Source: a virus (lineage: Duplodnaviria > Caudoviricetes). From it: a stretch of 64,000 nucleotides of DNA. A model generated the notes under the pieces. That model was not told the origin of the DNA, searched no databases, and saw nothing but the letters and a program-made list of their open reading frames with translations. This document shows, piece after piece, positions 1-64,000 of this stretch (position 1 is its first letter; each line of letters starts with the position of its first letter). A program made the translations under genes and the position numbers. The stretch covers positions 5,693-69,692 of the IMG/VR virus record IMGVR_UViG_3300033121_000147; one strand, 5' to 3'.

Positions 1-2739
1 TGGTGGATAGACGACATCACTGCTGTCTTCTGATGACGGCTTGACAGTGTTTGTGTCGATCCACACCACAATGCGGTCATCCCCATCGCTCAGGTATACA
101 CCCATCCACGTGGGAATGTAGGCGTCTGAATCAGATACACCGAAGTCTTCTCTTGTCAACTCCACGTAGTCAAGTACGAAGTTACTGTTACCCTCTACGG
201 GTGCATTCCCATTGCGCCATGGTCCATTCTCGTCAACGACACCCTCCATGGGAACGAGAGTTGTAGCCTCAAAAGAGCTCCACTGATTAGGATTGACGTA
301 TGGATAGACTGGATCACTTGAGGTGGTCGATGCGAAGATCAGACTGAATGTGGTACCCTGAACAAACTCCTGCTTGTTGTCAGACCACGCAGCACTGCCG
401 TTAAGCGTGATACTGCTGACAGGAAGGTCGACCACTAAAGGCTGATGCTGTCCATCATCACCAATGAAGTATGGTGTAGACACGATCTCAACTACGTATT
501 TGTAGTCGCTGGTTGTGTATGGGTCACCCAGGAAGCGTGGGATATCTGCCACGAAGCTCTGTTGGGTCTGATCAGGAACAACACCGTTCAAAGTAACTGA
601 AATTCGATACTTCTCGCTCTCCCATACCCCTGAATTGTTGATAGACGGAGCAACAATCGACCAAGCCATCACCTTGTTAGCGATACCAGAAGTTGATGTA
701 ATGGGAGTGGTATTGACTAGCTTGGTACCTGGAATATCAGTGAACCAAGCTTCTGCTACACCGGAGATACCAGTATCGCTGAAGGTCTGAGTCTCAGGAT
801 TGTACTTGCCAGCGTGGAGCTTCAATAGTGCCGCAGCAGATCCACCGACACCTTGCAGTACCGCACTCCCATCTCTACCATCACTCGAATAGGCGTCATC
901 AGTACCAGCCTTGTACCAGATCATTCCCGGAATAAGCCTACCAGCAGCGTCGAGGAACTGATATGTCTGGGCGCTGTTAAGTGTGGGGCCAGCAACACCA
1001 TTACTTGTGTCGTTTGTAACGTTGAGAGGGAAAGAGTGGTAGTAGCTGCCAGTAGGAGTAGCTAGGTGTGGAGTGTATTCCACAGTAAGCCACACTGTCT
1101 GCTCTGCATTGGTGTAGATGGGCTTAGTAGCCTTGAGCCACACGTCAGCATCGAACTTGATCTCACGATATTCTGTACGATCAGCGCGAGCTCTGCCCCT
1201 GAGCATGAAATTCAACTCGAAGTTGCGAGGTCCGGTCACTACATCTGGACGGAAGACATACAGATCATTGCCATCTCCTACCCCAGACTGAACAACAGGT
1301 GGAAGATCAACGTCCATGACGTTGGGCAGGACATCGTAGCCCTCACCCTCAACGCCCCCAGTATCCCATAGGTTGTTGTTCCACACGAAGAAGCCCCATG
1401 TGGATGGGTACTTGTTGGCGAGCTCCATAACCAAGGAACGGAACCTGACAGTCGGTAGCCCATCAGGTGTGACATAGACAGAATCCTGTTCAATGTCTTG
1501 CATCTCTAGCACTGTTGGCGTGGCGCCCAAGTAAGCTGAGTCAGGGGAGGCTCCATCAGTCAGCCATAGATTAAGTTCGCGGCGAAGTGCTAGCTTGAAC
1601 GATTCTACCCCAGCGCCTGGGAAGTTGATGTAGACATCAAGGATACGAGACTTGTAGCTGTCATTGGACTCATTGTAGAGACGAGGAAGGTCGACAGCCA
1701 TTCCAAAGTCATCAAAGGCATTCCAGACAGGCTGAAGTGTCTGGGTGTATGAATCGTCCCAGTTGATGCTGAACTGGTCGTACAGTTTGCGAGTGTAGAC
1801 GATCTGTCGGTCAACGTCATACCAGAAGCCATCTTCATCATCGGTGAGAGAGTAGAAGTCTTCCAGGTCAGCACAGTGGGCAAGTTCGACTCCGTTGCCA
1901 TCTACCCTAATGAGGGCCTCAGGAGCGTTCTCGGTGCGGTAAATCCAGGCTACCTGGTCAATGTTGGCGCTACCGATGTATTCTTGTAGCTTCAGGTAAT
2001 CCAGGGTACCGTCGATATGGTTCAACCACTGTCCAGCTACAGCGCTGAGAAGCTTACCACCAAGAGAGTCTGGCGTAGCGGTCTCAGGAGTAGCATGATC
2101 GACATTCTCAACCTCACGGATAGCCATCCATTCAGGGAACTCGTCCAGCATGCGACGGGTTCTAGCGTAGAGAGGTTCACCTTGGACTGGATCCTCGATA
2201 CGAATACGTACGAGAAGTTCGACACCGATGTCTGTGATGTCTAGGTCAGTGTGAATGTCTAGCTCGAACCTGGCATATCTATAGGCACCAGTGATGAGGA
2301 TAGCACGGTCTTGAGTGATGTCTTCCTTGCCCGCCCACTCATGTGGGAACTCCTGCTCAAGGTCATCAATGTGCCACACACTGAGGTGAGGATCAACAAG
2401 ACCAACGCCTGGAGCGTTGGTCACGTTTACGTTCCAATCGACTAGGTCAATACGACCTGTGTAGTCTATGTATCTACCGTTGGTGATGAGACCACTCTCA
2501 GGAGTGCCCCCAATGTACTCGGGAGTACCACCGTCAAGCTCGTACATGCCAGTCCATACAGAGTTACCGAGTCTATCGGTTCCATATGATGACTTGATGG
2601 TCGAGAAGTTTCGGTAAGACGGAGTCGCCAAAGAGGTCTCGGCCGATTCGTTGTCGTATAGATCTACGACACCAGAGGTCCAGACCTTCCCATCCTTGGT
2701 GAAGTCTTCTTCAGTCAGCTTGAGGTAGTATACCTTCAT
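1..2739 (-). CDS. Large baseplate wedge/tail protein, partial (runs off the left edge; at least 913 aa)
   Basis: Manual translation from ATG at 2739 (MKVYYLKLTEEDF...) stays open to position 1. The ATG directly abuts the upstream TAA. It is absent from the ORF track because no stop lies in the window. Contains WNAFDDFGMAVDLPRLYNESNDSYKSRILDVY, similar to the wedge-protein motif also seen in J-like proteins. Confidence 0.75.
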   Translation of the reverse strand, partial: MKVYYLKLTEEDFTKDGKVWTSGVVDLYDNESAETSLATPSYRNFSTIKSSYGTDRLGNSVWTGMYELDGGTPEYIGGTPESGLITNGRYIDYTGRIDLVDWNVNVTNAPGVGLVDPHLSVWHIDDLEQEFPHEWAGKEDITQDRAILITGAYRYARFELDIHTDLDITDIGVELLVRIRIEDPVQGEPLYARTRRMLDEFPEWMAIREVENVDHATPETATPDSLGGKLLSAVAGQWLNHIDGTLDYLKLQEYIGSANIDQVAWIYRTENAPEALIRVDGNGVELAHCADLEDFYSLTDDEDGFWYDVDRQIVYTRKLYDQFSINWDDSYTQTLQPVWNAFDDFGMAVDLPRLYNESNDSYKSRILDVYINFPGAGVESFKLALRRELNLWLTDGASPDSAYLGATPTVLEMQDIEQDSVYVTPDGLPTVRFRSLVMELANKYPSTWGFFVWNNNLWDTGGVEGEGYDVLPNVMDVDLPPVVQSGVGDGNDLYVFRPDVVTGPRNFELNFMLRGRARADRTEYREIKFDADVWLKATKPIYTNAEQTVWLTVEYTPHLATPTGSYYHSFPLNVTNDTSNGVAGPTLNSAQTYQFLDAAGRLIPGMIWYKAGTDDAYSSDGRDGSAVLQGVGGSAAALLKLHAGKYNPETQTFSDTGISGVAEAWFTDIPGTKLVNTTPITSTSGIANKVMAWSIVAPSINNSGVWESEKYRISVTLNGVVPDQTQQSFVADIPRFLGDPYTTSDYKYVVEIVSTPYFIGDDGQHQPLVVDLPVSSITLNGSAAWSDNKQEFVQGTTFSLIFASTTSSDPVYPYVNPNQWSSFEATTLVPMEGVVDENGPWRNGNAPVEGNSNFVLDYVELTREDFGVSDSDAYIPTWMGVYLSDGDDRIVVWIDTNTVKPSSEDSSDVVYPP

Positions 2740-3939
2740 TTACAGATCCAGGTAGATTGTTTGTTCTGAGGTAACCCCGTATCGAGGGTGGACGTACTGG
2801 AGGTGTTGAGCAGGACGCCCCATCACGGCTAACACTTCTTGAGCGAAGGTGTTGTAGCTCTCGGGGGATGGACTAATGCGTAGAATCGTATTACCTAATG
2901 TCATCTTCGTGTTCTGGTGGTAGTGTCCAGCGAACACATCCTCGAATGGCTCCTCAATAGCGCCATCCTTCCAGCCCATTACCTTCTTATAGTACGTGTG
3001 AGACGAGGTAGGAGCAGGGAACTGGTTGCCATGTAGCAACAGCGTGCCATACTCACCGATAGTGTCTACCGCATAGAAGTTGCTCTCACCATCACCATCA
3101 GGGATGTCGAAAGTTACACGAGGCTCATAAGCGAACATGTGCTCCACGATCTTGTAGAGCAAACGGTCCATGTTAGTCTCGCTGTTGTAGTCCTTACGAG
3201 CGCGGCCACCAATAGCACCGTGGTTTCCGATGACTCCCACGAAGTGCACGGTGTCAAACTCTGTCAGCATCTTGAGGATGAAGTCTCGGATGATCTCCGG
3301 ACCATTAACACCAACCTGACGATAGAGACTAGAGTCAATCAGGTGAGCCTGACCAGCGAAGATGTCTTCGCCCTCTACGATATCTCCCAGAGCCCAGAGA
3401 CGGATGTGTCTGACTGGGTGATCTGCTCTCTGAATACGTACTGATCGAATGATCTGGTCTGCGAAATTGTCAATGCGCTCGCGGCAGATCTCAGAGTTAT
3501 AGGTGGGTGTCTTCTTACCTAGCTGCCAGTCTGCGAGAACTGCTACAGCTACCTCTTCGTCGTTGTTGTTGCGAGTGTCGCGTGGCGGCTTAGGAACCGT
3601 CGGCATGGTGGTTTCGTCCAGCGCCTGAGTGACGGCTTGATATACAGCCTCCACCATCTCGCTCTTGGAACTCTTGTACTTGTCTACCAGACGTCCTAGT
3701 CTCGTGACTTCTCTTCGCAGAAAGTTCAACTGACTCTCTTCATCCACCTCGTCCAAGTACGCAGGAGCGACTGTCTTAGCTAGTGCGTCTGCCACATCTT
3801 GTGTGTATGCCCGCCTGTTCCGCTCGTTCTCTGCACTTCGCTTACAATCACCATCATGAAACTTCTGGTTCCAGGATGACTTGACAAATGTGACGTCACA
3901 TCCCGGCCCTTCACAGGTAGCTCTATCTTCTCTGGTCAC
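2740..3939 (-). CDS. Calcineurin-like metallophosphoesterase with N-terminal Cys/His (putative Zn-binding) segment
   Basis: Motifs LADWQLGK, LGDIVEG, IGNHG, LLHGN, FAGHYH in canonical order; N-terminal CEGPGC...HDGDC; GGAG RBS before GTG. Confidence 0.85.
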   Translation of the reverse strand: MTREDRATCEGPGCDVTFVKSSWNQKFHDGDCKRSAENERNRRAYTQDVADALAKTVAPAYLDEVDEESQLNFLRREVTRLGRLVDKYKSSKSEMVEAVYQAVTQALDETTMPTVPKPPRDTRNNNDEEVAVAVLADWQLGKKTPTYNSEICRERIDNFADQIIRSVRIQRADHPVRHIRLWALGDIVEGEDIFAGQAHLIDSSLYRQVGVNGPEIIRDFILKMLTEFDTVHFVGVIGNHGAIGGRARKDYNSETNMDRLLYKIVEHMFAYEPRVTFDIPDGDGESNFYAVDTIGEYGTLLLHGNQFPAPTSSHTYYKKVMGWKDGAIEEPFEDVFAGHYHQNTKMTLGNTILRISPSPESYNTFAQEVLAVMGRPAQHLQYVHPRYGVTSEQTIYLDL

Positions 3940-3984
3940 TTGTACTCCATCTTTTAGTCATCTGGATAGATCAATCGTTCTCCA

Positions 3985-5124
3985 TTAGGCTGAAGTGACG
4001 CTAATCGTCCCAGGGATCAACTGTTCGTCTTCCTTCGGGGTGAAGTTGCGTCTCAGGATTTCAACTCCATTCGGTGCAAAACTAGTTATCTGTACATCCT
4101 TAATTATAGCAGACGTATCGAAGATGGCCTGGATCAGCTTGTTGAACACCAGGATTTCCCCTGGTAGAAGGCTGTTCAGGTATCTCATGATAGCGATCTG
4201 ACAGCCCTGTAGGAGCTGATTGTCAACCACTTGGGTGCTATCAACTACCACTGCGGCTCCGATGTCTACTGGCACTGGCACTGGCTGCTTCAAGAACATT
4301 CGCACACCAACTGGACGCACCAACTCAATGGCACTGTCTACAGCATTCATTACGTCAACGGTGACGCCTCGGTTCTCTGGCACCACCATGACCTCGAAAG
4401 AGCCCATACCGTAGATGTTCTGCTTGATTCTGATGTCTCTCACGCCAACGATTCCTAGGCCTGCGAATCGCACTGCATCCAGAGTGCCGGAAGCAGTAAC
4501 GCGGATACCCTTCTTGATGCGTACTCTATAGTTCTCGTCTGATTCAAGATTAGGCTGAGGAGCGATGGGCTTGGGGTTGCGACACTTAACCACTACACCA
4601 GCTGGGTTAGGGAAACTGTGTACTGTGAGAGAGTCCGCTCCTGCCGTAAACACACCATCAGTGAAGGATGGCTTGATGCTGACCCACACTCTGGTCCGCC
4701 CAGCTAGGATTGTGGCGCTCTGAGTTGTCTCGTAGCGGAGCTGACGACCGATGAAGCTGTCGCTAGCCGTATAGACGCTCGTACCAGCTGGAATGGTGAT
4801 GTCAGCGACTGCAGGAGAGTCAACATAGAAGTAGAAGCTTCCGATGCGAGCGTTAACAGTCACTACGTCAGTAACGGTCTTGCGCCGAACGTTGTATAGC
4901 TCCCCAAGAAGGTCTAGGGAGGCTCCTGTGGCTGTTGAGAGGACTGCCTGGCTCAAGTTGTAGTCCATAGCGTCATACATGTCGCCAAGCTCTACAGCTA
5001 CAGCCTCAGTGAAAGCGCGCACAATAGAACCAGGACCCACGGCTTTAAGCGGGGTCCCTCTCTCTAGGTTAGCTAGAGCGTTGCGTAGGATGTCTGCTCG
5101 GTTCTTCTTTACATATGTTGACAT
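3985..5124 (-). CDS. Baseplate J-like wedge protein
   Basis: TATGASLDLLGELYNVRRK, ESDENYRVRI, GTLDAVRFAGL..GV, VRPVGV are typical of baseplate J/gp47. Confidence 0.9.
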   Translation of the reverse strand: MSTYVKKNRADILRNALANLERGTPLKAVGPGSIVRAFTEAVAVELGDMYDAMDYNLSQAVLSTATGASLDLLGELYNVRRKTVTDVVTVNARIGSFYFYVDSPAVADITIPAGTSVYTASDSFIGRQLRYETTQSATILAGRTRVWVSIKPSFTDGVFTAGADSLTVHSFPNPAGVVVKCRNPKPIAPQPNLESDENYRVRIKKGIRVTASGTLDAVRFAGLGIVGVRDIRIKQNIYGMGSFEVMVVPENRGVTVDVMNAVDSAIELVRPVGVRMFLKQPVPVPVDIGAAVVVDSTQVVDNQLLQGCQIAIMRYLNSLLPGEILVFNKLIQAIFDTSAIIKDVQITSFAPNGVEILRRNFTPKEDEQLIPGTISVTSA

Positions 5125-5128
5125 GTGG

Positions 5129-5548
5129 TTAGCTTTCTATCTCAGTGTAGGCAAAGTCTTCACTTAGCTGGACTCCAAGGTCTTGCTCAATAGATAGGGC
5201 CAGAACGTTGTCGGTAGTCGAAGCAATGTAGACGTCAAATCGGATGGTCTGAGGACCAGTGGGCACAGCGTCAATGCTGATCGAGCGACCACTGAACATA
5301 CCCTCACGCTCCAGGCCTACCATGATAAGGCTCTTGCCTAGCTCACCAGTAGCCCTGCTCTGAGGCAAACCATAGAGAGTGGTGAGGTCTACGCCCAACG
5401 TCGGATAGAGCCGGAAGTCCCCAGGCTCAGTCATGATGCGTAGATAGGCCTGCTGAGAGTCTTCTCTCCAGGAGCTATCTGTAAGTGCGATGTCTCCATG
5501 CGGAGCTACCGCTATATCACCTGCTTGCGACATGTAGAAGTCTGCCAT
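5129..5548 (-). CDS. gp25-like/sheath-initiator baseplate wedge protein
   Basis: GDIA...LRIMTEPGDFRLYPTLGVDL pattern, 139 aa, directly upstream of baseplate J. Confidence 0.8.
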   Translation of the reverse strand: MADFYMSQAGDIAVAPHGDIALTDSSWREDSQQAYLRIMTEPGDFRLYPTLGVDLTTLYGLPQSRATGELGKSLIMVGLEREGMFSGRSISIDAVPTGPQTIRFDVYIASTTDNVLALSIEQDLGVQLSEDFAYTEIES

Positions 5549-5549
5549 G

Positions 5550-5900
5550 TTAGTCTTCCCAGAACTCTTCTAGACCAGTGTAGATACTGCGTACTTCGCT
5601 GTGATCAAAGACTACAAACGTAGGCTCTTGGAACTTGAACGCCTGATCATTGAAGGCCAGGTTGTTCCAGCGAAGACCACCCTTCGCCGTGATGAACTTG
5701 ATGCTGTCTGCCACCATAGTAATGCTCTTATTCTGGGGGTGTAAGATCACTGCCAGTCCAGGACAAGCACAGATCTCTACATCTCCATCGTCATTGAGCC
5801 TTACATAGGCATCTCGATGCTGGTGTGAGAGACCAACCTCAGTGGGACTGAAACGAGACTGCTCAGCTAGGGATTGAGAGGGACGTTCGAATGCAGGCAT
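5550..5900 (-). CDS. Putative baseplate spike beta-helix/spike-associated protein
   Basis: Short alternating beta-strands (AYVRLNDDGDVEICA..AVILHP..SITMVADSIKF); sits between an OB-fold spike-like gene and gp25. Confidence 0.5.
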   Translation of the reverse strand: MPAFERPSQSLAEQSRFSPTEVGLSHQHRDAYVRLNDDGDVEICACPGLAVILHPQNKSITMVADSIKFITAKGGLRWNNLAFNDQAFKFQEPTFVVFDHSEVRSIYTGLEEFWED

Positions 5901-5901
5901 G

Positions 5902-6270
5902 TTACATACTCACCATGAAGTTGGGTACGCCGTTGTCGGCTATCGTATGACGATAGTAGTCATACTTCTGGTAGTCGTGATTGAAGAAGTGACTGATCAT
6001 GGGGCGGCCTTCGTTGCGTCCACTGAAGATCAACCAGCAGCCCCTACCAGGCTCTGGTGCGCCCATCTGAACGCCCATCGTTGTGGGACACGGGACACGG
6101 TCATAGATGTCGCCAAGTCGATCAGAGTCAGGGGCTGAGGAGAGCACCTTAGCCGTATTGGTAACAGGGTCGTAGCTCGCCACAATGCCGTAACGGTCTG
6201 TAGGTGTCTCATTGTTGTTCTGAGACAGAGTCTCCTTCAGATGCTTCTGATACTTAGGTGAGTTAAGCAC
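5902..6270 (-). CDS. Baseplate spike N-terminal OB-fold-like protein (gp5/gpV-like)
   Basis: YGIVASYDPVTNTAKV...VPCP...PEPGRGCWLIFSGRNEGRPMI. Start placed at GTG 6270 (TAGTG overlap, GGAGG RBS) rather than the track start 6357. Confidence 0.65.
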   Translation of the reverse strand: MLNSPKYQKHLKETLSQNNNETPTDRYGIVASYDPVTNTAKVLSSAPDSDRLGDIYDRVPCPTTMGVQMGAPEPGRGCWLIFSGRNEGRPMISHFFNHDYQKYDYYRHTIADNGVPNFMVSM

Positions 6271-6626
6271 TACTTCCTCCCTGGAAGGTATACCCAATGG
6301 CCTGGATCGGATGAGCTGTTCTGAAACCCATACTTGTAAGCGTTGGCTCTCAACCACTCAAGCAGATCTGCGTGATTCTCTGTGTAGAAGTCTACTGTCA
6401 AACCCCATCCATTGTCACTAGTACCCGGAACAGGCTGCAGTTCGTACGGAAGGTAGGCGTTTTTCACAGAGAACTTGACGCCATCCTTGTCAGCGTTAAC
6501 CCACATAGAGCGAAAAGCTCTAGCTGCTGGCTCTAATAGGACGAGACGGTCGTACCCAATGGGAACGAGGAGCTCCTCGGGAATGCGACCGTTGCTGAAG
6601 CTGCGTAGTGTGTCGTAGTTTATCAT
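6270..6626 (-). CDS. M15/VanY-like peptidase homologue with degenerate catalytic motifs
   Basis: NGRIP, AARAF..M...A..DGV, PGTSDNGWGLTVD, WL..NA.KYGF, DPGHW.Y; ATGA overlap with the upstream gene. Confidence 0.75.
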   Translation of the reverse strand: MINYDTLRSFSNGRIPEELLVPIGYDRLVLLEPAARAFRSMWVNADKDGVKFSVKNAYLPYELQPVPGTSDNGWGLTVDFYTENHADLLEWLRANAYKYGFQNSSSDPGHWVYLPGRK

Positions 6627-8029
6627 GCGTCTTGTCCAGTGAATTCCTTGTAGATGGTCTTAGCTTGGGCAATACGAGCTGGCTGTGGACCTCCTGCGTG
6701 ACGCTCGAACTTGGTTTCAAAGGCAAGTGTTGCGTCTGTGATGTTAGTGGTGGCGAACAAGATCCTGCCAGCCTGATTCTCACTACCAGTAGTGAGAGAC
6801 TCCCACAAGAAATCAAGCTGGAAGATGATGTCACTGGGCTGCTTACCTTGCGCGTTGGCGGCAGGAAGAATCTTGGTTCCTGGAGTCCACTGCACAATAC
6901 CATAACCACGTGAAGTCGGCATTGGGCCGTGTGATCCACCTTCGATGATATCAGGAGAGAAGCCAGACTCAGACTGCATGTTGCCCATGATACCAGCGAT
7001 TTGGAATGGAGGGATGTTCTTCGCTACGAAGTAGTTCCAGATTGTCGACTTAGGGTCAGTGCCTGTTACCGTGGTTCCACCTACTGGCAACTTGCTAACG
7101 ATGAAGTCAGCGTACTTTCCGTAGTTAGCCGCACCGCTGTAGTGAATGTGATCCCCACCGAGGAGACCTTGCGGGTCTCCACCACTGATATCGTAAGCCT
7201 GTGGGTCCTTATCCTCGCCCCATAGGAACTTGAACTGGCTGATGACAGTCATACCAGATGATTGGGCCTTCGCATAGATGGCTGTGTTGGCTTCCTTACC
7301 GAAGGCTTGACTGATACCGGAAGCAGCGACGTCAACCCAGTAAATAGGAGCAGTACTGTTGATCTGCTTGATAGCATTGAACAGAGTGTCTATGTTGCCA
7401 GCGAAGTTGTTCTCATGGTTGGTACCTAAGGCTATGACAATGTGCTTAGCGTCTTTGATGAAGGCTGCGTCGTCTGCGATGGCTTCCAGGCCCGATCTGC
7501 GAACTTGAAGACCCGCCCCCGAGATACTTCTACCACCATCGTAGTTAACCTTGTTTGGTGAATACCCTTTAGCGTTCAGCTTGTCTGAAATGCCGCCCAA
7601 CGTGAGACCGTAAGTCAATGAGTCACCCATAAAGTACAGTTGACCAGGTGGAATGCCAGATGTGCTTGGCGTAGGGGCTGGAGTACCCGAGGGGACCTCA
7701 ACTACTACATCTGGTTCTTCGTTTGGGACACCTATGAACACATCGTAAGGACTCAGGGCCTTGTCTTCTACGAAGTACTTCTCAGTTCTCAGGCCTTCAA
7801 AGTCCTTCGAGAGAGTCTGGTTGAAGAGATCAAGAGTCTGAGCCTTGGGCTTGTATAGGGCCTTGCCTTGTAGGATATCCGAGATACTGTAGGTCGTCAG
7901 GGTAGACGAACCTAGGGCCCTAGGAGCCGAACCGCTCGTTCTAACTGGTCCGGCCTCACTTGTCTGGATCCTGCGTACGCCCGTGATCCACGTCTCTTCA
8001 TTCTGGTAGTCGTCGAGATTGAGTCCCAT
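6623..8029 (-). CDS. Modular hydrolase 3: shared N-terminal module + SGNH/GDSL esterase + phage tail lysozyme domain
   Basis: N-terminus MGLNLDDYQNEETW; SGNH blocks FMGDSLT, GGRS, LGTN, DHIH; lysozyme-like IAGIMGNMQSES, GYGIVQWT, QLDFLWESL, FETKFER. Confidence 0.85.
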   Translation of the reverse strand: MGLNLDDYQNEETWITGVRRIQTSEAGPVRTSGSAPRALGSSTLTTYSISDILQGKALYKPKAQTLDLFNQTLSKDFEGLRTEKYFVEDKALSPYDVFIGVPNEEPDVVVEVPSGTPAPTPSTSGIPPGQLYFMGDSLTYGLTLGGISDKLNAKGYSPNKVNYDGGRSISGAGLQVRRSGLEAIADDAAFIKDAKHIVIALGTNHENNFAGNIDTLFNAIKQINSTAPIYWVDVAASGISQAFGKEANTAIYAKAQSSGMTVISQFKFLWGEDKDPQAYDISGGDPQGLLGGDHIHYSGAANYGKYADFIVSKLPVGGTTVTGTDPKSTIWNYFVAKNIPPFQIAGIMGNMQSESGFSPDIIEGGSHGPMPTSRGYGIVQWTPGTKILPAANAQGKQPSDIIFQLDFLWESLTTGSENQAGRILFATTNITDATLAFETKFERHAGGPQPARIAQAKTIYKEFTGQDA

Positions 8030-8030
8030 G

Positions 8031-8888
8031 CTAGCTAAGTCCTATGTATGGATAGGGATTCACATTTCCAGAAGTAGACCAGCGGGGATAGGGATCCGTA
8101 TCAGCGATACCCTCATGTACCTCAAAGTGAAGATGAGGACCTGTCGAGTAGCCAGTAGAGCCTACTAGGCCCACGACATCACCCTGCTTGACAGCTATTC
8201 CATCAGCGGTAGTATACCCACTAAGGTGCATATAGGTAGTCCACTGCCCACCTCCATGATTGATGAAGAGAACGTTACCACCGCCGCCATAGGCATCGTT
8301 GGGAACTTGCTTAACCGTGCCATCCTTCACCGCCAGAATCTTGTCACCCATAGCTCCGTTGAGATCTACGCCAGGATGTCCCCCTGGTAGATGCCATCCT
8401 TGACTGATTCCATGGGCTGCCACTCCTCCTTCTAGTGGGAAGATCATGCCAGCTGCAGATGGGGGACCAGACGGAACACCAGGACCAGAGCTATTCGTCG
8501 CGGCTGTATTACCAGCCTGCTGAACTGCCTGACCTACACCGATGTTGGAGAGACCAAAGCTAGTGTCTCCTGGAGGACCTACGTACACGTCATAAGGTGA
8601 GAGTGCCTTGTGCTCGTAGTCTCCGTAGTTGTAGTCCGGGTTGTTCTCGGCTCTTAGTCCAGCTAACTGCTGAGAGATTCGCTGGTTGAACAGGTCATAG
8701 GTTGATCCACGCGGCTTATAGATCAGCATGCCGCTCATGGCGTCTGCTATTGATGGAGTAGTGAGTCCTTGTCTGGGCGCTTGTCCAGAAGCGCTAGTCC
8801 TAACGGGGCCAGCCTCGCTTGCTTGGATACCCCTAACAGCGTTGACCCAAGTCTCTTCGTTCTGGTAGTCATCGAGGTTAAGACCCAT
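8031..8888 (-). CDS. Modular hydrolase 2: shared N-terminal module + M23 endopeptidase
   Basis: Start placed at ATG 8888 (MGLNLDDYQNEETW, AAGGAAG RBS, 11-nt overlap with the upstream gene); HPGVD, YMHL, GSTGYSTGPHLHFEV are M23 motifs. Confidence 0.9.
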   Translation of the reverse strand: MGLNLDDYQNEETWVNAVRGIQASEAGPVRTSASGQAPRQGLTTPSIADAMSGMLIYKPRGSTYDLFNQRISQQLAGLRAENNPDYNYGDYEHKALSPYDVYVGPPGDTSFGLSNIGVGQAVQQAGNTAATNSSGPGVPSGPPSAAGMIFPLEGGVAAHGISQGWHLPGGHPGVDLNGAMGDKILAVKDGTVKQVPNDAYGGGGNVLFINHGGGQWTTYMHLSGYTTADGIAVKQGDVVGLVGSTGYSTGPHLHFEVHEGIADTDPYPRWSTSGNVNPYPYIGLS

Positions 8889-18925: not shown

Positions 18926-19323
18926 TAAAACATCCTGTTCAAACGTAGCAACTTGTTCATCTTCTCAAGCGAACTTCCAACAGACCCACCGTGAGTCATG
19001 TCGAAGGCACGTTTAGCCACCTTGGCCTTATGCACGAAGGCGTCCACCTTAGGAGCTCCTACCATACTACCACGACTCAATGTACGTGGTTTCAGATACC
19101 CTGTTCCTTCTGCTTGTACGTGAGCATCTCTGAACCTACCACCCCAACCAGCAAAGCTCTTCTCTGGCATTCCACCAATAGTGCCAATGCCGATACCTTC
19201 AGAACGAGAAGAAGGACCGACTGAGGGTCCTCTTCTGTAACCAATGGCTGTGGCCCTGGCATTCTCCATCATCTTTCGGCTGGGTTGAGAACCCTGGCTT
19301 GGGACGCTAGTTGTCTTACCCAT
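18925..19323 (-). CDS. Small basic Gly/Ser/Arg-rich hypothetical protein
   Basis: 132 aa; TAATG coupling at both ends; low-complexity basic composition. Confidence 0.7.
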   Translation of the reverse strand: MGKTTSVPSQGSQPSRKMMENARATAIGYRRGPSVGPSSRSEGIGIGTIGGMPEKSFAGWGGRFRDAHVQAEGTGYLKPRTLSRGSMVGAPKVDAFVHKAKVAKRAFDMTHGGSVGSSLEKMNKLLRLNRMF

Positions 19324-22300
19324 TAAAAGGCTCCGTTAAGGGCACTTGGCATGCCAGATTGATCGTAGTTGCGACTGCTATAAGTAGACCCGGTTGACTG
19401 AGATCCAGTGTAGCGCTCTGCGCTCTTGCGGAACCCTCTGTGGTCTCCGCCTCTGGTGTTGATCTTGTACTTCACACCTCCCCCTTGTGGAGGATGGTAC
19501 TGATCCATAGTCTCGGTTGGTCTGTCGTAGTAGTCTTCGTAGGCGCTACCACCCGGTAGCAGTGGTGGCCCCTCCATGTCGTGATTGGTTCTATCCTTCA
19601 CTCCTCTGTATATAGTAGAGGCTAAAACCACAGCACCCACCGCTAAGCCTGCTTTTCGTACTCCTGGTAGATCAGCAAAGCCCTTCAGGTGCTCCATCGC
19701 ACTCATGGCTTGAGGTCCGCGAGCAAAGCCCTTACCATTCATGACGCCATTCTTCACTGCATCAGCGATGTCGTAAGCTGCAGCCATAGCTCCGGCACGC
19801 TTCTCTCCTGGTAACTCAGTGAAGCGGCTGGCTCCTGACTTGAGGAAGTCTTCAGTGATAGTTGACGCCTCACCCATCACATCACGAGCTACTCGCACAT
19901 GCTCTGCTGTATAGAAGTCTGACTCACCCAGGCTAGAGCTGGCATTACGGTAATCGAAGGAAGCTCTAGCTACAGCCTGAGCCCTAGCCAATGTACCTTC
20001 CTGCACTGCCGAGAAAGCCGAACTGCCCTGGTACTGCTGAATGAACGCCCCCATAGCCTGAGTAGCGCGGCTACCCATGCTCCCGCCCTCTAGGAACTCA
20101 GAGAAGGTACGCTGTACAGCTTCTCTAGCTCTGGCATTCTTGAACATGTCGCTAGACGTGTCCTCACCGACCATGCCAAGCATCATCTCTTGAATCTCGT
20201 TAGGGATACCAACACCACCAGCTTCTACTGCAGCTCTGGCATTGTGGTAGGACTCCGCCATAGCACGAGCATCAGCTAACGCCTGCTGATCAAAGGCAGT
20301 GCGCTTGATAGCGCGCTGGAGATCCATATTCTCAGTGTACTTGCGCATCAGATACTCTCTGTGCTCGTCAGCCTGTCGCTGGAGCTTCATGGCTCTACCG
20401 AAGGGAGCGTTAGCCGCCTCCTCGGCGGTCATGATGATGTCGTCCATACTCGCATCGGGGTCTACATTGGCCAGCATCTGAGGGATGAGTGCCCTCATGC
20501 GCGGGTTGAATCGATGCTCCAGACGAAGAGGATCCAACTTGACGCCAGTGATCCTGGCAGTCTCAACCATGTCCTGCATCATGGCAAGAGCGATAGCCTC
20601 AATACCCTGAGGAGTAAGAGAACCATAACTCTCACTGAAGCCCTTGGTCAAGGGGTCAATAACAGCCTCTTGAATGAGGTACTTGAGAGGACTAGCCATA
20701 GTCTGTCCGGCGTCCTCGACTTGCTTAGCATATTCGTCAGCCATCTCTCGGACGAGAGAGTAATTACCCAGGACTCCTGAACCACGTTCACGTACTAGTC
20801 TCTGACTCCAATCGCTTAACTCGTATGGATCCAAAGCCACAGGGCCACCGAATAGAGCAATCACGTTGTCTGGCGTATCTTTGCTAGATAGCATGCTGCC
20901 GAACTTGGCAATCTGAGCATTGACGTATGACTCGTAATTACCTGGATTCAGTAGCTCCATACCAGCAGGGACATGAGCGCTCCTAAGGAGGTCTATGTCA
21001 TCGGCGCTAAGACGAGGGACATTGGCTTTGATTACGTCGTAAGCCGCTGACTCGATGTCTGAGATCTGCTGACTGACCTGTGGCAAGAGAACATTTCGCA
21101 GGGCGTCGTTCTCCTTCTGGGCAGCTACGATCTCATTCGCCTTGCGCTTTGGGTCACGCATGATAGCTTCATTGGCATCTATGCGAGCCTCGTAGCTTCT
21201 ACGCTGCTGAGCTACACGTGGGTGGATGTCATAGAAGCCTACGTTGGCTAGAGACTGCTGAAGAGCAGTGTTCTGACCGGGTTCAGCCGTAGACATACGA
21301 GCAAGCTCTAACACACTCTGCCTTGTCGGTCGAGCCACCGCGACCTCGCCACTAGCCATAGGGTTACGGATGTTCACGCCAACAAGCTCACCAGTAGCCT
21401 CGTCGAGACGAAGCATTGAGGCGAGGGAGTCGTCGAAGTCGGCACCGCCGTGAGCTTCATACAGTTGCCGTACAAAGTCCTCTCCGTTGTAAGTGAGTCC
21501 GAACCGTGGATCTACAGAGAACTCACCCTCTGCTACATGTTGACCAGTAGCGAGGTAACCCCAGATGTCGCCCTGCATGTGCATACGGGCTGAAACTGGA
21601 ACATGACCATAGAGTTGCCCTTCGTGCTTGGCGCCGCCTAGGAGTGATTCGCGCATACCTTCAGCGACCTCGCGAAACATGGGCTCATGAGTAGCTGTGT
21701 TGAGACCCATTCTCTGCATAGTGAGGATTCGCTGAGCTCGTGACTGTTGGTTCATGAGAGATGCGTCATCAATGATACCGAACCCACGCATGATGTCTTT
21801 GATGTCGTCCGGAGCATTAGGGTCGTAACCACTGACGCCGAGTAGCTTACGAAGAGAGGTCTCGTAACCAGCAGGAAGCTCTCCTGTAGTAGCCATGTGC
21901 TCCAGCTGACTCTCATACCAAGCTGTACTCTCTCCAATAACCCCAGCGTAGTTGGGTCCGCCGTATACCTGCTGTCCATAGGCTGCCATAGTCTGAGCGT
22001 CGGCATTGACGCCACCGGACATGTGAACAGGCTTGAGTGAGATATGGGTAGGAAGATTACCACGGCCATACTGACCAGTAAGGTTCGATTGAACAGTGAT
22101 GATGTCAAGCGAATTCGGATCAACCGGACCGACCCCAAACAGTGGAGAAGCACGGCCTACCCATTCGTTCCATTCTCCGCCAAGCGCTGGTACGTTCACA
22201 TCACCCTTGATCATGGCGTCTTGTAGATGCTGGAATTGAGGGTCCGCGATACTTAGACCAGTAACACGGAAGTCCTGTAGACGTCCGCCCTTCTGCGCAA

Positions 22301-23192
22301 TAGCTCTGAGCTTGCTAGCTTCAGCTTTGGTAGCGGCGATGTTCTTCTTGGCTAGTCTGAGCTCTACAGGAGACAGACCAGCCAGCGCAGCCTCGTCTGC
22401 TTTAGCGCTAGCCTCCATCTTGTCAGCCATGTCCATAAGCACTTGGGGGTTCATGATAGACATACCTGAAGCGTTACGTTCAGCGACCTTGGCGTCTGTG
22501 AGTAGAGACCTGACACCGCCCATCTGAAGAGCTAGAGGGTTGTCATCAGCGAAGACACCAACACGAAGTGGCGAGTCTAATGCTGCGTGCATGGCTTCTG
22601 GGTTACCCAGAACCTTCAAGCGCTTCATGAGCTTTACGAAGCTCGCCTCGTCACTGGGGTTGAAATTGTAACCTGCTGCCTTGAAGGCCTCTCGAATCTC
22701 TTGCTGGGTCAGCTCATCTTCACCACGAAACATACGCAGGACGGTGGTCGTCTCGTCGTCAGGGATAGCAAACCCATACGTCTTGCCTCCTCTGACAAAG
22801 TGCTCTGCCTGAGCCGCCGTAGCCCCTGTACGTACCCCATAGGCCTCGCGAACAATACTGACGTCCTGATAGCCAGGAACGCCTCTAATGTCCCTAGAGA
22901 CCTGTCTCAGCTCATCGTAGTCGTATGAACCAGTAGGAGAGAGTGCTCGCACTGGTCGGCCGGGTAAGGTGTCGATGACCTCTCGCTTCTTGAAGCCAGA
23001 AGCCTGCAGCCAAGCTGCTGCCTCCATCGGAGTCTCAAAGTACTGACCCTTCACCGGTCCCTTGAACACCTGCTTACCGCTGACAGGGTGAGACACCATC
23101 TCCAACGTACCCAAACTACGCCCCATCATCGAGGATAGGACGTGCTTCCAAACTGGGTCGTTATTGAGATCGTGGATGCTATCGCCTGCCAC
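19323..23192 (-). CDS. Putative single-chain two-barrel (YonO/RdRP-like) RNA polymerase, probably virion-associated
   Basis: Ordered motifs ASGMSIMNP (aa ~241), QDFR..IKGD (R309, K329), VAEGEFSV, GGADFDD (aa 582-588), IRNP (R609), VLGNYS..ADEY..QEAVIDPLTKG (aa ~807-851); TAGTG coupling to the TMP; hydrophobic helix near the C-terminus. Confidence 0.6.
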   Translation of the reverse strand: MAGDSIHDLNNDPVWKHVLSSMMGRSLGTLEMVSHPVSGKQVFKGPVKGQYFETPMEAAAWLQASGFKKREVIDTLPGRPVRALSPTGSYDYDELRQVSRDIRGVPGYQDVSIVREAYGVRTGATAAQAEHFVRGGKTYGFAIPDDETTTVLRMFRGEDELTQQEIREAFKAAGYNFNPSDEASFVKLMKRLKVLGNPEAMHAALDSPLRVGVFADDNPLALQMGGVRSLLTDAKVAERNASGMSIMNPQVLMDMADKMEASAKADEAALAGLSPVELRLAKKNIAATKAEASKLRAIAQKGGRLQDFRVTGLSIADPQFQHLQDAMIKGDVNVPALGGEWNEWVGRASPLFGVGPVDPNSLDIITVQSNLTGQYGRGNLPTHISLKPVHMSGGVNADAQTMAAYGQQVYGGPNYAGVIGESTAWYESQLEHMATTGELPAGYETSLRKLLGVSGYDPNAPDDIKDIMRGFGIIDDASLMNQQSRAQRILTMQRMGLNTATHEPMFREVAEGMRESLLGGAKHEGQLYGHVPVSARMHMQGDIWGYLATGQHVAEGEFSVDPRFGLTYNGEDFVRQLYEAHGGADFDDSLASMLRLDEATGELVGVNIRNPMASGEVAVARPTRQSVLELARMSTAEPGQNTALQQSLANVGFYDIHPRVAQQRRSYEARIDANEAIMRDPKRKANEIVAAQKENDALRNVLLPQVSQQISDIESAAYDVIKANVPRLSADDIDLLRSAHVPAGMELLNPGNYESYVNAQIAKFGSMLSSKDTPDNVIALFGGPVALDPYELSDWSQRLVRERGSGVLGNYSLVREMADEYAKQVEDAGQTMASPLKYLIQEAVIDPLTKGFSESYGSLTPQGIEAIALAMMQDMVETARITGVKLDPLRLEHRFNPRMRALIPQMLANVDPDASMDDIIMTAEEAANAPFGRAMKLQRQADEHREYLMRKYTENMDLQRAIKRTAFDQQALADARAMAESYHNARAAVEAGGVGIPNEIQEMMLGMVGEDTSSDMFKNARAREAVQRTFSEFLEGGSMGSRATQAMGAFIQQYQGSSAFSAVQEGTLARAQAVARASFDYRNASSSLGESDFYTAEHVRVARDVMGEASTITEDFLKSGASRFTELPGEKRAGAMAAAYDIADAVKNGVMNGKGFARGPQAMSAMEHLKGFADLPGVRKAGLAVGAVVLASTIYRGVKDRTNHDMEGPPLLPGGSAYEDYYDRPTETMDQYHPPQGGGVKYKINTRGGDHRGFRKSAERYTGSQSTGSTYSSRNYDQSGMPSALNGAF

Positions 23193-26100
23193 TAGTTATA
23201 CGCTCCTGATTGAATGTCTAATCTAGTCCCTGGATAGGGAGTGTAGACCGGAACAATGTCTCCATGCATACCGTGCTCTCTCATGAGTCTTCTTAGTTGC
23301 ATGGCTGTGTGTGAAGTTCCCTTAGAGAAGTTGGGGTAGCTTGGGTTAACGAGATTAGCCTCTTTGACTTGCTGTGGGTAGTAGCCCATCTCTGACATAT
23401 CAATGCCCTGGCTTTGCCCCATCTTGATCTTGACCTGTTCCATACTAGTACCAGGCTGCCAGCCCTCCCAACCTGGATCTGGTAGCTCATGCTGAGAGAA
23501 GTACTTCTCTAGGTCAGGACGCTGCTCCACGGGTTGACCCCACGCAGCCTCATAGAAGCGACGCTCTAAACGGCCAGCAGTAGACAGAATCTGAGCGTGT
23601 TCTGACTGAGGAGCCTGGATCATGGCCTCGAAGTACTCGCGCTTACGCTTGGGCATGGAGAGCATTTGCTGCTGGATGTCACCACTGTAGATGTCACCGC
23701 CATACATAGTTCCCTTGGACTGGTTCATCCAGTACTGAGCTGCCGACTGGTCACCCTGCTGCTGTGCCTGGTTCTGAAGTCTCGTGTACTTCACGTAGTT
23801 CAGCATGTCGGAGTACTCTTCGAGCGCCAGTTCCTTACGACGCTCAGTTGGGATATAGCGCTGACCAGTGATGGCCTGATAACCCTTACCGACGGTACCG
23901 GCAACCAGACCTGTAGCAGCGCCAATCAAACCACCAACGGCCTTAGCTTTACCTGATCGACCGAAGAAGGTACCAGCAGCTCCAAGGAACAGTGCAGCTC
24001 CGATTGGGTTACGCTGTGTGGCGCGACGTGCCATAGGAGCAATGAACCCCTTGATAGGGTGCTGCCACTCAGGGAACGTAGCACCATACACACTCTCACG
24101 CTCCCAATCCTCTACCGCAGTATGGTGAGGTAGGAACTTGGTGTTGAAGAATGAGTCCTGGTGAGCAAGCTTCTCAAACTCTGATCTAGCGAAGAACTCC
24201 AACTCACTCATACCCAGCTCAGCGGCGCTGGTGTCACGGTACTTATAGGGAGTGAACTGATGAGCGTGGCTCATCTCTTCAACCTGAGAACGTGTGGTGG
24301 CGATCTGACCACCAGCATTCGGACCAAGCATTCGGTCGATGGCGCGGTATTCGGTAGACCATGGAGCTACGTCACCCAGGATCTTGTGGATGTCTTTGAT
24401 GCCATACTTGCCGTACTGATCTGGATGTAGTCGATTGAATCGCTCGTACCCCTTACCAGGCAGACGCATCTCGCCCTCGTTCACCTTGGTGTATGGATCA
24501 CCTTGGTGGAAGTTGAGGTAGTAGCCAGAGCCATCACCAGGTAACCATGGAGCTGTCTTAGCCATGGTGTTAGGGATGGGGTTGATGAACTGAGTACCTG
24601 AGCGCTCCTTAGGGATGAATCGTCGGGCGATCTCCGAGAACTCAATGTTGGCCCAGTTACCTTCCATCGGTGACGTCATGTCACCTAGACCACCAAGGTT
24701 CAGATCCCAGAAGCCTCTTGTTGATCCGTAGGCCTTGTTGGCTGACTCCAGGACGGGAGCATTGGGGACGAAGTCCTGCTCTCCATAGCCCAACTGTGAG
24801 CGCAAAGCACCGAAGGCGAAGCCGTAGATACCAGCCATTTCCTGAGCTTGGTATCCAAACTTCCCAGCCTGGTACTTGAAGCTTCCCTCGCTGAGTGGCT
24901 GTACACCGGGAACGATGCGAGGAGGCATAGCACCACGTTGTAGTGGCATAGCGTAGGCCGCTTGTGAGTACTGCTGGTTGATAGAGCTGATGGCCTCAGC
25001 GGTCATCACACTACCGGTGGCCGGTGACACCTTTCCAGCACGAGACATGCTGGAGTTGTAGGCGCTAATAGAACTGTTCACCATTGGTGCAGAGCCAGCC
25101 CGGCCAGGAGAACCTACTCCTGAAGAACCCTTGACAGTCGAGTAGCCCCCGCCAGAGAACCCACCGCCACCACCCTGGCCACCAATAACGGCTGATGGTG
25201 CAGCCTGGAAGGCACCAGCGTCACCGATTGGAGCGTAACCAGCTAGACCCTGTGACAGCTCCTCTTCGTGCATGGTGAGGCGAGGCTTTAGAACGCGGCC
25301 AACAGTGTTGTTGAGGAGAGAGGTTACAGGACCCCAAGGACCAGAGAAGTAGTCACCGCTGACAGGGTATGGACGGTCCTGATAGTGCTTGCGCTCGAAG
25401 CGGTATGGGTCCAGAGGGCGTAGAGGAGAGAAGTCATAACCGAAGGCCAGACGCTCTAGAGGACTACCAAAGGTCTGGTCTGTGTAAGAGTAACCAGACT
25501 TCAGTCTTCTCAGCCACGATGGACGGTAGTACTGTACTTTACCGCCCTTCCATGGAGTGTTACCCAGCGGCCACCAGCGACCAGCACGGATAGGTACCTC
25601 ACCGTTCTCTAGCTCTTCCTTCTTCTGTTGATAGGTCTGCCCTCCTGGAACCGCTCCAGCAAGGACCATCTGAGCGTGAGCTACCACATCAGCGGCATGT
25701 CCTAGAACGAATGGAGAGTAGACTCTATCTCCGTTGGCGTCCTTAGGGTTGACATAGCCACCAACAGTGCGGTCAGCGGTCAGAGCTATAGTCCCAGCAC
25801 CAACGATAGGCAGTACGCGCTTACCCAGCAGGCCTCGCACATACAGATCTACAGGGCTCTTGTACTTGGTTGGATCTAGCGAGAGACCCACGATGTCAGC
25901 GTATCGGTTGAGACGCTCAACCATGTGGCCGCTGACAATGGAGGTTCCTGAAAAGCCTTCAGGATCGTTCCACGTACCAAAGCCTAATGCTCCAGCTACT
26001 GCCTTACGTGGGTTACGTGCAAAGGTAGTGCCAAAGGTTGGCACTAGCGCAGTACGTGAACCGAATGGGTTGTACTCTGTGCCAGCGTACTCGTAACGTG

Positions 26101-29100
26101 AAGTTCCAAGACCCCTACGTAGGTAGGGGTGGAGCTTCTGAAGGCGACCCGACATAGTGTCGACATGACCCTGTTGCAGGTCTTTAGCGAGATCGCCAAC
26201 ACTGTCAGCTCTACGCCCAGTCATCAAACTGGCTAGGGTGGCCTGGAAGTTCTCTAGTGTGGTTCCCTCTGAACGGTACGAGGAAACGTGACTATAGTCA
26301 ACCTGCAGAGACAGCATGGCTGCTCGCGCCTCAATGTAGTCAGCTCGGGATAGCTGACCGTTTGAACGCATGACCTGCAGATCGCTGGTTAGGCTTGAGA
26401 TGGTCTGGTCGAAGTCTCCGTTGTTAAGGAGAGCGTCACGCATGAGGAAGTACTTCTCAGCGTCGACCTTAGCCTTATCGAAACGAGTGTTGATCGTACC
26501 GCTTCGTGAGGCTCCGGGTACTGGCTCAGTCCAGAACCCTGGTGTGGTGCCACCTCGAAGATGCTGATCCACGAACATGGACTGACCACGACGCATAGAG
26601 GACTGAACCTCTGACGGCATGGTGGACATGCGCTTCACGTCCTGGCGGACTACAGATCCCATCAACTCCTGTAACTGAGTTGGGGTATGCACGTCAGCCA
26701 GGTTAACCTGACCCTTAGGTAGGGAGGGAAGGTCTTCTGTGACGTCGAACTTGAACAGGTCCTTGAAGGAGCTGGACTTCTGAACTGAGAGAGGAATACC
26801 CTGAGTCTTGACGTTCGATGACAGCAGGTTCAGGGCATGAGAGACTTCAGCTGGTGTTCGCCTGATCTGATTCGCCGCATTAACAACCGCCCCCGTAGAG
26901 GGATCGAGAGTTAGTAGCTCTCCACCCTCGGTGACCGTCTCGCCTCTTAGTAGCCTGGCGAAAATCATTGGGTTGTTGATGTCTGAACGACGGTTCTTCA
27001 GACGCTTAGCCCATCCGAAGAGCGAGTCAGGCTGATCCTCAGCAATGTTGAAGATGCTCTTGAACTTGCTCCAAGTGTTGCTACGAGATTGGTCTGCTGG
27101 TGCCGGACCCTTACCGAGATCTCCAACAGCCAATCTCAGATGGTGAGCTGCAATCGAGTTACCGCTGGCTGCGAAAGGTCGGAAGGATCCACTCAGACGG
27201 TCATGGATGAGGGTGTGGTTGTCGTACGAGTACGAGGTGACCGAACCCTTAGAGCCATGAATGCCCTTCTTGCTCCACATGTGGAAGCTAGAGTCATAAG
27301 GCTTACTGCCGATGAAGGCTTGGTTTGAGGAGCCTGGAATGTACTGCAACAGAGGAGAGTCGCGCATAGCTCGACGACTCTGGTGACCCAGCATGTTGAG
27401 TGGACTGAAGTGCAGCAGCGGGACCTGGAACTCGTCAGCGATCGTGTCGGTGACCTTGTTGAACTTCCGCTTGATGGCGTTGACATCAATGATCTGACCA
27501 TGCTTGGTCTGGAACACGCCACCCAGACCGTAGTCTCCTACAGACCCTACTGGATCCTGGGTTCTGATGTGGTCCAGCATGTCTTGCAGATGTTGCTGCT
27601 GCTTGTCGTTCTTGGCGATCTGGCCATGGCTGAGAGCATCGGCCATACCGAGAGACTTGAAGCCGAACAGATTACGTCCACCAGCATGCCAAGGCTTACC
27701 GATTGAGCCATTGGTGACCAGGAAGGCTCGCTGCATGTCATAGTTGTTGGCGCCAAAGCCATAGCTGGCCAGGCGAGAAACCACCGCACCGTGAGACACT
27801 GGTCGACCGTGCTGGTCGAGCATGTTCATGCCGAGCTGTTGAGCTGTCCTACGATTGAGGAAGCGCTTCTCGTTCTGACCTAGAGCTCCAGCGAAGATCT
27901 CATAAGAAGGCTTACCCTGACTTGCCAAGGTAGCCGCAATGCGCGGCACCTCGTTGTTGTACATCGTGTTCCACTCATTAGCTATCCTCTTGTTGACAGC
28001 CTGAGAGAAGCTCTTCTTCTGGAACATGGAGTCAACCTGTTGCAGGGCATCAGGCATCACATGGCGCAGCTTGGCAGCATCCTGGTGATTCTTGAGACCC
28101 AGCTTGTCGAGGATGTTCCCCATGAAGTCTTGGTGACTGGTAAGGATCTCGGAATCGCCAATGTGGACTCGTTGAGTCTTGTCTGTCTTACCATAGAGAG
28201 ATGGTGGCTCTACCTTCACCATCTTCTGGATCTGTTCGATACTCTCTGTCGTCACACCAGCAGAACGCAACTTCTGCTGGAAGTGAGAGTTGTACAGCCC
28301 GCTCAATTGCCCCTTGTAGAACTCACCGCCAGCGAACTCACCGCTGAGGCGCCCATTCTTACCAACCTGAACAGGGGCTACTGCTCCCAGAGAGTTCAGC
28401 TGGGCCAGAAGGTCCTCGAATGGAGAGGACGACATACCCATAGCTCGACCTAGAGCTGCGGTCTTCCCAGGGTTGTTAGCGTACTTAGCTCTGAACTGAC
28501 GGTGACCAATCTGGTTCACCTCACGAAGGGCATCGAACTCGTCGCCCATCTCATTCCACTTACTACCAGCGGCCTTCACACCAGACTGGATACCCTTGAA
28601 GGGACCAGGCAGATAGTCAAGCGCGCTGTGGTTCAGCAGCTTCTGAGAAACGTTCTTCCATTTGAGATTCTGAGCAACCTTCTTCTGCTGTACGGCCTTA
28701 GCTGCCGCGGCTGCACCAGAACGGTTCTTGTAGAGCGTACCCACAAGGTCCATACTGGCAGCGCGGGCTTCGTTAACGCCAGCCGAGAAGGAGCCTGTTA
28801 CCTGACTAGAGTATTGGATGCCCTGGTTGAGGATGGTACCAGCATCATGACCTACCTCACCGAGGATAGCCTGGAGGCTAACTGTACCCTTGTACGCTTG
28901 TTGTTGCCATGGGGTTAGCTTGGTGACATCATCACCCAAGGTCATCAGTCTACGCCAAGTCTGGCTACCTGCAGACTGGCCGAGCTCCAGTGGCGAGAAC
29001 ATGAAAGCGGCGTTCTTGACGCTCTGAGTTACGAAGTCACTGATGACGTCAGCGGGGTTGGCCCAATTGACCTTCTGCTTATCCTCGTTACCGAAGAGCG

Positions 29101-29713
29101 GATCGATGACAGCTCTCTGAGCCAGATAAGCGGCAGGGAGCTCGTAGGGGAGACGTCGAGCCTGAGACACCATCTTCTGTTGGATCTCATCGCTGTAACG
29201 CCAAACAGCAGGCATCTCTTTGCCTGCTCGCCTTGCCGACTCTTGCTCTGCCTTCGTGAAGAAGAAGCCTCGTACAGCTTGTGGATTACCATCGCTATAG
29301 GCGACTCCGCCTACCTTGTAAGCCCCTTCGGCATCTTCGATGAATAGCTTAGAAGCATTCGTGCCAGCGTAGTACTCTGACTTACGAACGATGCCCTGCC
29401 AGTCATCGATGTAGTCTCGAACCTCGCGCAGGCTCTTGATGGCGTTGGTCTTCCATGGCGTGTGCTCAGCATTCTCGCCAAGCTTGACCATAAGCTTGAC
29501 ACCACCATGCTGAACGACCTTACCTGCTACGTGGGCTGCGACTACAGTCGCAGCAGCGGTAGCAAAAAAGCGCATTACCGGGTGTTGGTAAAGCGCTTTG
29601 CCGATAAGGCCAGCCTGAGGATTGATTCCCTCAGTATCGCCTTCCCTCCAGCCAACCTGCTTGCTCGTTACACCGAAGCCCAGTTGGTAGTTGGGACCTT
29701 GATCTCTAATGAT
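23192..29713 (-). CDS. Tape measure protein-like (2127 aa from ATG 29575; ~2173 aa if the upstream ATC start is used)
   Basis: Very long Ala/Gly-rich helical protein directly after two tail chaperones; hydrophobic Gly/Ala-rich segments (IGAALFLGAAGTFFG, GGLIGAATGLVAG). The frame is open up to 29728. Confidence 0.75.
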   Translation of the reverse strand: MIRDQGPNYQLGFGVTSKQVGWREGDTEGINPQAGLIGKALYQHPVMRFFATAAATVVAAHVAGKVVQHGGVKLMVKLGENAEHTPWKTNAIKSLREVRDYIDDWQGIVRKSEYYAGTNASKLFIEDAEGAYKVGGVAYSDGNPQAVRGFFFTKAEQESARRAGKEMPAVWRYSDEIQQKMVSQARRLPYELPAAYLAQRAVIDPLFGNEDKQKVNWANPADVISDFVTQSVKNAAFMFSPLELGQSAGSQTWRRLMTLGDDVTKLTPWQQQAYKGTVSLQAILGEVGHDAGTILNQGIQYSSQVTGSFSAGVNEARAASMDLVGTLYKNRSGAAAAAKAVQQKKVAQNLKWKNVSQKLLNHSALDYLPGPFKGIQSGVKAAGSKWNEMGDEFDALREVNQIGHRQFRAKYANNPGKTAALGRAMGMSSSPFEDLLAQLNSLGAVAPVQVGKNGRLSGEFAGGEFYKGQLSGLYNSHFQQKLRSAGVTTESIEQIQKMVKVEPPSLYGKTDKTQRVHIGDSEILTSHQDFMGNILDKLGLKNHQDAAKLRHVMPDALQQVDSMFQKKSFSQAVNKRIANEWNTMYNNEVPRIAATLASQGKPSYEIFAGALGQNEKRFLNRRTAQQLGMNMLDQHGRPVSHGAVVSRLASYGFGANNYDMQRAFLVTNGSIGKPWHAGGRNLFGFKSLGMADALSHGQIAKNDKQQQHLQDMLDHIRTQDPVGSVGDYGLGGVFQTKHGQIIDVNAIKRKFNKVTDTIADEFQVPLLHFSPLNMLGHQSRRAMRDSPLLQYIPGSSNQAFIGSKPYDSSFHMWSKKGIHGSKGSVTSYSYDNHTLIHDRLSGSFRPFAASGNSIAAHHLRLAVGDLGKGPAPADQSRSNTWSKFKSIFNIAEDQPDSLFGWAKRLKNRRSDINNPMIFARLLRGETVTEGGELLTLDPSTGAVVNAANQIRRTPAEVSHALNLLSSNVKTQGIPLSVQKSSSFKDLFKFDVTEDLPSLPKGQVNLADVHTPTQLQELMGSVVRQDVKRMSTMPSEVQSSMRRGQSMFVDQHLRGGTTPGFWTEPVPGASRSGTINTRFDKAKVDAEKYFLMRDALLNNGDFDQTISSLTSDLQVMRSNGQLSRADYIEARAAMLSLQVDYSHVSSYRSEGTTLENFQATLASLMTGRRADSVGDLAKDLQQGHVDTMSGRLQKLHPYLRRGLGTSRYEYAGTEYNPFGSRTALVPTFGTTFARNPRKAVAGALGFGTWNDPEGFSGTSIVSGHMVERLNRYADIVGLSLDPTKYKSPVDLYVRGLLGKRVLPIVGAGTIALTADRTVGGYVNPKDANGDRVYSPFVLGHAADVVAHAQMVLAGAVPGGQTYQQKKEELENGEVPIRAGRWWPLGNTPWKGGKVQYYRPSWLRRLKSGYSYTDQTFGSPLERLAFGYDFSPLRPLDPYRFERKHYQDRPYPVSGDYFSGPWGPVTSLLNNTVGRVLKPRLTMHEEELSQGLAGYAPIGDAGAFQAAPSAVIGGQGGGGGFSGGGYSTVKGSSGVGSPGRAGSAPMVNSSISAYNSSMSRAGKVSPATGSVMTAEAISSINQQYSQAAYAMPLQRGAMPPRIVPGVQPLSEGSFKYQAGKFGYQAQEMAGIYGFAFGALRSQLGYGEQDFVPNAPVLESANKAYGSTRGFWDLNLGGLGDMTSPMEGNWANIEFSEIARRFIPKERSGTQFINPIPNTMAKTAPWLPGDGSGYYLNFHQGDPYTKVNEGEMRLPGKGYERFNRLHPDQYGKYGIKDIHKILGDVAPWSTEYRAIDRMLGPNAGGQIATTRSQVEEMSHAHQFTPYKYRDTSAAELGMSELEFFARSEFEKLAHQDSFFNTKFLPHHTAVEDWERESVYGATFPEWQHPIKGFIAPMARRATQRNPIGAALFLGAAGTFFGRSGKAKAVGGLIGAATGLVAGTVGKGYQAITGQRYIPTERRKELALEEYSDMLNYVKYTRLQNQAQQQGDQSAAQYWMNQSKGTMYGGDIYSGDIQQQMLSMPKRKREYFEAMIQAPQSEHAQILSTAGRLERRFYEAAWGQPVEQRPDLEKYFSQHELPDPGWEGWQPGTSMEQVKIKMGQSQGIDMSEMGYYPQQVKEANLVNPSYPNFSKGTSHTAMQLRRLMREHGMHGDIVPVYTPYPGTRLDIQSGAYN

Positions 29714-29731
29714 TTCGGTTACCCCCTTCTA

Positions 29732-30415
29732 CTACAGTTCTCCCATGGCTCTCTTGAGCTTCTGGGCAACAGGGTCATCGACTCTAGCTGTGCCGGACTT
29801 AGTTCCTCTCTCTCTTACCTTACGAACTTCTGGATCGTTCCAAGCGTCTAGATCGTCATCATACGGAAGACTACTGCGCTCCTCTGCCATCTGTACGGTC
29901 TCCTCGTCTAACATGGCGATGTTGATGCTCATGTTAGGATCGTGGATGGCCTTACGAATCATGAGAATCTGCTCAGCCATAGCAGAGATCTTGGCGATCT
30001 CCTGGTACGTCATGTTGTCAAGCTCCTCAACCTCGTACCCTAGCTCTGGCTTGGCAACGAGGATGACGCACTTCATTACTTCTTGTGCTCGGAGTGCCTT
30101 CTCCTTCTCCTCGTCATAGATGCGCTGGGCACTGACGGGGTTCAGGAAGTGGGACTTCTCCAGGATGTTCTCCGCCAACGCCGTAATGTGGCCTGGCCGC
30201 GCTCCTTCAACTACGTCAAAGTTGATAGGCCAAACCACAGCAGCCCTGACGATGACCTCTTCAGCCTCCGCTGACGACCACTCAACGTGATCAGCGAAAT
30301 CAGAGATTTCCTTCAGGGTAAGAGGACGAAATACAACCTCTCTACTGTCCAAGTACGCCACGTAGATCTTGGAGTACTTGGACTTCAGTTCATCGATGAC
30401 CACTTTGGGAGGCAT
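29732..30415 (-). CDS. Tail assembly chaperone-like protein 2
   Basis: VVFRPLTLKE...AAVVWP...LAENILEKSHF; directly before the TMP. Confidence 0.7.
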   Translation of the reverse strand: MPPKVVIDELKSKYSKIYVAYLDSREVVFRPLTLKEISDFADHVEWSSAEAEEVIVRAAVVWPINFDVVEGARPGHITALAENILEKSHFLNPVSAQRIYDEEKEKALRAQEVMKCVILVAKPELGYEVEELDNMTYQEIAKISAMAEQILMIRKAIHDPNMSINIAMLDEETVQMAEERSSLPYDDDLDAWNDPEVRKVRERGTKSGTARVDDPVAQKLKRAMGEL

Positions 30416-30421
30416 ACAGAC

Positions 30422-30958
30422 CTACAGTTCGCGGACCTCAAGGGCTACGAAGCCTGAGGCTTCCATAACGCTCTGGGCAATGACGGATGGGATACCTGCT
30501 AGGCCTTCACGCTTCTGCTTGGCGTCATAAGGAGGGAACAGAATACACAACTCAGCGATGCGCTCCTCGTTCATGAGATTCGCTTCGGACTGTGAATAGC
30601 CCTCTTCTGCCATACGCTCTACGCGACGTACATGCTCACGGTACTCATCGCGATCCATGGGACGCCACATGACATGGTCTTCCATCGTGAACGACGTGAG
30701 ATACAGGCGATGCTTAGACTTCCACTCTAGGGCTTCCTTAACGAGTGGACCACCCTCCCACAGAGGCATGTCGGGATCAAGGTCTTCAAGCTCTAGGCTT
30801 ACTTCCTCCTGCTCCTCTGCCTCTAACAGTTCTTCTTTTTCTTCTTCTTGCTCAACTGGCTGCTCCACATACTCAGGGGCGAGATCCTCTACACTCTCTG
30901 GGACTGAGGCTTCATCTACCATTGTGACTTTCTTTGTAACCTTCTTTGCTGCTGGCAC
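30422..30958 (-). CDS. Tail assembly chaperone-like protein 1
   Basis: VMWRPMDRDEY...CILFP...IAQSVMEASGF, similar to the neighbour. Start moved to GTG 30958 (AAGGAG RBS), which removes the overlap with the upstream gene. Confidence 0.7.
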   Translation of the reverse strand: MPAAKKVTKKVTMVDEASVPESVEDLAPEYVEQPVEQEEEKEELLEAEEQEEVSLELEDLDPDMPLWEGGPLVKEALEWKSKHRLYLTSFTMEDHVMWRPMDRDEYREHVRRVERMAEEGYSQSEANLMNEERIAELCILFPPYDAKQKREGLAGIPSVIAQSVMEASGFVALEVREL

Positions 30959-30962
30959 TACA

Positions 30963-31838
30963 TTAGCTCCTTGGATATACGAGGTCTCTAGCGATAAAGC
31001 TGTAGGTCTCCAAGCATGGTGACCCATCTGGGGTGAACTGAATTTGGCACCCTAATAGTTCTACGTTCTCAACTAGGATTCTCATTGAGTGTGACGTGGC
31101 GTCGGCCTCCACCAGTCGCTCGTTGTCGTTAGTGTACATGGCCGTGTCATTACGGTATTGCTCGATTAGATGGTCTTGCCTAGCGACAGCGTTCTTGGTG
31201 ATACTAGGAGACTGAATACCATAGTTTACCACGAAGTTGAACGGAGGGTGTACGCTCCACATGTTCTTCGTAGTGTCTAGGCCATTCGTATCTTCTAGAT
31301 TGCGCTGCCAGTACTGCTGGATATTCGTCTCGTCCTTATCGAGTCCACGGATGTGGTAGGTGGACTTCTGGTTCTGACGAGTCTCAGCCGCTAGTGATAG
31401 CAGGTCTGTCATCAAGTTCGGGTAGCGAGTAACCACCGAGAAGGATCCCGCTACGATGCGGGTACCTCTCATGATCGCATCCCAATTGTAGCTCCAGAAA
31501 CCATAGAGAGGCTTCTTCTGCTGCTGAACATTGAACCCGAACTCTTGGAGGGGCAACTCCATACCAGGTTCATCAGCGCCGTCAATGAACACCTTGATGT
31601 CCTGACCGGTGAAGTAGTAGTCGTAGTAACTAATGGGTGGACGCTGTGCTCCGCCTGCGCCCCACACATAGTCGATCTGGGGGTCATTGACTGGAATGGC
31701 GTCAGAGATCCAGGGGAGCTGCTTACGAAGGCGCTCAGCTAGGATTGCGTTACTGACTGTTAGGGGAACCCTATCTACACCGTTGCCTGAGATAGGTCCT
31801 CTGAATCGGTTGTTCTCAACGTTGAAGTTCTCAGCCAT
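30963..31838 (-). CDS. Tail tube-like paralog 3
   Basis: YFTGQDI, PLYGF...RGTRIVAGSF, ETYSFIARD match the two upstream paralogs. Confidence 0.7.
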   Translation of the reverse strand: MAENFNVENNRFRGPISGNGVDRVPLTVSNAILAERLRKQLPWISDAIPVNDPQIDYVWGAGGAQRPPISYYDYYFTGQDIKVFIDGADEPGMELPLQEFGFNVQQQKKPLYGFWSYNWDAIMRGTRIVAGSFSVVTRYPNLMTDLLSLAAETRQNQKSTYHIRGLDKDETNIQQYWQRNLEDTNGLDTTKNMWSVHPPFNFVVNYGIQSPSITKNAVARQDHLIEQYRNDTAMYTNDNERLVEADATSHSMRILVENVELLGCQIQFTPDGSPCLETYSFIARDLVYPRS

Positions 31839-31843
31839 GTACC

Positions 31844-32470
31844 TTAAGCCCTGAAGGAGATGATGTTGACATCAGCGGCGGCGTCTACACTGAAGTAGGT
31901 TGTGTCAGTAGGCTTGTCTACACCAGAGGGAATGTAGCTCGTTAGTGGTTGGATACCACGGGCCATATATGTGAAGGTCTGCTCTACCATAAGGTCATCC
32001 ACTGACATGGTAGCACCTTCGTCAACGATGCTCACACCATAGATCTTGAGCCTTGAGAATGAGCCTGTCTCGTTAGAGAAGGAGAGGATAACATCGAATG
32101 GGGGCAGCATGTCAGCCAAACCGTACAGCGACTGCTGCATCAACTGGCGATACTGCTTAAGGCGATAGAAGGTGTATTGGTTGAACTGAGTGAAGATCAG
32201 ACTCCCCGCAATCGTACGGGGACCCTTAACAAAACCACGAGGGTTCACGTTACCGAGCGTACGTACTGGTGTGTTCTCGCGGTGGATTGAGTAAGAGATG
32301 GTTTGAAGCTCGCCAAGAACTAGTGGCTCCTCTTCGAAAGGCACTAGTATGGTCGCCACAATGTCTGTACCTGAGTACGTATCGTAGGTGACGTTGCTAT
32401 CCGTGTATGGATAGTTCTGTTGGTAGATGGCGTTGGTGGCCGCTGACTGGTTAGTGAGACCGAAGTCCAT
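31844..32470 (-). CDS. Tail tube-like paralog 2
   Basis: TYSGTDI, SYSIHRENTPVRTLG..RGFVKGPRTIAGSLIF, LPPFD, EQTFTYMARGI. Confidence 0.75.
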   Translation of the reverse strand: MDFGLTNQSAATNAIYQQNYPYTDSNVTYDTYSGTDIVATILVPFEEEPLVLGELQTISYSIHRENTPVRTLGNVNPRGFVKGPRTIAGSLIFTQFNQYTFYRLKQYRQLMQQSLYGLADMLPPFDVILSFSNETGSFSRLKIYGVSIVDEGATMSVDDLMVEQTFTYMARGIQPLTSYIPSGVDKPTDTTYFSVDAAADVNIISFRA

Positions 32471-32498
32471 GTAAGAGTCCTCTTGTCGAACGTACTTG

Positions 32499-32509
32499 AT
32501 CTAGTAACG
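32499..32509 (-). promoter_or_regulatory. Candidate late-promoter motif CGTTACTAGAT
   Basis: One of the recurring intergenic TTACTA-like copies; ~29 nt upstream of the ATG at 32470. Confidence 0.45.
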
Positions 32510-32514
32510 AGAAA

Positions 32515-32537
32515 AGCGGAGACATCAAGTCTCCGCT
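32515..32537 (-). terminator. Intrinsic terminator after the major tail tube gene
   Basis: Perfect 9-bp stem AGCGGAGAC-TTGAT-GTCTCCGCT followed by TTT on the minus strand. Confidence 0.8.
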
Positions 32538-32572
32538 CCCTCAAGGTGATACACTCCTGGCAACCGCTAAGC

Positions 32573-33232
32573 TTAGATACGGATAACCGTTGGGTCTAGA
32601 GCGTTAGTTGGGTTGGTGAAGTCAGCTGGAGTTCTGGGCTGACCAGTTGCGTACATGGGACCAATCTCGCGAGCTACATACGTCATTGTCTCCTCAATGA
32701 CGATGTCATCCATCGAAGCTCCAGAACCTTCGTTTAGAAGCTCTACACCATAGATTCTACGGACGGCGGCCTGACCGTACTCGTTGGCGAAAGTGATGGT
32801 GATATCGAATGGCGGGATCTGATCCGCGTAGTATGGGAAAGCGGCTTCGACGCTAAGTGACTGCTCCGCTGCAGGGGTAATGCCTCGGTGAGTAACCTGG
32901 CCTTCGCCTGTGCCGGGGAGGATGTTCGAAGTACGAGTGAAGTACTTGGCACTGTTATCGCCCTTATGGTCAAGCAGCATCTTGTACAGTGACGGCTGAT
33001 CGAAGACCGTGAAGATCATTGACCCAGCAATACCGCGCTTACCACGAGAGAATGAGCGTGGGTTAGGTGAACCCATGGTATAGATCGGGGCCTTCTCACG
33101 AGTGATCGACCAAGTAATGCCTGACAGAGTACCGATGATTGTTGAGCCGAACGTGCAAACGATATCTGCGCCAGAGAATGTGGTGTAGGTATCTGTAAAC
33201 GAACTGAGCCCAGTTGAGCTAGGTGCAGCCAT
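32573..33232 (-). CDS. Major tail tube protein (paralog 1)
   Basis: TFSGADI, TWSITREKAPIYTMG..RSFSRGKRGIAGSMIF, IPPFD; follows the sheath; AAGGAG RBS. Confidence 0.8.
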   Translation of the reverse strand: MAAPSSTGLSSFTDTYTTFSGADIVCTFGSTIIGTLSGITWSITREKAPIYTMGSPNPRSFSRGKRGIAGSMIFTVFDQPSLYKMLLDHKGDNSAKYFTRTSNILPGTGEGQVTHRGITPAAEQSLSVEAAFPYYADQIPPFDITITFANEYGQAAVRRIYGVELLNEGSGASMDDIVIEETMTYVAREIGPMYATGQPRTPADFTNPTNALDPTVIRI

Positions 33233-33289
33233 GATTAGTTGTCTCCTTGTTTCGTGCCGCTTTTACGACACATCTGTGGGTATTGCTTG

Positions 33290-34564
33290 TTAGATCTGGA
33301 TTGTAACGCTGATCTCGATTGTACGCAGCTCGAATGCTGGACGTAGGGAGAGATCGATGATAGCTCTGTTGTTCTCTGCGTCCCAAGTGATTGCGAAGTC
33401 TGACGACAGAAGCGCGCCAGCCTGCTGCATACCAATCAGGCCACGACTCACTGCGGTCTCCAGGGCGTTACGAGTCTCCATCGTGCTAGCTTCACCAACG
33501 AATGGCTGAGTTAGCTGACGAATTGTCTGTACCGCATCGAACACGATACGCACGGTCGTAAGACGCGTGTACTGTGAAGTCTCATCAGCGTAAGTCTGAG
33601 CGTCTACCCACGTTGGGACGCGGCTATAGTTCAGAGTTACTGGCACTAGACCGAGGTCGATAATCGACTGCTGCTGAGTACGGGTTGGGTTGTAACGAAT
33701 CTGACGTACGTTAGGAATGATCTTCCCCGTGGGGGCTGACCATGAGTTACTCTGGACTAGCCAACCTGCATACAGGGCAGCGCCGTTAGAGTAACCGAAG
33801 TCATCATCAATGTCGTAGCTGGTAGGCGTTAGCTCCGCAGCGACGATGTTGACGTACATACCTACGTTGATGATTCCGCTATCGTCCCGAGCCACCAGAT
33901 TAGAGAACCCAAGGTGAGTTGCTACCTGTGCTGGTGTCATTCCGCCTGTAGTTCCTGCTGCTCCGATGTAGGGCTTAACGCCCATGACTGCGAAGAGAGG
34001 GTTCGATGTTGCGACGATATTGGCTACCTTGTTAGCGACCTGGGCTGCCCAGCTACGAGCTACAGTTGAACTGTTATTGGCATGGAAGCCAAACTCAGCG
34101 TCATCGCCAGGAGTAGCAGGTGACTGCCATTCGGTAGGACCACTGCCTCGACCCCATGGTACTACGATGTCAGCTTGAGAGGCTTCAACGGCCGTCCAAG
34201 CGTCATCCCATAGGTCACCAGCCGTATAGCTTGATGCGGAGATCGTTCCTAGAGTGTGGTTAAACACGGTATCGCTAGGAAGCGCGATCAGGTAGATGCG
34301 CTGGGCGCCACCTGACAGAGCCTCTAGGAATCCACGATGCAGATCCGAACCTTCACCGAAGGCATTAACTACCTTGGTCTCGTTCGTAGCTACGTATACA
34401 TCAAGACTGGCCACATTGACAGAGTTGATATCCGTACCATCAGCCGTGTCGTTGGCAGTGGTGCGACGTCCCAGGATAGCCAGCTTTGGCCCGTCGGGGA
34501 TGTTTGTTCTAGCCAGGTTTGAGAACTTATCGATAATGGTTGTATGAACGCCTGGGAGTGACAA
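33290..34564 (-). CDS. Tail sheath protein
   Basis: MSLPGV, AFGEGSDLHRGFLEALSGGA, LTTVRIV, sheath-type C-terminus IDLSLRPAFELRTIEISV; TTG start with GGAGGT RBS. Confidence 0.9.
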   Translation of the reverse strand: MSLPGVHTTIIDKFSNLARTNIPDGPKLAILGRRTTANDTADGTDINSVNVASLDVYVATNETKVVNAFGEGSDLHRGFLEALSGGAQRIYLIALPSDTVFNHTLGTISASSYTAGDLWDDAWTAVEASQADIVVPWGRGSGPTEWQSPATPGDDAEFGFHANNSSTVARSWAAQVANKVANIVATSNPLFAVMGVKPYIGAAGTTGGMTPAQVATHLGFSNLVARDDSGIINVGMYVNIVAAELTPTSYDIDDDFGYSNGAALYAGWLVQSNSWSAPTGKIIPNVRQIRYNPTRTQQQSIIDLGLVPVTLNYSRVPTWVDAQTYADETSQYTRLTTVRIVFDAVQTIRQLTQPFVGEASTMETRNALETAVSRGLIGMQQAGALLSSDFAITWDAENNRAIIDLSLRPAFELRTIEISVTIQI

Positions 34565-34610
34565 CTTAAACCTCCAAAATTAGGGCCTCTCAGCAAGATC
34601 AATAGTACCC

Positions 34611-34639
34611 CGAAAGTGGCTTCAGCTCACTTTGTTCGA
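34611..34639 (-). terminator. Imperfect hairpin upstream of the sheath gene, followed by a GGTACTATT motif (34600-34610)
   Basis: AAAGTGAGC-TGAA-GCCACTTT stem with one bulge, lying in the intergenic spacer. Confidence 0.45.
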
Positions 34640-34693
34640 GGGTCTATTTAACTAGTAGTTCCAGGCTGGAGGAAAGCCACTGGATTATATACC

Positions 34694-35578
34694 TTACACC
34701 AGCCCTGTAGGAGTTGCCGATTCGTCGATGATGTTGACGCTAGAAGTGACGACGAAATCATCCCACAAACCAAGGTACCCAGTGCCCACTCCAGGGTTGA
34801 TGATCTGGTCTTGTAGACCTGACAGATAGAAGTCATCACCATCTACAGTTGCGACAATATACACCCACCCGTTGTGGAGACCGTTCGGCAGCTGGGTCCC
34901 TGGAACGTTGCGGACGATTACTCGATCACCTTCAACCAAGGTGTGATCTGGGATGTTGAAGTGATCAGAAGTAGATGTAAAGACGGAACCTCTGTCCTCC
35001 AAGAATACACGTGCGTTGATAAGTACCGACTCTAACGTATCGACCGAGGTTTGAACCACCGTCTCTGTCACGAGCAGATAACATACCGTTCGTACACATG
35101 TGTCCTCAGATTTGCGGCTCTCCTCGTTATCAGATAGTCGACGTGAGTAGAAGAAGTCTGACGCACCAAGCTCCTTGAAGATCGGCACGCATTCGATCAT
35201 AAACTCCTCGAAGTTCTCGATGATCTGATCAGCAAGTTCTGGCTCTGAACGAGTGACCACTGAGAACTGGACAATGTTGTCGTAGCGCTGGCCAGTGATG
35301 CGATACTTCTGGCCTGTGTCGTCCTCCACGAAGTCACGATGCTTGAACTTGGGCTCGTTCTTGAAGGTCTTACGTAGGCCCAAGCTATAGGCAATGCATG
35401 GGTAGATCGCGAATGCTTCTGACTGGTCTGGCACCATAGGGATGTCGGGGTTAGCTGAGGTCCACAGGTATTTCACTAGGCGTACGAAGTCTAGGTAGCT
35501 TAAGTTGCCATTGGCGCGCATAGGCTCTCGAACTGGCAGCGGGTTTCGTGGATCGTTATGGGGTAAGTTGAACTGCAT
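34694..35578 (-). CDS. Putative tail terminator/neck protein with small C-terminal beta domain
   Basis: Position before the sheath; GQRYDNIVQFSVVTRS...ADQIIENFEEFM; C-terminal HTLVEGDRVIV..LHNGWVYIV module. Confidence 0.55.
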   Translation of the reverse strand: MQFNLPHNDPRNPLPVREPMRANGNLSYLDFVRLVKYLWTSANPDIPMVPDQSEAFAIYPCIAYSLGLRKTFKNEPKFKHRDFVEDDTGQKYRITGQRYDNIVQFSVVTRSEPELADQIIENFEEFMIECVPIFKELGASDFFYSRRLSDNEESRKSEDTCVRTVCYLLVTETVVQTSVDTLESVLINARVFLEDRGSVFTSTSDHFNIPDHTLVEGDRVIVRNVPGTQLPNGLHNGWVYIVATVDGDDFYLSGLQDQIINPGVGTGYLGLWDDFVVTSSVNIIDESATPTGLV

Positions 35579-35579
35579 A

Positions 35580-37214
35580 CTAGACTCCGGGTCCGGCCAT
35601 CACTTGGAAGAAGATCTCTCTCACTCCGGCGTAAGGCCTTAATGTCACACTGACTACAACATCATTGAGATCAGTGGTGCTTCGATTAAAGTCGATCTTG
35701 TAGCTGCGCATGTAGTCTGCCGCAACTAGTCCATCGAGATAGTTCTGGCATTGACGCTGGAACTCCCCATACCCAATACCACCGATACTGCGGTTGCCAA
35801 TGGCTCGGAGTTCTTGCATCACCTTGACTACCAGCCGCATCTGGGGCAGAGCCCAGTAGTCTGAACCATCAGGGCTTAACAGATTGTCGGTAGCTAGTAC
35901 AGTCTCATAAGGTAGACCGCGCTTACCTCTACCAGTTCTAATGACTGGGTTGATGTGGCGGCGGGCCAGATCAATGACTTGCTGCTTCTTCAGGTCCTTG
36001 CCAATAGGAGCCAGGACGTTCGGGAGCTTGCGATATGTGAGTCCTCTGTCTAGCCTGGTAGAGGCCAACACTCCAGCGATAGTAGCTGCGAGCGGTGCTC
36101 GGTAAGCTCCGTTAGACTGAGGAACGTTCACCGTTCCTTCACCATAGCAGAGAATGCCAAACTTGCCGAACTGGTTAGTCGAATACTCTTCTGGTAGCTC
36201 CCCACCAATGAAGTACTGAGTAGCATCGAAATCGAAGCGACCATCTTCCAACATTGCTTCCACAGTAGCATCGCTGGGAAGTGGGACGAGACTACCGATG
36301 ATAGCGATACTGGGGGCCCCGCTCAACGCAAATCGATTAGCGCAGTTGATGATTTGGGGGTAAACGAAGTCTACATCACCAGCGTCGTAGAATGGAGCGT
36401 CAGGGATAACCATAAGCTCAATCAGATCCCATTCCTCTAGCATGACGAGGGTAGTCTCTAGCCTCTCCAAGTAACGCTCATAGAAGTTCTTGCCGCCCCA
36501 CTCAGCTCTAGGGAAGAATCTGTTCTCTGGATTGGCGAAGTCGTAGTCCACGTACTCAACGAGCGGCGCTGCGGCCACCAGCCATATATCTCTACCACCA
36601 GCGTTGTAGGCTTCGAGCAGCGCTCTCACTAGAGGAGTCCGAATATCGGCTCCCAAGTAGTTGATAGCCTCTTTCATATCTCGCACTTCGTAAGGAGAGT
36701 TCAACGGAACGCCAGGAGCATGGCCTACCAAGAAGATGCGGTCTGTAGTCCCCATGCCCATATTGCGATAGAGAGAACTCTCTCTCATGGTTCCGTAGAT
36801 GCGAGGTGGGTCCAAGATCTCACTAGGCACTACTTCTGGCTCTAGGACATGGAAGGTCTCATACTCAATTGACCTCTCACCAACAATCGTCGCGCTCCAC
36901 TTAGCCGAATATACGCCTGGTGTTAGGAAGTCATCAATCTGGACAATGAACCTATACTCACCCTCAGAAACCCGCTGGATCTGATCTTCTTGCTGAAAGT
37001 ACGGACCATAGACTGAACGCACTACACTTCTGACGATAGAGAGCCTCACGTCTGGTGGATCGTAGAGATTACCATCTTGGTCGTAGAAAGTGTGGGTCAG
37101 TAGAATGAATGAGCCGCCGATGATCGGAGCTCCAGGAGAATACGAAAGACTCGTCACTGGAGATGACGAGTATACCTCTTCGTATAGGATGGGAATTAGT
37201 AGGGGGACGATCAT
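35580..37214 (-). CDS. Second tail-sheath paralog with N-terminal Ig-like domain
   Basis: LVRALLEAYNAGGRDIWLV and VSVTLRPYAGVREIFFQV parallel the 424-aa sheath; the N-terminal beta-sandwich resembles that of 37601..38464. Confidence 0.8.
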   Translation of the reverse strand: MIVPLLIPILYEEVYSSSPVTSLSYSPGAPIIGGSFILLTHTFYDQDGNLYDPPDVRLSIVRSVVRSVYGPYFQQEDQIQRVSEGEYRFIVQIDDFLTPGVYSAKWSATIVGERSIEYETFHVLEPEVVPSEILDPPRIYGTMRESSLYRNMGMGTTDRIFLVGHAPGVPLNSPYEVRDMKEAINYLGADIRTPLVRALLEAYNAGGRDIWLVAAAPLVEYVDYDFANPENRFFPRAEWGGKNFYERYLERLETTLVMLEEWDLIELMVIPDAPFYDAGDVDFVYPQIINCANRFALSGAPSIAIIGSLVPLPSDATVEAMLEDGRFDFDATQYFIGGELPEEYSTNQFGKFGILCYGEGTVNVPQSNGAYRAPLAATIAGVLASTRLDRGLTYRKLPNVLAPIGKDLKKQQVIDLARRHINPVIRTGRGKRGLPYETVLATDNLLSPDGSDYWALPQMRLVVKVMQELRAIGNRSIGGIGYGEFQRQCQNYLDGLVAADYMRSYKIDFNRSTTDLNDVVVSVTLRPYAGVREIFFQVMAGPGV

Positions 37215-37217
37215 TCG

Positions 37218-37601
37218 TTACTTACCTGTTTCAGAAGAAGCTCCCACAACCCAAAACTCGATGCGACCATTTCTGAAGCGCTTAGGCTCTGCAGCATCGA
37301 TGATCCATGTCACCTGTTGGTGTGGTTGCGTCGGCACTTGCTCGTAGATGCGGTCTCCAGCGGTAGGGTTCACATCATGCTTGAAGTAAAAGACCCTATC
37401 AGAGTCATGAGTAATGCCTTCCATATCTTGCTGCTCAACTGTCGACATGCCCATACTGGGGACCACGCTGCGGACAGTATGCTTCTCAAGTCTATTGGAG
37501 TAGATGGGGTCGCCGCCAGAATAGGCGTTCGTACGACGCTGAAGGTATACGTTGTAACCCGTTCGCCTAAGGAGACCCTCGAAACTTCTGCGCAGATCCA
37601 C
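37218..37601 (-). CDS. Putative head-closure (stopper) protein
   Basis: 127 aa, beta-rich, RVFYFKHDVNPTAGDRIYE; typical neck position. Confidence 0.6.
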   Translation of the reverse strand: MDLRRSFEGLLRRTGYNVYLQRRTNAYSGGDPIYSNRLEKHTVRSVVPSMGMSTVEQQDMEGITHDSDRVFYFKHDVNPTAGDRIYEQVPTQPHQQVTWIIDAAEPKRFRNGRIEFWVVGASSETGK

Positions 37602-38464
37602 TAGAAGACTCTCCTAGCATCATCAGATGCCACATCATCTAGGTGGCCTTGACGAACTGGAGAGAGATAGGAGTATCCGTCCCCGCGACTGAAGTTACGT
37701 AGGTCACGATTCGGAATCGGACTGTCGTAACTACCACCATGCACTACAGCTCTAGCACCCGTGTTCTCATAGATCAGCTCTTTACGAAGAGCTGCTGCCA
37801 ACTCACACCATGTAGTGGCGTTGCTGCGATTGGCGCTGTTCTTCGGGAAGACTCTATTGACCACATCGAGGTCACCTAGTCGCACTGATTGCTCGTCGCC
37901 TGTAGCATAGTCGAAGGTGCGACTCAAAGCACAAGCTGCTGCGGCCTTCACATAGTCTAACATGAGATAGGTGGCTGAGGTGTTATCAAGATCGATACCA
38001 GTGATAGCGACTACCTCTAGAGAAGCGAAGTAGATCTGTTCGGCAATCTCGCTAGCGGGAGCGTCAGGAAATACGGAACTGAGCTCCTCTGGATCGATCA
38101 ACATAGGATCGAAAACACCAGCGAAGGGGATGATTTCATCAGCGTACAGCGCACCTTGAACAGAGGCCCCTGTAGCAAGAACGGTGAGATGTGACGTAAC
38201 CACATCGACGCTATTGTCCGCGAACGTGGCGGTGAAGTTGAAGGTGTATGAACCCGCAGTATCAGGAGTCCAGTCGTAGTAATAGACCCCCGCCGATTCT
38301 CTCAAAGGAGTACCCGTTAAGATCAAGCCGGGCGTTGCCGCATCATCGTAAATGCTGTACACAACACTTACTGGATCCTCAATGTCCTCAGGTTCCTGTG
38401 AGTCGTCCCACTCATAGAAGGTGACCTTCAATCTGATTGTCTCGTTCACATGTATGCTAGACAT
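37601..38464 (-). CDS. Putative head-tail adaptor with N-terminal Ig-like domain
   Basis: N-terminal TIRLKVTFY..RESAGVYYYDWTP; helical C-terminal half with SVRLGDLDV; GAGGAG RBS. Confidence 0.55.
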   Translation of the reverse strand: MSSIHVNETIRLKVTFYEWDDSQEPEDIEDPVSVVYSIYDDAATPGLILTGTPLRESAGVYYYDWTPDTAGSYTFNFTATFADNSVDVVTSHLTVLATGASVQGALYADEIIPFAGVFDPMLIDPEELSSVFPDAPASEIAEQIYFASLEVVAITGIDLDNTSATYLMLDYVKAAAACALSRTFDYATGDEQSVRLGDLDVVNRVFPKNSANRSNATTWCELAAALRKELIYENTGARAVVHGGSYDSPIPNRDLRNFSRGDGYSYLSPVRQGHLDDVASDDARRVF

Positions 38465-38485
38465 TCTGCTCCTCTTTAGTCACTC

Positions 38486-38496
38486 TTCTAGTAACC
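38486..38496 (-). promoter_or_regulatory. Candidate late-promoter motif GGTTACTAGAA
   Basis: TTACTA copy ~22 nt upstream of the ATG at 38464. Confidence 0.4.
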
Positions 38497-41400
38497 TAAA
38501 CGCCCATCATTGGCAAGGTTGAATATGGCATACCCAAGAATAACCAATTTGTGTTGCCGCCTGCATCAAAGCCTTGTCGAGCAATAAATGGAATAGACGC
38601 TCCGGCTGCTATCGAATTGTAAATGTCGGCGTACTGCACGTTGACCGTGCCACCCGTTGAGGTGGTGGCGATGGACGCGTCAGTAGCCGAGAAGTATGCC
38701 GATCGGGGACCCGTGGCCGTGGAGACGAGGGTGAGCGAAGCCGGGACGTACGTGAAGTTCTGACTGCTCTTGACCCATTTGCCGCCCGTGATCGAGATGG
38801 CCGGGAAGGTGAGACTGTTGGTGATCGGGTGGAAGTAGAGGACGCGGCTGGAAGGGGTGGCGGTGATGGTTCCCGGCAGGTTCTTGTTGACGTCGAGGTT
38901 GTTGACGACGCGGTTGGGGGCCGAGTTCGTGCCGTTGGTGTTGCGCACGATAGCGAGGTTCGCGGAGGACTCTTTGAAAGCGAACGTATCGTCCTGCAAT
39001 GTCGAGAAGTCCGCATCGAAGGCAACCGTCCCACCGATGCCGCTGAGGATGCGGGCACGGTGGATGTAGCCGACGAAAGGACTGGCTCCGATTGCCGAAC
39101 CGATCTCGACGGGGGCAGTGGAATCGTAGATGGATGCGATGGCGATGGTCCTGTCCCCACCAAGTTGCGTCCACGACGATGGGACCGATGACGAATCGTT
39201 GGCGTAGAAGAACTGGACCCTCCCGTCGGACTGTCGCCATGTCACCCTCAGCCACCCCTGCCATCCGTTGACGATCACCCCTCCGCTGGCCGTCGGCAAA
39301 CTGCTGTTGATGAGAGCCTGGGTGCCTGATGCCGCGACGTTGTTCAACTGGAGAGTCAGCCCATTGCCGCCACCCTGGAACAGATAGAAAGAACCGTTGC
39401 CAGAGGCGTACTTGGCAACAAGACAGCCCGAACCTGTTGCCCAGTTCGTGGCCCTGGCCCGCACCTGGATGTCGATGTCGCCGGTGATCGAGAGAGCCGC
39501 GGTGTCTGGGGTCTGCCACATATCGCCGGTGAGTCCGGTGAGCCCCATGAGGGTTCCGCCGACTACGCGCCTCCCACCAACCGATGAGGTCGCCATCGAC
39601 GCCTGGTGGTTGCGCCACACGTTGCTCTGGGAGTCCGTGTACGACAAGGCGTAGTCGGCCATGGATGAGAAGTCGATCTCAGCAGCCGGAGTCCACGACG
39701 CCACCGAGGTGGAGACCCCGGCGTAGTAGTAGGAGAGACCCTTGACAGTTGTGGCCGCGGCGCCACCGTGGCCGACGACGAGTGGAGCTGCTGTCGAATT
39801 GAACAGGGCGCCCGAGGTTGCCGTACCCGACCCCCACGATGTCCATGAGACGGCGGTCGGGTCGTTGGTCGCGTCGAGCGAGTAGTACCAGGCGTAGGCG
39901 CCCGTCGAAGCAACGCGGGTGAACCTGATCCATCCGGCGACCCCGTTGCCGATCACCGACTGTCCCGTGGATGAAGCGGCGACGTTGATCGGTTGGGTCG
40001 TGCCGTTCAGTGAAGCGGTGAAGGTGGGCGTGCCCGCGAGGGGGCAGTTGATGTTCCACTGCAACCCCGGTGACGCGCTCTGCTTGCCGATGATGTTGAC
40101 GGCGTTGCCCGCGTCAGTCCAGAAGTCCCGCTTGAGCTTCACGCGGATGTCGAGGTCGCCCGTGTACTGCGAGCCGGTAGCAGCCCAGGTCTCCCACCAG
40201 TTGTTGCCGCCGATGAGACCGGTGAGCACCGTGACGTTCGACGGTGGGGTACCCGGCTGGGGGATGCGGTAGGCGCCACCGGAGACCACGCCGTCCAGGG
40301 TCTCGGCCACCACGAAGTTGGGCGTGCCGAGGATGGTGAGGTTGGCCTGGTTGGGGAGAGACATGACCGTGCCGGACGTGCTCGTCAGGTTCCAGGTGCC
40401 GGTCCCGAAGTCGATGGTGCGGGCCGTGGTAGCCCCGATGTCGGACACGGAGGACACGGTGATCGTCTTGTTCGTGTTGACCAATGACGAACCAGTGAGA
40501 ATCGAGGCGGAGTTGGCGTTGATCAACTGCGTGGTTGGGGCGTTGAAGTCAGACAGGAATGTCACGGCCTGGCCGAGGTTGTCGACCTTGAGGCTCGTGA
40601 AGTTGTTGGCAGAGCCTCCGGTGTTGCCCCAGAAGTTCCCGTTCGTGTCGATCGAGAGCGAGGCCCGGCCCTTCATGTAGAGGATCTGGCCGGACTGGGC
40701 CGCGGTGTTGCGGTAGTTCACGGTCGCCGGGATGATGATGCTGCCCCACATGACGGCGCCAGCGCCCCAACCACCGTTGCTGACCGAGGTGATGGTGGAG
40801 TTGGTGAAGTCCCAGGTGCGGCCGAGGAACAAGCGGTCCTGGGTGATGGTGCCCGTGCCCGCGTTGGCATCGGACTTCATGTCATCCTGGGCGTATGGCA
40901 TGCGGCCGGTGCCGACGGCGCCACCCGTCGAGGTAGACCAGTGCCAGGGGTCGGACCAGTTGCCCGTGCCTGATGCGGTCGGGAAGCTCGTGGTGACTGT
41001 GGCTGCGAGCGAGGACGTCTCGGAGAACGTGGTGGTGCCCGCGACCTGGGCAGCGAAGTCGGCGTTGAAGATCTGCGAGCCGCCCTGGATGACGACGACC
41101 TTCTGGATGTCACGGGTGTACTTGGTGACCTGAGATCCGGCTGAGTTGTAGTCGCCAACGATGATCCCAAGCGCGCCCGTGTTCGAGATCGCGGTGGCAG
41201 GCCCGGCCACGGTTCCGCCCGACAGGGTCAACTGCGCACCCAGACGAGTCCAGGTTGCGGTCTCGGGATCGGGGTCGGCCGACCAGTAGAAGTCGATGAG
41301 GCCCGTCGCCTTGTTCCAGGTAGCACGACAGCAGACGGCGTTGTATGGCAAGAGGGTGCCGGAAGCGTAGGCGGTCCCCAGGAAACGCAGGTATGGCTGC

Positions 41401-44150
41401 CGGGCGGTCGTCATGCCGAAGTTCCACGGCACGGTGCTGGCGCCGTAGTCTCGTGCCACGATCACGCCGACCGCGTCGAAGTCCGCCTTGACCTTGATGT
41501 CCAGGTCGGTCGTGTTCGTGTTGTATGCCGCGTTGGTCGGCGTGCGCGCCCAGCCAGCCTTGGCGTTGTCGCTGCCGAGGTAGATGCTGGAGCCGGTCAT
41601 GCGGCCCGCGGTGGGGACCCAGTAGTTGGTCTGGCTGGCCGGGAAGGTGATGTTCGAGTTGCCGCCGCCGTCCTGCAACCTCGTTCCCGTCCACGTTCCC
41701 GAGGTGCCCGCGGCCACGGTGTCCACGAAGATCACGTCGGACAGCGTGGGAGGGTTGACGACGTTGACCGAGAGCGCGGTTCCGCCCGTGGAGATGAGTC
41801 CTGAGGAGCCGTTTCCCGAAGCAACCAACACCGGCTGGGAGGCGTTGAATCCACGGATCGTCATGTTGTTGATGACAACGGTGGATGTGGTGAAGTTCGA
41901 ACCCCAACTGAAGCCCGGCGTACCGCCAGCGAGGTTCTGGTTGGAACCAACGATGATCAGGTTGTTGATGACGCTGTTCCCCGCGGCCTGCCCTGAGATG
42001 AGGGCCGACACCGAGGCGGTGGTCTGGACGCCGTAGAAGCCGACCGTTCCGTAGGTGACGTTCGTTCCGGTCAGGAGAGTGCCGGTAGTGGCGCCCGCGA
42101 CGTTGAGCAAGACCCCCGTGCCGAAGTTGATGGTCATGTTGTCGCAGGACATGGTGTAGGCCGAACCGGAGACCTGCCAGTTACCGCTGGACGACGTGAT
42201 GTTGAACGTGGACGTCCCTGCGATCAGGCGACGAGCGATAGCACCGGACGACGTGAAGCCGAACGGGGACGTGATCGTCTGGCTGTTGAAGTCGAGGGTG
42301 CCCGCCGTGTGGGTGATGGCCGCACTCCGAGATGCGACGGTGACGGCATCCATGAACTTCCAGGCACCACCCGCACCGTTGAAGGCAATGCCGTTCGGGA
42401 ACGATACGCCGTTCGTCGTGATCGGCCAGAGCGACCCACCGTTGTTCGAGGTGGAGATGAAGATGGGCGCTCCCGAACCCGAGGTGGAAGTCCTTGACCC
42501 GTAGGTCCATGATCCTCCAGATGCATCACCGACCTGAATCGAGAAGCTGCTCTGGGCAAAGGCATAGGCCGCGTCTTCGGAGGAGAACGACCGCACGGAC
42601 ACGGTGGCTCCAAGGGTGACGGTGCCGTGCCCCGAGTAGCGATCGAAGACCACGTCGATGGCCGAGTTGGGGATCGACGCTCCGGGGTAGCCGTTCGAGC
42701 GAGTGGCCCAGTGGTTGGTCAGGGTCGCAGTAGTCGACCATGTACCGAAACCGGGGGCGGCAGCCACGGCGGCTCCACCAGCGACATGAACCGTCAAGCC
42801 GTTGGCGTTCTCGGGGAACCAGGATGTGTCAGATGGAGCGTTGGAGAAGTCAGCGTCCACCACGCACGTCCCGGCGATGCCGTTGTAGACCTGAGCGCGA
42901 TAGATCGAGCCGACGAACCCGATGGTGGTGTTGGACTCACCGATGGTGATGGGGGATGTCGTGGGATACAGGGCAGTGAGGAGAGCCGACACGGTCTGGT
43001 TGGTACCAAGCTGCACCCAATCACCGGGAGCCGGGTCGGTGATTGCCCCGTCGCAGGTGAAGAACTGGGCACGACTATCCGACGCCCGCCACGTAACACG
43101 CACCCACTTCTTGGAGCCGTCAGCGAAGCCCGTCGCCACCGAAGAGTTGGCGCTCACGTTGTTGGTGTTGTCGTTGCCCTGGAACGAAAGAGTGCCATTC
43201 GTGTTCAAGTTGAACGCGTACGCACGGGTGTTGGAGCCGCTGCCGCCCCAGCGAGCAACGAACGTGTACTGGACCGATGGCGTCCAATCGGACGGTGCAC
43301 AGAGGCAGCGGAGGTCGATGTCGCTGGTGACGGTCGTTAGGCCATTCGGGTCAGCAACATAGGCGGCCGAGAGGTTCGCAACCGATCCGTTGCAGAGCAG
43401 ACGGCCGTCGTGGAGTCCAGCGGTGGAGCCGTTGATCGTGACGGTTGCAGCGTTGGCGCTCGACTCCACGAAGGAGGATGCACCGAGGACCTGGGCCGAG
43501 AAATCAGCGTCGAAGACCGTCGTTCCGCCGATGCCGTTGCGAACGATGGCTCGGTAGAAGCCACCGATGGCGTGTTGTGAGGTGCCGCCACGGGTGCCCA
43601 CGTACATCGGCGTCGAAGCCGCCCCGATTGCTGACCCAGTCGATGCCCCCGTACTGCCCGTGATCCAGTCCGTTGGTTCGGTCGGTTGGTCTGGGGCGTA
43701 GTAGGCGGCGGAGGCGCCCGTGGCCGACACGCGGGTCATCTTGACCCAGAAGATCTGGTCGCCGGGGAGAGTGAGGGTAGAGACGTAGGACCCCGTACCG
43801 ACCCCGTTGCCGAACGAGAACACGAACCGACCAGATGTGTCCATCTGCACCTCGAAGCCGCCCGCGATGCCGTTCAAGTTGCTCAGTAGAGTCTGCGCCG
43901 CCGAGGTGTTACGGGGCACCATCAGTCGCAAGACGATTTCAATGTCGCCCGTGATCGAGTAGGCGGCGATGTGCGGAGCGGAGGCGTTGTTGCCGCTCTC
44001 CCCAGTGAGAGCGAGGCCGTCGCCGCGCAGACCCGACTTCACCCAGTAGCGAGCATTAGTGTTGACACCGCCGTAAGAGCGCTCGGGTGGGTGTAACCCT
44101 GGCGCTGTTAAGAATGGTGAGACTGGTGCTCTAGGAGCGGCAATAGCCAT
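38496..44150 (-). CDS. 1884-aa fibre/adhesin: beta-helix-like scaffold with about five LamG/concanavalin-like modules; high-GC core
   Basis: Repeats ending YRA(I/Q/R)V..GI.GT.VFDADFS...F.E..AN; two W.D..HWS.S.GG..P..D repeats; Thr/Gly/Ser/Ala-rich. Confidence 0.75.
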   Translation of the reverse strand: MAIAAPRAPVSPFLTAPGLHPPERSYGGVNTNARYWVKSGLRGDGLALTGESGNNASAPHIAAYSITGDIEIVLRLMVPRNTSAAQTLLSNLNGIAGGFEVQMDTSGRFVFSFGNGVGTGSYVSTLTLPGDQIFWVKMTRVSATGASAAYYAPDQPTEPTDWITGSTGASTGSAIGAASTPMYVGTRGGTSQHAIGGFYRAIVRNGIGGTTVFDADFSAQVLGASSFVESSANAATVTINGSTAGLHDGRLLCNGSVANLSAAYVADPNGLTTVTSDIDLRCLCAPSDWTPSVQYTFVARWGGSGSNTRAYAFNLNTNGTLSFQGNDNTNNVSANSSVATGFADGSKKWVRVTWRASDSRAQFFTCDGAITDPAPGDWVQLGTNQTVSALLTALYPTTSPITIGESNTTIGFVGSIYRAQVYNGIAGTCVVDADFSNAPSDTSWFPENANGLTVHVAGGAAVAAAPGFGTWSTTATLTNHWATRSNGYPGASIPNSAIDVVFDRYSGHGTVTLGATVSVRSFSSEDAAYAFAQSSFSIQVGDASGGSWTYGSRTSTSGSGAPIFISTSNNGGSLWPITTNGVSFPNGIAFNGAGGAWKFMDAVTVASRSAAITHTAGTLDFNSQTITSPFGFTSSGAIARRLIAGTSTFNITSSSGNWQVSGSAYTMSCDNMTINFGTGVLLNVAGATTGTLLTGTNVTYGTVGFYGVQTTASVSALISGQAAGNSVINNLIIVGSNQNLAGGTPGFSWGSNFTTSTVVINNMTIRGFNASQPVLVASGNGSSGLISTGGTALSVNVVNPPTLSDVIFVDTVAAGTSGTWTGTRLQDGGGNSNITFPASQTNYWVPTAGRMTGSSIYLGSDNAKAGWARTPTNAAYNTNTTDLDIKVKADFDAVGVIVARDYGASTVPWNFGMTTARQPYLRFLGTAYASGTLLPYNAVCCRATWNKATGLIDFYWSADPDPETATWTRLGAQLTLSGGTVAGPATAISNTGALGIIVGDYNSAGSQVTKYTRDIQKVVVIQGGSQIFNADFAAQVAGTTTFSETSSLAATVTTSFPTASGTGNWSDPWHWSTSTGGAVGTGRMPYAQDDMKSDANAGTGTITQDRLFLGRTWDFTNSTITSVSNGGWGAGAVMWGSIIIPATVNYRNTAAQSGQILYMKGRASLSIDTNGNFWGNTGGSANNFTSLKVDNLGQAVTFLSDFNAPTTQLINANSASILTGSSLVNTNKTITVSSVSDIGATTARTIDFGTGTWNLTSTSGTVMSLPNQANLTILGTPNFVVAETLDGVVSGGAYRIPQPGTPPSNVTVLTGLIGGNNWWETWAATGSQYTGDLDIRVKLKRDFWTDAGNAVNIIGKQSASPGLQWNINCPLAGTPTFTASLNGTTQPINVAASSTGQSVIGNGVAGWIRFTRVASTGAYAWYYSLDATNDPTAVSWTSWGSGTATSGALFNSTAAPLVVGHGGAAATTVKGLSYYYAGVSTSVASWTPAAEIDFSSMADYALSYTDSQSNVWRNHQASMATSSVGGRRVVGGTLMGLTGLTGDMWQTPDTAALSITGDIDIQVRARATNWATGSGCLVAKYASGNGSFYLFQGGGNGLTLQLNNVAASGTQALINSSLPTASGGVIVNGWQGWLRVTWRQSDGRVQFFYANDSSSVPSSWTQLGGDRTIAIASIYDSTAPVEIGSAIGASPFVGYIHRARILSGIGGTVAFDADFSTLQDDTFAFKESSANLAIVRNTNGTNSAPNRVVNNLDVNKNLPGTITATPSSRVLYFHPITNSLTFPAISITGGKWVKSSQNFTYVPASLTLVSTATGPRSAYFSATDASIATTSTGGTVNVQYADIYNSIAAGASIPFIARQGFDAGGNTNWLFLGMPYSTLPMMGV

Positions 44151-44162
44151 AGCTTATTGCTC

Positions 44163-44702
44163 CTAGACTAGTGATTCAATGACGAATCCGTGGCATGTGA
44201 GAGTGTTGGATGCCGAGTTGGTACCCCACTGGGCGCCAAAGGTCAGAGCCTTGGCTGCTGTTGTATCGACTGTTACGGCCGCCAAAGCAGTCTGGGGGAT
44301 TGGAAGATGGTTCACCGCTGACACTGAAGTACCCATGTCCAAGAAGCCCTGTGTCATAGCGGTGCCTGAAGTACCCGCTGTACGAATCTGAGTTGTTAGC
44401 TCCATACGGAAAGGAACTGTAGTTACGCCTGAGCCTGTAGTAATTGCTGTTGAGGCCGCAAGGGCGGTACCAGCAGCAGCAGCGCCATAGTACACGCCCA
44501 TCAATAAGGTAGGAGTTCCTGTTGTTGAGAAGGTTCCCCAAGCCGTAAATCTAAGCACTGACCCGGCCACCAGGAAGTTAGCAGGGAGTACATAGTTGGG
44601 CGCAGCAGAAACATCGGTTAACGTTACTGATGAAGCGTAGGCTGTACCAGCTGCGTAAGCCTGAAGACCGTTGAGGACTGTTGAGTATACCTGAATTGCC
44701 AT
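44163..44702 (-). CDS. Small beta-rich virion protein (fibre-associated)
   Basis: 179 aa, Ala/Thr/Gly-rich jelly-roll-like strands; lies in the fibre cluster. Confidence 0.55.
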   Translation of the reverse strand: MAIQVYSTVLNGLQAYAAGTAYASSVTLTDVSAAPNYVLPANFLVAGSVLRFTAWGTFSTTGTPTLLMGVYYGAAAAGTALAASTAITTGSGVTTVPFRMELTTQIRTAGTSGTAMTQGFLDMGTSVSAVNHLPIPQTALAAVTVDTTAAKALTFGAQWGTNSASNTLTCHGFVIESLV

Positions 44703-44713
44703 GTGTTAAATCC

Positions 44714-45058
44714 TTATGGTAGGGCTGGGTCTGCGTTTTGTTCGGCAGTTAGACGATCAATCTCGGCCTGACGTGCAGCCCGACGTTCTTTGTTTGCTTG
44801 CTTTAGTAGTTGATTAGGAAAAGTTCCAACCAAAGCACCAGCTGCAACCAATGCTGTTACGTTTGTCTTGGCTAGATCTGTATCTCTAGTTATCACAGTG
44901 GAGGTAACCTCTGCGCCGAAGTTTGCGGGAACTGTCAATACGACCTGTTGGTTACGAGTTACGTCCTTAGGCTGAATTACGACGCTTAGGGACCCATCAT
45001 CGTTCTCCGTCATTAGGACGCCGTAGTTGGTGAAGTTAGGAGTTCTTACTGTTGCCAT
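44714..45058 (-). CDS. Hypothetical protein, possibly a fibre assembly chaperone
   Basis: 114 aa with C-terminal coiled coil; AAGGGA RBS. Confidence 0.55.
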   Translation of the reverse strand: MATVRTPNFTNYGVLMTENDDGSLSVVIQPKDVTRNQQVVLTVPANFGAEVTSTVITRDTDLAKTNVTALVAAGALVGTFPNQLLKQANKERRAARQAEIDRLTAEQNADPALP

Positions 45059-45065
45059 GATTCCC

Positions 45066-45524
45066 TTAGATGTTCTGTACTGTTAGGGCAGTAATCTCTA
45101 TGCCTGCTACTGCTGTTAGATAATCTAGTGCTTGTTGCAATAGTACTGGGTTGTCATCAAAGTGACCAAGCCCCTTATTGCAAAGGCTACACAGAAGACC
45201 CCTAATTTTCCCGGTCATGTGATCGTGGTCTACGCTCAAAGAAATGTCTCCGTCTACCTTTCTACATATCGCACATGTCCCGCCTTGACCGTCAAGCAGC
45301 AACTTGTATTCTTCGACGGTTAAGCCGTATTTACCCAGCAGGTACGATCTTCTTTTAGTATCCGGGTCTGCCTTAAGTCTCTTTTGGGCATTGACGACAT
45401 CCTTGCCAGGATTATTCTTCCTCCACTCGGCCTTATAGCAGCTGTTGCAAAGACCCTTAGCCCACATTCTTCGAGTTGGATGACATTCTGGTGAGGTTCG
45501 AACTCCTCTATTTGTCTTGTTCAT
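45066..45524 (-). mobile_element. Free-standing endonuclease VII-family (HNH-like) homing endonuclease
   Basis: CAIC...VDHDHMTGKIRGLLCSLCNKGLGHF (Endo VII); N-terminal CH...GLC..CY; AT-richer codons; C-terminus duplicates that of the upstream gene. Confidence 0.85.
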
Positions 45525-45533
45525 TCCAGTTCC

Positions 45534-46568
45534 TTACACGTTTTGAACCGTAAGAGCGGTAATTTCCAAGGAGCTTACGGCAGTACCCGCAGTAGCTGTC
45601 CAGTTGTTGTTGACTGTCGCCTGCTTGACGGCAGCTGATTCGTTGAGCATGAAGCCGCGAGTATCGTTAGCTGGAACCCAGAAGACGAACCGAGTAGTGC
45701 CTGCCGTGGCATCCTTAATAGTAACCTTGGTTCCAAGTGATGACGTGTTGGTGATGATTAGGCCATAGAGATCTAAGAAGGCTCCTGATACAGCGGTGAC
45801 AACAGTAGTCTCAGCTGTTGAGGAGGTGATGGTAGTCTGCTGATTAGCTTTGAGGTCACGGATAGCGCCAACTACGACCTGCTTACCAAGCTTGTCTGCG
45901 ATAAAGTTGGTTCTGTCAGCGTCCGCTACCGCGGTGGGGTTAGTGGTTCTAGCCTGACCACCAGTCTTGATCGGGTTACCCGAATCCACAGCGTCATGAG
46001 CTACGCTGCCAGAAGCTGCAGTCGCTACAGCTGTCTGATCAGACGCCAGAACAACTGGCATGGAGGCAGACATAACACCCTGACCCAGGGAGGCTGGTAC
46101 GCCTGCGTCAATGGCTGCTAGATCTGAGTGCACCGTATCGAGCTTGGTGTTGGTAGATGCTACTGCTGTCTCTAGTCCATCTACATCATCATGGAGCGTA
46201 TCTAGCTTGGTGAGCTCAGATGATTGGTTCGCAGCTGTGGCTACACCAGATAGAGACACTGGCTGTGTGACGCCAGAGCCATCCACCTTCAGAGGACGGT
46301 CCTGATACGGGTCTCCTGATGCTACTTCATAGAAGATCTGTAGCTTGTCTGCGTCAGCGAAAGATCCTGTGTTGGTGTTGTAGGTTAGCGTCAGAACGTT
46401 CGTCGCTACGGTGCCGCCAGTAGCTGGATCCGCGAAGTTGTAGATGATGACGTTACGAGTAACATCTGTCACTAGAAGGATACGATCTAGGTCGATCGTA
46501 GCGAAGTCAGTGAACGTAACTGTCTTGCTCGTCTTGTTGAATGTGTAGTTCTCTACAAGCTGCTTCAT
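45534..46568 (-). CDS. Fibre/appendage structural protein
   Basis: N-terminal YTFNKTSKTVTF, short coiled coil, C-terminal jelly-roll-like strands. Confidence 0.6.
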   Translation of the reverse strand: MKQLVENYTFNKTSKTVTFTDFATIDLDRILLVTDVTRNVIIYNFADPATGGTVATNVLTLTYNTNTGSFADADKLQIFYEVASGDPYQDRPLKVDGSGVTQPVSLSGVATAANQSSELTKLDTLHDDVDGLETAVASTNTKLDTVHSDLAAIDAGVPASLGQGVMSASMPVVLASDQTAVATAASGSVAHDAVDSGNPIKTGGQARTTNPTAVADADRTNFIADKLGKQVVVGAIRDLKANQQTTITSSTAETTVVTAVSGAFLDLYGLIITNTSSLGTKVTIKDATAGTTRFVFWVPANDTRGFMLNESAAVKQATVNNNWTATAGTAVSSLEITALTVQNV

Positions 46569-46571
46569 CTT

Positions 46572-48443
46572 CTATCCTAGGGCTATAGCCATTGCTATGG
46601 CATTGTTCTTAGTTGAGATAGCTGCGCCATTCATAAGTAGGTCATTTGAAGAGTTCTTCGTGAGATCGACCGCGCCGTCATCGTCGGAAAGGTTGAACTT
46701 CGGAGAGGCACCGTCCTCAGCTTGCATGTAGGCGGTGTTTTCTCCAGCCTTCACCCACACGTAAGCTAAAGTCGGATCGACGTATTGGTCGATTTTGTAA
46801 GCCCCGTCGTCCGTGCCAGCCATGATCAAGTTCACGTACTCGGTCGATTCGTGACCACGGTAGACATTCAGACTGGCGTCAGCGTCTCCTGTTATAGATA
46901 GAATGGTTCCATCAGCCAGCGAGCTACCATCAAGAATGAGCGCCCCAGTCATGGTATCACCAGTTTTAGATACCTTGAGAGCATCCGCCGTAGTAGCGAA
47001 TGTTTGCGTTGCGGCAATAGCTCCGTTGATCAGGAGATCTCCATCAACTACCAGATTTCCATCTGTCTTGAGTTCACCCACGCCTGAGCGATACAGGGTT
47101 GCATCTGGTACAGCAGAGCCGCCACCCCATGACATCTTGCCGTCTTGACGCAGACGGAACCTCTGAATGCCCTCCCCATTAACCCTGGTACCAATCGCCT
47201 GAGCATCTGCTGTAAGTCCTCTGACTCCTATCTCGCCAGGGACGATGTTAACGTCTGAATCAGTGCCACCGGTTCCATCGGCGTGATTCAGCGACCAGCT
47301 AGTAGGGTCCCAGCTGGAAGTGTTAGGATAAGCGCCAGGACCGATAAGGTAAACTCCGTTACCATCACTGATCTGTAGTGTCCCCGACATGGTGTCGCCA
47401 GCCCTACTCACCTTAGTGCTGAGATCAACTCCCCCTACAGCGGTATCAACGTAGTCCTCTGTCGCTAGCGGCTCATCATTCCAAAGAGCCTTACTGTTGT
47501 CGGGATCAACCTTCAAGACGCCGTAGCCAGCATCCTTGATTAGCTGGAGGCCGCCCGCCTGTAGTACAGAAATCCATGAGTGATCAGCGGTTTCTGCCTG
47601 GAATGAGGTTTCCGCACTCATTGTAGCTATAACGCCGTTGTCGTTCGAAACAAAGACAATAGGGTCTGTAGGGGTGATGTCATCAGCGGTGGTGAGGATT
47701 CGATCACCATTGATTCTGGCGTCACCAGCAGTGAGAGAGACATTCAATCCGTCTTCGCTTATGATGAGCTGCTGATTCTCTGGAGAGGTTATACCTAGAG
47801 CAGCGACATTAGACTGCAGAAACAGATGGGCTGTATCGCCAGTATCGTAGTCAGTAGCATACCCCTCCACTGTACCTGGATACACATGCATGATTCCAAT
47901 AGTGTTCTCCGCAGGGTCAACTGAGGTTAGAGTAATGTCGTTCTCTATAACCACTAGCTCCCGACGGGCGACATACTTTCCAGCTGTATCATCCCAAGAG
48001 TTGACAGTGCCGTCCATCTTCATCGAAATGTCGACGTCAGTGAGATCATCATAGGCTGATGTGATTACCAGGTTGTCAAGAGCATCATTGAAGTCTTCGA
48101 CTACCTGATCGATGTTAGCCTGTAGGTCAGCATCTGCTTCAATACGATCCGCGGTCTCGTCATTGATCGTAGTGCTCAAGTCCGCAACCACGCCGCTGAG
48201 GTTGGTCAGGTTCGTTGTGAGCGTTGTGTCAGCTGACGCACGAACTGTAGCTTCAGCACTGATGGCCGTATTCACAGTTGCCAGTGCAGCGTTGAAATCG
48301 GCTACAACATCGGCAATGTCTGTAGCCACGTCAGAAGCTACAGCTGCAGCCTCGATACCATCTTCAATGTGGTTGAGGCGCTCAGCACTGATAGGAGTTG
48401 TGTGTGAGGGAAGATCCACCCACTCTTGCTTAGTGTAAGGCAT
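46572..48443 (-). CDS. Fibre protein with N-terminal coiled coil and fibre repeats
   Basis: YTKQEW.D...TPISAERLNHIEDGI; heptad region; two KVS(R/K).GDTM(S/T)G.L repeats; ends AIAMAIALG. Confidence 0.75.
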   Translation of the reverse strand: MPYTKQEWVDLPSHTTPISAERLNHIEDGIEAAAVASDVATDIADVVADFNAALATVNTAISAEATVRASADTTLTTNLTNLSGVVADLSTTINDETADRIEADADLQANIDQVVEDFNDALDNLVITSAYDDLTDVDISMKMDGTVNSWDDTAGKYVARRELVVIENDITLTSVDPAENTIGIMHVYPGTVEGYATDYDTGDTAHLFLQSNVAALGITSPENQQLIISEDGLNVSLTAGDARINGDRILTTADDITPTDPIVFVSNDNGVIATMSAETSFQAETADHSWISVLQAGGLQLIKDAGYGVLKVDPDNSKALWNDEPLATEDYVDTAVGGVDLSTKVSRAGDTMSGTLQISDGNGVYLIGPGAYPNTSSWDPTSWSLNHADGTGGTDSDVNIVPGEIGVRGLTADAQAIGTRVNGEGIQRFRLRQDGKMSWGGGSAVPDATLYRSGVGELKTDGNLVVDGDLLINGAIAATQTFATTADALKVSKTGDTMTGALILDGSSLADGTILSITGDADASLNVYRGHESTEYVNLIMAGTDDGAYKIDQYVDPTLAYVWVKAGENTAYMQAEDGASPKFNLSDDDGAVDLTKNSSNDLLMNGAAISTKNNAIAMAIALG

Positions 48444-48447
48444 AAGG

Positions 48448-48681
48448 CTACCCCGTTGCTGGGAAGTTGTTAAGACTTGGATAGTTGTAGAGAGCCGGGT
48501 AGTGAAGGTTCAGTTCACCGGTTTCTATCTGCGTATTGTCTGGATGAGTGATGAGCTCCAGCTTATCTGGCCGTCTCTGTAGCTCTAGAGTACTGGTCCT
48601 CCATACGCCAATGAGCGTTGAGTTGCGGCGCCTCGTCAAGCCAAGCGTGTAAGGTCTTGTTAGGAAGTCCATACGTCCCAT
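48448..48681 (-). CDS. Small hypothetical protein
   Basis: 77 aa; TAATG coupling; fills the gap between neighbours. Confidence 0.5.
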   Translation of the reverse strand: MGRMDFLTRPYTLGLTRRRNSTLIGVWRTSTLELQRRPDKLELITHPDNTQIETGELNLHYPALYNYPSLNNFPATG

Positions 48682-49490
48682 TAGTTCTCACCTGCACTTG
48701 CGATTGACTTCGAGAGAATTAGTCTGTACTTGGTATTCTCCTCAAAGTACTCATAGTTCGGAGTGTTGTAAACAGTAGCGGTAGAAGGAGTCGCAGCCTC
48801 TGGGTAGTGATCTACTGAGGGTAGGTCGACATAGATTGTGTTGCCAGAACTGGATACCTGCACCTCAAGGTTCTGCCAACGAGAGGGGCCGCGTACTACC
48901 GATCGCTTCTGTAGCTTAACTGTCTCTGCTGTAATAGTGCCGAGATCAGGAGGGCTGGTGAACGTCACAGCTAGGCGACCGTTGTTGTAATCTGGCGGCA
49001 GATAGAAGTCACCTAGGAGAGGATCACTCTCATCTACACCGAAGGGAACAGTAGATCCTGTGGTCCCCAGTGAAGTGACGTCAAACACTGCCGTCTTGAT
49101 CGAGTAGTCAACAATCTCAGGCGGTGTCTCTAGCGGCACATCGATAGGGTTTACTACATCGTCTGCCTCACCTGTGGTGAAGGTGATAGCAATAGGGCTG
49201 AGTACGTGGCCTACAACAGTTTGGAGATTAGAGATCGTGAGCTTGTAGTCTGTACTCGGCTCAAGTACATCATCGAGCCAGCGTAGCTGCAGGACTCGCG
49301 AGATCGAATTGTAGTCTTCCTTGATGATGATTTCTTGGAAGGCATCGTCCACCACAACGGGAGTTGCTTGATCGAGTGTCAGCACGAAGTTGTCGTTAAC
49401 TAGTGTAGCGGTCTTCAGGGATACAGAGAACTTCAGGTCGATCGTATCATTATCGATGTTGAAGTCTTCCAACAGATCTGTCAGGGCCAT
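48681..49490 (-). CDS. Ig-like (Big_5/SbsA-like) tandem-domain capsid-associated protein
   Basis: IDLKFS..L..ATL..N.VL...LEPSTDYKLTISNL and a second copy (VTFTSPPD..TIT..TVKL...KYRLILSKSI). Start at ATG 49490 with AGAGGA RBS. Confidence 0.7.
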   Translation of the reverse strand: MALTDLLEDFNIDNDTIDLKFSVSLKTATLVNDNFVLTLDQATPVVVDDAFQEIIIKEDYNSISRVLQLRWLDDVLEPSTDYKLTISNLQTVVGHVLSPIAITFTTGEADDVVNPIDVPLETPPEIVDYSIKTAVFDVTSLGTTGSTVPFGVDESDPLLGDFYLPPDYNNGRLAVTFTSPPDLGTITAETVKLQKRSVVRGPSRWQNLEVQVSSSGNTIYVDLPSVDHYPEAATPSTATVYNTPNYEYFEENTKYRLILSKSIASAGEN

Positions 49491-49500
49491 ATCAATCCTC

Positions 49501-50076
49501 TTAGGTAATCCACCACTGAGTGCCATCAGACACTACGGTGACAGAGTCGTACTGAGCTTCTAGGTTGTAAGTGTTAGCGGCGTCTATCAGCTCAGAGCCA
49601 TTGCCTTTGACTACAACAACGTTGGCGGTGGCATCCTTCTTCTTGAACTCGAATCGCAGACCATCACTACTGGTAGCTACTGGTAACGTAAGTGTTACGG
49701 TGCCTGAAGTAGCATCCACGACATGTAGGTAGTTGCTCCGAACAACTGTCTGGTTACTTGAAAAGGTTGAGACCTGCCACGTGCGAGCAAGGTCGTCCAC
49801 CGAATAGATGTGGGAGACTGTAGCGCCGATAGAGTGCTGAGATGCAGAAGTGCCGTCAAGACCTCTCGTAACCCCTGTAAGAGTAGAGCCAGTCTTGCCG
49901 GTGTAGCTGAAGATCTCGATCCCAGCGTTGTCATAGTCGATCGCCCCAATAGCCACGTCACCAGCTCCAGGTGTTGGCCAACCCGAAGTGCCGTCGACAT
50001 TAAGCGCTGCAGCGCCGATGCTGAGCGTAGAAGTCAGGGTTGTCTTTTGAGCTGCGTTCGAGAATACTCTGGCCAT
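49501..50076 (-). CDS. Virion accessory (head decoration/fibre-like) protein
   Basis: EIFSYTGKTGSTLTGVTRGLDGT N-domain; C-terminal VDATSG.VT.TLP...SDGTQWWI module. Confidence 0.65.
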   Translation of the reverse strand: MARVFSNAAQKTTLTSTLSIGAAALNVDGTSGWPTPGAGDVAIGAIDYDNAGIEIFSYTGKTGSTLTGVTRGLDGTSASQHSIGATVSHIYSVDDLARTWQVSTFSSNQTVVRSNYLHVVDATSGTVTLTLPVATSSDGLRFEFKKKDATANVVVVKGNGSELIDAANTYNLEAQYDSVTVVSDGTQWWIT

Positions 50077-50114
50077 CTGTGGTGCACCCTCCTAGGAAAC
50101 TACTCCATATAGTA

Positions 50115-50147
50115 AACGAGAGGCAGCCATTATGACCACCTCTCGTT
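50115..50147 (-). terminator. Intrinsic terminator after the major capsid gene
   Basis: AACGAGAGG...CCTCTCGTT stem extended by G:U pairs; immediately followed by TTTACTATAT (50107-50117). Confidence 0.75.
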
Positions 50148-50186
50148 CGCAATAAGTCCAGTTGTAGGTTGTTGCTATGCCGAAGC

Positions 50187-51239
50187 TTAGACAGCGTGAG
50201 TTGTCTGAACCTCGTAGTTACGTGCGAGACGTACGTTCTTAGCAACCGTGATACCTTCACCATCACCTAGCATGATGATGTCGTAGCGCTCCTTCAGCTT
50301 CATCGAGCGAATGTCACGAGTTGGGTCGTTCCACTCATCCGTTGACATGTCGTCCTTGACCAGCATTACACCAACTTCGCTGCGGTCAATAAGGAACACA
50401 TCTGACTTGGCTGGGGTAGCACCGCTCTTGGCGGTGAAACTCACGAACGGTGACACTAGCACATTTAGACCTAGAGGAGCGGTTGAGTTAACAACACCCT
50501 CCTTCGAGCCTAGCTTGCGCTCACGGGCACCCTGATAGTTCGCACCGTCAGGACCGTGGAATGCCTCGTTCTTCAGGAAGATGCTCCACATAAGTGGGTG
50601 GACAATGAAGTCCGTGGCGACGTGGTTCTCTGCCATTAGAACGGCAGCCATGTCAACAACATCATCCCATGTCATTGTCAGGTTAGCTGTACCAGCGTAA
50701 CCTAGACCTGTAGTATCATCGACAGCACCGTTGTCGTTATCGAACACGACTGTGGCAGCACCGGCGAAACGAGCTAGAGCAATCTGCTCCTTGAGACGGG
50801 CCATGGCTCGACCAGCAGCGCGGACGTGTAGACCGACGATATCCCAAAGTGAGTCCTGGATGACTTCCTCTGTGAATACAATCTTCACACCCTTCTTGCT
50901 GACCTTACCCTCGATCTGCTTGGCGAACGCCAGAGCCTGCTCTGGGTACTCCTGGCCTTCAGGAATCTCAGCGGCCTGAATAGCGTTGACAGCTGGGAAC
51001 TCCATCGAGCGACCCTTACCAAGACGCACTGTTGACAGGAGGGGAGTGATAAGCGCCTCTGGCTCAGCTGCTTCTCGTAGCGTACGGTTGATGATTCGAG
51101 GGAACAGAATAGGAGCATCGGGAGAAGCGAAAGCTTCCTTAATGGTTACTCGGCTATCCTCGTTGATGTATCCGTCCTCAACGAATGCCTTCTCCCAAGC
51201 AGGGAGTTCGCTGAGAAGTTCTTTGATAGGCTTACTCAT
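50187..51239 (-). CDS. Major capsid protein (HK97-type)
   Basis: 350 aa; EIPEGQEYPEQ, KKGVKIVFTEEVIQDSLWD, AGRAMARLKE, DP..D.....KERY; strong terminator downstream. Confidence 0.9.
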   Translation of the reverse strand: MSKPIKELLSELPAWEKAFVEDGYINEDSRVTIKEAFASPDAPILFPRIINRTLREAAEPEALITPLLSTVRLGKGRSMEFPAVNAIQAAEIPEGQEYPEQALAFAKQIEGKVSKKGVKIVFTEEVIQDSLWDIVGLHVRAAGRAMARLKEQIALARFAGAATVVFDNDNGAVDDTTGLGYAGTANLTMTWDDVVDMAAVLMAENHVATDFIVHPLMWSIFLKNEAFHGPDGANYQGARERKLGSKEGVVNSTAPLGLNVLVSPFVSFTAKSGATPAKSDVFLIDRSEVGVMLVKDDMSTDEWNDPTRDIRSMKLKERYDIIMLGDGEGITVAKNVRLARNYEVQTTHAV

Positions 51240-51277
51240 CGGAATGTATATTCCTCCTGTGATTAAACTCTACTGCT

Positions 51278-52027
51278 TTAGAGAGTTAGATTGACGCGGA
51301 ATGCACCCAGGACGTTAGCAACGTCGAGGTTGGCTCTGATACCCAGCTTGCCATTGTAGGTACCTGTCTTGCTTAGCTCGTAGACAAGCTTGAGAGCACC
51401 TGGGTCAGAAGGTAGCACCATGTAGGACAGCAGACCATCATCGAAGTTGGTAGCGAAGTACTCGACTTCGATAACCTTACCAACCTGAAGATAATGCTCG
51501 TTAGTGCCCTTGGTGAACAGCATTGGGCGACCCATGTGGTCGGCCTTCACTAGATCACCCGGTACGAGTGTTGAGTTAAGACCAGCAACTAGAGGCCACT
51601 CTACGTAACCCTGAGCGATCCAGCCGCCACCCTGTGACGTGCCCTTATCGAAGGGACGGTACAGGTCGTACTGTGCGCAACCAATCGGCACAGTCTTAGC
51701 TGGGACAGTAACGGTATCGGTGTCACCTGATACGTTAGTAGGAGTAGCGCCCGTCTCCGGATCGATGGTATCGGCGTCGCCCCATGCCTGGGTTGAAGCA
51801 GTACCGTTAGCCGGAATTAGACGGGAATCGTCATTGGAATCCTTGTAGACACTAAGAATGGTGCCCTTAGGGATGACGATCTCAAAACGGTCATCCTCAT
51901 AGTCGGTGTACCAGGTTGGCAGAGCGACGTGAGGCAGGAGGTACGTAGCTGGGGCGATGCCCTCTGACACTACGAAACGACCTGAACCGTTCTTGTTGTT
52001 TACCTTACGAAATTGTGCAAGACTCAT
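51278..52027 (-). CDS. Capsid decoration/cement-like protein
   Basis: Between scaffold and capsid; L.PGDLVKAD..GR, QVGKVI pattern; AAGGAG RBS. Confidence 0.7.
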   Translation of the reverse strand: MSLAQFRKVNNKNGSGRFVVSEGIAPATYLLPHVALPTWYTDYEDDRFEIVIPKGTILSVYKDSNDDSRLIPANGTASTQAWGDADTIDPETGATPTNVSGDTDTVTVPAKTVPIGCAQYDLYRPFDKGTSQGGGWIAQGYVEWPLVAGLNSTLVPGDLVKADHMGRPMLFTKGTNEHYLQVGKVIEVEYFATNFDDGLLSYMVLPSDPGALKLVYELSKTGTYNGKLGIRANLDVANVLGAFRVNLTL

Positions 52028-52062
52028 TTGAGTATGTCTCCTTTAGAAGTGTTTCGAAGAAA

Positions 52063-53649
52063 CTACAGTAGGCGGCGGCCCATGAGAGCGCTTACAAAGA
52101 TGTCCTCAGCCTCACGAATTGCATCGGCGTCAGTCGTCTCCTCAGCATCCTCATGCTGCTCCTCGACGTCTACAGTCTGAGTGTTGGGCTCATCGCCCTC
52201 AACTACTACTGTCTCGTCTTTCATCTCTGACTCTAGTCCTTCGATTAGGGTCTTCGACTTCGGAGCCTTTCTCAGATCACGCAGTGAGTCCGCGAGTGAC
52301 GATGCTGTACGCGTGTCATGCTCCTCGATCTCAGTTGCACGGTCTGCCGACTCGATCATGCCAGCTTCAATCTTGGCATCAACGACTCGCTCAGCTAGTG
52401 AACGCTTCATAACCGTTCGTAGCTTCGTGTTGGTTTCCTCTAGAGTAGAGACCTTGGCGGTTAGCTCTTCTACACTTTGCTCAAGCGCCGCAATCTGGGT
52501 CTTGAGTTCTGTATCATCAGCGTCCTCAGTCGCCTCGTCTAGAGAAGTCGCGTCGGCCTCTTCGCCTTCGCGGCTCTTTGGCGCACCCTTCGAAGTTTCT
52601 GCGTCAACGTCGGAGTTGTGTGACTTCTCCTGGCCTTCGGCCCGTTCTGCTTCTTCGCTGTCGGATTCGTCGCCTGTGTTGGTATCGGCCTCAGCTGCAG
52701 CGAGATCAGCACTTAGTCCTTCAGTAACTGCAAGGATGTCGTCCTCATGTGCCTCGTTCTCTACAACCTCGGTATCTTCATTAGCCATTTTCGTCTCCTC
52801 AGAGTCTGTTTCGATACCATCGATATCTTTAGTATCGTTTATACGTCCTTTTACACCATCTTCTTCAGACAAAATTTGAGCCTCGATGAATGCACCCTTC
52901 ATCTCACGATAGAGCGGGGCTGCTTCTCTCTTCTTCATGTCAGCCAAAATGTCACGGCCTTGATCGTCAGACTCAACAAATTCGACGATCTCTTCCTCGT
53001 CCATGTCTAGCACGAAGAAGCGAGTCTTGTTGTTCCAGCCCTCATCAATGTCAATGGTGCTCTCCTGAATCCCTCGGATAGATGAGAGAGAGTCGGAAGG
53101 CATATTGACGATTGAATACTCCTTGAAGTCAATCTGTGCCATCTTCAAGGTGGCGATCTGACCCTTGTAGCTTCTACCTCTGCGGTGAGCACATGGAGCG
53201 CGGTTGCTCTCCTTGACTACTGCCCAGTCAGTGTTGCAAACACTGCAGACAGCCTCGTCCGTCTTACCGCCTACAGAACCTGTGAGGTAGCGGCGATCTA
53301 GAACCTTCTGTACAGCCTGGGGATCTGTAATGGCTGCCTGGAGCTTGATGTATGGAGTACCATCATCCTCCTTAGCCATAGCAGCACCAATAACACGACC
53401 AATAGGCTCGGTGAGCTTGTCGTGGTTCATGATGATCGGCTTGTTGTAGGGCTTCAACCATGTTTCGACAGCTGCGGTTAGAGCTTCAGTCGTGTACTCA
53501 TTGTAGTTAGCAGTGATGCCTGAGTGAATAGCCGCGATCTCGATGATTAGACCGTGCTTATTCTTGTACTCGCTCTCCGAGAAGTGAGTGAGCTGCTGCT
53601 CCACGTCTGGGATGGTTACTTTGAAGGTCTCTTGGAAGTCGAATGCCAT
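52063..53649 (-). CDS. Prohead protease fused to an acidic scaffold domain
   Basis: IIMNHD, PIGRVI, YLTGSVG, EYSIVNMPSD protease motifs; Glu/Asp-rich coiled-coil C-half. Start at ATG 53649 (GGAG RBS). Confidence 0.85.
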   Translation of the reverse strand: MAFDFQETFKVTIPDVEQQLTHFSESEYKNKHGLIIEIAAIHSGITANYNEYTTEALTAAVETWLKPYNKPIIMNHDKLTEPIGRVIGAAMAKEDDGTPYIKLQAAITDPQAVQKVLDRRYLTGSVGGKTDEAVCSVCNTDWAVVKESNRAPCAHRRGRSYKGQIATLKMAQIDFKEYSIVNMPSDSLSSIRGIQESTIDIDEGWNNKTRFFVLDMDEEEIVEFVESDDQGRDILADMKKREAAPLYREMKGAFIEAQILSEEDGVKGRINDTKDIDGIETDSEETKMANEDTEVVENEAHEDDILAVTEGLSADLAAAEADTNTGDESDSEEAERAEGQEKSHNSDVDAETSKGAPKSREGEEADATSLDEATEDADDTELKTQIAALEQSVEELTAKVSTLEETNTKLRTVMKRSLAERVVDAKIEAGMIESADRATEIEEHDTRTASSLADSLRDLRKAPKSKTLIEGLESEMKDETVVVEGDEPNTQTVDVEEQHEDAEETTDADAIREAEDIFVSALMGRRLL

Positions 53650-53687
53650 GGTTGTGCGCTCCAAATTGTCTAAAGGGCTCTAGGGAG

Positions 53688-53720
53688 ATATAGTAAAAGG
53701 CAAGGCTGTGATACAACCTT
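53688..53720 (-). promoter_or_regulatory. Hairpin terminator (53702-53720) followed by TTTTACTATAT motif (53688-53698)
   Basis: AAGGTTGT-ATC-ACAGCCTT stem, then GCCTTTT, then TACTATAT ~39 nt before the protease ATG. Confidence 0.55.
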
Positions 53721-53732
53721 TATGTCTGACTT

Positions 53733-54494
53733 TTACAGGCTTAGGGAAGGGGCTCGCATGTCTCCATGCAGCTTGTAGAGTCTGAGCTGTTCCTTGTGCA
53801 TGATGTGTGGGGCGTAGATCGATGTAGCTGAGAAGAGTTTGAAGTTGTGACGTGTGGCCTCTGCCGACCAACCCAGATCCTCACCCTGCTTGTGCCAACG
53901 ATAGTCAACCGACTGATACACAGCCTTAGACATCATGACTGCACCCATGATGATATCAGATTGGAAGTCCGTCCCAATAGGATACTCGTTTACAGGGCGC
54001 TGAGCTCGACCACCTGGATGGTCATACCAACTCATCATGTTAGGGTAATCTGTGCCTTCAGGCCACATGTAACATAGTGGTGAAGCAGCATTTGCGATCT
54101 CTGTCAGCCTACACAGCTTCTCAATGGTATAGGGATCCTCAATCAAGATGTCAGAGTCTAATGAGAAATACCGCTCTGGCTCTAGGCATCTGACCCGCTT
54201 GAGGAGGTTGTTACGAAGAGTAGACATCTTCAAGAAGTCTTCCTTCGGCCAGATCCTCATACCTTCAGGGTGATGGCGGTGCTTGATATCGGTCCGTACA
54301 ATCCCATCGAATACTCGTACCTCGGGATGGGCGGAGTGCCAATCCCAGAGAGCTTGATGCGTTCCCTCGTCATTGTCACCGAGTTCGAAGATGAACCCTA
54401 GCTCGCTAAGGGGTACGGTCTGATTCTCAATACAGCGGAACCATTCGTGGATGATCCACTCGCGTTGATAGATTGGAAGACCGATCAGGATCAT
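53733..54494 (-). CDS. GT-A fold glycosyltransferase (GT2-like)
   Basis: ILIGLPIY, RNNLL, FSLDSD (DxD), GAVMMS, GEDLGW, C-terminal APHI. Confidence 0.8.
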   Translation of the reverse strand: MILIGLPIYQREWIIHEWFRCIENQTVPLSELGFIFELGDNDEGTHQALWDWHSAHPEVRVFDGIVRTDIKHRHHPEGMRIWPKEDFLKMSTLRNNLLKRVRCLEPERYFSLDSDILIEDPYTIEKLCRLTEIANAASPLCYMWPEGTDYPNMMSWYDHPGGRAQRPVNEYPIGTDFQSDIIMGAVMMSKAVYQSVDYRWHKQGEDLGWSAEATRHNFKLFSATSIYAPHIMHKEQLRLYKLHGDMRAPSLSL

Positions 54495-54721
54495 TAGTCC
54501 TCGCTCAACTCCACGCCACAGTATACGTACTTGAACTGTGCAGCGCCGACTTTACGGAGCATGTAATGGTGGAACTCAATGGGACCACCATTACGCAGAG
54601 CTTCTTTGAAGTCTAGTACTGACTGATAGACATCTCCAGGGAGATCATCAGGTTGCTTAAACAACAGGTCGCCATCCATGGGTCCTCCATAGAATTCGAC
54701 TCTGCAGTTATCCAGCAACAT
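54494..54721 (-). CDS. Small hypothetical protein
   Basis: 75 aa, FYGGPMDG motif, coupled to neighbours. Confidence 0.6.
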   Translation of the reverse strand: MLLDNCRVEFYGGPMDGDLLFKQPDDLPGDVYQSVLDFKEALRNGGPIEFHHYMLRKVGAAQFKYVYCGVELSED

Positions 54722-54989
54722 CAGCTGTCTCCTCGGCAGCCTTAGCAGGAGCCTTCTTAGCTACTGCAGGCTTGGCTGCCTCTAGTGTCTCAACGCGAAC
54801 CTGTAGTTCGTCTACCGTACGAACCAACGCATCAATGATGTCTGATGCATACTCAAGAGCAAGCTGGGCCTGGTTATTCTTGACCGCCTTTTCAAATCCC
54901 TTGATACGGTCCTCATCCCACTGCCACAGGTAACGGGCTGCCATGTCGGGTGTGCGCTTTTCTGATTCACGTTCTCTGTAATCTAGCAT
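54708..54989 (-). CDS. Small coiled-coil hypothetical protein
   Basis: 93 aa, helical, with a Lys/Ala-rich tail; follows the portal. Confidence 0.6.
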   Translation of the reverse strand: MLDYRERESEKRTPDMAARYLWQWDEDRIKGFEKAVKNNQAQLALEYASDIIDALVRTVDELQVRVETLEAAKPAVAKKAPAKAAEETADVAG

Positions 54990-54991
54990 GC

Positions 54992-56647
54992 TTACTCCTC
55001 AAATGTTTGATCTGTGTCTAACAACTCTACCACATTGTCTAACCACATGTCTTCAGCTTCGTTATCATCGTGTCTGATGTTTGGTGAGGTACGGGATCCG
55101 AATTGGTTCGTGGGCCTAATCACATTACCCGAGCCTCGTTTGGTGTTCTTCATGTTAGGCCGCCCACCCTTAGATGGCTTCTGTGCGTTAGGGCGCAGAG
55201 CATCTGGCGGAGTGGTGTCAATGATTTTGGCTGGCTTAGTGCCACCAGTCTGTGTCTTCTCTCCAGGAACAACCTGAGTAGTTGGCGTCAAACGCGCCTG
55301 CAGAGCAGCCATAGTGTCTGACTCATCCTGCTGCGGATCCATACCCAGTTGGCCACGAGTCTCACTGATGCCTTGAATGTTGGAGTTGGCCTTGTTGATG
55401 GAGTGAGTCTCCTTCTTGACCTGTGTGTCAACATCAATCTCGTGGAACTGCATCAAGCAGCGGTCTGAAACGTCGTCATCCTTAGGGCTATGCATTGGGT
55501 CGTAGCCGCCCTCATACAGGAGCTCATTGAAGATGAACAAGCGCACCTGATCTGCGAAGTACGACTGGTATTCCTTGACTCTGTCGTATAGGGCGATGTC
55601 CATGCGGTCAGCTACTGCTGACGAACCAGCACCAAGGCTCATCATGCCAAGGTGAAGTGGGAACATGCCAAGACCATTAGCTACGCGTTCCTTCATGTTC
55701 TTGAGGTATGGATCGGCATCGAGGACATGCTCTCCGCCGCCAATAACATCAACGTCATGACGCTCAGGGAGGATTAGACCACCCTCAACGCGAAGATCCT
55801 CAATGGTGTTAGCGGCCTTCTCGATCTCTGCTTGACTAGCGGGAAAGTCCTCTGAACCGATTGAGTACTTGTAGAGAGGGAAGAGCTCGCGATGAACGAG
55901 GTTCTCTGTATCTTCTTCAAGCTGACGAAGAGCTACAACATCATCAAGCACTGCAGTGAGGTATGGTGTGCCCCATGCTCGACCTGTCTTCTGATCTCTA
56001 CGTAGGTGAATTACGTCTTTAGCCATCCACTCAGGAGACATCTTGCCCCTGCTTCTAGATGACAGTGACCAGTCCTCATCAATACGTTGACGGTACTTCA
56101 CTGGACGGTTGTGAGCGTCACGCATGATCTCTACCGTCTCTACTGGAATGATGTAGTAGCCGACGATAGGCTTGCGTCCATCGGGTGGGCTGAGCTTGCC
56201 AGGGAAGTACTTCTCAAGATCTCCACGTGAACGTACGATGAATACGTTGTGGAACTTGACTAGCTGGTCCACTACTTCAGACAGGAAGTCCTGGAATGGA
56301 CGCTGCATGGCAATCTCCATGAAGTCCAAACGCTGGTAGATGTAGTCAACAGTCTCAGGGTTCTCACCCACGACATCCCATCCCTCTTTCCAGAAGAGGT
56401 CACGGAACTTCATGAAGGACTGTCGCACATAGGAATCCGTATCTACAGCCTGGATGATACGGTCGAAGTCGTAAGGAGATGGCTCAAATGCAGAACGGCC
56501 CCGGCTTACAAACGAAGTGCCCTGAAATCCGAGCGCCAATGTGGTAGCACGGATGAGCTTACTGACTGCCTTCTGGTCCTCAGGCTCTAAGATCTGAGCA
56601 GACTTTTTGGGAGCTTCGCCTAGCGGGAGAAAGTCTCTAAATCGCAT
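54992..56647 (-). CDS. Portal protein
   Basis: 551 aa between terminase and protease; VDQLVKFHNVFI, IPVETVEI, DVIHL, GTPYLTAVLDDV; GAGGTG RBS. Confidence 0.85.
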   Translation of the reverse strand: MRFRDFLPLGEAPKKSAQILEPEDQKAVSKLIRATTLALGFQGTSFVSRGRSAFEPSPYDFDRIIQAVDTDSYVRQSFMKFRDLFWKEGWDVVGENPETVDYIYQRLDFMEIAMQRPFQDFLSEVVDQLVKFHNVFIVRSRGDLEKYFPGKLSPPDGRKPIVGYYIIPVETVEIMRDAHNRPVKYRQRIDEDWSLSSRSRGKMSPEWMAKDVIHLRRDQKTGRAWGTPYLTAVLDDVVALRQLEEDTENLVHRELFPLYKYSIGSEDFPASQAEIEKAANTIEDLRVEGGLILPERHDVDVIGGGEHVLDADPYLKNMKERVANGLGMFPLHLGMMSLGAGSSAVADRMDIALYDRVKEYQSYFADQVRLFIFNELLYEGGYDPMHSPKDDDVSDRCLMQFHEIDVDTQVKKETHSINKANSNIQGISETRGQLGMDPQQDESDTMAALQARLTPTTQVVPGEKTQTGGTKPAKIIDTTPPDALRPNAQKPSKGGRPNMKNTKRGSGNVIRPTNQFGSRTSPNIRHDDNEAEDMWLDNVVELLDTDQTFEE

Positions 56648-56694
56648 TTATACACCTCTATGTAAGTTGAGGGTCAAGTATTCACAACTAGGCC

Positions 56695-56705
56695 TCTTAG
56701 TAACC
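56695..56705 (-). promoter_or_regulatory. Candidate late-promoter motif GGTTACTAAGA upstream of the portal
   Basis: Intergenic TTACTA copy ~48 nt before the ATG at 56647. Confidence 0.4.
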
Positions 56706-56744
56706 TATAAAAGTCGCATGGACCACCTTTTCGAACCTGTATAA

Positions 56745-56906
56745 CTAGGCTTCGGGTGGTGGTTCTTTCATTTGCTGCATGATCATATGCTCAACAAAGC
56801 GTAGCCATAGGACTACCTCTGGAATGCTAAGGTCTGTCTCATACGTGATATCGTGCTCACCGATGTTGATTACGATCTGAGCGGGTACAAACTCTTCTTC
56901 TGACAT
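56745..56906 (-). CDS. Small 53-aa protein missed by the ORF track (MSEEEFVPAQIVINIG...KEPPPEA)
   Basis: Manual translation; AAAGGA RBS; fills the spacer; codon use like the backbone. Confidence 0.65.
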   Translation of the reverse strand: MSEEEFVPAQIVINIGEHDITYETDLSIPEVVLWLRFVEHMIMQQMKEPPPEA

Positions 56907-56954
56907 GTCTATCCTTTATGTGAGTGTATATAGGTTGGTTCCATTATAGCAGAT

Positions 56955-57416
56955 CTAGACCGTCCACCACTCGATACCGTCTGACTGGAAGCTAGCATGC
57001 TCGTAGATCGCGTCGAGCAAGTACTCGGTCTGATCATCAATCGTGGCTGTACCTGGAATAGTACCACCACCAGCAGACACAACTGTGATAACGTTCGGAG
57101 AGGCATCGATGCGTTTCACTGTAATGATGCTTCTCTGTGAAGTACGGGCATCGGGTAGGGTGATCACTACGTCGCCCAAGTTAGAGTTAACTAAGACGGT
57201 ATGATCAGTCAGCTTAACAGAGTAGTTCTCGTTGACCTGAATGATCTCACCACGCACGCCCGACGTTTCGCTAGGATCCTCACTAAGTGTGTCAAACTCC
57301 AATGCTTGGGACCACTCAGAGTAGACGTTGAAATGGTTATAGCTGCGGACACGAACTGAATAGCGCACACCAGGTAGCAGTGTGGGTAAGTTGCGCTTGA
57401 CTTCTTGATAAGCCAT
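56955..57416 (-). CDS. Virion accessory protein: partial FN3-like segment + small C-terminal beta module
   Basis: LLPGVRYSVRVRSYN..YSEWS; C-terminal ITLP...SDGIEWWTV similar to 49501..50076. Confidence 0.65.
   Translation of the reverse strand: MAYQEVKRNLPTLLPGVRYSVRVRSYNHFNVYSEWSQALEFDTLSEDPSETSGVRGEIIQVNENYSVKLTDHTVLVNSNLGDVVITLPDARTSQRSIITVKRIDASPNVITVVSAGGGTIPGTATIDDQTEYLLDAIYEHASFQSDGIEWWTV

Positions 57417-64000: not shown

Follow-up and report, generated by a model that had tools for sequence, protein, structure and literature searches.

Single-chain RNA polymerases of the two-barrel type are known from cells and from phages. QDE-1 of Neurospora and RDR2 of plants (PDB 7Y7P/7Y7S, 7W84 and 7EU0 for QDE-1/RDR2) are cellular RNAi polymerases. 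The crAss-like Cellulophaga phage phi14:2 packages such a polymerase, gp66 (PDB 6VR4), in its virion and encodes it among giant virion-protein genes, and the Bacillus prophage SPbeta encodes YonO, a short single-chain two-barrel DNA-dependent RNA polymerase. In the Thermus phage P23-45 the virion RNA polymerase gp96 (8H2N) is fused to the tape measure and is thought to enter the cell together with it (PMC10770324), a precedent which the earlier note on this DNA had correctly named; gp64 and P74-26 gp62 (8F72, 8F5M) are non-virion polymerases of the same group.

In the window, i.e. the complete 64,000-nucleotide stretch analyzed here, an uncultured giant contractile-tailed phage carries a gene of 1289 aa (P0001) among its tail genes. 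The IMG/VR record covers about 33% of the phage genome of about 210 kb, and our searches found no cultured relative. The gene and its neighbors are located as follows:

23192–29575, minus strand: gene of 2127 aa in the tape-measure slot, as judged by its location, following the sheath and tube-like genes
19323–23192, minus strand: P0001, 1289-aa ORF with a GTG start (ORF listing and translation)
18925–19323, minus strand: gene of 132 aa, coupled to the stop of P0001 by TAATG
9893–18925, minus strand: gene of 3010 aa for a hub-like giant protein (phrog_20474, E 3e-123), TAATG-coupled to the 132-aa gene

On the minus strand the junction with the upstream 2127-aa ORF reads ...CAGGAGCGTATAACTAGTGGCAGGC, and the GTG of P0001 therefore overlaps the TAG of this ORF within a TAGTG stop. 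AGGAG is found about 10 nt upstream of the GTG, and the start is backed by homologues that have their Met in the first alignment column. The reading frame, its start and all motifs quoted in the earlier note were located where the note had placed them: in the translation ASGMSIMNPQVLMDMADKM comprises aa 241–259, QDFRV carries R309 and MIKGDV carries K329, VAEGEFSV comprises aa 554–561, HGGADFDD aa 581–588 (GGADFDD at 21429–21449), IRNPMASGEV aa 608–617 and VLGNYSLVREMADEY...LIQEAVIDPLTKG aa 807–851 (20640–20774).

The P0001 family consists of about 30 metagenomic homologues with roughly 20% identity. In the alignment of 30 sequences used for all conservation counts, mean column identity is 21% and only 15 columns are invariant: the start Met, K190, R191, G243, R309, K329, G582, D585, D587, D588, R609, P611, G615, E616 and D846. 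Since so few columns are invariant at this mean identity and most of them lie inside the motifs, the sequences indicate that the motifs are more than chance. Conservation thus includes the residues that had been singled out beforehand (D585/D587/D588, K329, R609, D846), and I845 of the AVID motif is nearly invariant. Sequence-based searches gave no link to polymerases: P0001 had no match to anything named, polymerases included, in Pfam (with PF05183, RdRP, and PF00623), in PHROGs or in a PDB profile search. Using hhalign, the probability stayed below 1% against gp66 (0.5%), YonO, RpoB and RpoC, and block HMMs of the motifs scored no better on YonO, gp66 and RpoB/C than on shuffles.

Two independent AlphaFold2 models, one of aa 1–1190 (mean pLDDT 82.2, pTM 0.76) and one of the core, aa 225–640 (pLDDT 87.2), were each built on just 29–30 sequences; in both, the barrel regions reach pLDDT 90–97. 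When the whole model was compared to the PDB with Foldseek, the best 12 matches were all two-barrel single-chain polymerases, including QDE-1 (E 3.9e-4, prob 0.99), gp66 (1.5e-3) and maize RDR2 (3.9e-3). An exhaustive VIA-align comparison with 48,161 PDB chains returned maize RDR2 (Z 10.1, 559 residues aligned), P74-26 gp62 (Z 9.6, 403 aligned) and QDE-1 (Z 8.9, 624 aligned); the remaining matches at Z of at least 8 span about 70–120 residues each, nearly all on one helical hairpin. A further PDB structure comparison of the whole model gave P32 gp64 (Z 9.7) and gp96 (Z 7.5, 327 aligned). For the core model QDE-1 ranked first among the 48,161 chains (Z 8.9, 261 aligned, aa 230–597 pairing with QDE-1 699–1020), RDR2 reached Z 8.3 and gp62/gp64 Z 6.8, the alignments of RDR2 and gp62/gp64 all stopping at aa 598–599. 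Alignments of more than 200 residues were obtained to two-barrel polymerases only, with the whole model as well as with the core. Foldseek with the core alone was not significant (QDE-1 E 0.097); E. coli beta chains are among its weak matches. In BFVD two uncharacterised phage proteins share the fold (E ~1e-19), followed by crAss-like polymerase segments.

Z values of 8–10 are middling, and the weight of these matches lies in aligned length and rank. [quoted passage not shown] The two-barrel reading, originally drawn from motifs alone, is hence backed by models and fold searches, in which only QDE-1, RDR2, gp66 and P23-45-group polymerases gave long matches. We regard it as very improbable that P0001 has no kinship to polymerases, in which case AlphaFold would have read too much into a shallow alignment, and the residues of DxDD, RxP and KG would be part of another enzyme or serve a tail assembly function. 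The few sequences behind the models, the lack of a statistical sequence link to any polymerase, the Foldseek result for the core and Z scores of a size that helical proteins can reach by chance would agree with such an explanation. It is opposed by the confidence of both models in the barrels, by the restriction of long alignments to two-barrel polymerases, by invariant residues at the catalytic-residue positions of these enzymes and by the E. coli beta chains among the weak core matches.

The N-terminal part and the first barrel comprise the following elements:

22620–22625, minus strand: K190-R191, invariant, on helix 182–191 about 50 residues before barrel 1 (alignment and model)
21963–22475, minus strand: predicted barrel 1, a beta-like DPBB, aa 240–410 (strands and helices of the model, QDE-1 alignment from aa 230 to residue 699 onward, conservation)
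22290–22448, minus strand: helical hairpin of about 50 residues, aa 249–301, an insertion that follows the first barrel 1 strand (DSSP of both models)

The helix with K190-R191 may correspond to D1AH, an auxiliary helix by which QDE-1 holds the product strand (R671; PMC9508822). Barrel 1 contains S242-G243, R309, K329-G330 and D398-x-Q400. At the position of S242-G243, 25 of the 30 homologues have D/E-G, the acidic residue being Ser in P0001 and its four closest relatives. In the core structural alignment G243 falls near QDE-1 D709, the counterpart of the acidic residue, and loss of D709 weakens QDE-1 (PMC9508822). The inserted hairpin draws the many short helical-hairpin matches of the core model.

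The second barrel carries the presumed catalytic loop:

21327–21605, minus strand: predicted barrel 2 region, a beta'-like DPBB, aa 530–622 (element order in both models)
21429–21449, minus strand: GGADFDD, aa 582–588, presumed metal-binding loop (conservation and structural alignment)
21345–21368, minus strand: R609-N-P611-M-A-S-G615-E616, invariant RxPxxxGE loop between strands 602–608 and 617–622

Its modelled order is a strand (530–541), a helix, strands 557–561 and 565–568, helix 570–580, the Asp loop and strands 589–597, 602–608 and 617–622. Up to aa 597–599 barrel 2 aligns to QDE-1 up to 1020–1024 and to RDR2 up to 848. As the core aligns to QDE-1 699–1020, the DFDD loop falls where DYDGD sits, D585–588 opposite D1007–1011, and the structural alignment ends 9–11 residues past it, just as it does past QDE-1 D1011 and RDR2 D834. 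The universal spacing of the Asp loop is DxDxD. All 30 homologues share the signature DxDD, one residue shorter, with its three Asp invariant. Also family-wide, the RxPxxxGE loop is situated 21 residues past the Asp loop, after the catalytic barrel strand and in a region that none of the sequential alignments to known polymerases reaches. No conserved RxP was found ahead of the Asp loop in the family alignment, where R536 varies. Both oddities pointed out in the earlier note are therefore real. Its suggestion of an inactive relic is unlikely given the invariance of the active-site residues.

A related explanation would be a structural or ejection protein descended from a two-barrel polymerase that no longer polymerises and uses these residues for metal or DNA binding, for example to grip the genome end in the tail. 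Loss of the canonical DxDxD spacing, absence of the canonical Pro-gate, the Ser in the P0001 subclade and a gene position typical of structural tail proteins speak for it. We nevertheless consider it improbable: invariance of the three Asp, R309, K329, D846 and the RxP..GE loop at about 20% identity is what a functional active site would show, DxDD is shared by 30/30 members and hence no recent decay, and P23-45 gp96 is a tail-borne polymerase that is fully active.

Behind the barrels three further parts can be distinguished:

20970–21284, minus strand: long helical hairpin, aa 637–741, of variable length among homologues (models)
20640–20783, minus strand: aa 804–851, GxLGxYSxxRxxxD ... ExxID (conservation)
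19326–19850, minus strand: C-terminal module, aa 1115–1289 (alignment)

The long hairpin matches only generic coiled-coil hairpins. In aa 804–851, D846 is invariant and L808, E842 and I845 are nearly so; the segment is a candidate counterpart of bridge helix and trigger loop. The C-terminal module combines a hydrophobic Gly/Ala-rich segment (1181–1195, AGLAVGAVVLASTIY) with the near-invariant motif KDRTxxDMxGPPLLPGGSxYE. Within the window it occurs in the P0001 ORF only, the shorter homologue P0005 retains it, and it may serve as a tail or membrane anchor.

P0001 is part of a single-strand structural module with terminase, portal, capsid, sheath, the 2127-aa gene, P0001, the 132-aa and 3010-aa genes, wall hydrolases and baseplate J. 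The 2127-aa gene had no Pfam or PHROG match; its position and a weak resemblance to TMP families in a feature-based prediction (score 0.85) suggest a putative tape measure. It is homologous (31% identity over 1794 aa) to the 2542-aa neighbor of P0027, the most distant relative examined. In the window the four genes of this block are joined by TAGTG, TAATG and TAATG, and the same block surrounds P0004, P0013 and P0027; a gene of 132–144 aa comes after the polymerase in every relative examined, and in relatives genes of 2820–3030 aa stand in place of the 3010-aa gene.

Taken together, we favor, with a probability of roughly 0.55, that P0001 is an active single-chain two-barrel RNA polymerase which is carried in the tail and injected for early transcription. 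The basic R309 and K329 of barrel 1 would hold the NTP phosphates and the 3' end of the RNA, while D585, D587 and D588 from the short DxDD loop of barrel 2 would bind the catalytic Mg2+ ions. The missing Pro-gate RxP loop is probably replaced by the invariant RxPxxxGE hairpin, which follows the last strand of the canonical barrel, and the LGxYS...ExxID segment probably represents bridge helix and trigger loop. The polymerase would be made along with the tail proteins, travel inside or on the tail together with the tape-measure-slot protein, enter the cell at infection and transcribe the first phage genes without the host polymerase. What the analysis demonstrates is the reading frame with its family and invariant residues, the predicted fold, an Asp loop in a position equivalent to that of known polymerases, and the conserved block of coupled genes. 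Catalysis with its template and product, as well as packaging, ejection and a function in early transcription, are what we infer; virion delivery is deduced solely from the conserved, translationally coupled place between tape-measure-slot and hub genes. If true, the phage starts its own transcription independently of the host polymerase.

It appears unlikely that P0001 is an active two-barrel polymerase which is produced late together with the tail genes but not delivered in the virion, its task being that of a transcriptase outside the virion in the next round, RNA synthesis of a primase kind or RNA-dependent synthesis like that of QDE-1 and the RDRs. Fold and conserved active-site residues would fit equally well, and the nearest solved folds include the RNA-dependent QDE-1 and RDR2 and the non-virion gp62/gp64. 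However, translational coupling links the gene on either side to giant tail-module genes, in a block kept across the family in the relatives examined, its conserved C-terminal module has a hydrophobic segment needless for a soluble transcriptase, and non-virion phage polymerases are normally early genes, e.g. P23-45 gp64 (PMC10770324).

Compared with known systems, QDE-1 and RDR2 are the best structural matches of the favored polymerase (whole model Z 8.9–10.1, 560–650 aligned; core Z 8.3–8.9, 233–263 aligned). The order is alike: barrel 1 with G243, R309 and K329-G, barrel 2 with a GG-preceded Asp loop, and then a late helical segment bearing an ID/VD motif. Identity in the structural alignments is only about 10–12% and PF05183 does not match; the Asp loop is DxDGD in QDE-1/RDR2 but DxDD in the P0001 family. 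The QDE-1 Pro-gate (R962-S-P964), 45 residues before the Asp loop, has no conserved counterpart in P0001, which has the invariant RxP..GE 21 residues after the loop instead. P0001 further differs in the extra helical hairpins (aa 249–301, 637–741), its place in a phage tail module and its hydrophobic C-terminal module.

By eye, the motifs of YonO form an identically ordered series (DGCGMM, R266..K271-G, Asp loop, GEYSN, IDFAKT), a likeness without statistical support in hhalign or block HMMs. The barrel-1 Lys and the Asp loop are a similar distance apart, 264 residues in YonO and 256 in P0001. GEYSN and IDFAKT are about 30 residues apart, in the order of aa 804–851, again not significant by block HMM. 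Unlike in P0001, the YonO RSP lies 41 residues before DNDGD, in canonical order and spacing; YonO, which is not known to be packaged, has 839 aa and is encoded outside any tail module. Phi14:2 gp66 (Foldseek E 1.5e-3 to the whole model) is longer, 2180 aa versus 1289 aa, has the canonical order YRIPN ... 45 aa ... GSDFDID, and stems from a podovirus whose head is believed to hold it.

Thermus phage polymerases match at Z 9.6–9.7 with about 400 residues aligned (gp62/gp64) and Z 7.5 with 327 (gp96), without sequence similarity to P0001. The Asp loop of gp96 is DFDGD (PMC10770324) as opposed to DxDD, and the tail is of the siphovirus type in P23-45 but contractile in the P0001 phage, whose genome is about 210 kb. 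While gp96 forms the N-terminal part of the tape measure, P0001 is a separate gene after the tape-measure-slot gene; a longer, fused form of it was not found, which is weak evidence. Like gp96, P0001 is predicted to be a single-chain two-barrel polymerase tied to the putative tape measure.

The open reading frame at 19323-23192 (-) is real: the ORF listing gives 1289 aa with a GTG start, and AGGAG lies about 10 nt 5' of the GTG. As an earlier note on this DNA had read it, the GTG sits in TAGTG and overlaps the stop codon of the upstream 2127-aa gene. The starts of the homologues align with the start of the 1289-aa protein. That note had proposed a divergent two-barrel RNA polymerase delivered with the virion, and translation of the ORF returned all motifs it quoted, each at the residues and coordinates assigned to it. 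Our main reading, to which we give a probability of roughly 0.55, is that the protein is an active single-chain RNA polymerase that would be assembled into the tail, be ejected with the protein of the tape measure slot and transcribe the first phage genes.

Searching 1.84 billion representatives exhaustively with HMMER identified 27 relatives of 1150-1500 aa, and all relatives are metagenomic. A second profile search, based on a word index, yielded just the three close relatives, and the IMG/VR scan gave no further loci of the family. Because tblastn with five family members produced zero matches in 50,697 phage records, we consider the family to have no cultured relative. Longer forms fused to the tape measure were searched for and none was found, which is weak evidence. 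One homologue, P0005, is shorter (1127 aa) and starts at about aa 365 of the 1289-aa protein; it is devoid of the barrel-1 R and KG motifs and retains GGFDLDD and RQPSAIQE, as well as PLLPGGSAYE of the C-terminal module. The gene may be split or its call truncated, or barrel 1 may be carried by a second polypeptide in this form.

Sequence searches linked the family to no named protein, polymerases included. Pfam and PHROGs, run on the 1289-aa protein and on its giant neighbours, had no match for the 1289-aa protein, Pfam on all 30 homologues yielded chance coiled-coil matches only, and a sequence-profile search of the PDB produced a single chance match (E 2). Neither PF00623 nor PF05183, the profile of the cellular RdRP / QDE-1 family, was found in the 69.7-kb source record (PF05183 at E up to 10), and PF05183 was also absent from all 30 homologues. 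This profile also fails to pick up YonO, whose two-barrel RNAP nature has been established by experiment, in the SPBc2 record NC_001884 (E up to 1); PF05183 is therefore blunt and overlooks phage members. Alignment of the family profile with phi14:2 gp66, YonO, RpoC and RpoB by hhalign gave probabilities below 1% each. Six motif blocks were turned into block HMMs and compared with YonO, gp66, RpoB and RpoC using 2000 shuffles each, and none was significant. The sole hint came from the RxP block: its best match in gp66 is the Pro-gate strand of that protein, with 23 of the 2000 shuffles equally good. Since the block HMMs do not beat shuffles, we treat the likeness of the motifs to known polymerases as seen by eye as description and not as evidence. 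The ESM-Atlas feature look-up reached at most 0.80 for the 1289-aa protein and is a lead only.

The fold assignment comes from predicted structure. An AlphaFold2 model of aa 1-1190 was built from the 30-sequence alignment (mean pLDDT 82.2, pTM 0.76, barrel regions 90-96), and a second model covers the core, aa 225-640, alone (pLDDT 87.2). With the whole model, the first 12 places of a Foldseek search against the PDB are all taken by two-barrel single-chain polymerases, among them QDE-1 (E 3.9e-4, probability 0.99), phi14:2 gp66 (1.5e-3) and maize RDR2 (3.9e-3), with Arabidopsis RDR2, gp96 and gp64 ranking lower. VIA-align, which is independent of Foldseek, was run against 48,161 representative chains and placed maize RDR2 first (Z 10.1, 559 residues aligned), P74-26 gp62 second (Z 9.6, 403) and QDE-1 sixth (Z 8.9, 624). 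The remaining whole-model matches at Z >=8 cover only ~70-120 residues each and fall nearly all on the helical hairpin 637-741; this hairpin and the one at 249-301 are insertions relative to QDE-1.

For the core model QDE-1 ranks first of the 48,161 chains (Z 8.9, 261 aligned), with aa 230-597 opposite QDE-1 699-1020. The match to RDR2 (Z 8.3, 233 aligned) ends at aa 599 / RDR2 848, and gp62 and gp64 follow at Z 6.8 with ~199 residues aligned. Given the 416-residue core alone, Foldseek reported no significant match, although its top-ranking ones include QDE-1, gp66 and several E. coli beta chains. In BFVD we found two uncharacterised uncultured-phage proteins of the same fold (E about 1e-19), followed by segments of crAss-like polymerases. 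The long matches of both models are thus exclusively two-barrel polymerases, and the two-barrel fold claimed earlier holds at the level of predicted structure. That the fold assignment is wrong, as the empty sequence searches and the non-significant core search would allow, appears very unlikely beside two confident models whose long matches are all two-barrel polymerases.

With the predicted two-barrel polymerase fold as the basis, the conservation of single residues can be compared with QDE-1. Mean column identity in the 30-sequence alignment is 21%, and only 15 columns of the alignment are invariant: the start Met, K190, R191, G243, R309, K329, G582, D585, D587, D588, R609, P611, G615, E616 and D846. 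G330, D398, Q400, L808, E842 and I845 are near-invariant in the 30 sequences. Most of the invariant columns fall on the motifs that the earlier note had picked out, including the Asp of the DFDD loop, K329 and R609, whose conservation it had named as a check. Judged from the alignment, conservation of this kind is what a working active site shows.

In QDE-1 the functional residues of barrel 1 are D709, R738, K743 and K767, the Pro-gate is R962-S-P964, the barrel-2 triad consists of D1007, D1009 and D1011, the bridge helix lies around 1082-1091 and the trigger loop contains D1116 (PMC9508822). Two-barrel polymerases turn basic residues of the beta-like barrel towards the active site, two Lys or, in the QDE-1 clade, an Arg and a Lys. 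In our model R309 and K329-G330 are located on barrel-1 strands, and by their order and the alignment range they would correspond to R738 and K743-G. D398-x-Q400 may be the counterpart of N795-x-Q797. The DFDD loop can be placed where DYDGD of QDE-1 sits, because the alignment ends 9 residues past D1011, opposite 9 residues past D588. In the model D585, D587 and D588 come between helix 570-580 and strand 589-597, in keeping with two-barrel polymerases, whose three conserved Asp occupy the loop that joins the helix to the final strand of the beta'-like barrel, and the offset of this triad from the alignment end is like that of D1007-1011 of QDE-1 and D830-834 of RDR2. Further downstream, a similar distance pattern suggests that the segment 804-851 is the counterpart of bridge helix and trigger loop. 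Since the core alignment opens at QDE-1 699 opposite aa 230, G243 comes to lie near D709. The residue before G243 is D or E in 25 members, whereas it is Ser in the 1289-aa protein and its four closest relatives, in place of the acidic residue equivalent to D709; QDE-1 that has lost D709 is weaker but still works (PMC9508822). A structural protein derived from a polymerase and no longer capable of polymerisation could account for the fold and for this Ser, and we regard it as quite improbable given the invariance of the putative catalytic residues across the family.

The active-polymerase reading has to accommodate two deviations, both of which had been pointed out before and hold throughout the family. 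The Asp loop is one residue short of DxDxD: all 30 members have D-x-D-D (GGxD[LF]DD) and none has DxDxD, while the sequences compared read DFDGD (E. coli beta'), DFDID (gp66) and DNDGD (YonO). The RxP motif follows the Asp loop instead of preceding it, with the invariant R609-x-P611 21 residues downstream, and the family alignment contains no conserved RxP Pro-gate ~30-45 residues upstream of the loop. In the model, R609-x-P611-xxx-G615-E616 belongs to a hairpin made by strands 602-608 and 617-622; it comes after the last canonical strand and lies outside all sequential alignments to known polymerases. No strand is predicted between aa 397 and 529; from aa 530 the order is strand, helix, two strands, helix, Asp loop, three strands, helix. 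One arrangement compatible with this modelled order is a circular permutation that has moved the first two strands and the helix of barrel 2 behind its last strand; another is an added hairpin that would reach the active site. Alternatively, the 602-622 hairpin would fit as the counterpart of the SPANGEP hairpin of E. coli beta', which comes 29 residues after NADFDGD; the position suits an RxP..GE hairpin, yet the invariant Arg has no partner there. Were barrel 2 rearranged, the NTP-sensing RxP loop would come from a different position in the chain. The broader proposal that the family stands as a branch of its own among two-barrel polymerases, with a DxDD metal site and a permuted or rearranged barrel 2, riding the contractile tail of jumbo phages beside the tape measure, is tentative and we would not bet on it.

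Delivery by the tail, the second half of the main reading, is suggested by the gene neighbourhood. The source record (69.7 kb) is rated 33% complete by CheckV, so the phage genome would be ~210 kb. The genes flanking the 1289-aa ORF are all on the minus strand and form one structural module.

Gene order of the structural module around the 1289-aa ORF
First in the module order, minus strand: large terminase, portal and major capsid protein
Next after the capsid genes, minus strand: two sheath-like genes and two paralogues in the tube position
9893-29575, minus strand: 2127-aa gene, 1289-aa ORF, 132-aa gene and 3010-aa gene, in that order; the 3010-aa gene matches phrog_20474
6623-9891, minus strand: three consecutive wall hydrolases, namely endolysin-like, M23 peptidase, and a fusion of a GDSL/SGNH-like domain with a phage tail lysozyme (Pfam)
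Beyond the wall hydrolases, minus strand: Baseplate_J wedge gene

The source phage is contractile-tailed. The wall-hydrolase genes separate the 3010-aa gene from those of the baseplate, and Pfam matches bear out the enzyme domains noted previously. The first sheath-like gene (33290-34564 (-)) matches sheath PHROGs strongly (E 9e-34), the second (35580-37214 (-)) faintly, and a gene for a 294-aa virion protein lies between them. Directly after the sheath gene are two adjacent paralogues of 208 and 219 aa (31844-32470 and 32573-33232 (-)), both matching phrog_9206 ('major head protein'); their position suggests tail tube proteins, and the PHROG label may be wrong.

The stop and start codons overlap at each junction from the 2127-aa gene to the 3010-aa gene (2127/1289 TAGTG, 1289/132 TAATG, 132/3010 TAATG), and we therefore consider the four genes translationally coupled. 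None of the four carries a Pfam domain, and the small partner gene (132-144 aa) is without a known family. The 2127-aa gene occupies the position expected of the tape measure gene; no Pfam or PHROGs profile names it, and TMP families come up in the ESM-Atlas feature look-up as a weak, feature-based lead (0.85), and a lead only. Within this gene NGDFDQ (aa 1053-1058, 26399-26416 (-)) resembles NADFDGD and was considered as a second polymerase signature; it is not kept in the homologous 2542-aa protein of locus L005 and was dismissed as chance. The two giant proteins share 31% identity over 1794 aa. The block of giant gene, polymerase, 132-144 aa gene, 2800-3030 aa gene and wall hydrolase recurs at the loci of three homologues (P0004, P0013 and P0027), of which P0027, among the most distant members found, keeps it with similar gene sizes.

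The C-terminal 175 residues of the 1289-aa protein are a module seen nowhere else in the window, with a hydrophobic Gly/Ala-rich segment (1181-1195) and a near-invariant KDRTxxDMxGPPLLPGGSxYE. Tape measure proteins have transmembrane segments, and by this analogy the module might anchor the protein in the tail lumen, the hub or a membrane. P23-45 gp96, which presumably enters the cell with its tape measure, has been shown to transcribe the first phage genes (PMC10770324). On this pattern the candidate polymerase would be assembled into the tail alongside the tape-measure-slot protein, be ejected together with it and then transcribe the first phage genes. What speaks for presence in the virion and for ejection is gene position and coupling. 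An active polymerase that is not packaged would share the fold and the conserved residues and leave the recurrent place in the tail module to be explained otherwise; we think this unlikely.

Phage-borne polymerases settle whether a phage depends on host transcription in the first minutes of infection. As the family is unannotated in all sources searched, phages carrying it are currently scored as polymerase-less. If packaging and ejection are true, a separate single-chain enzyme in the tail module of giant contractile-tailed phages would make polymerase delivery through the tail a wider strategy, and tail-delivered transcription would reach beyond a single Thermus siphovirus lineage into giant myoviruses. 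As a natural experiment, the family also probes the signature that is best conserved in cellular transcription: DxDD stands for DxDxD, RxP is displaced and the other putative catalytic residues are invariant. Provided that the enzyme is active, it would show to what extent a universal active site can be rebuilt.

Few two-barrel virion polymerases have been shown experimentally: the multisubunit enzymes of phiKZ-like phages, gp66 of a crAss-like podovirus and the tape-measure-fused gp96 of Thermus siphoviruses. In a full-text literature search, which included a survey of jumbo-phage genomics (PMC7824862) and a 2026 review of jumbo phages (PMC13282480), such a gene was not described. Compared by eye, and with no statistical support, YonO shows its motif series in the same order as the 1289-aa protein (DGCGMM, R266..K271-G, DNDGD, GEYSN, IDFAKT), and the barrel-1 Lys and the Asp loop lie 264 residues apart in YonO against 256 in the 1289-aa protein. 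P23-45 gp96 unites polymerase and tape measure in one polypeptide, whereas here they are separate ORFs overlapping in TAGTG, and the relatives are split as well. What would distinguish the 1289-aa gene from the known enzymes, as far as the model can be trusted, is a QDE-1/RDR-like predicted fold with a DxDD loop and a displaced RxP loop, encoded as a separate gene after a full-size gene in the tape measure slot.
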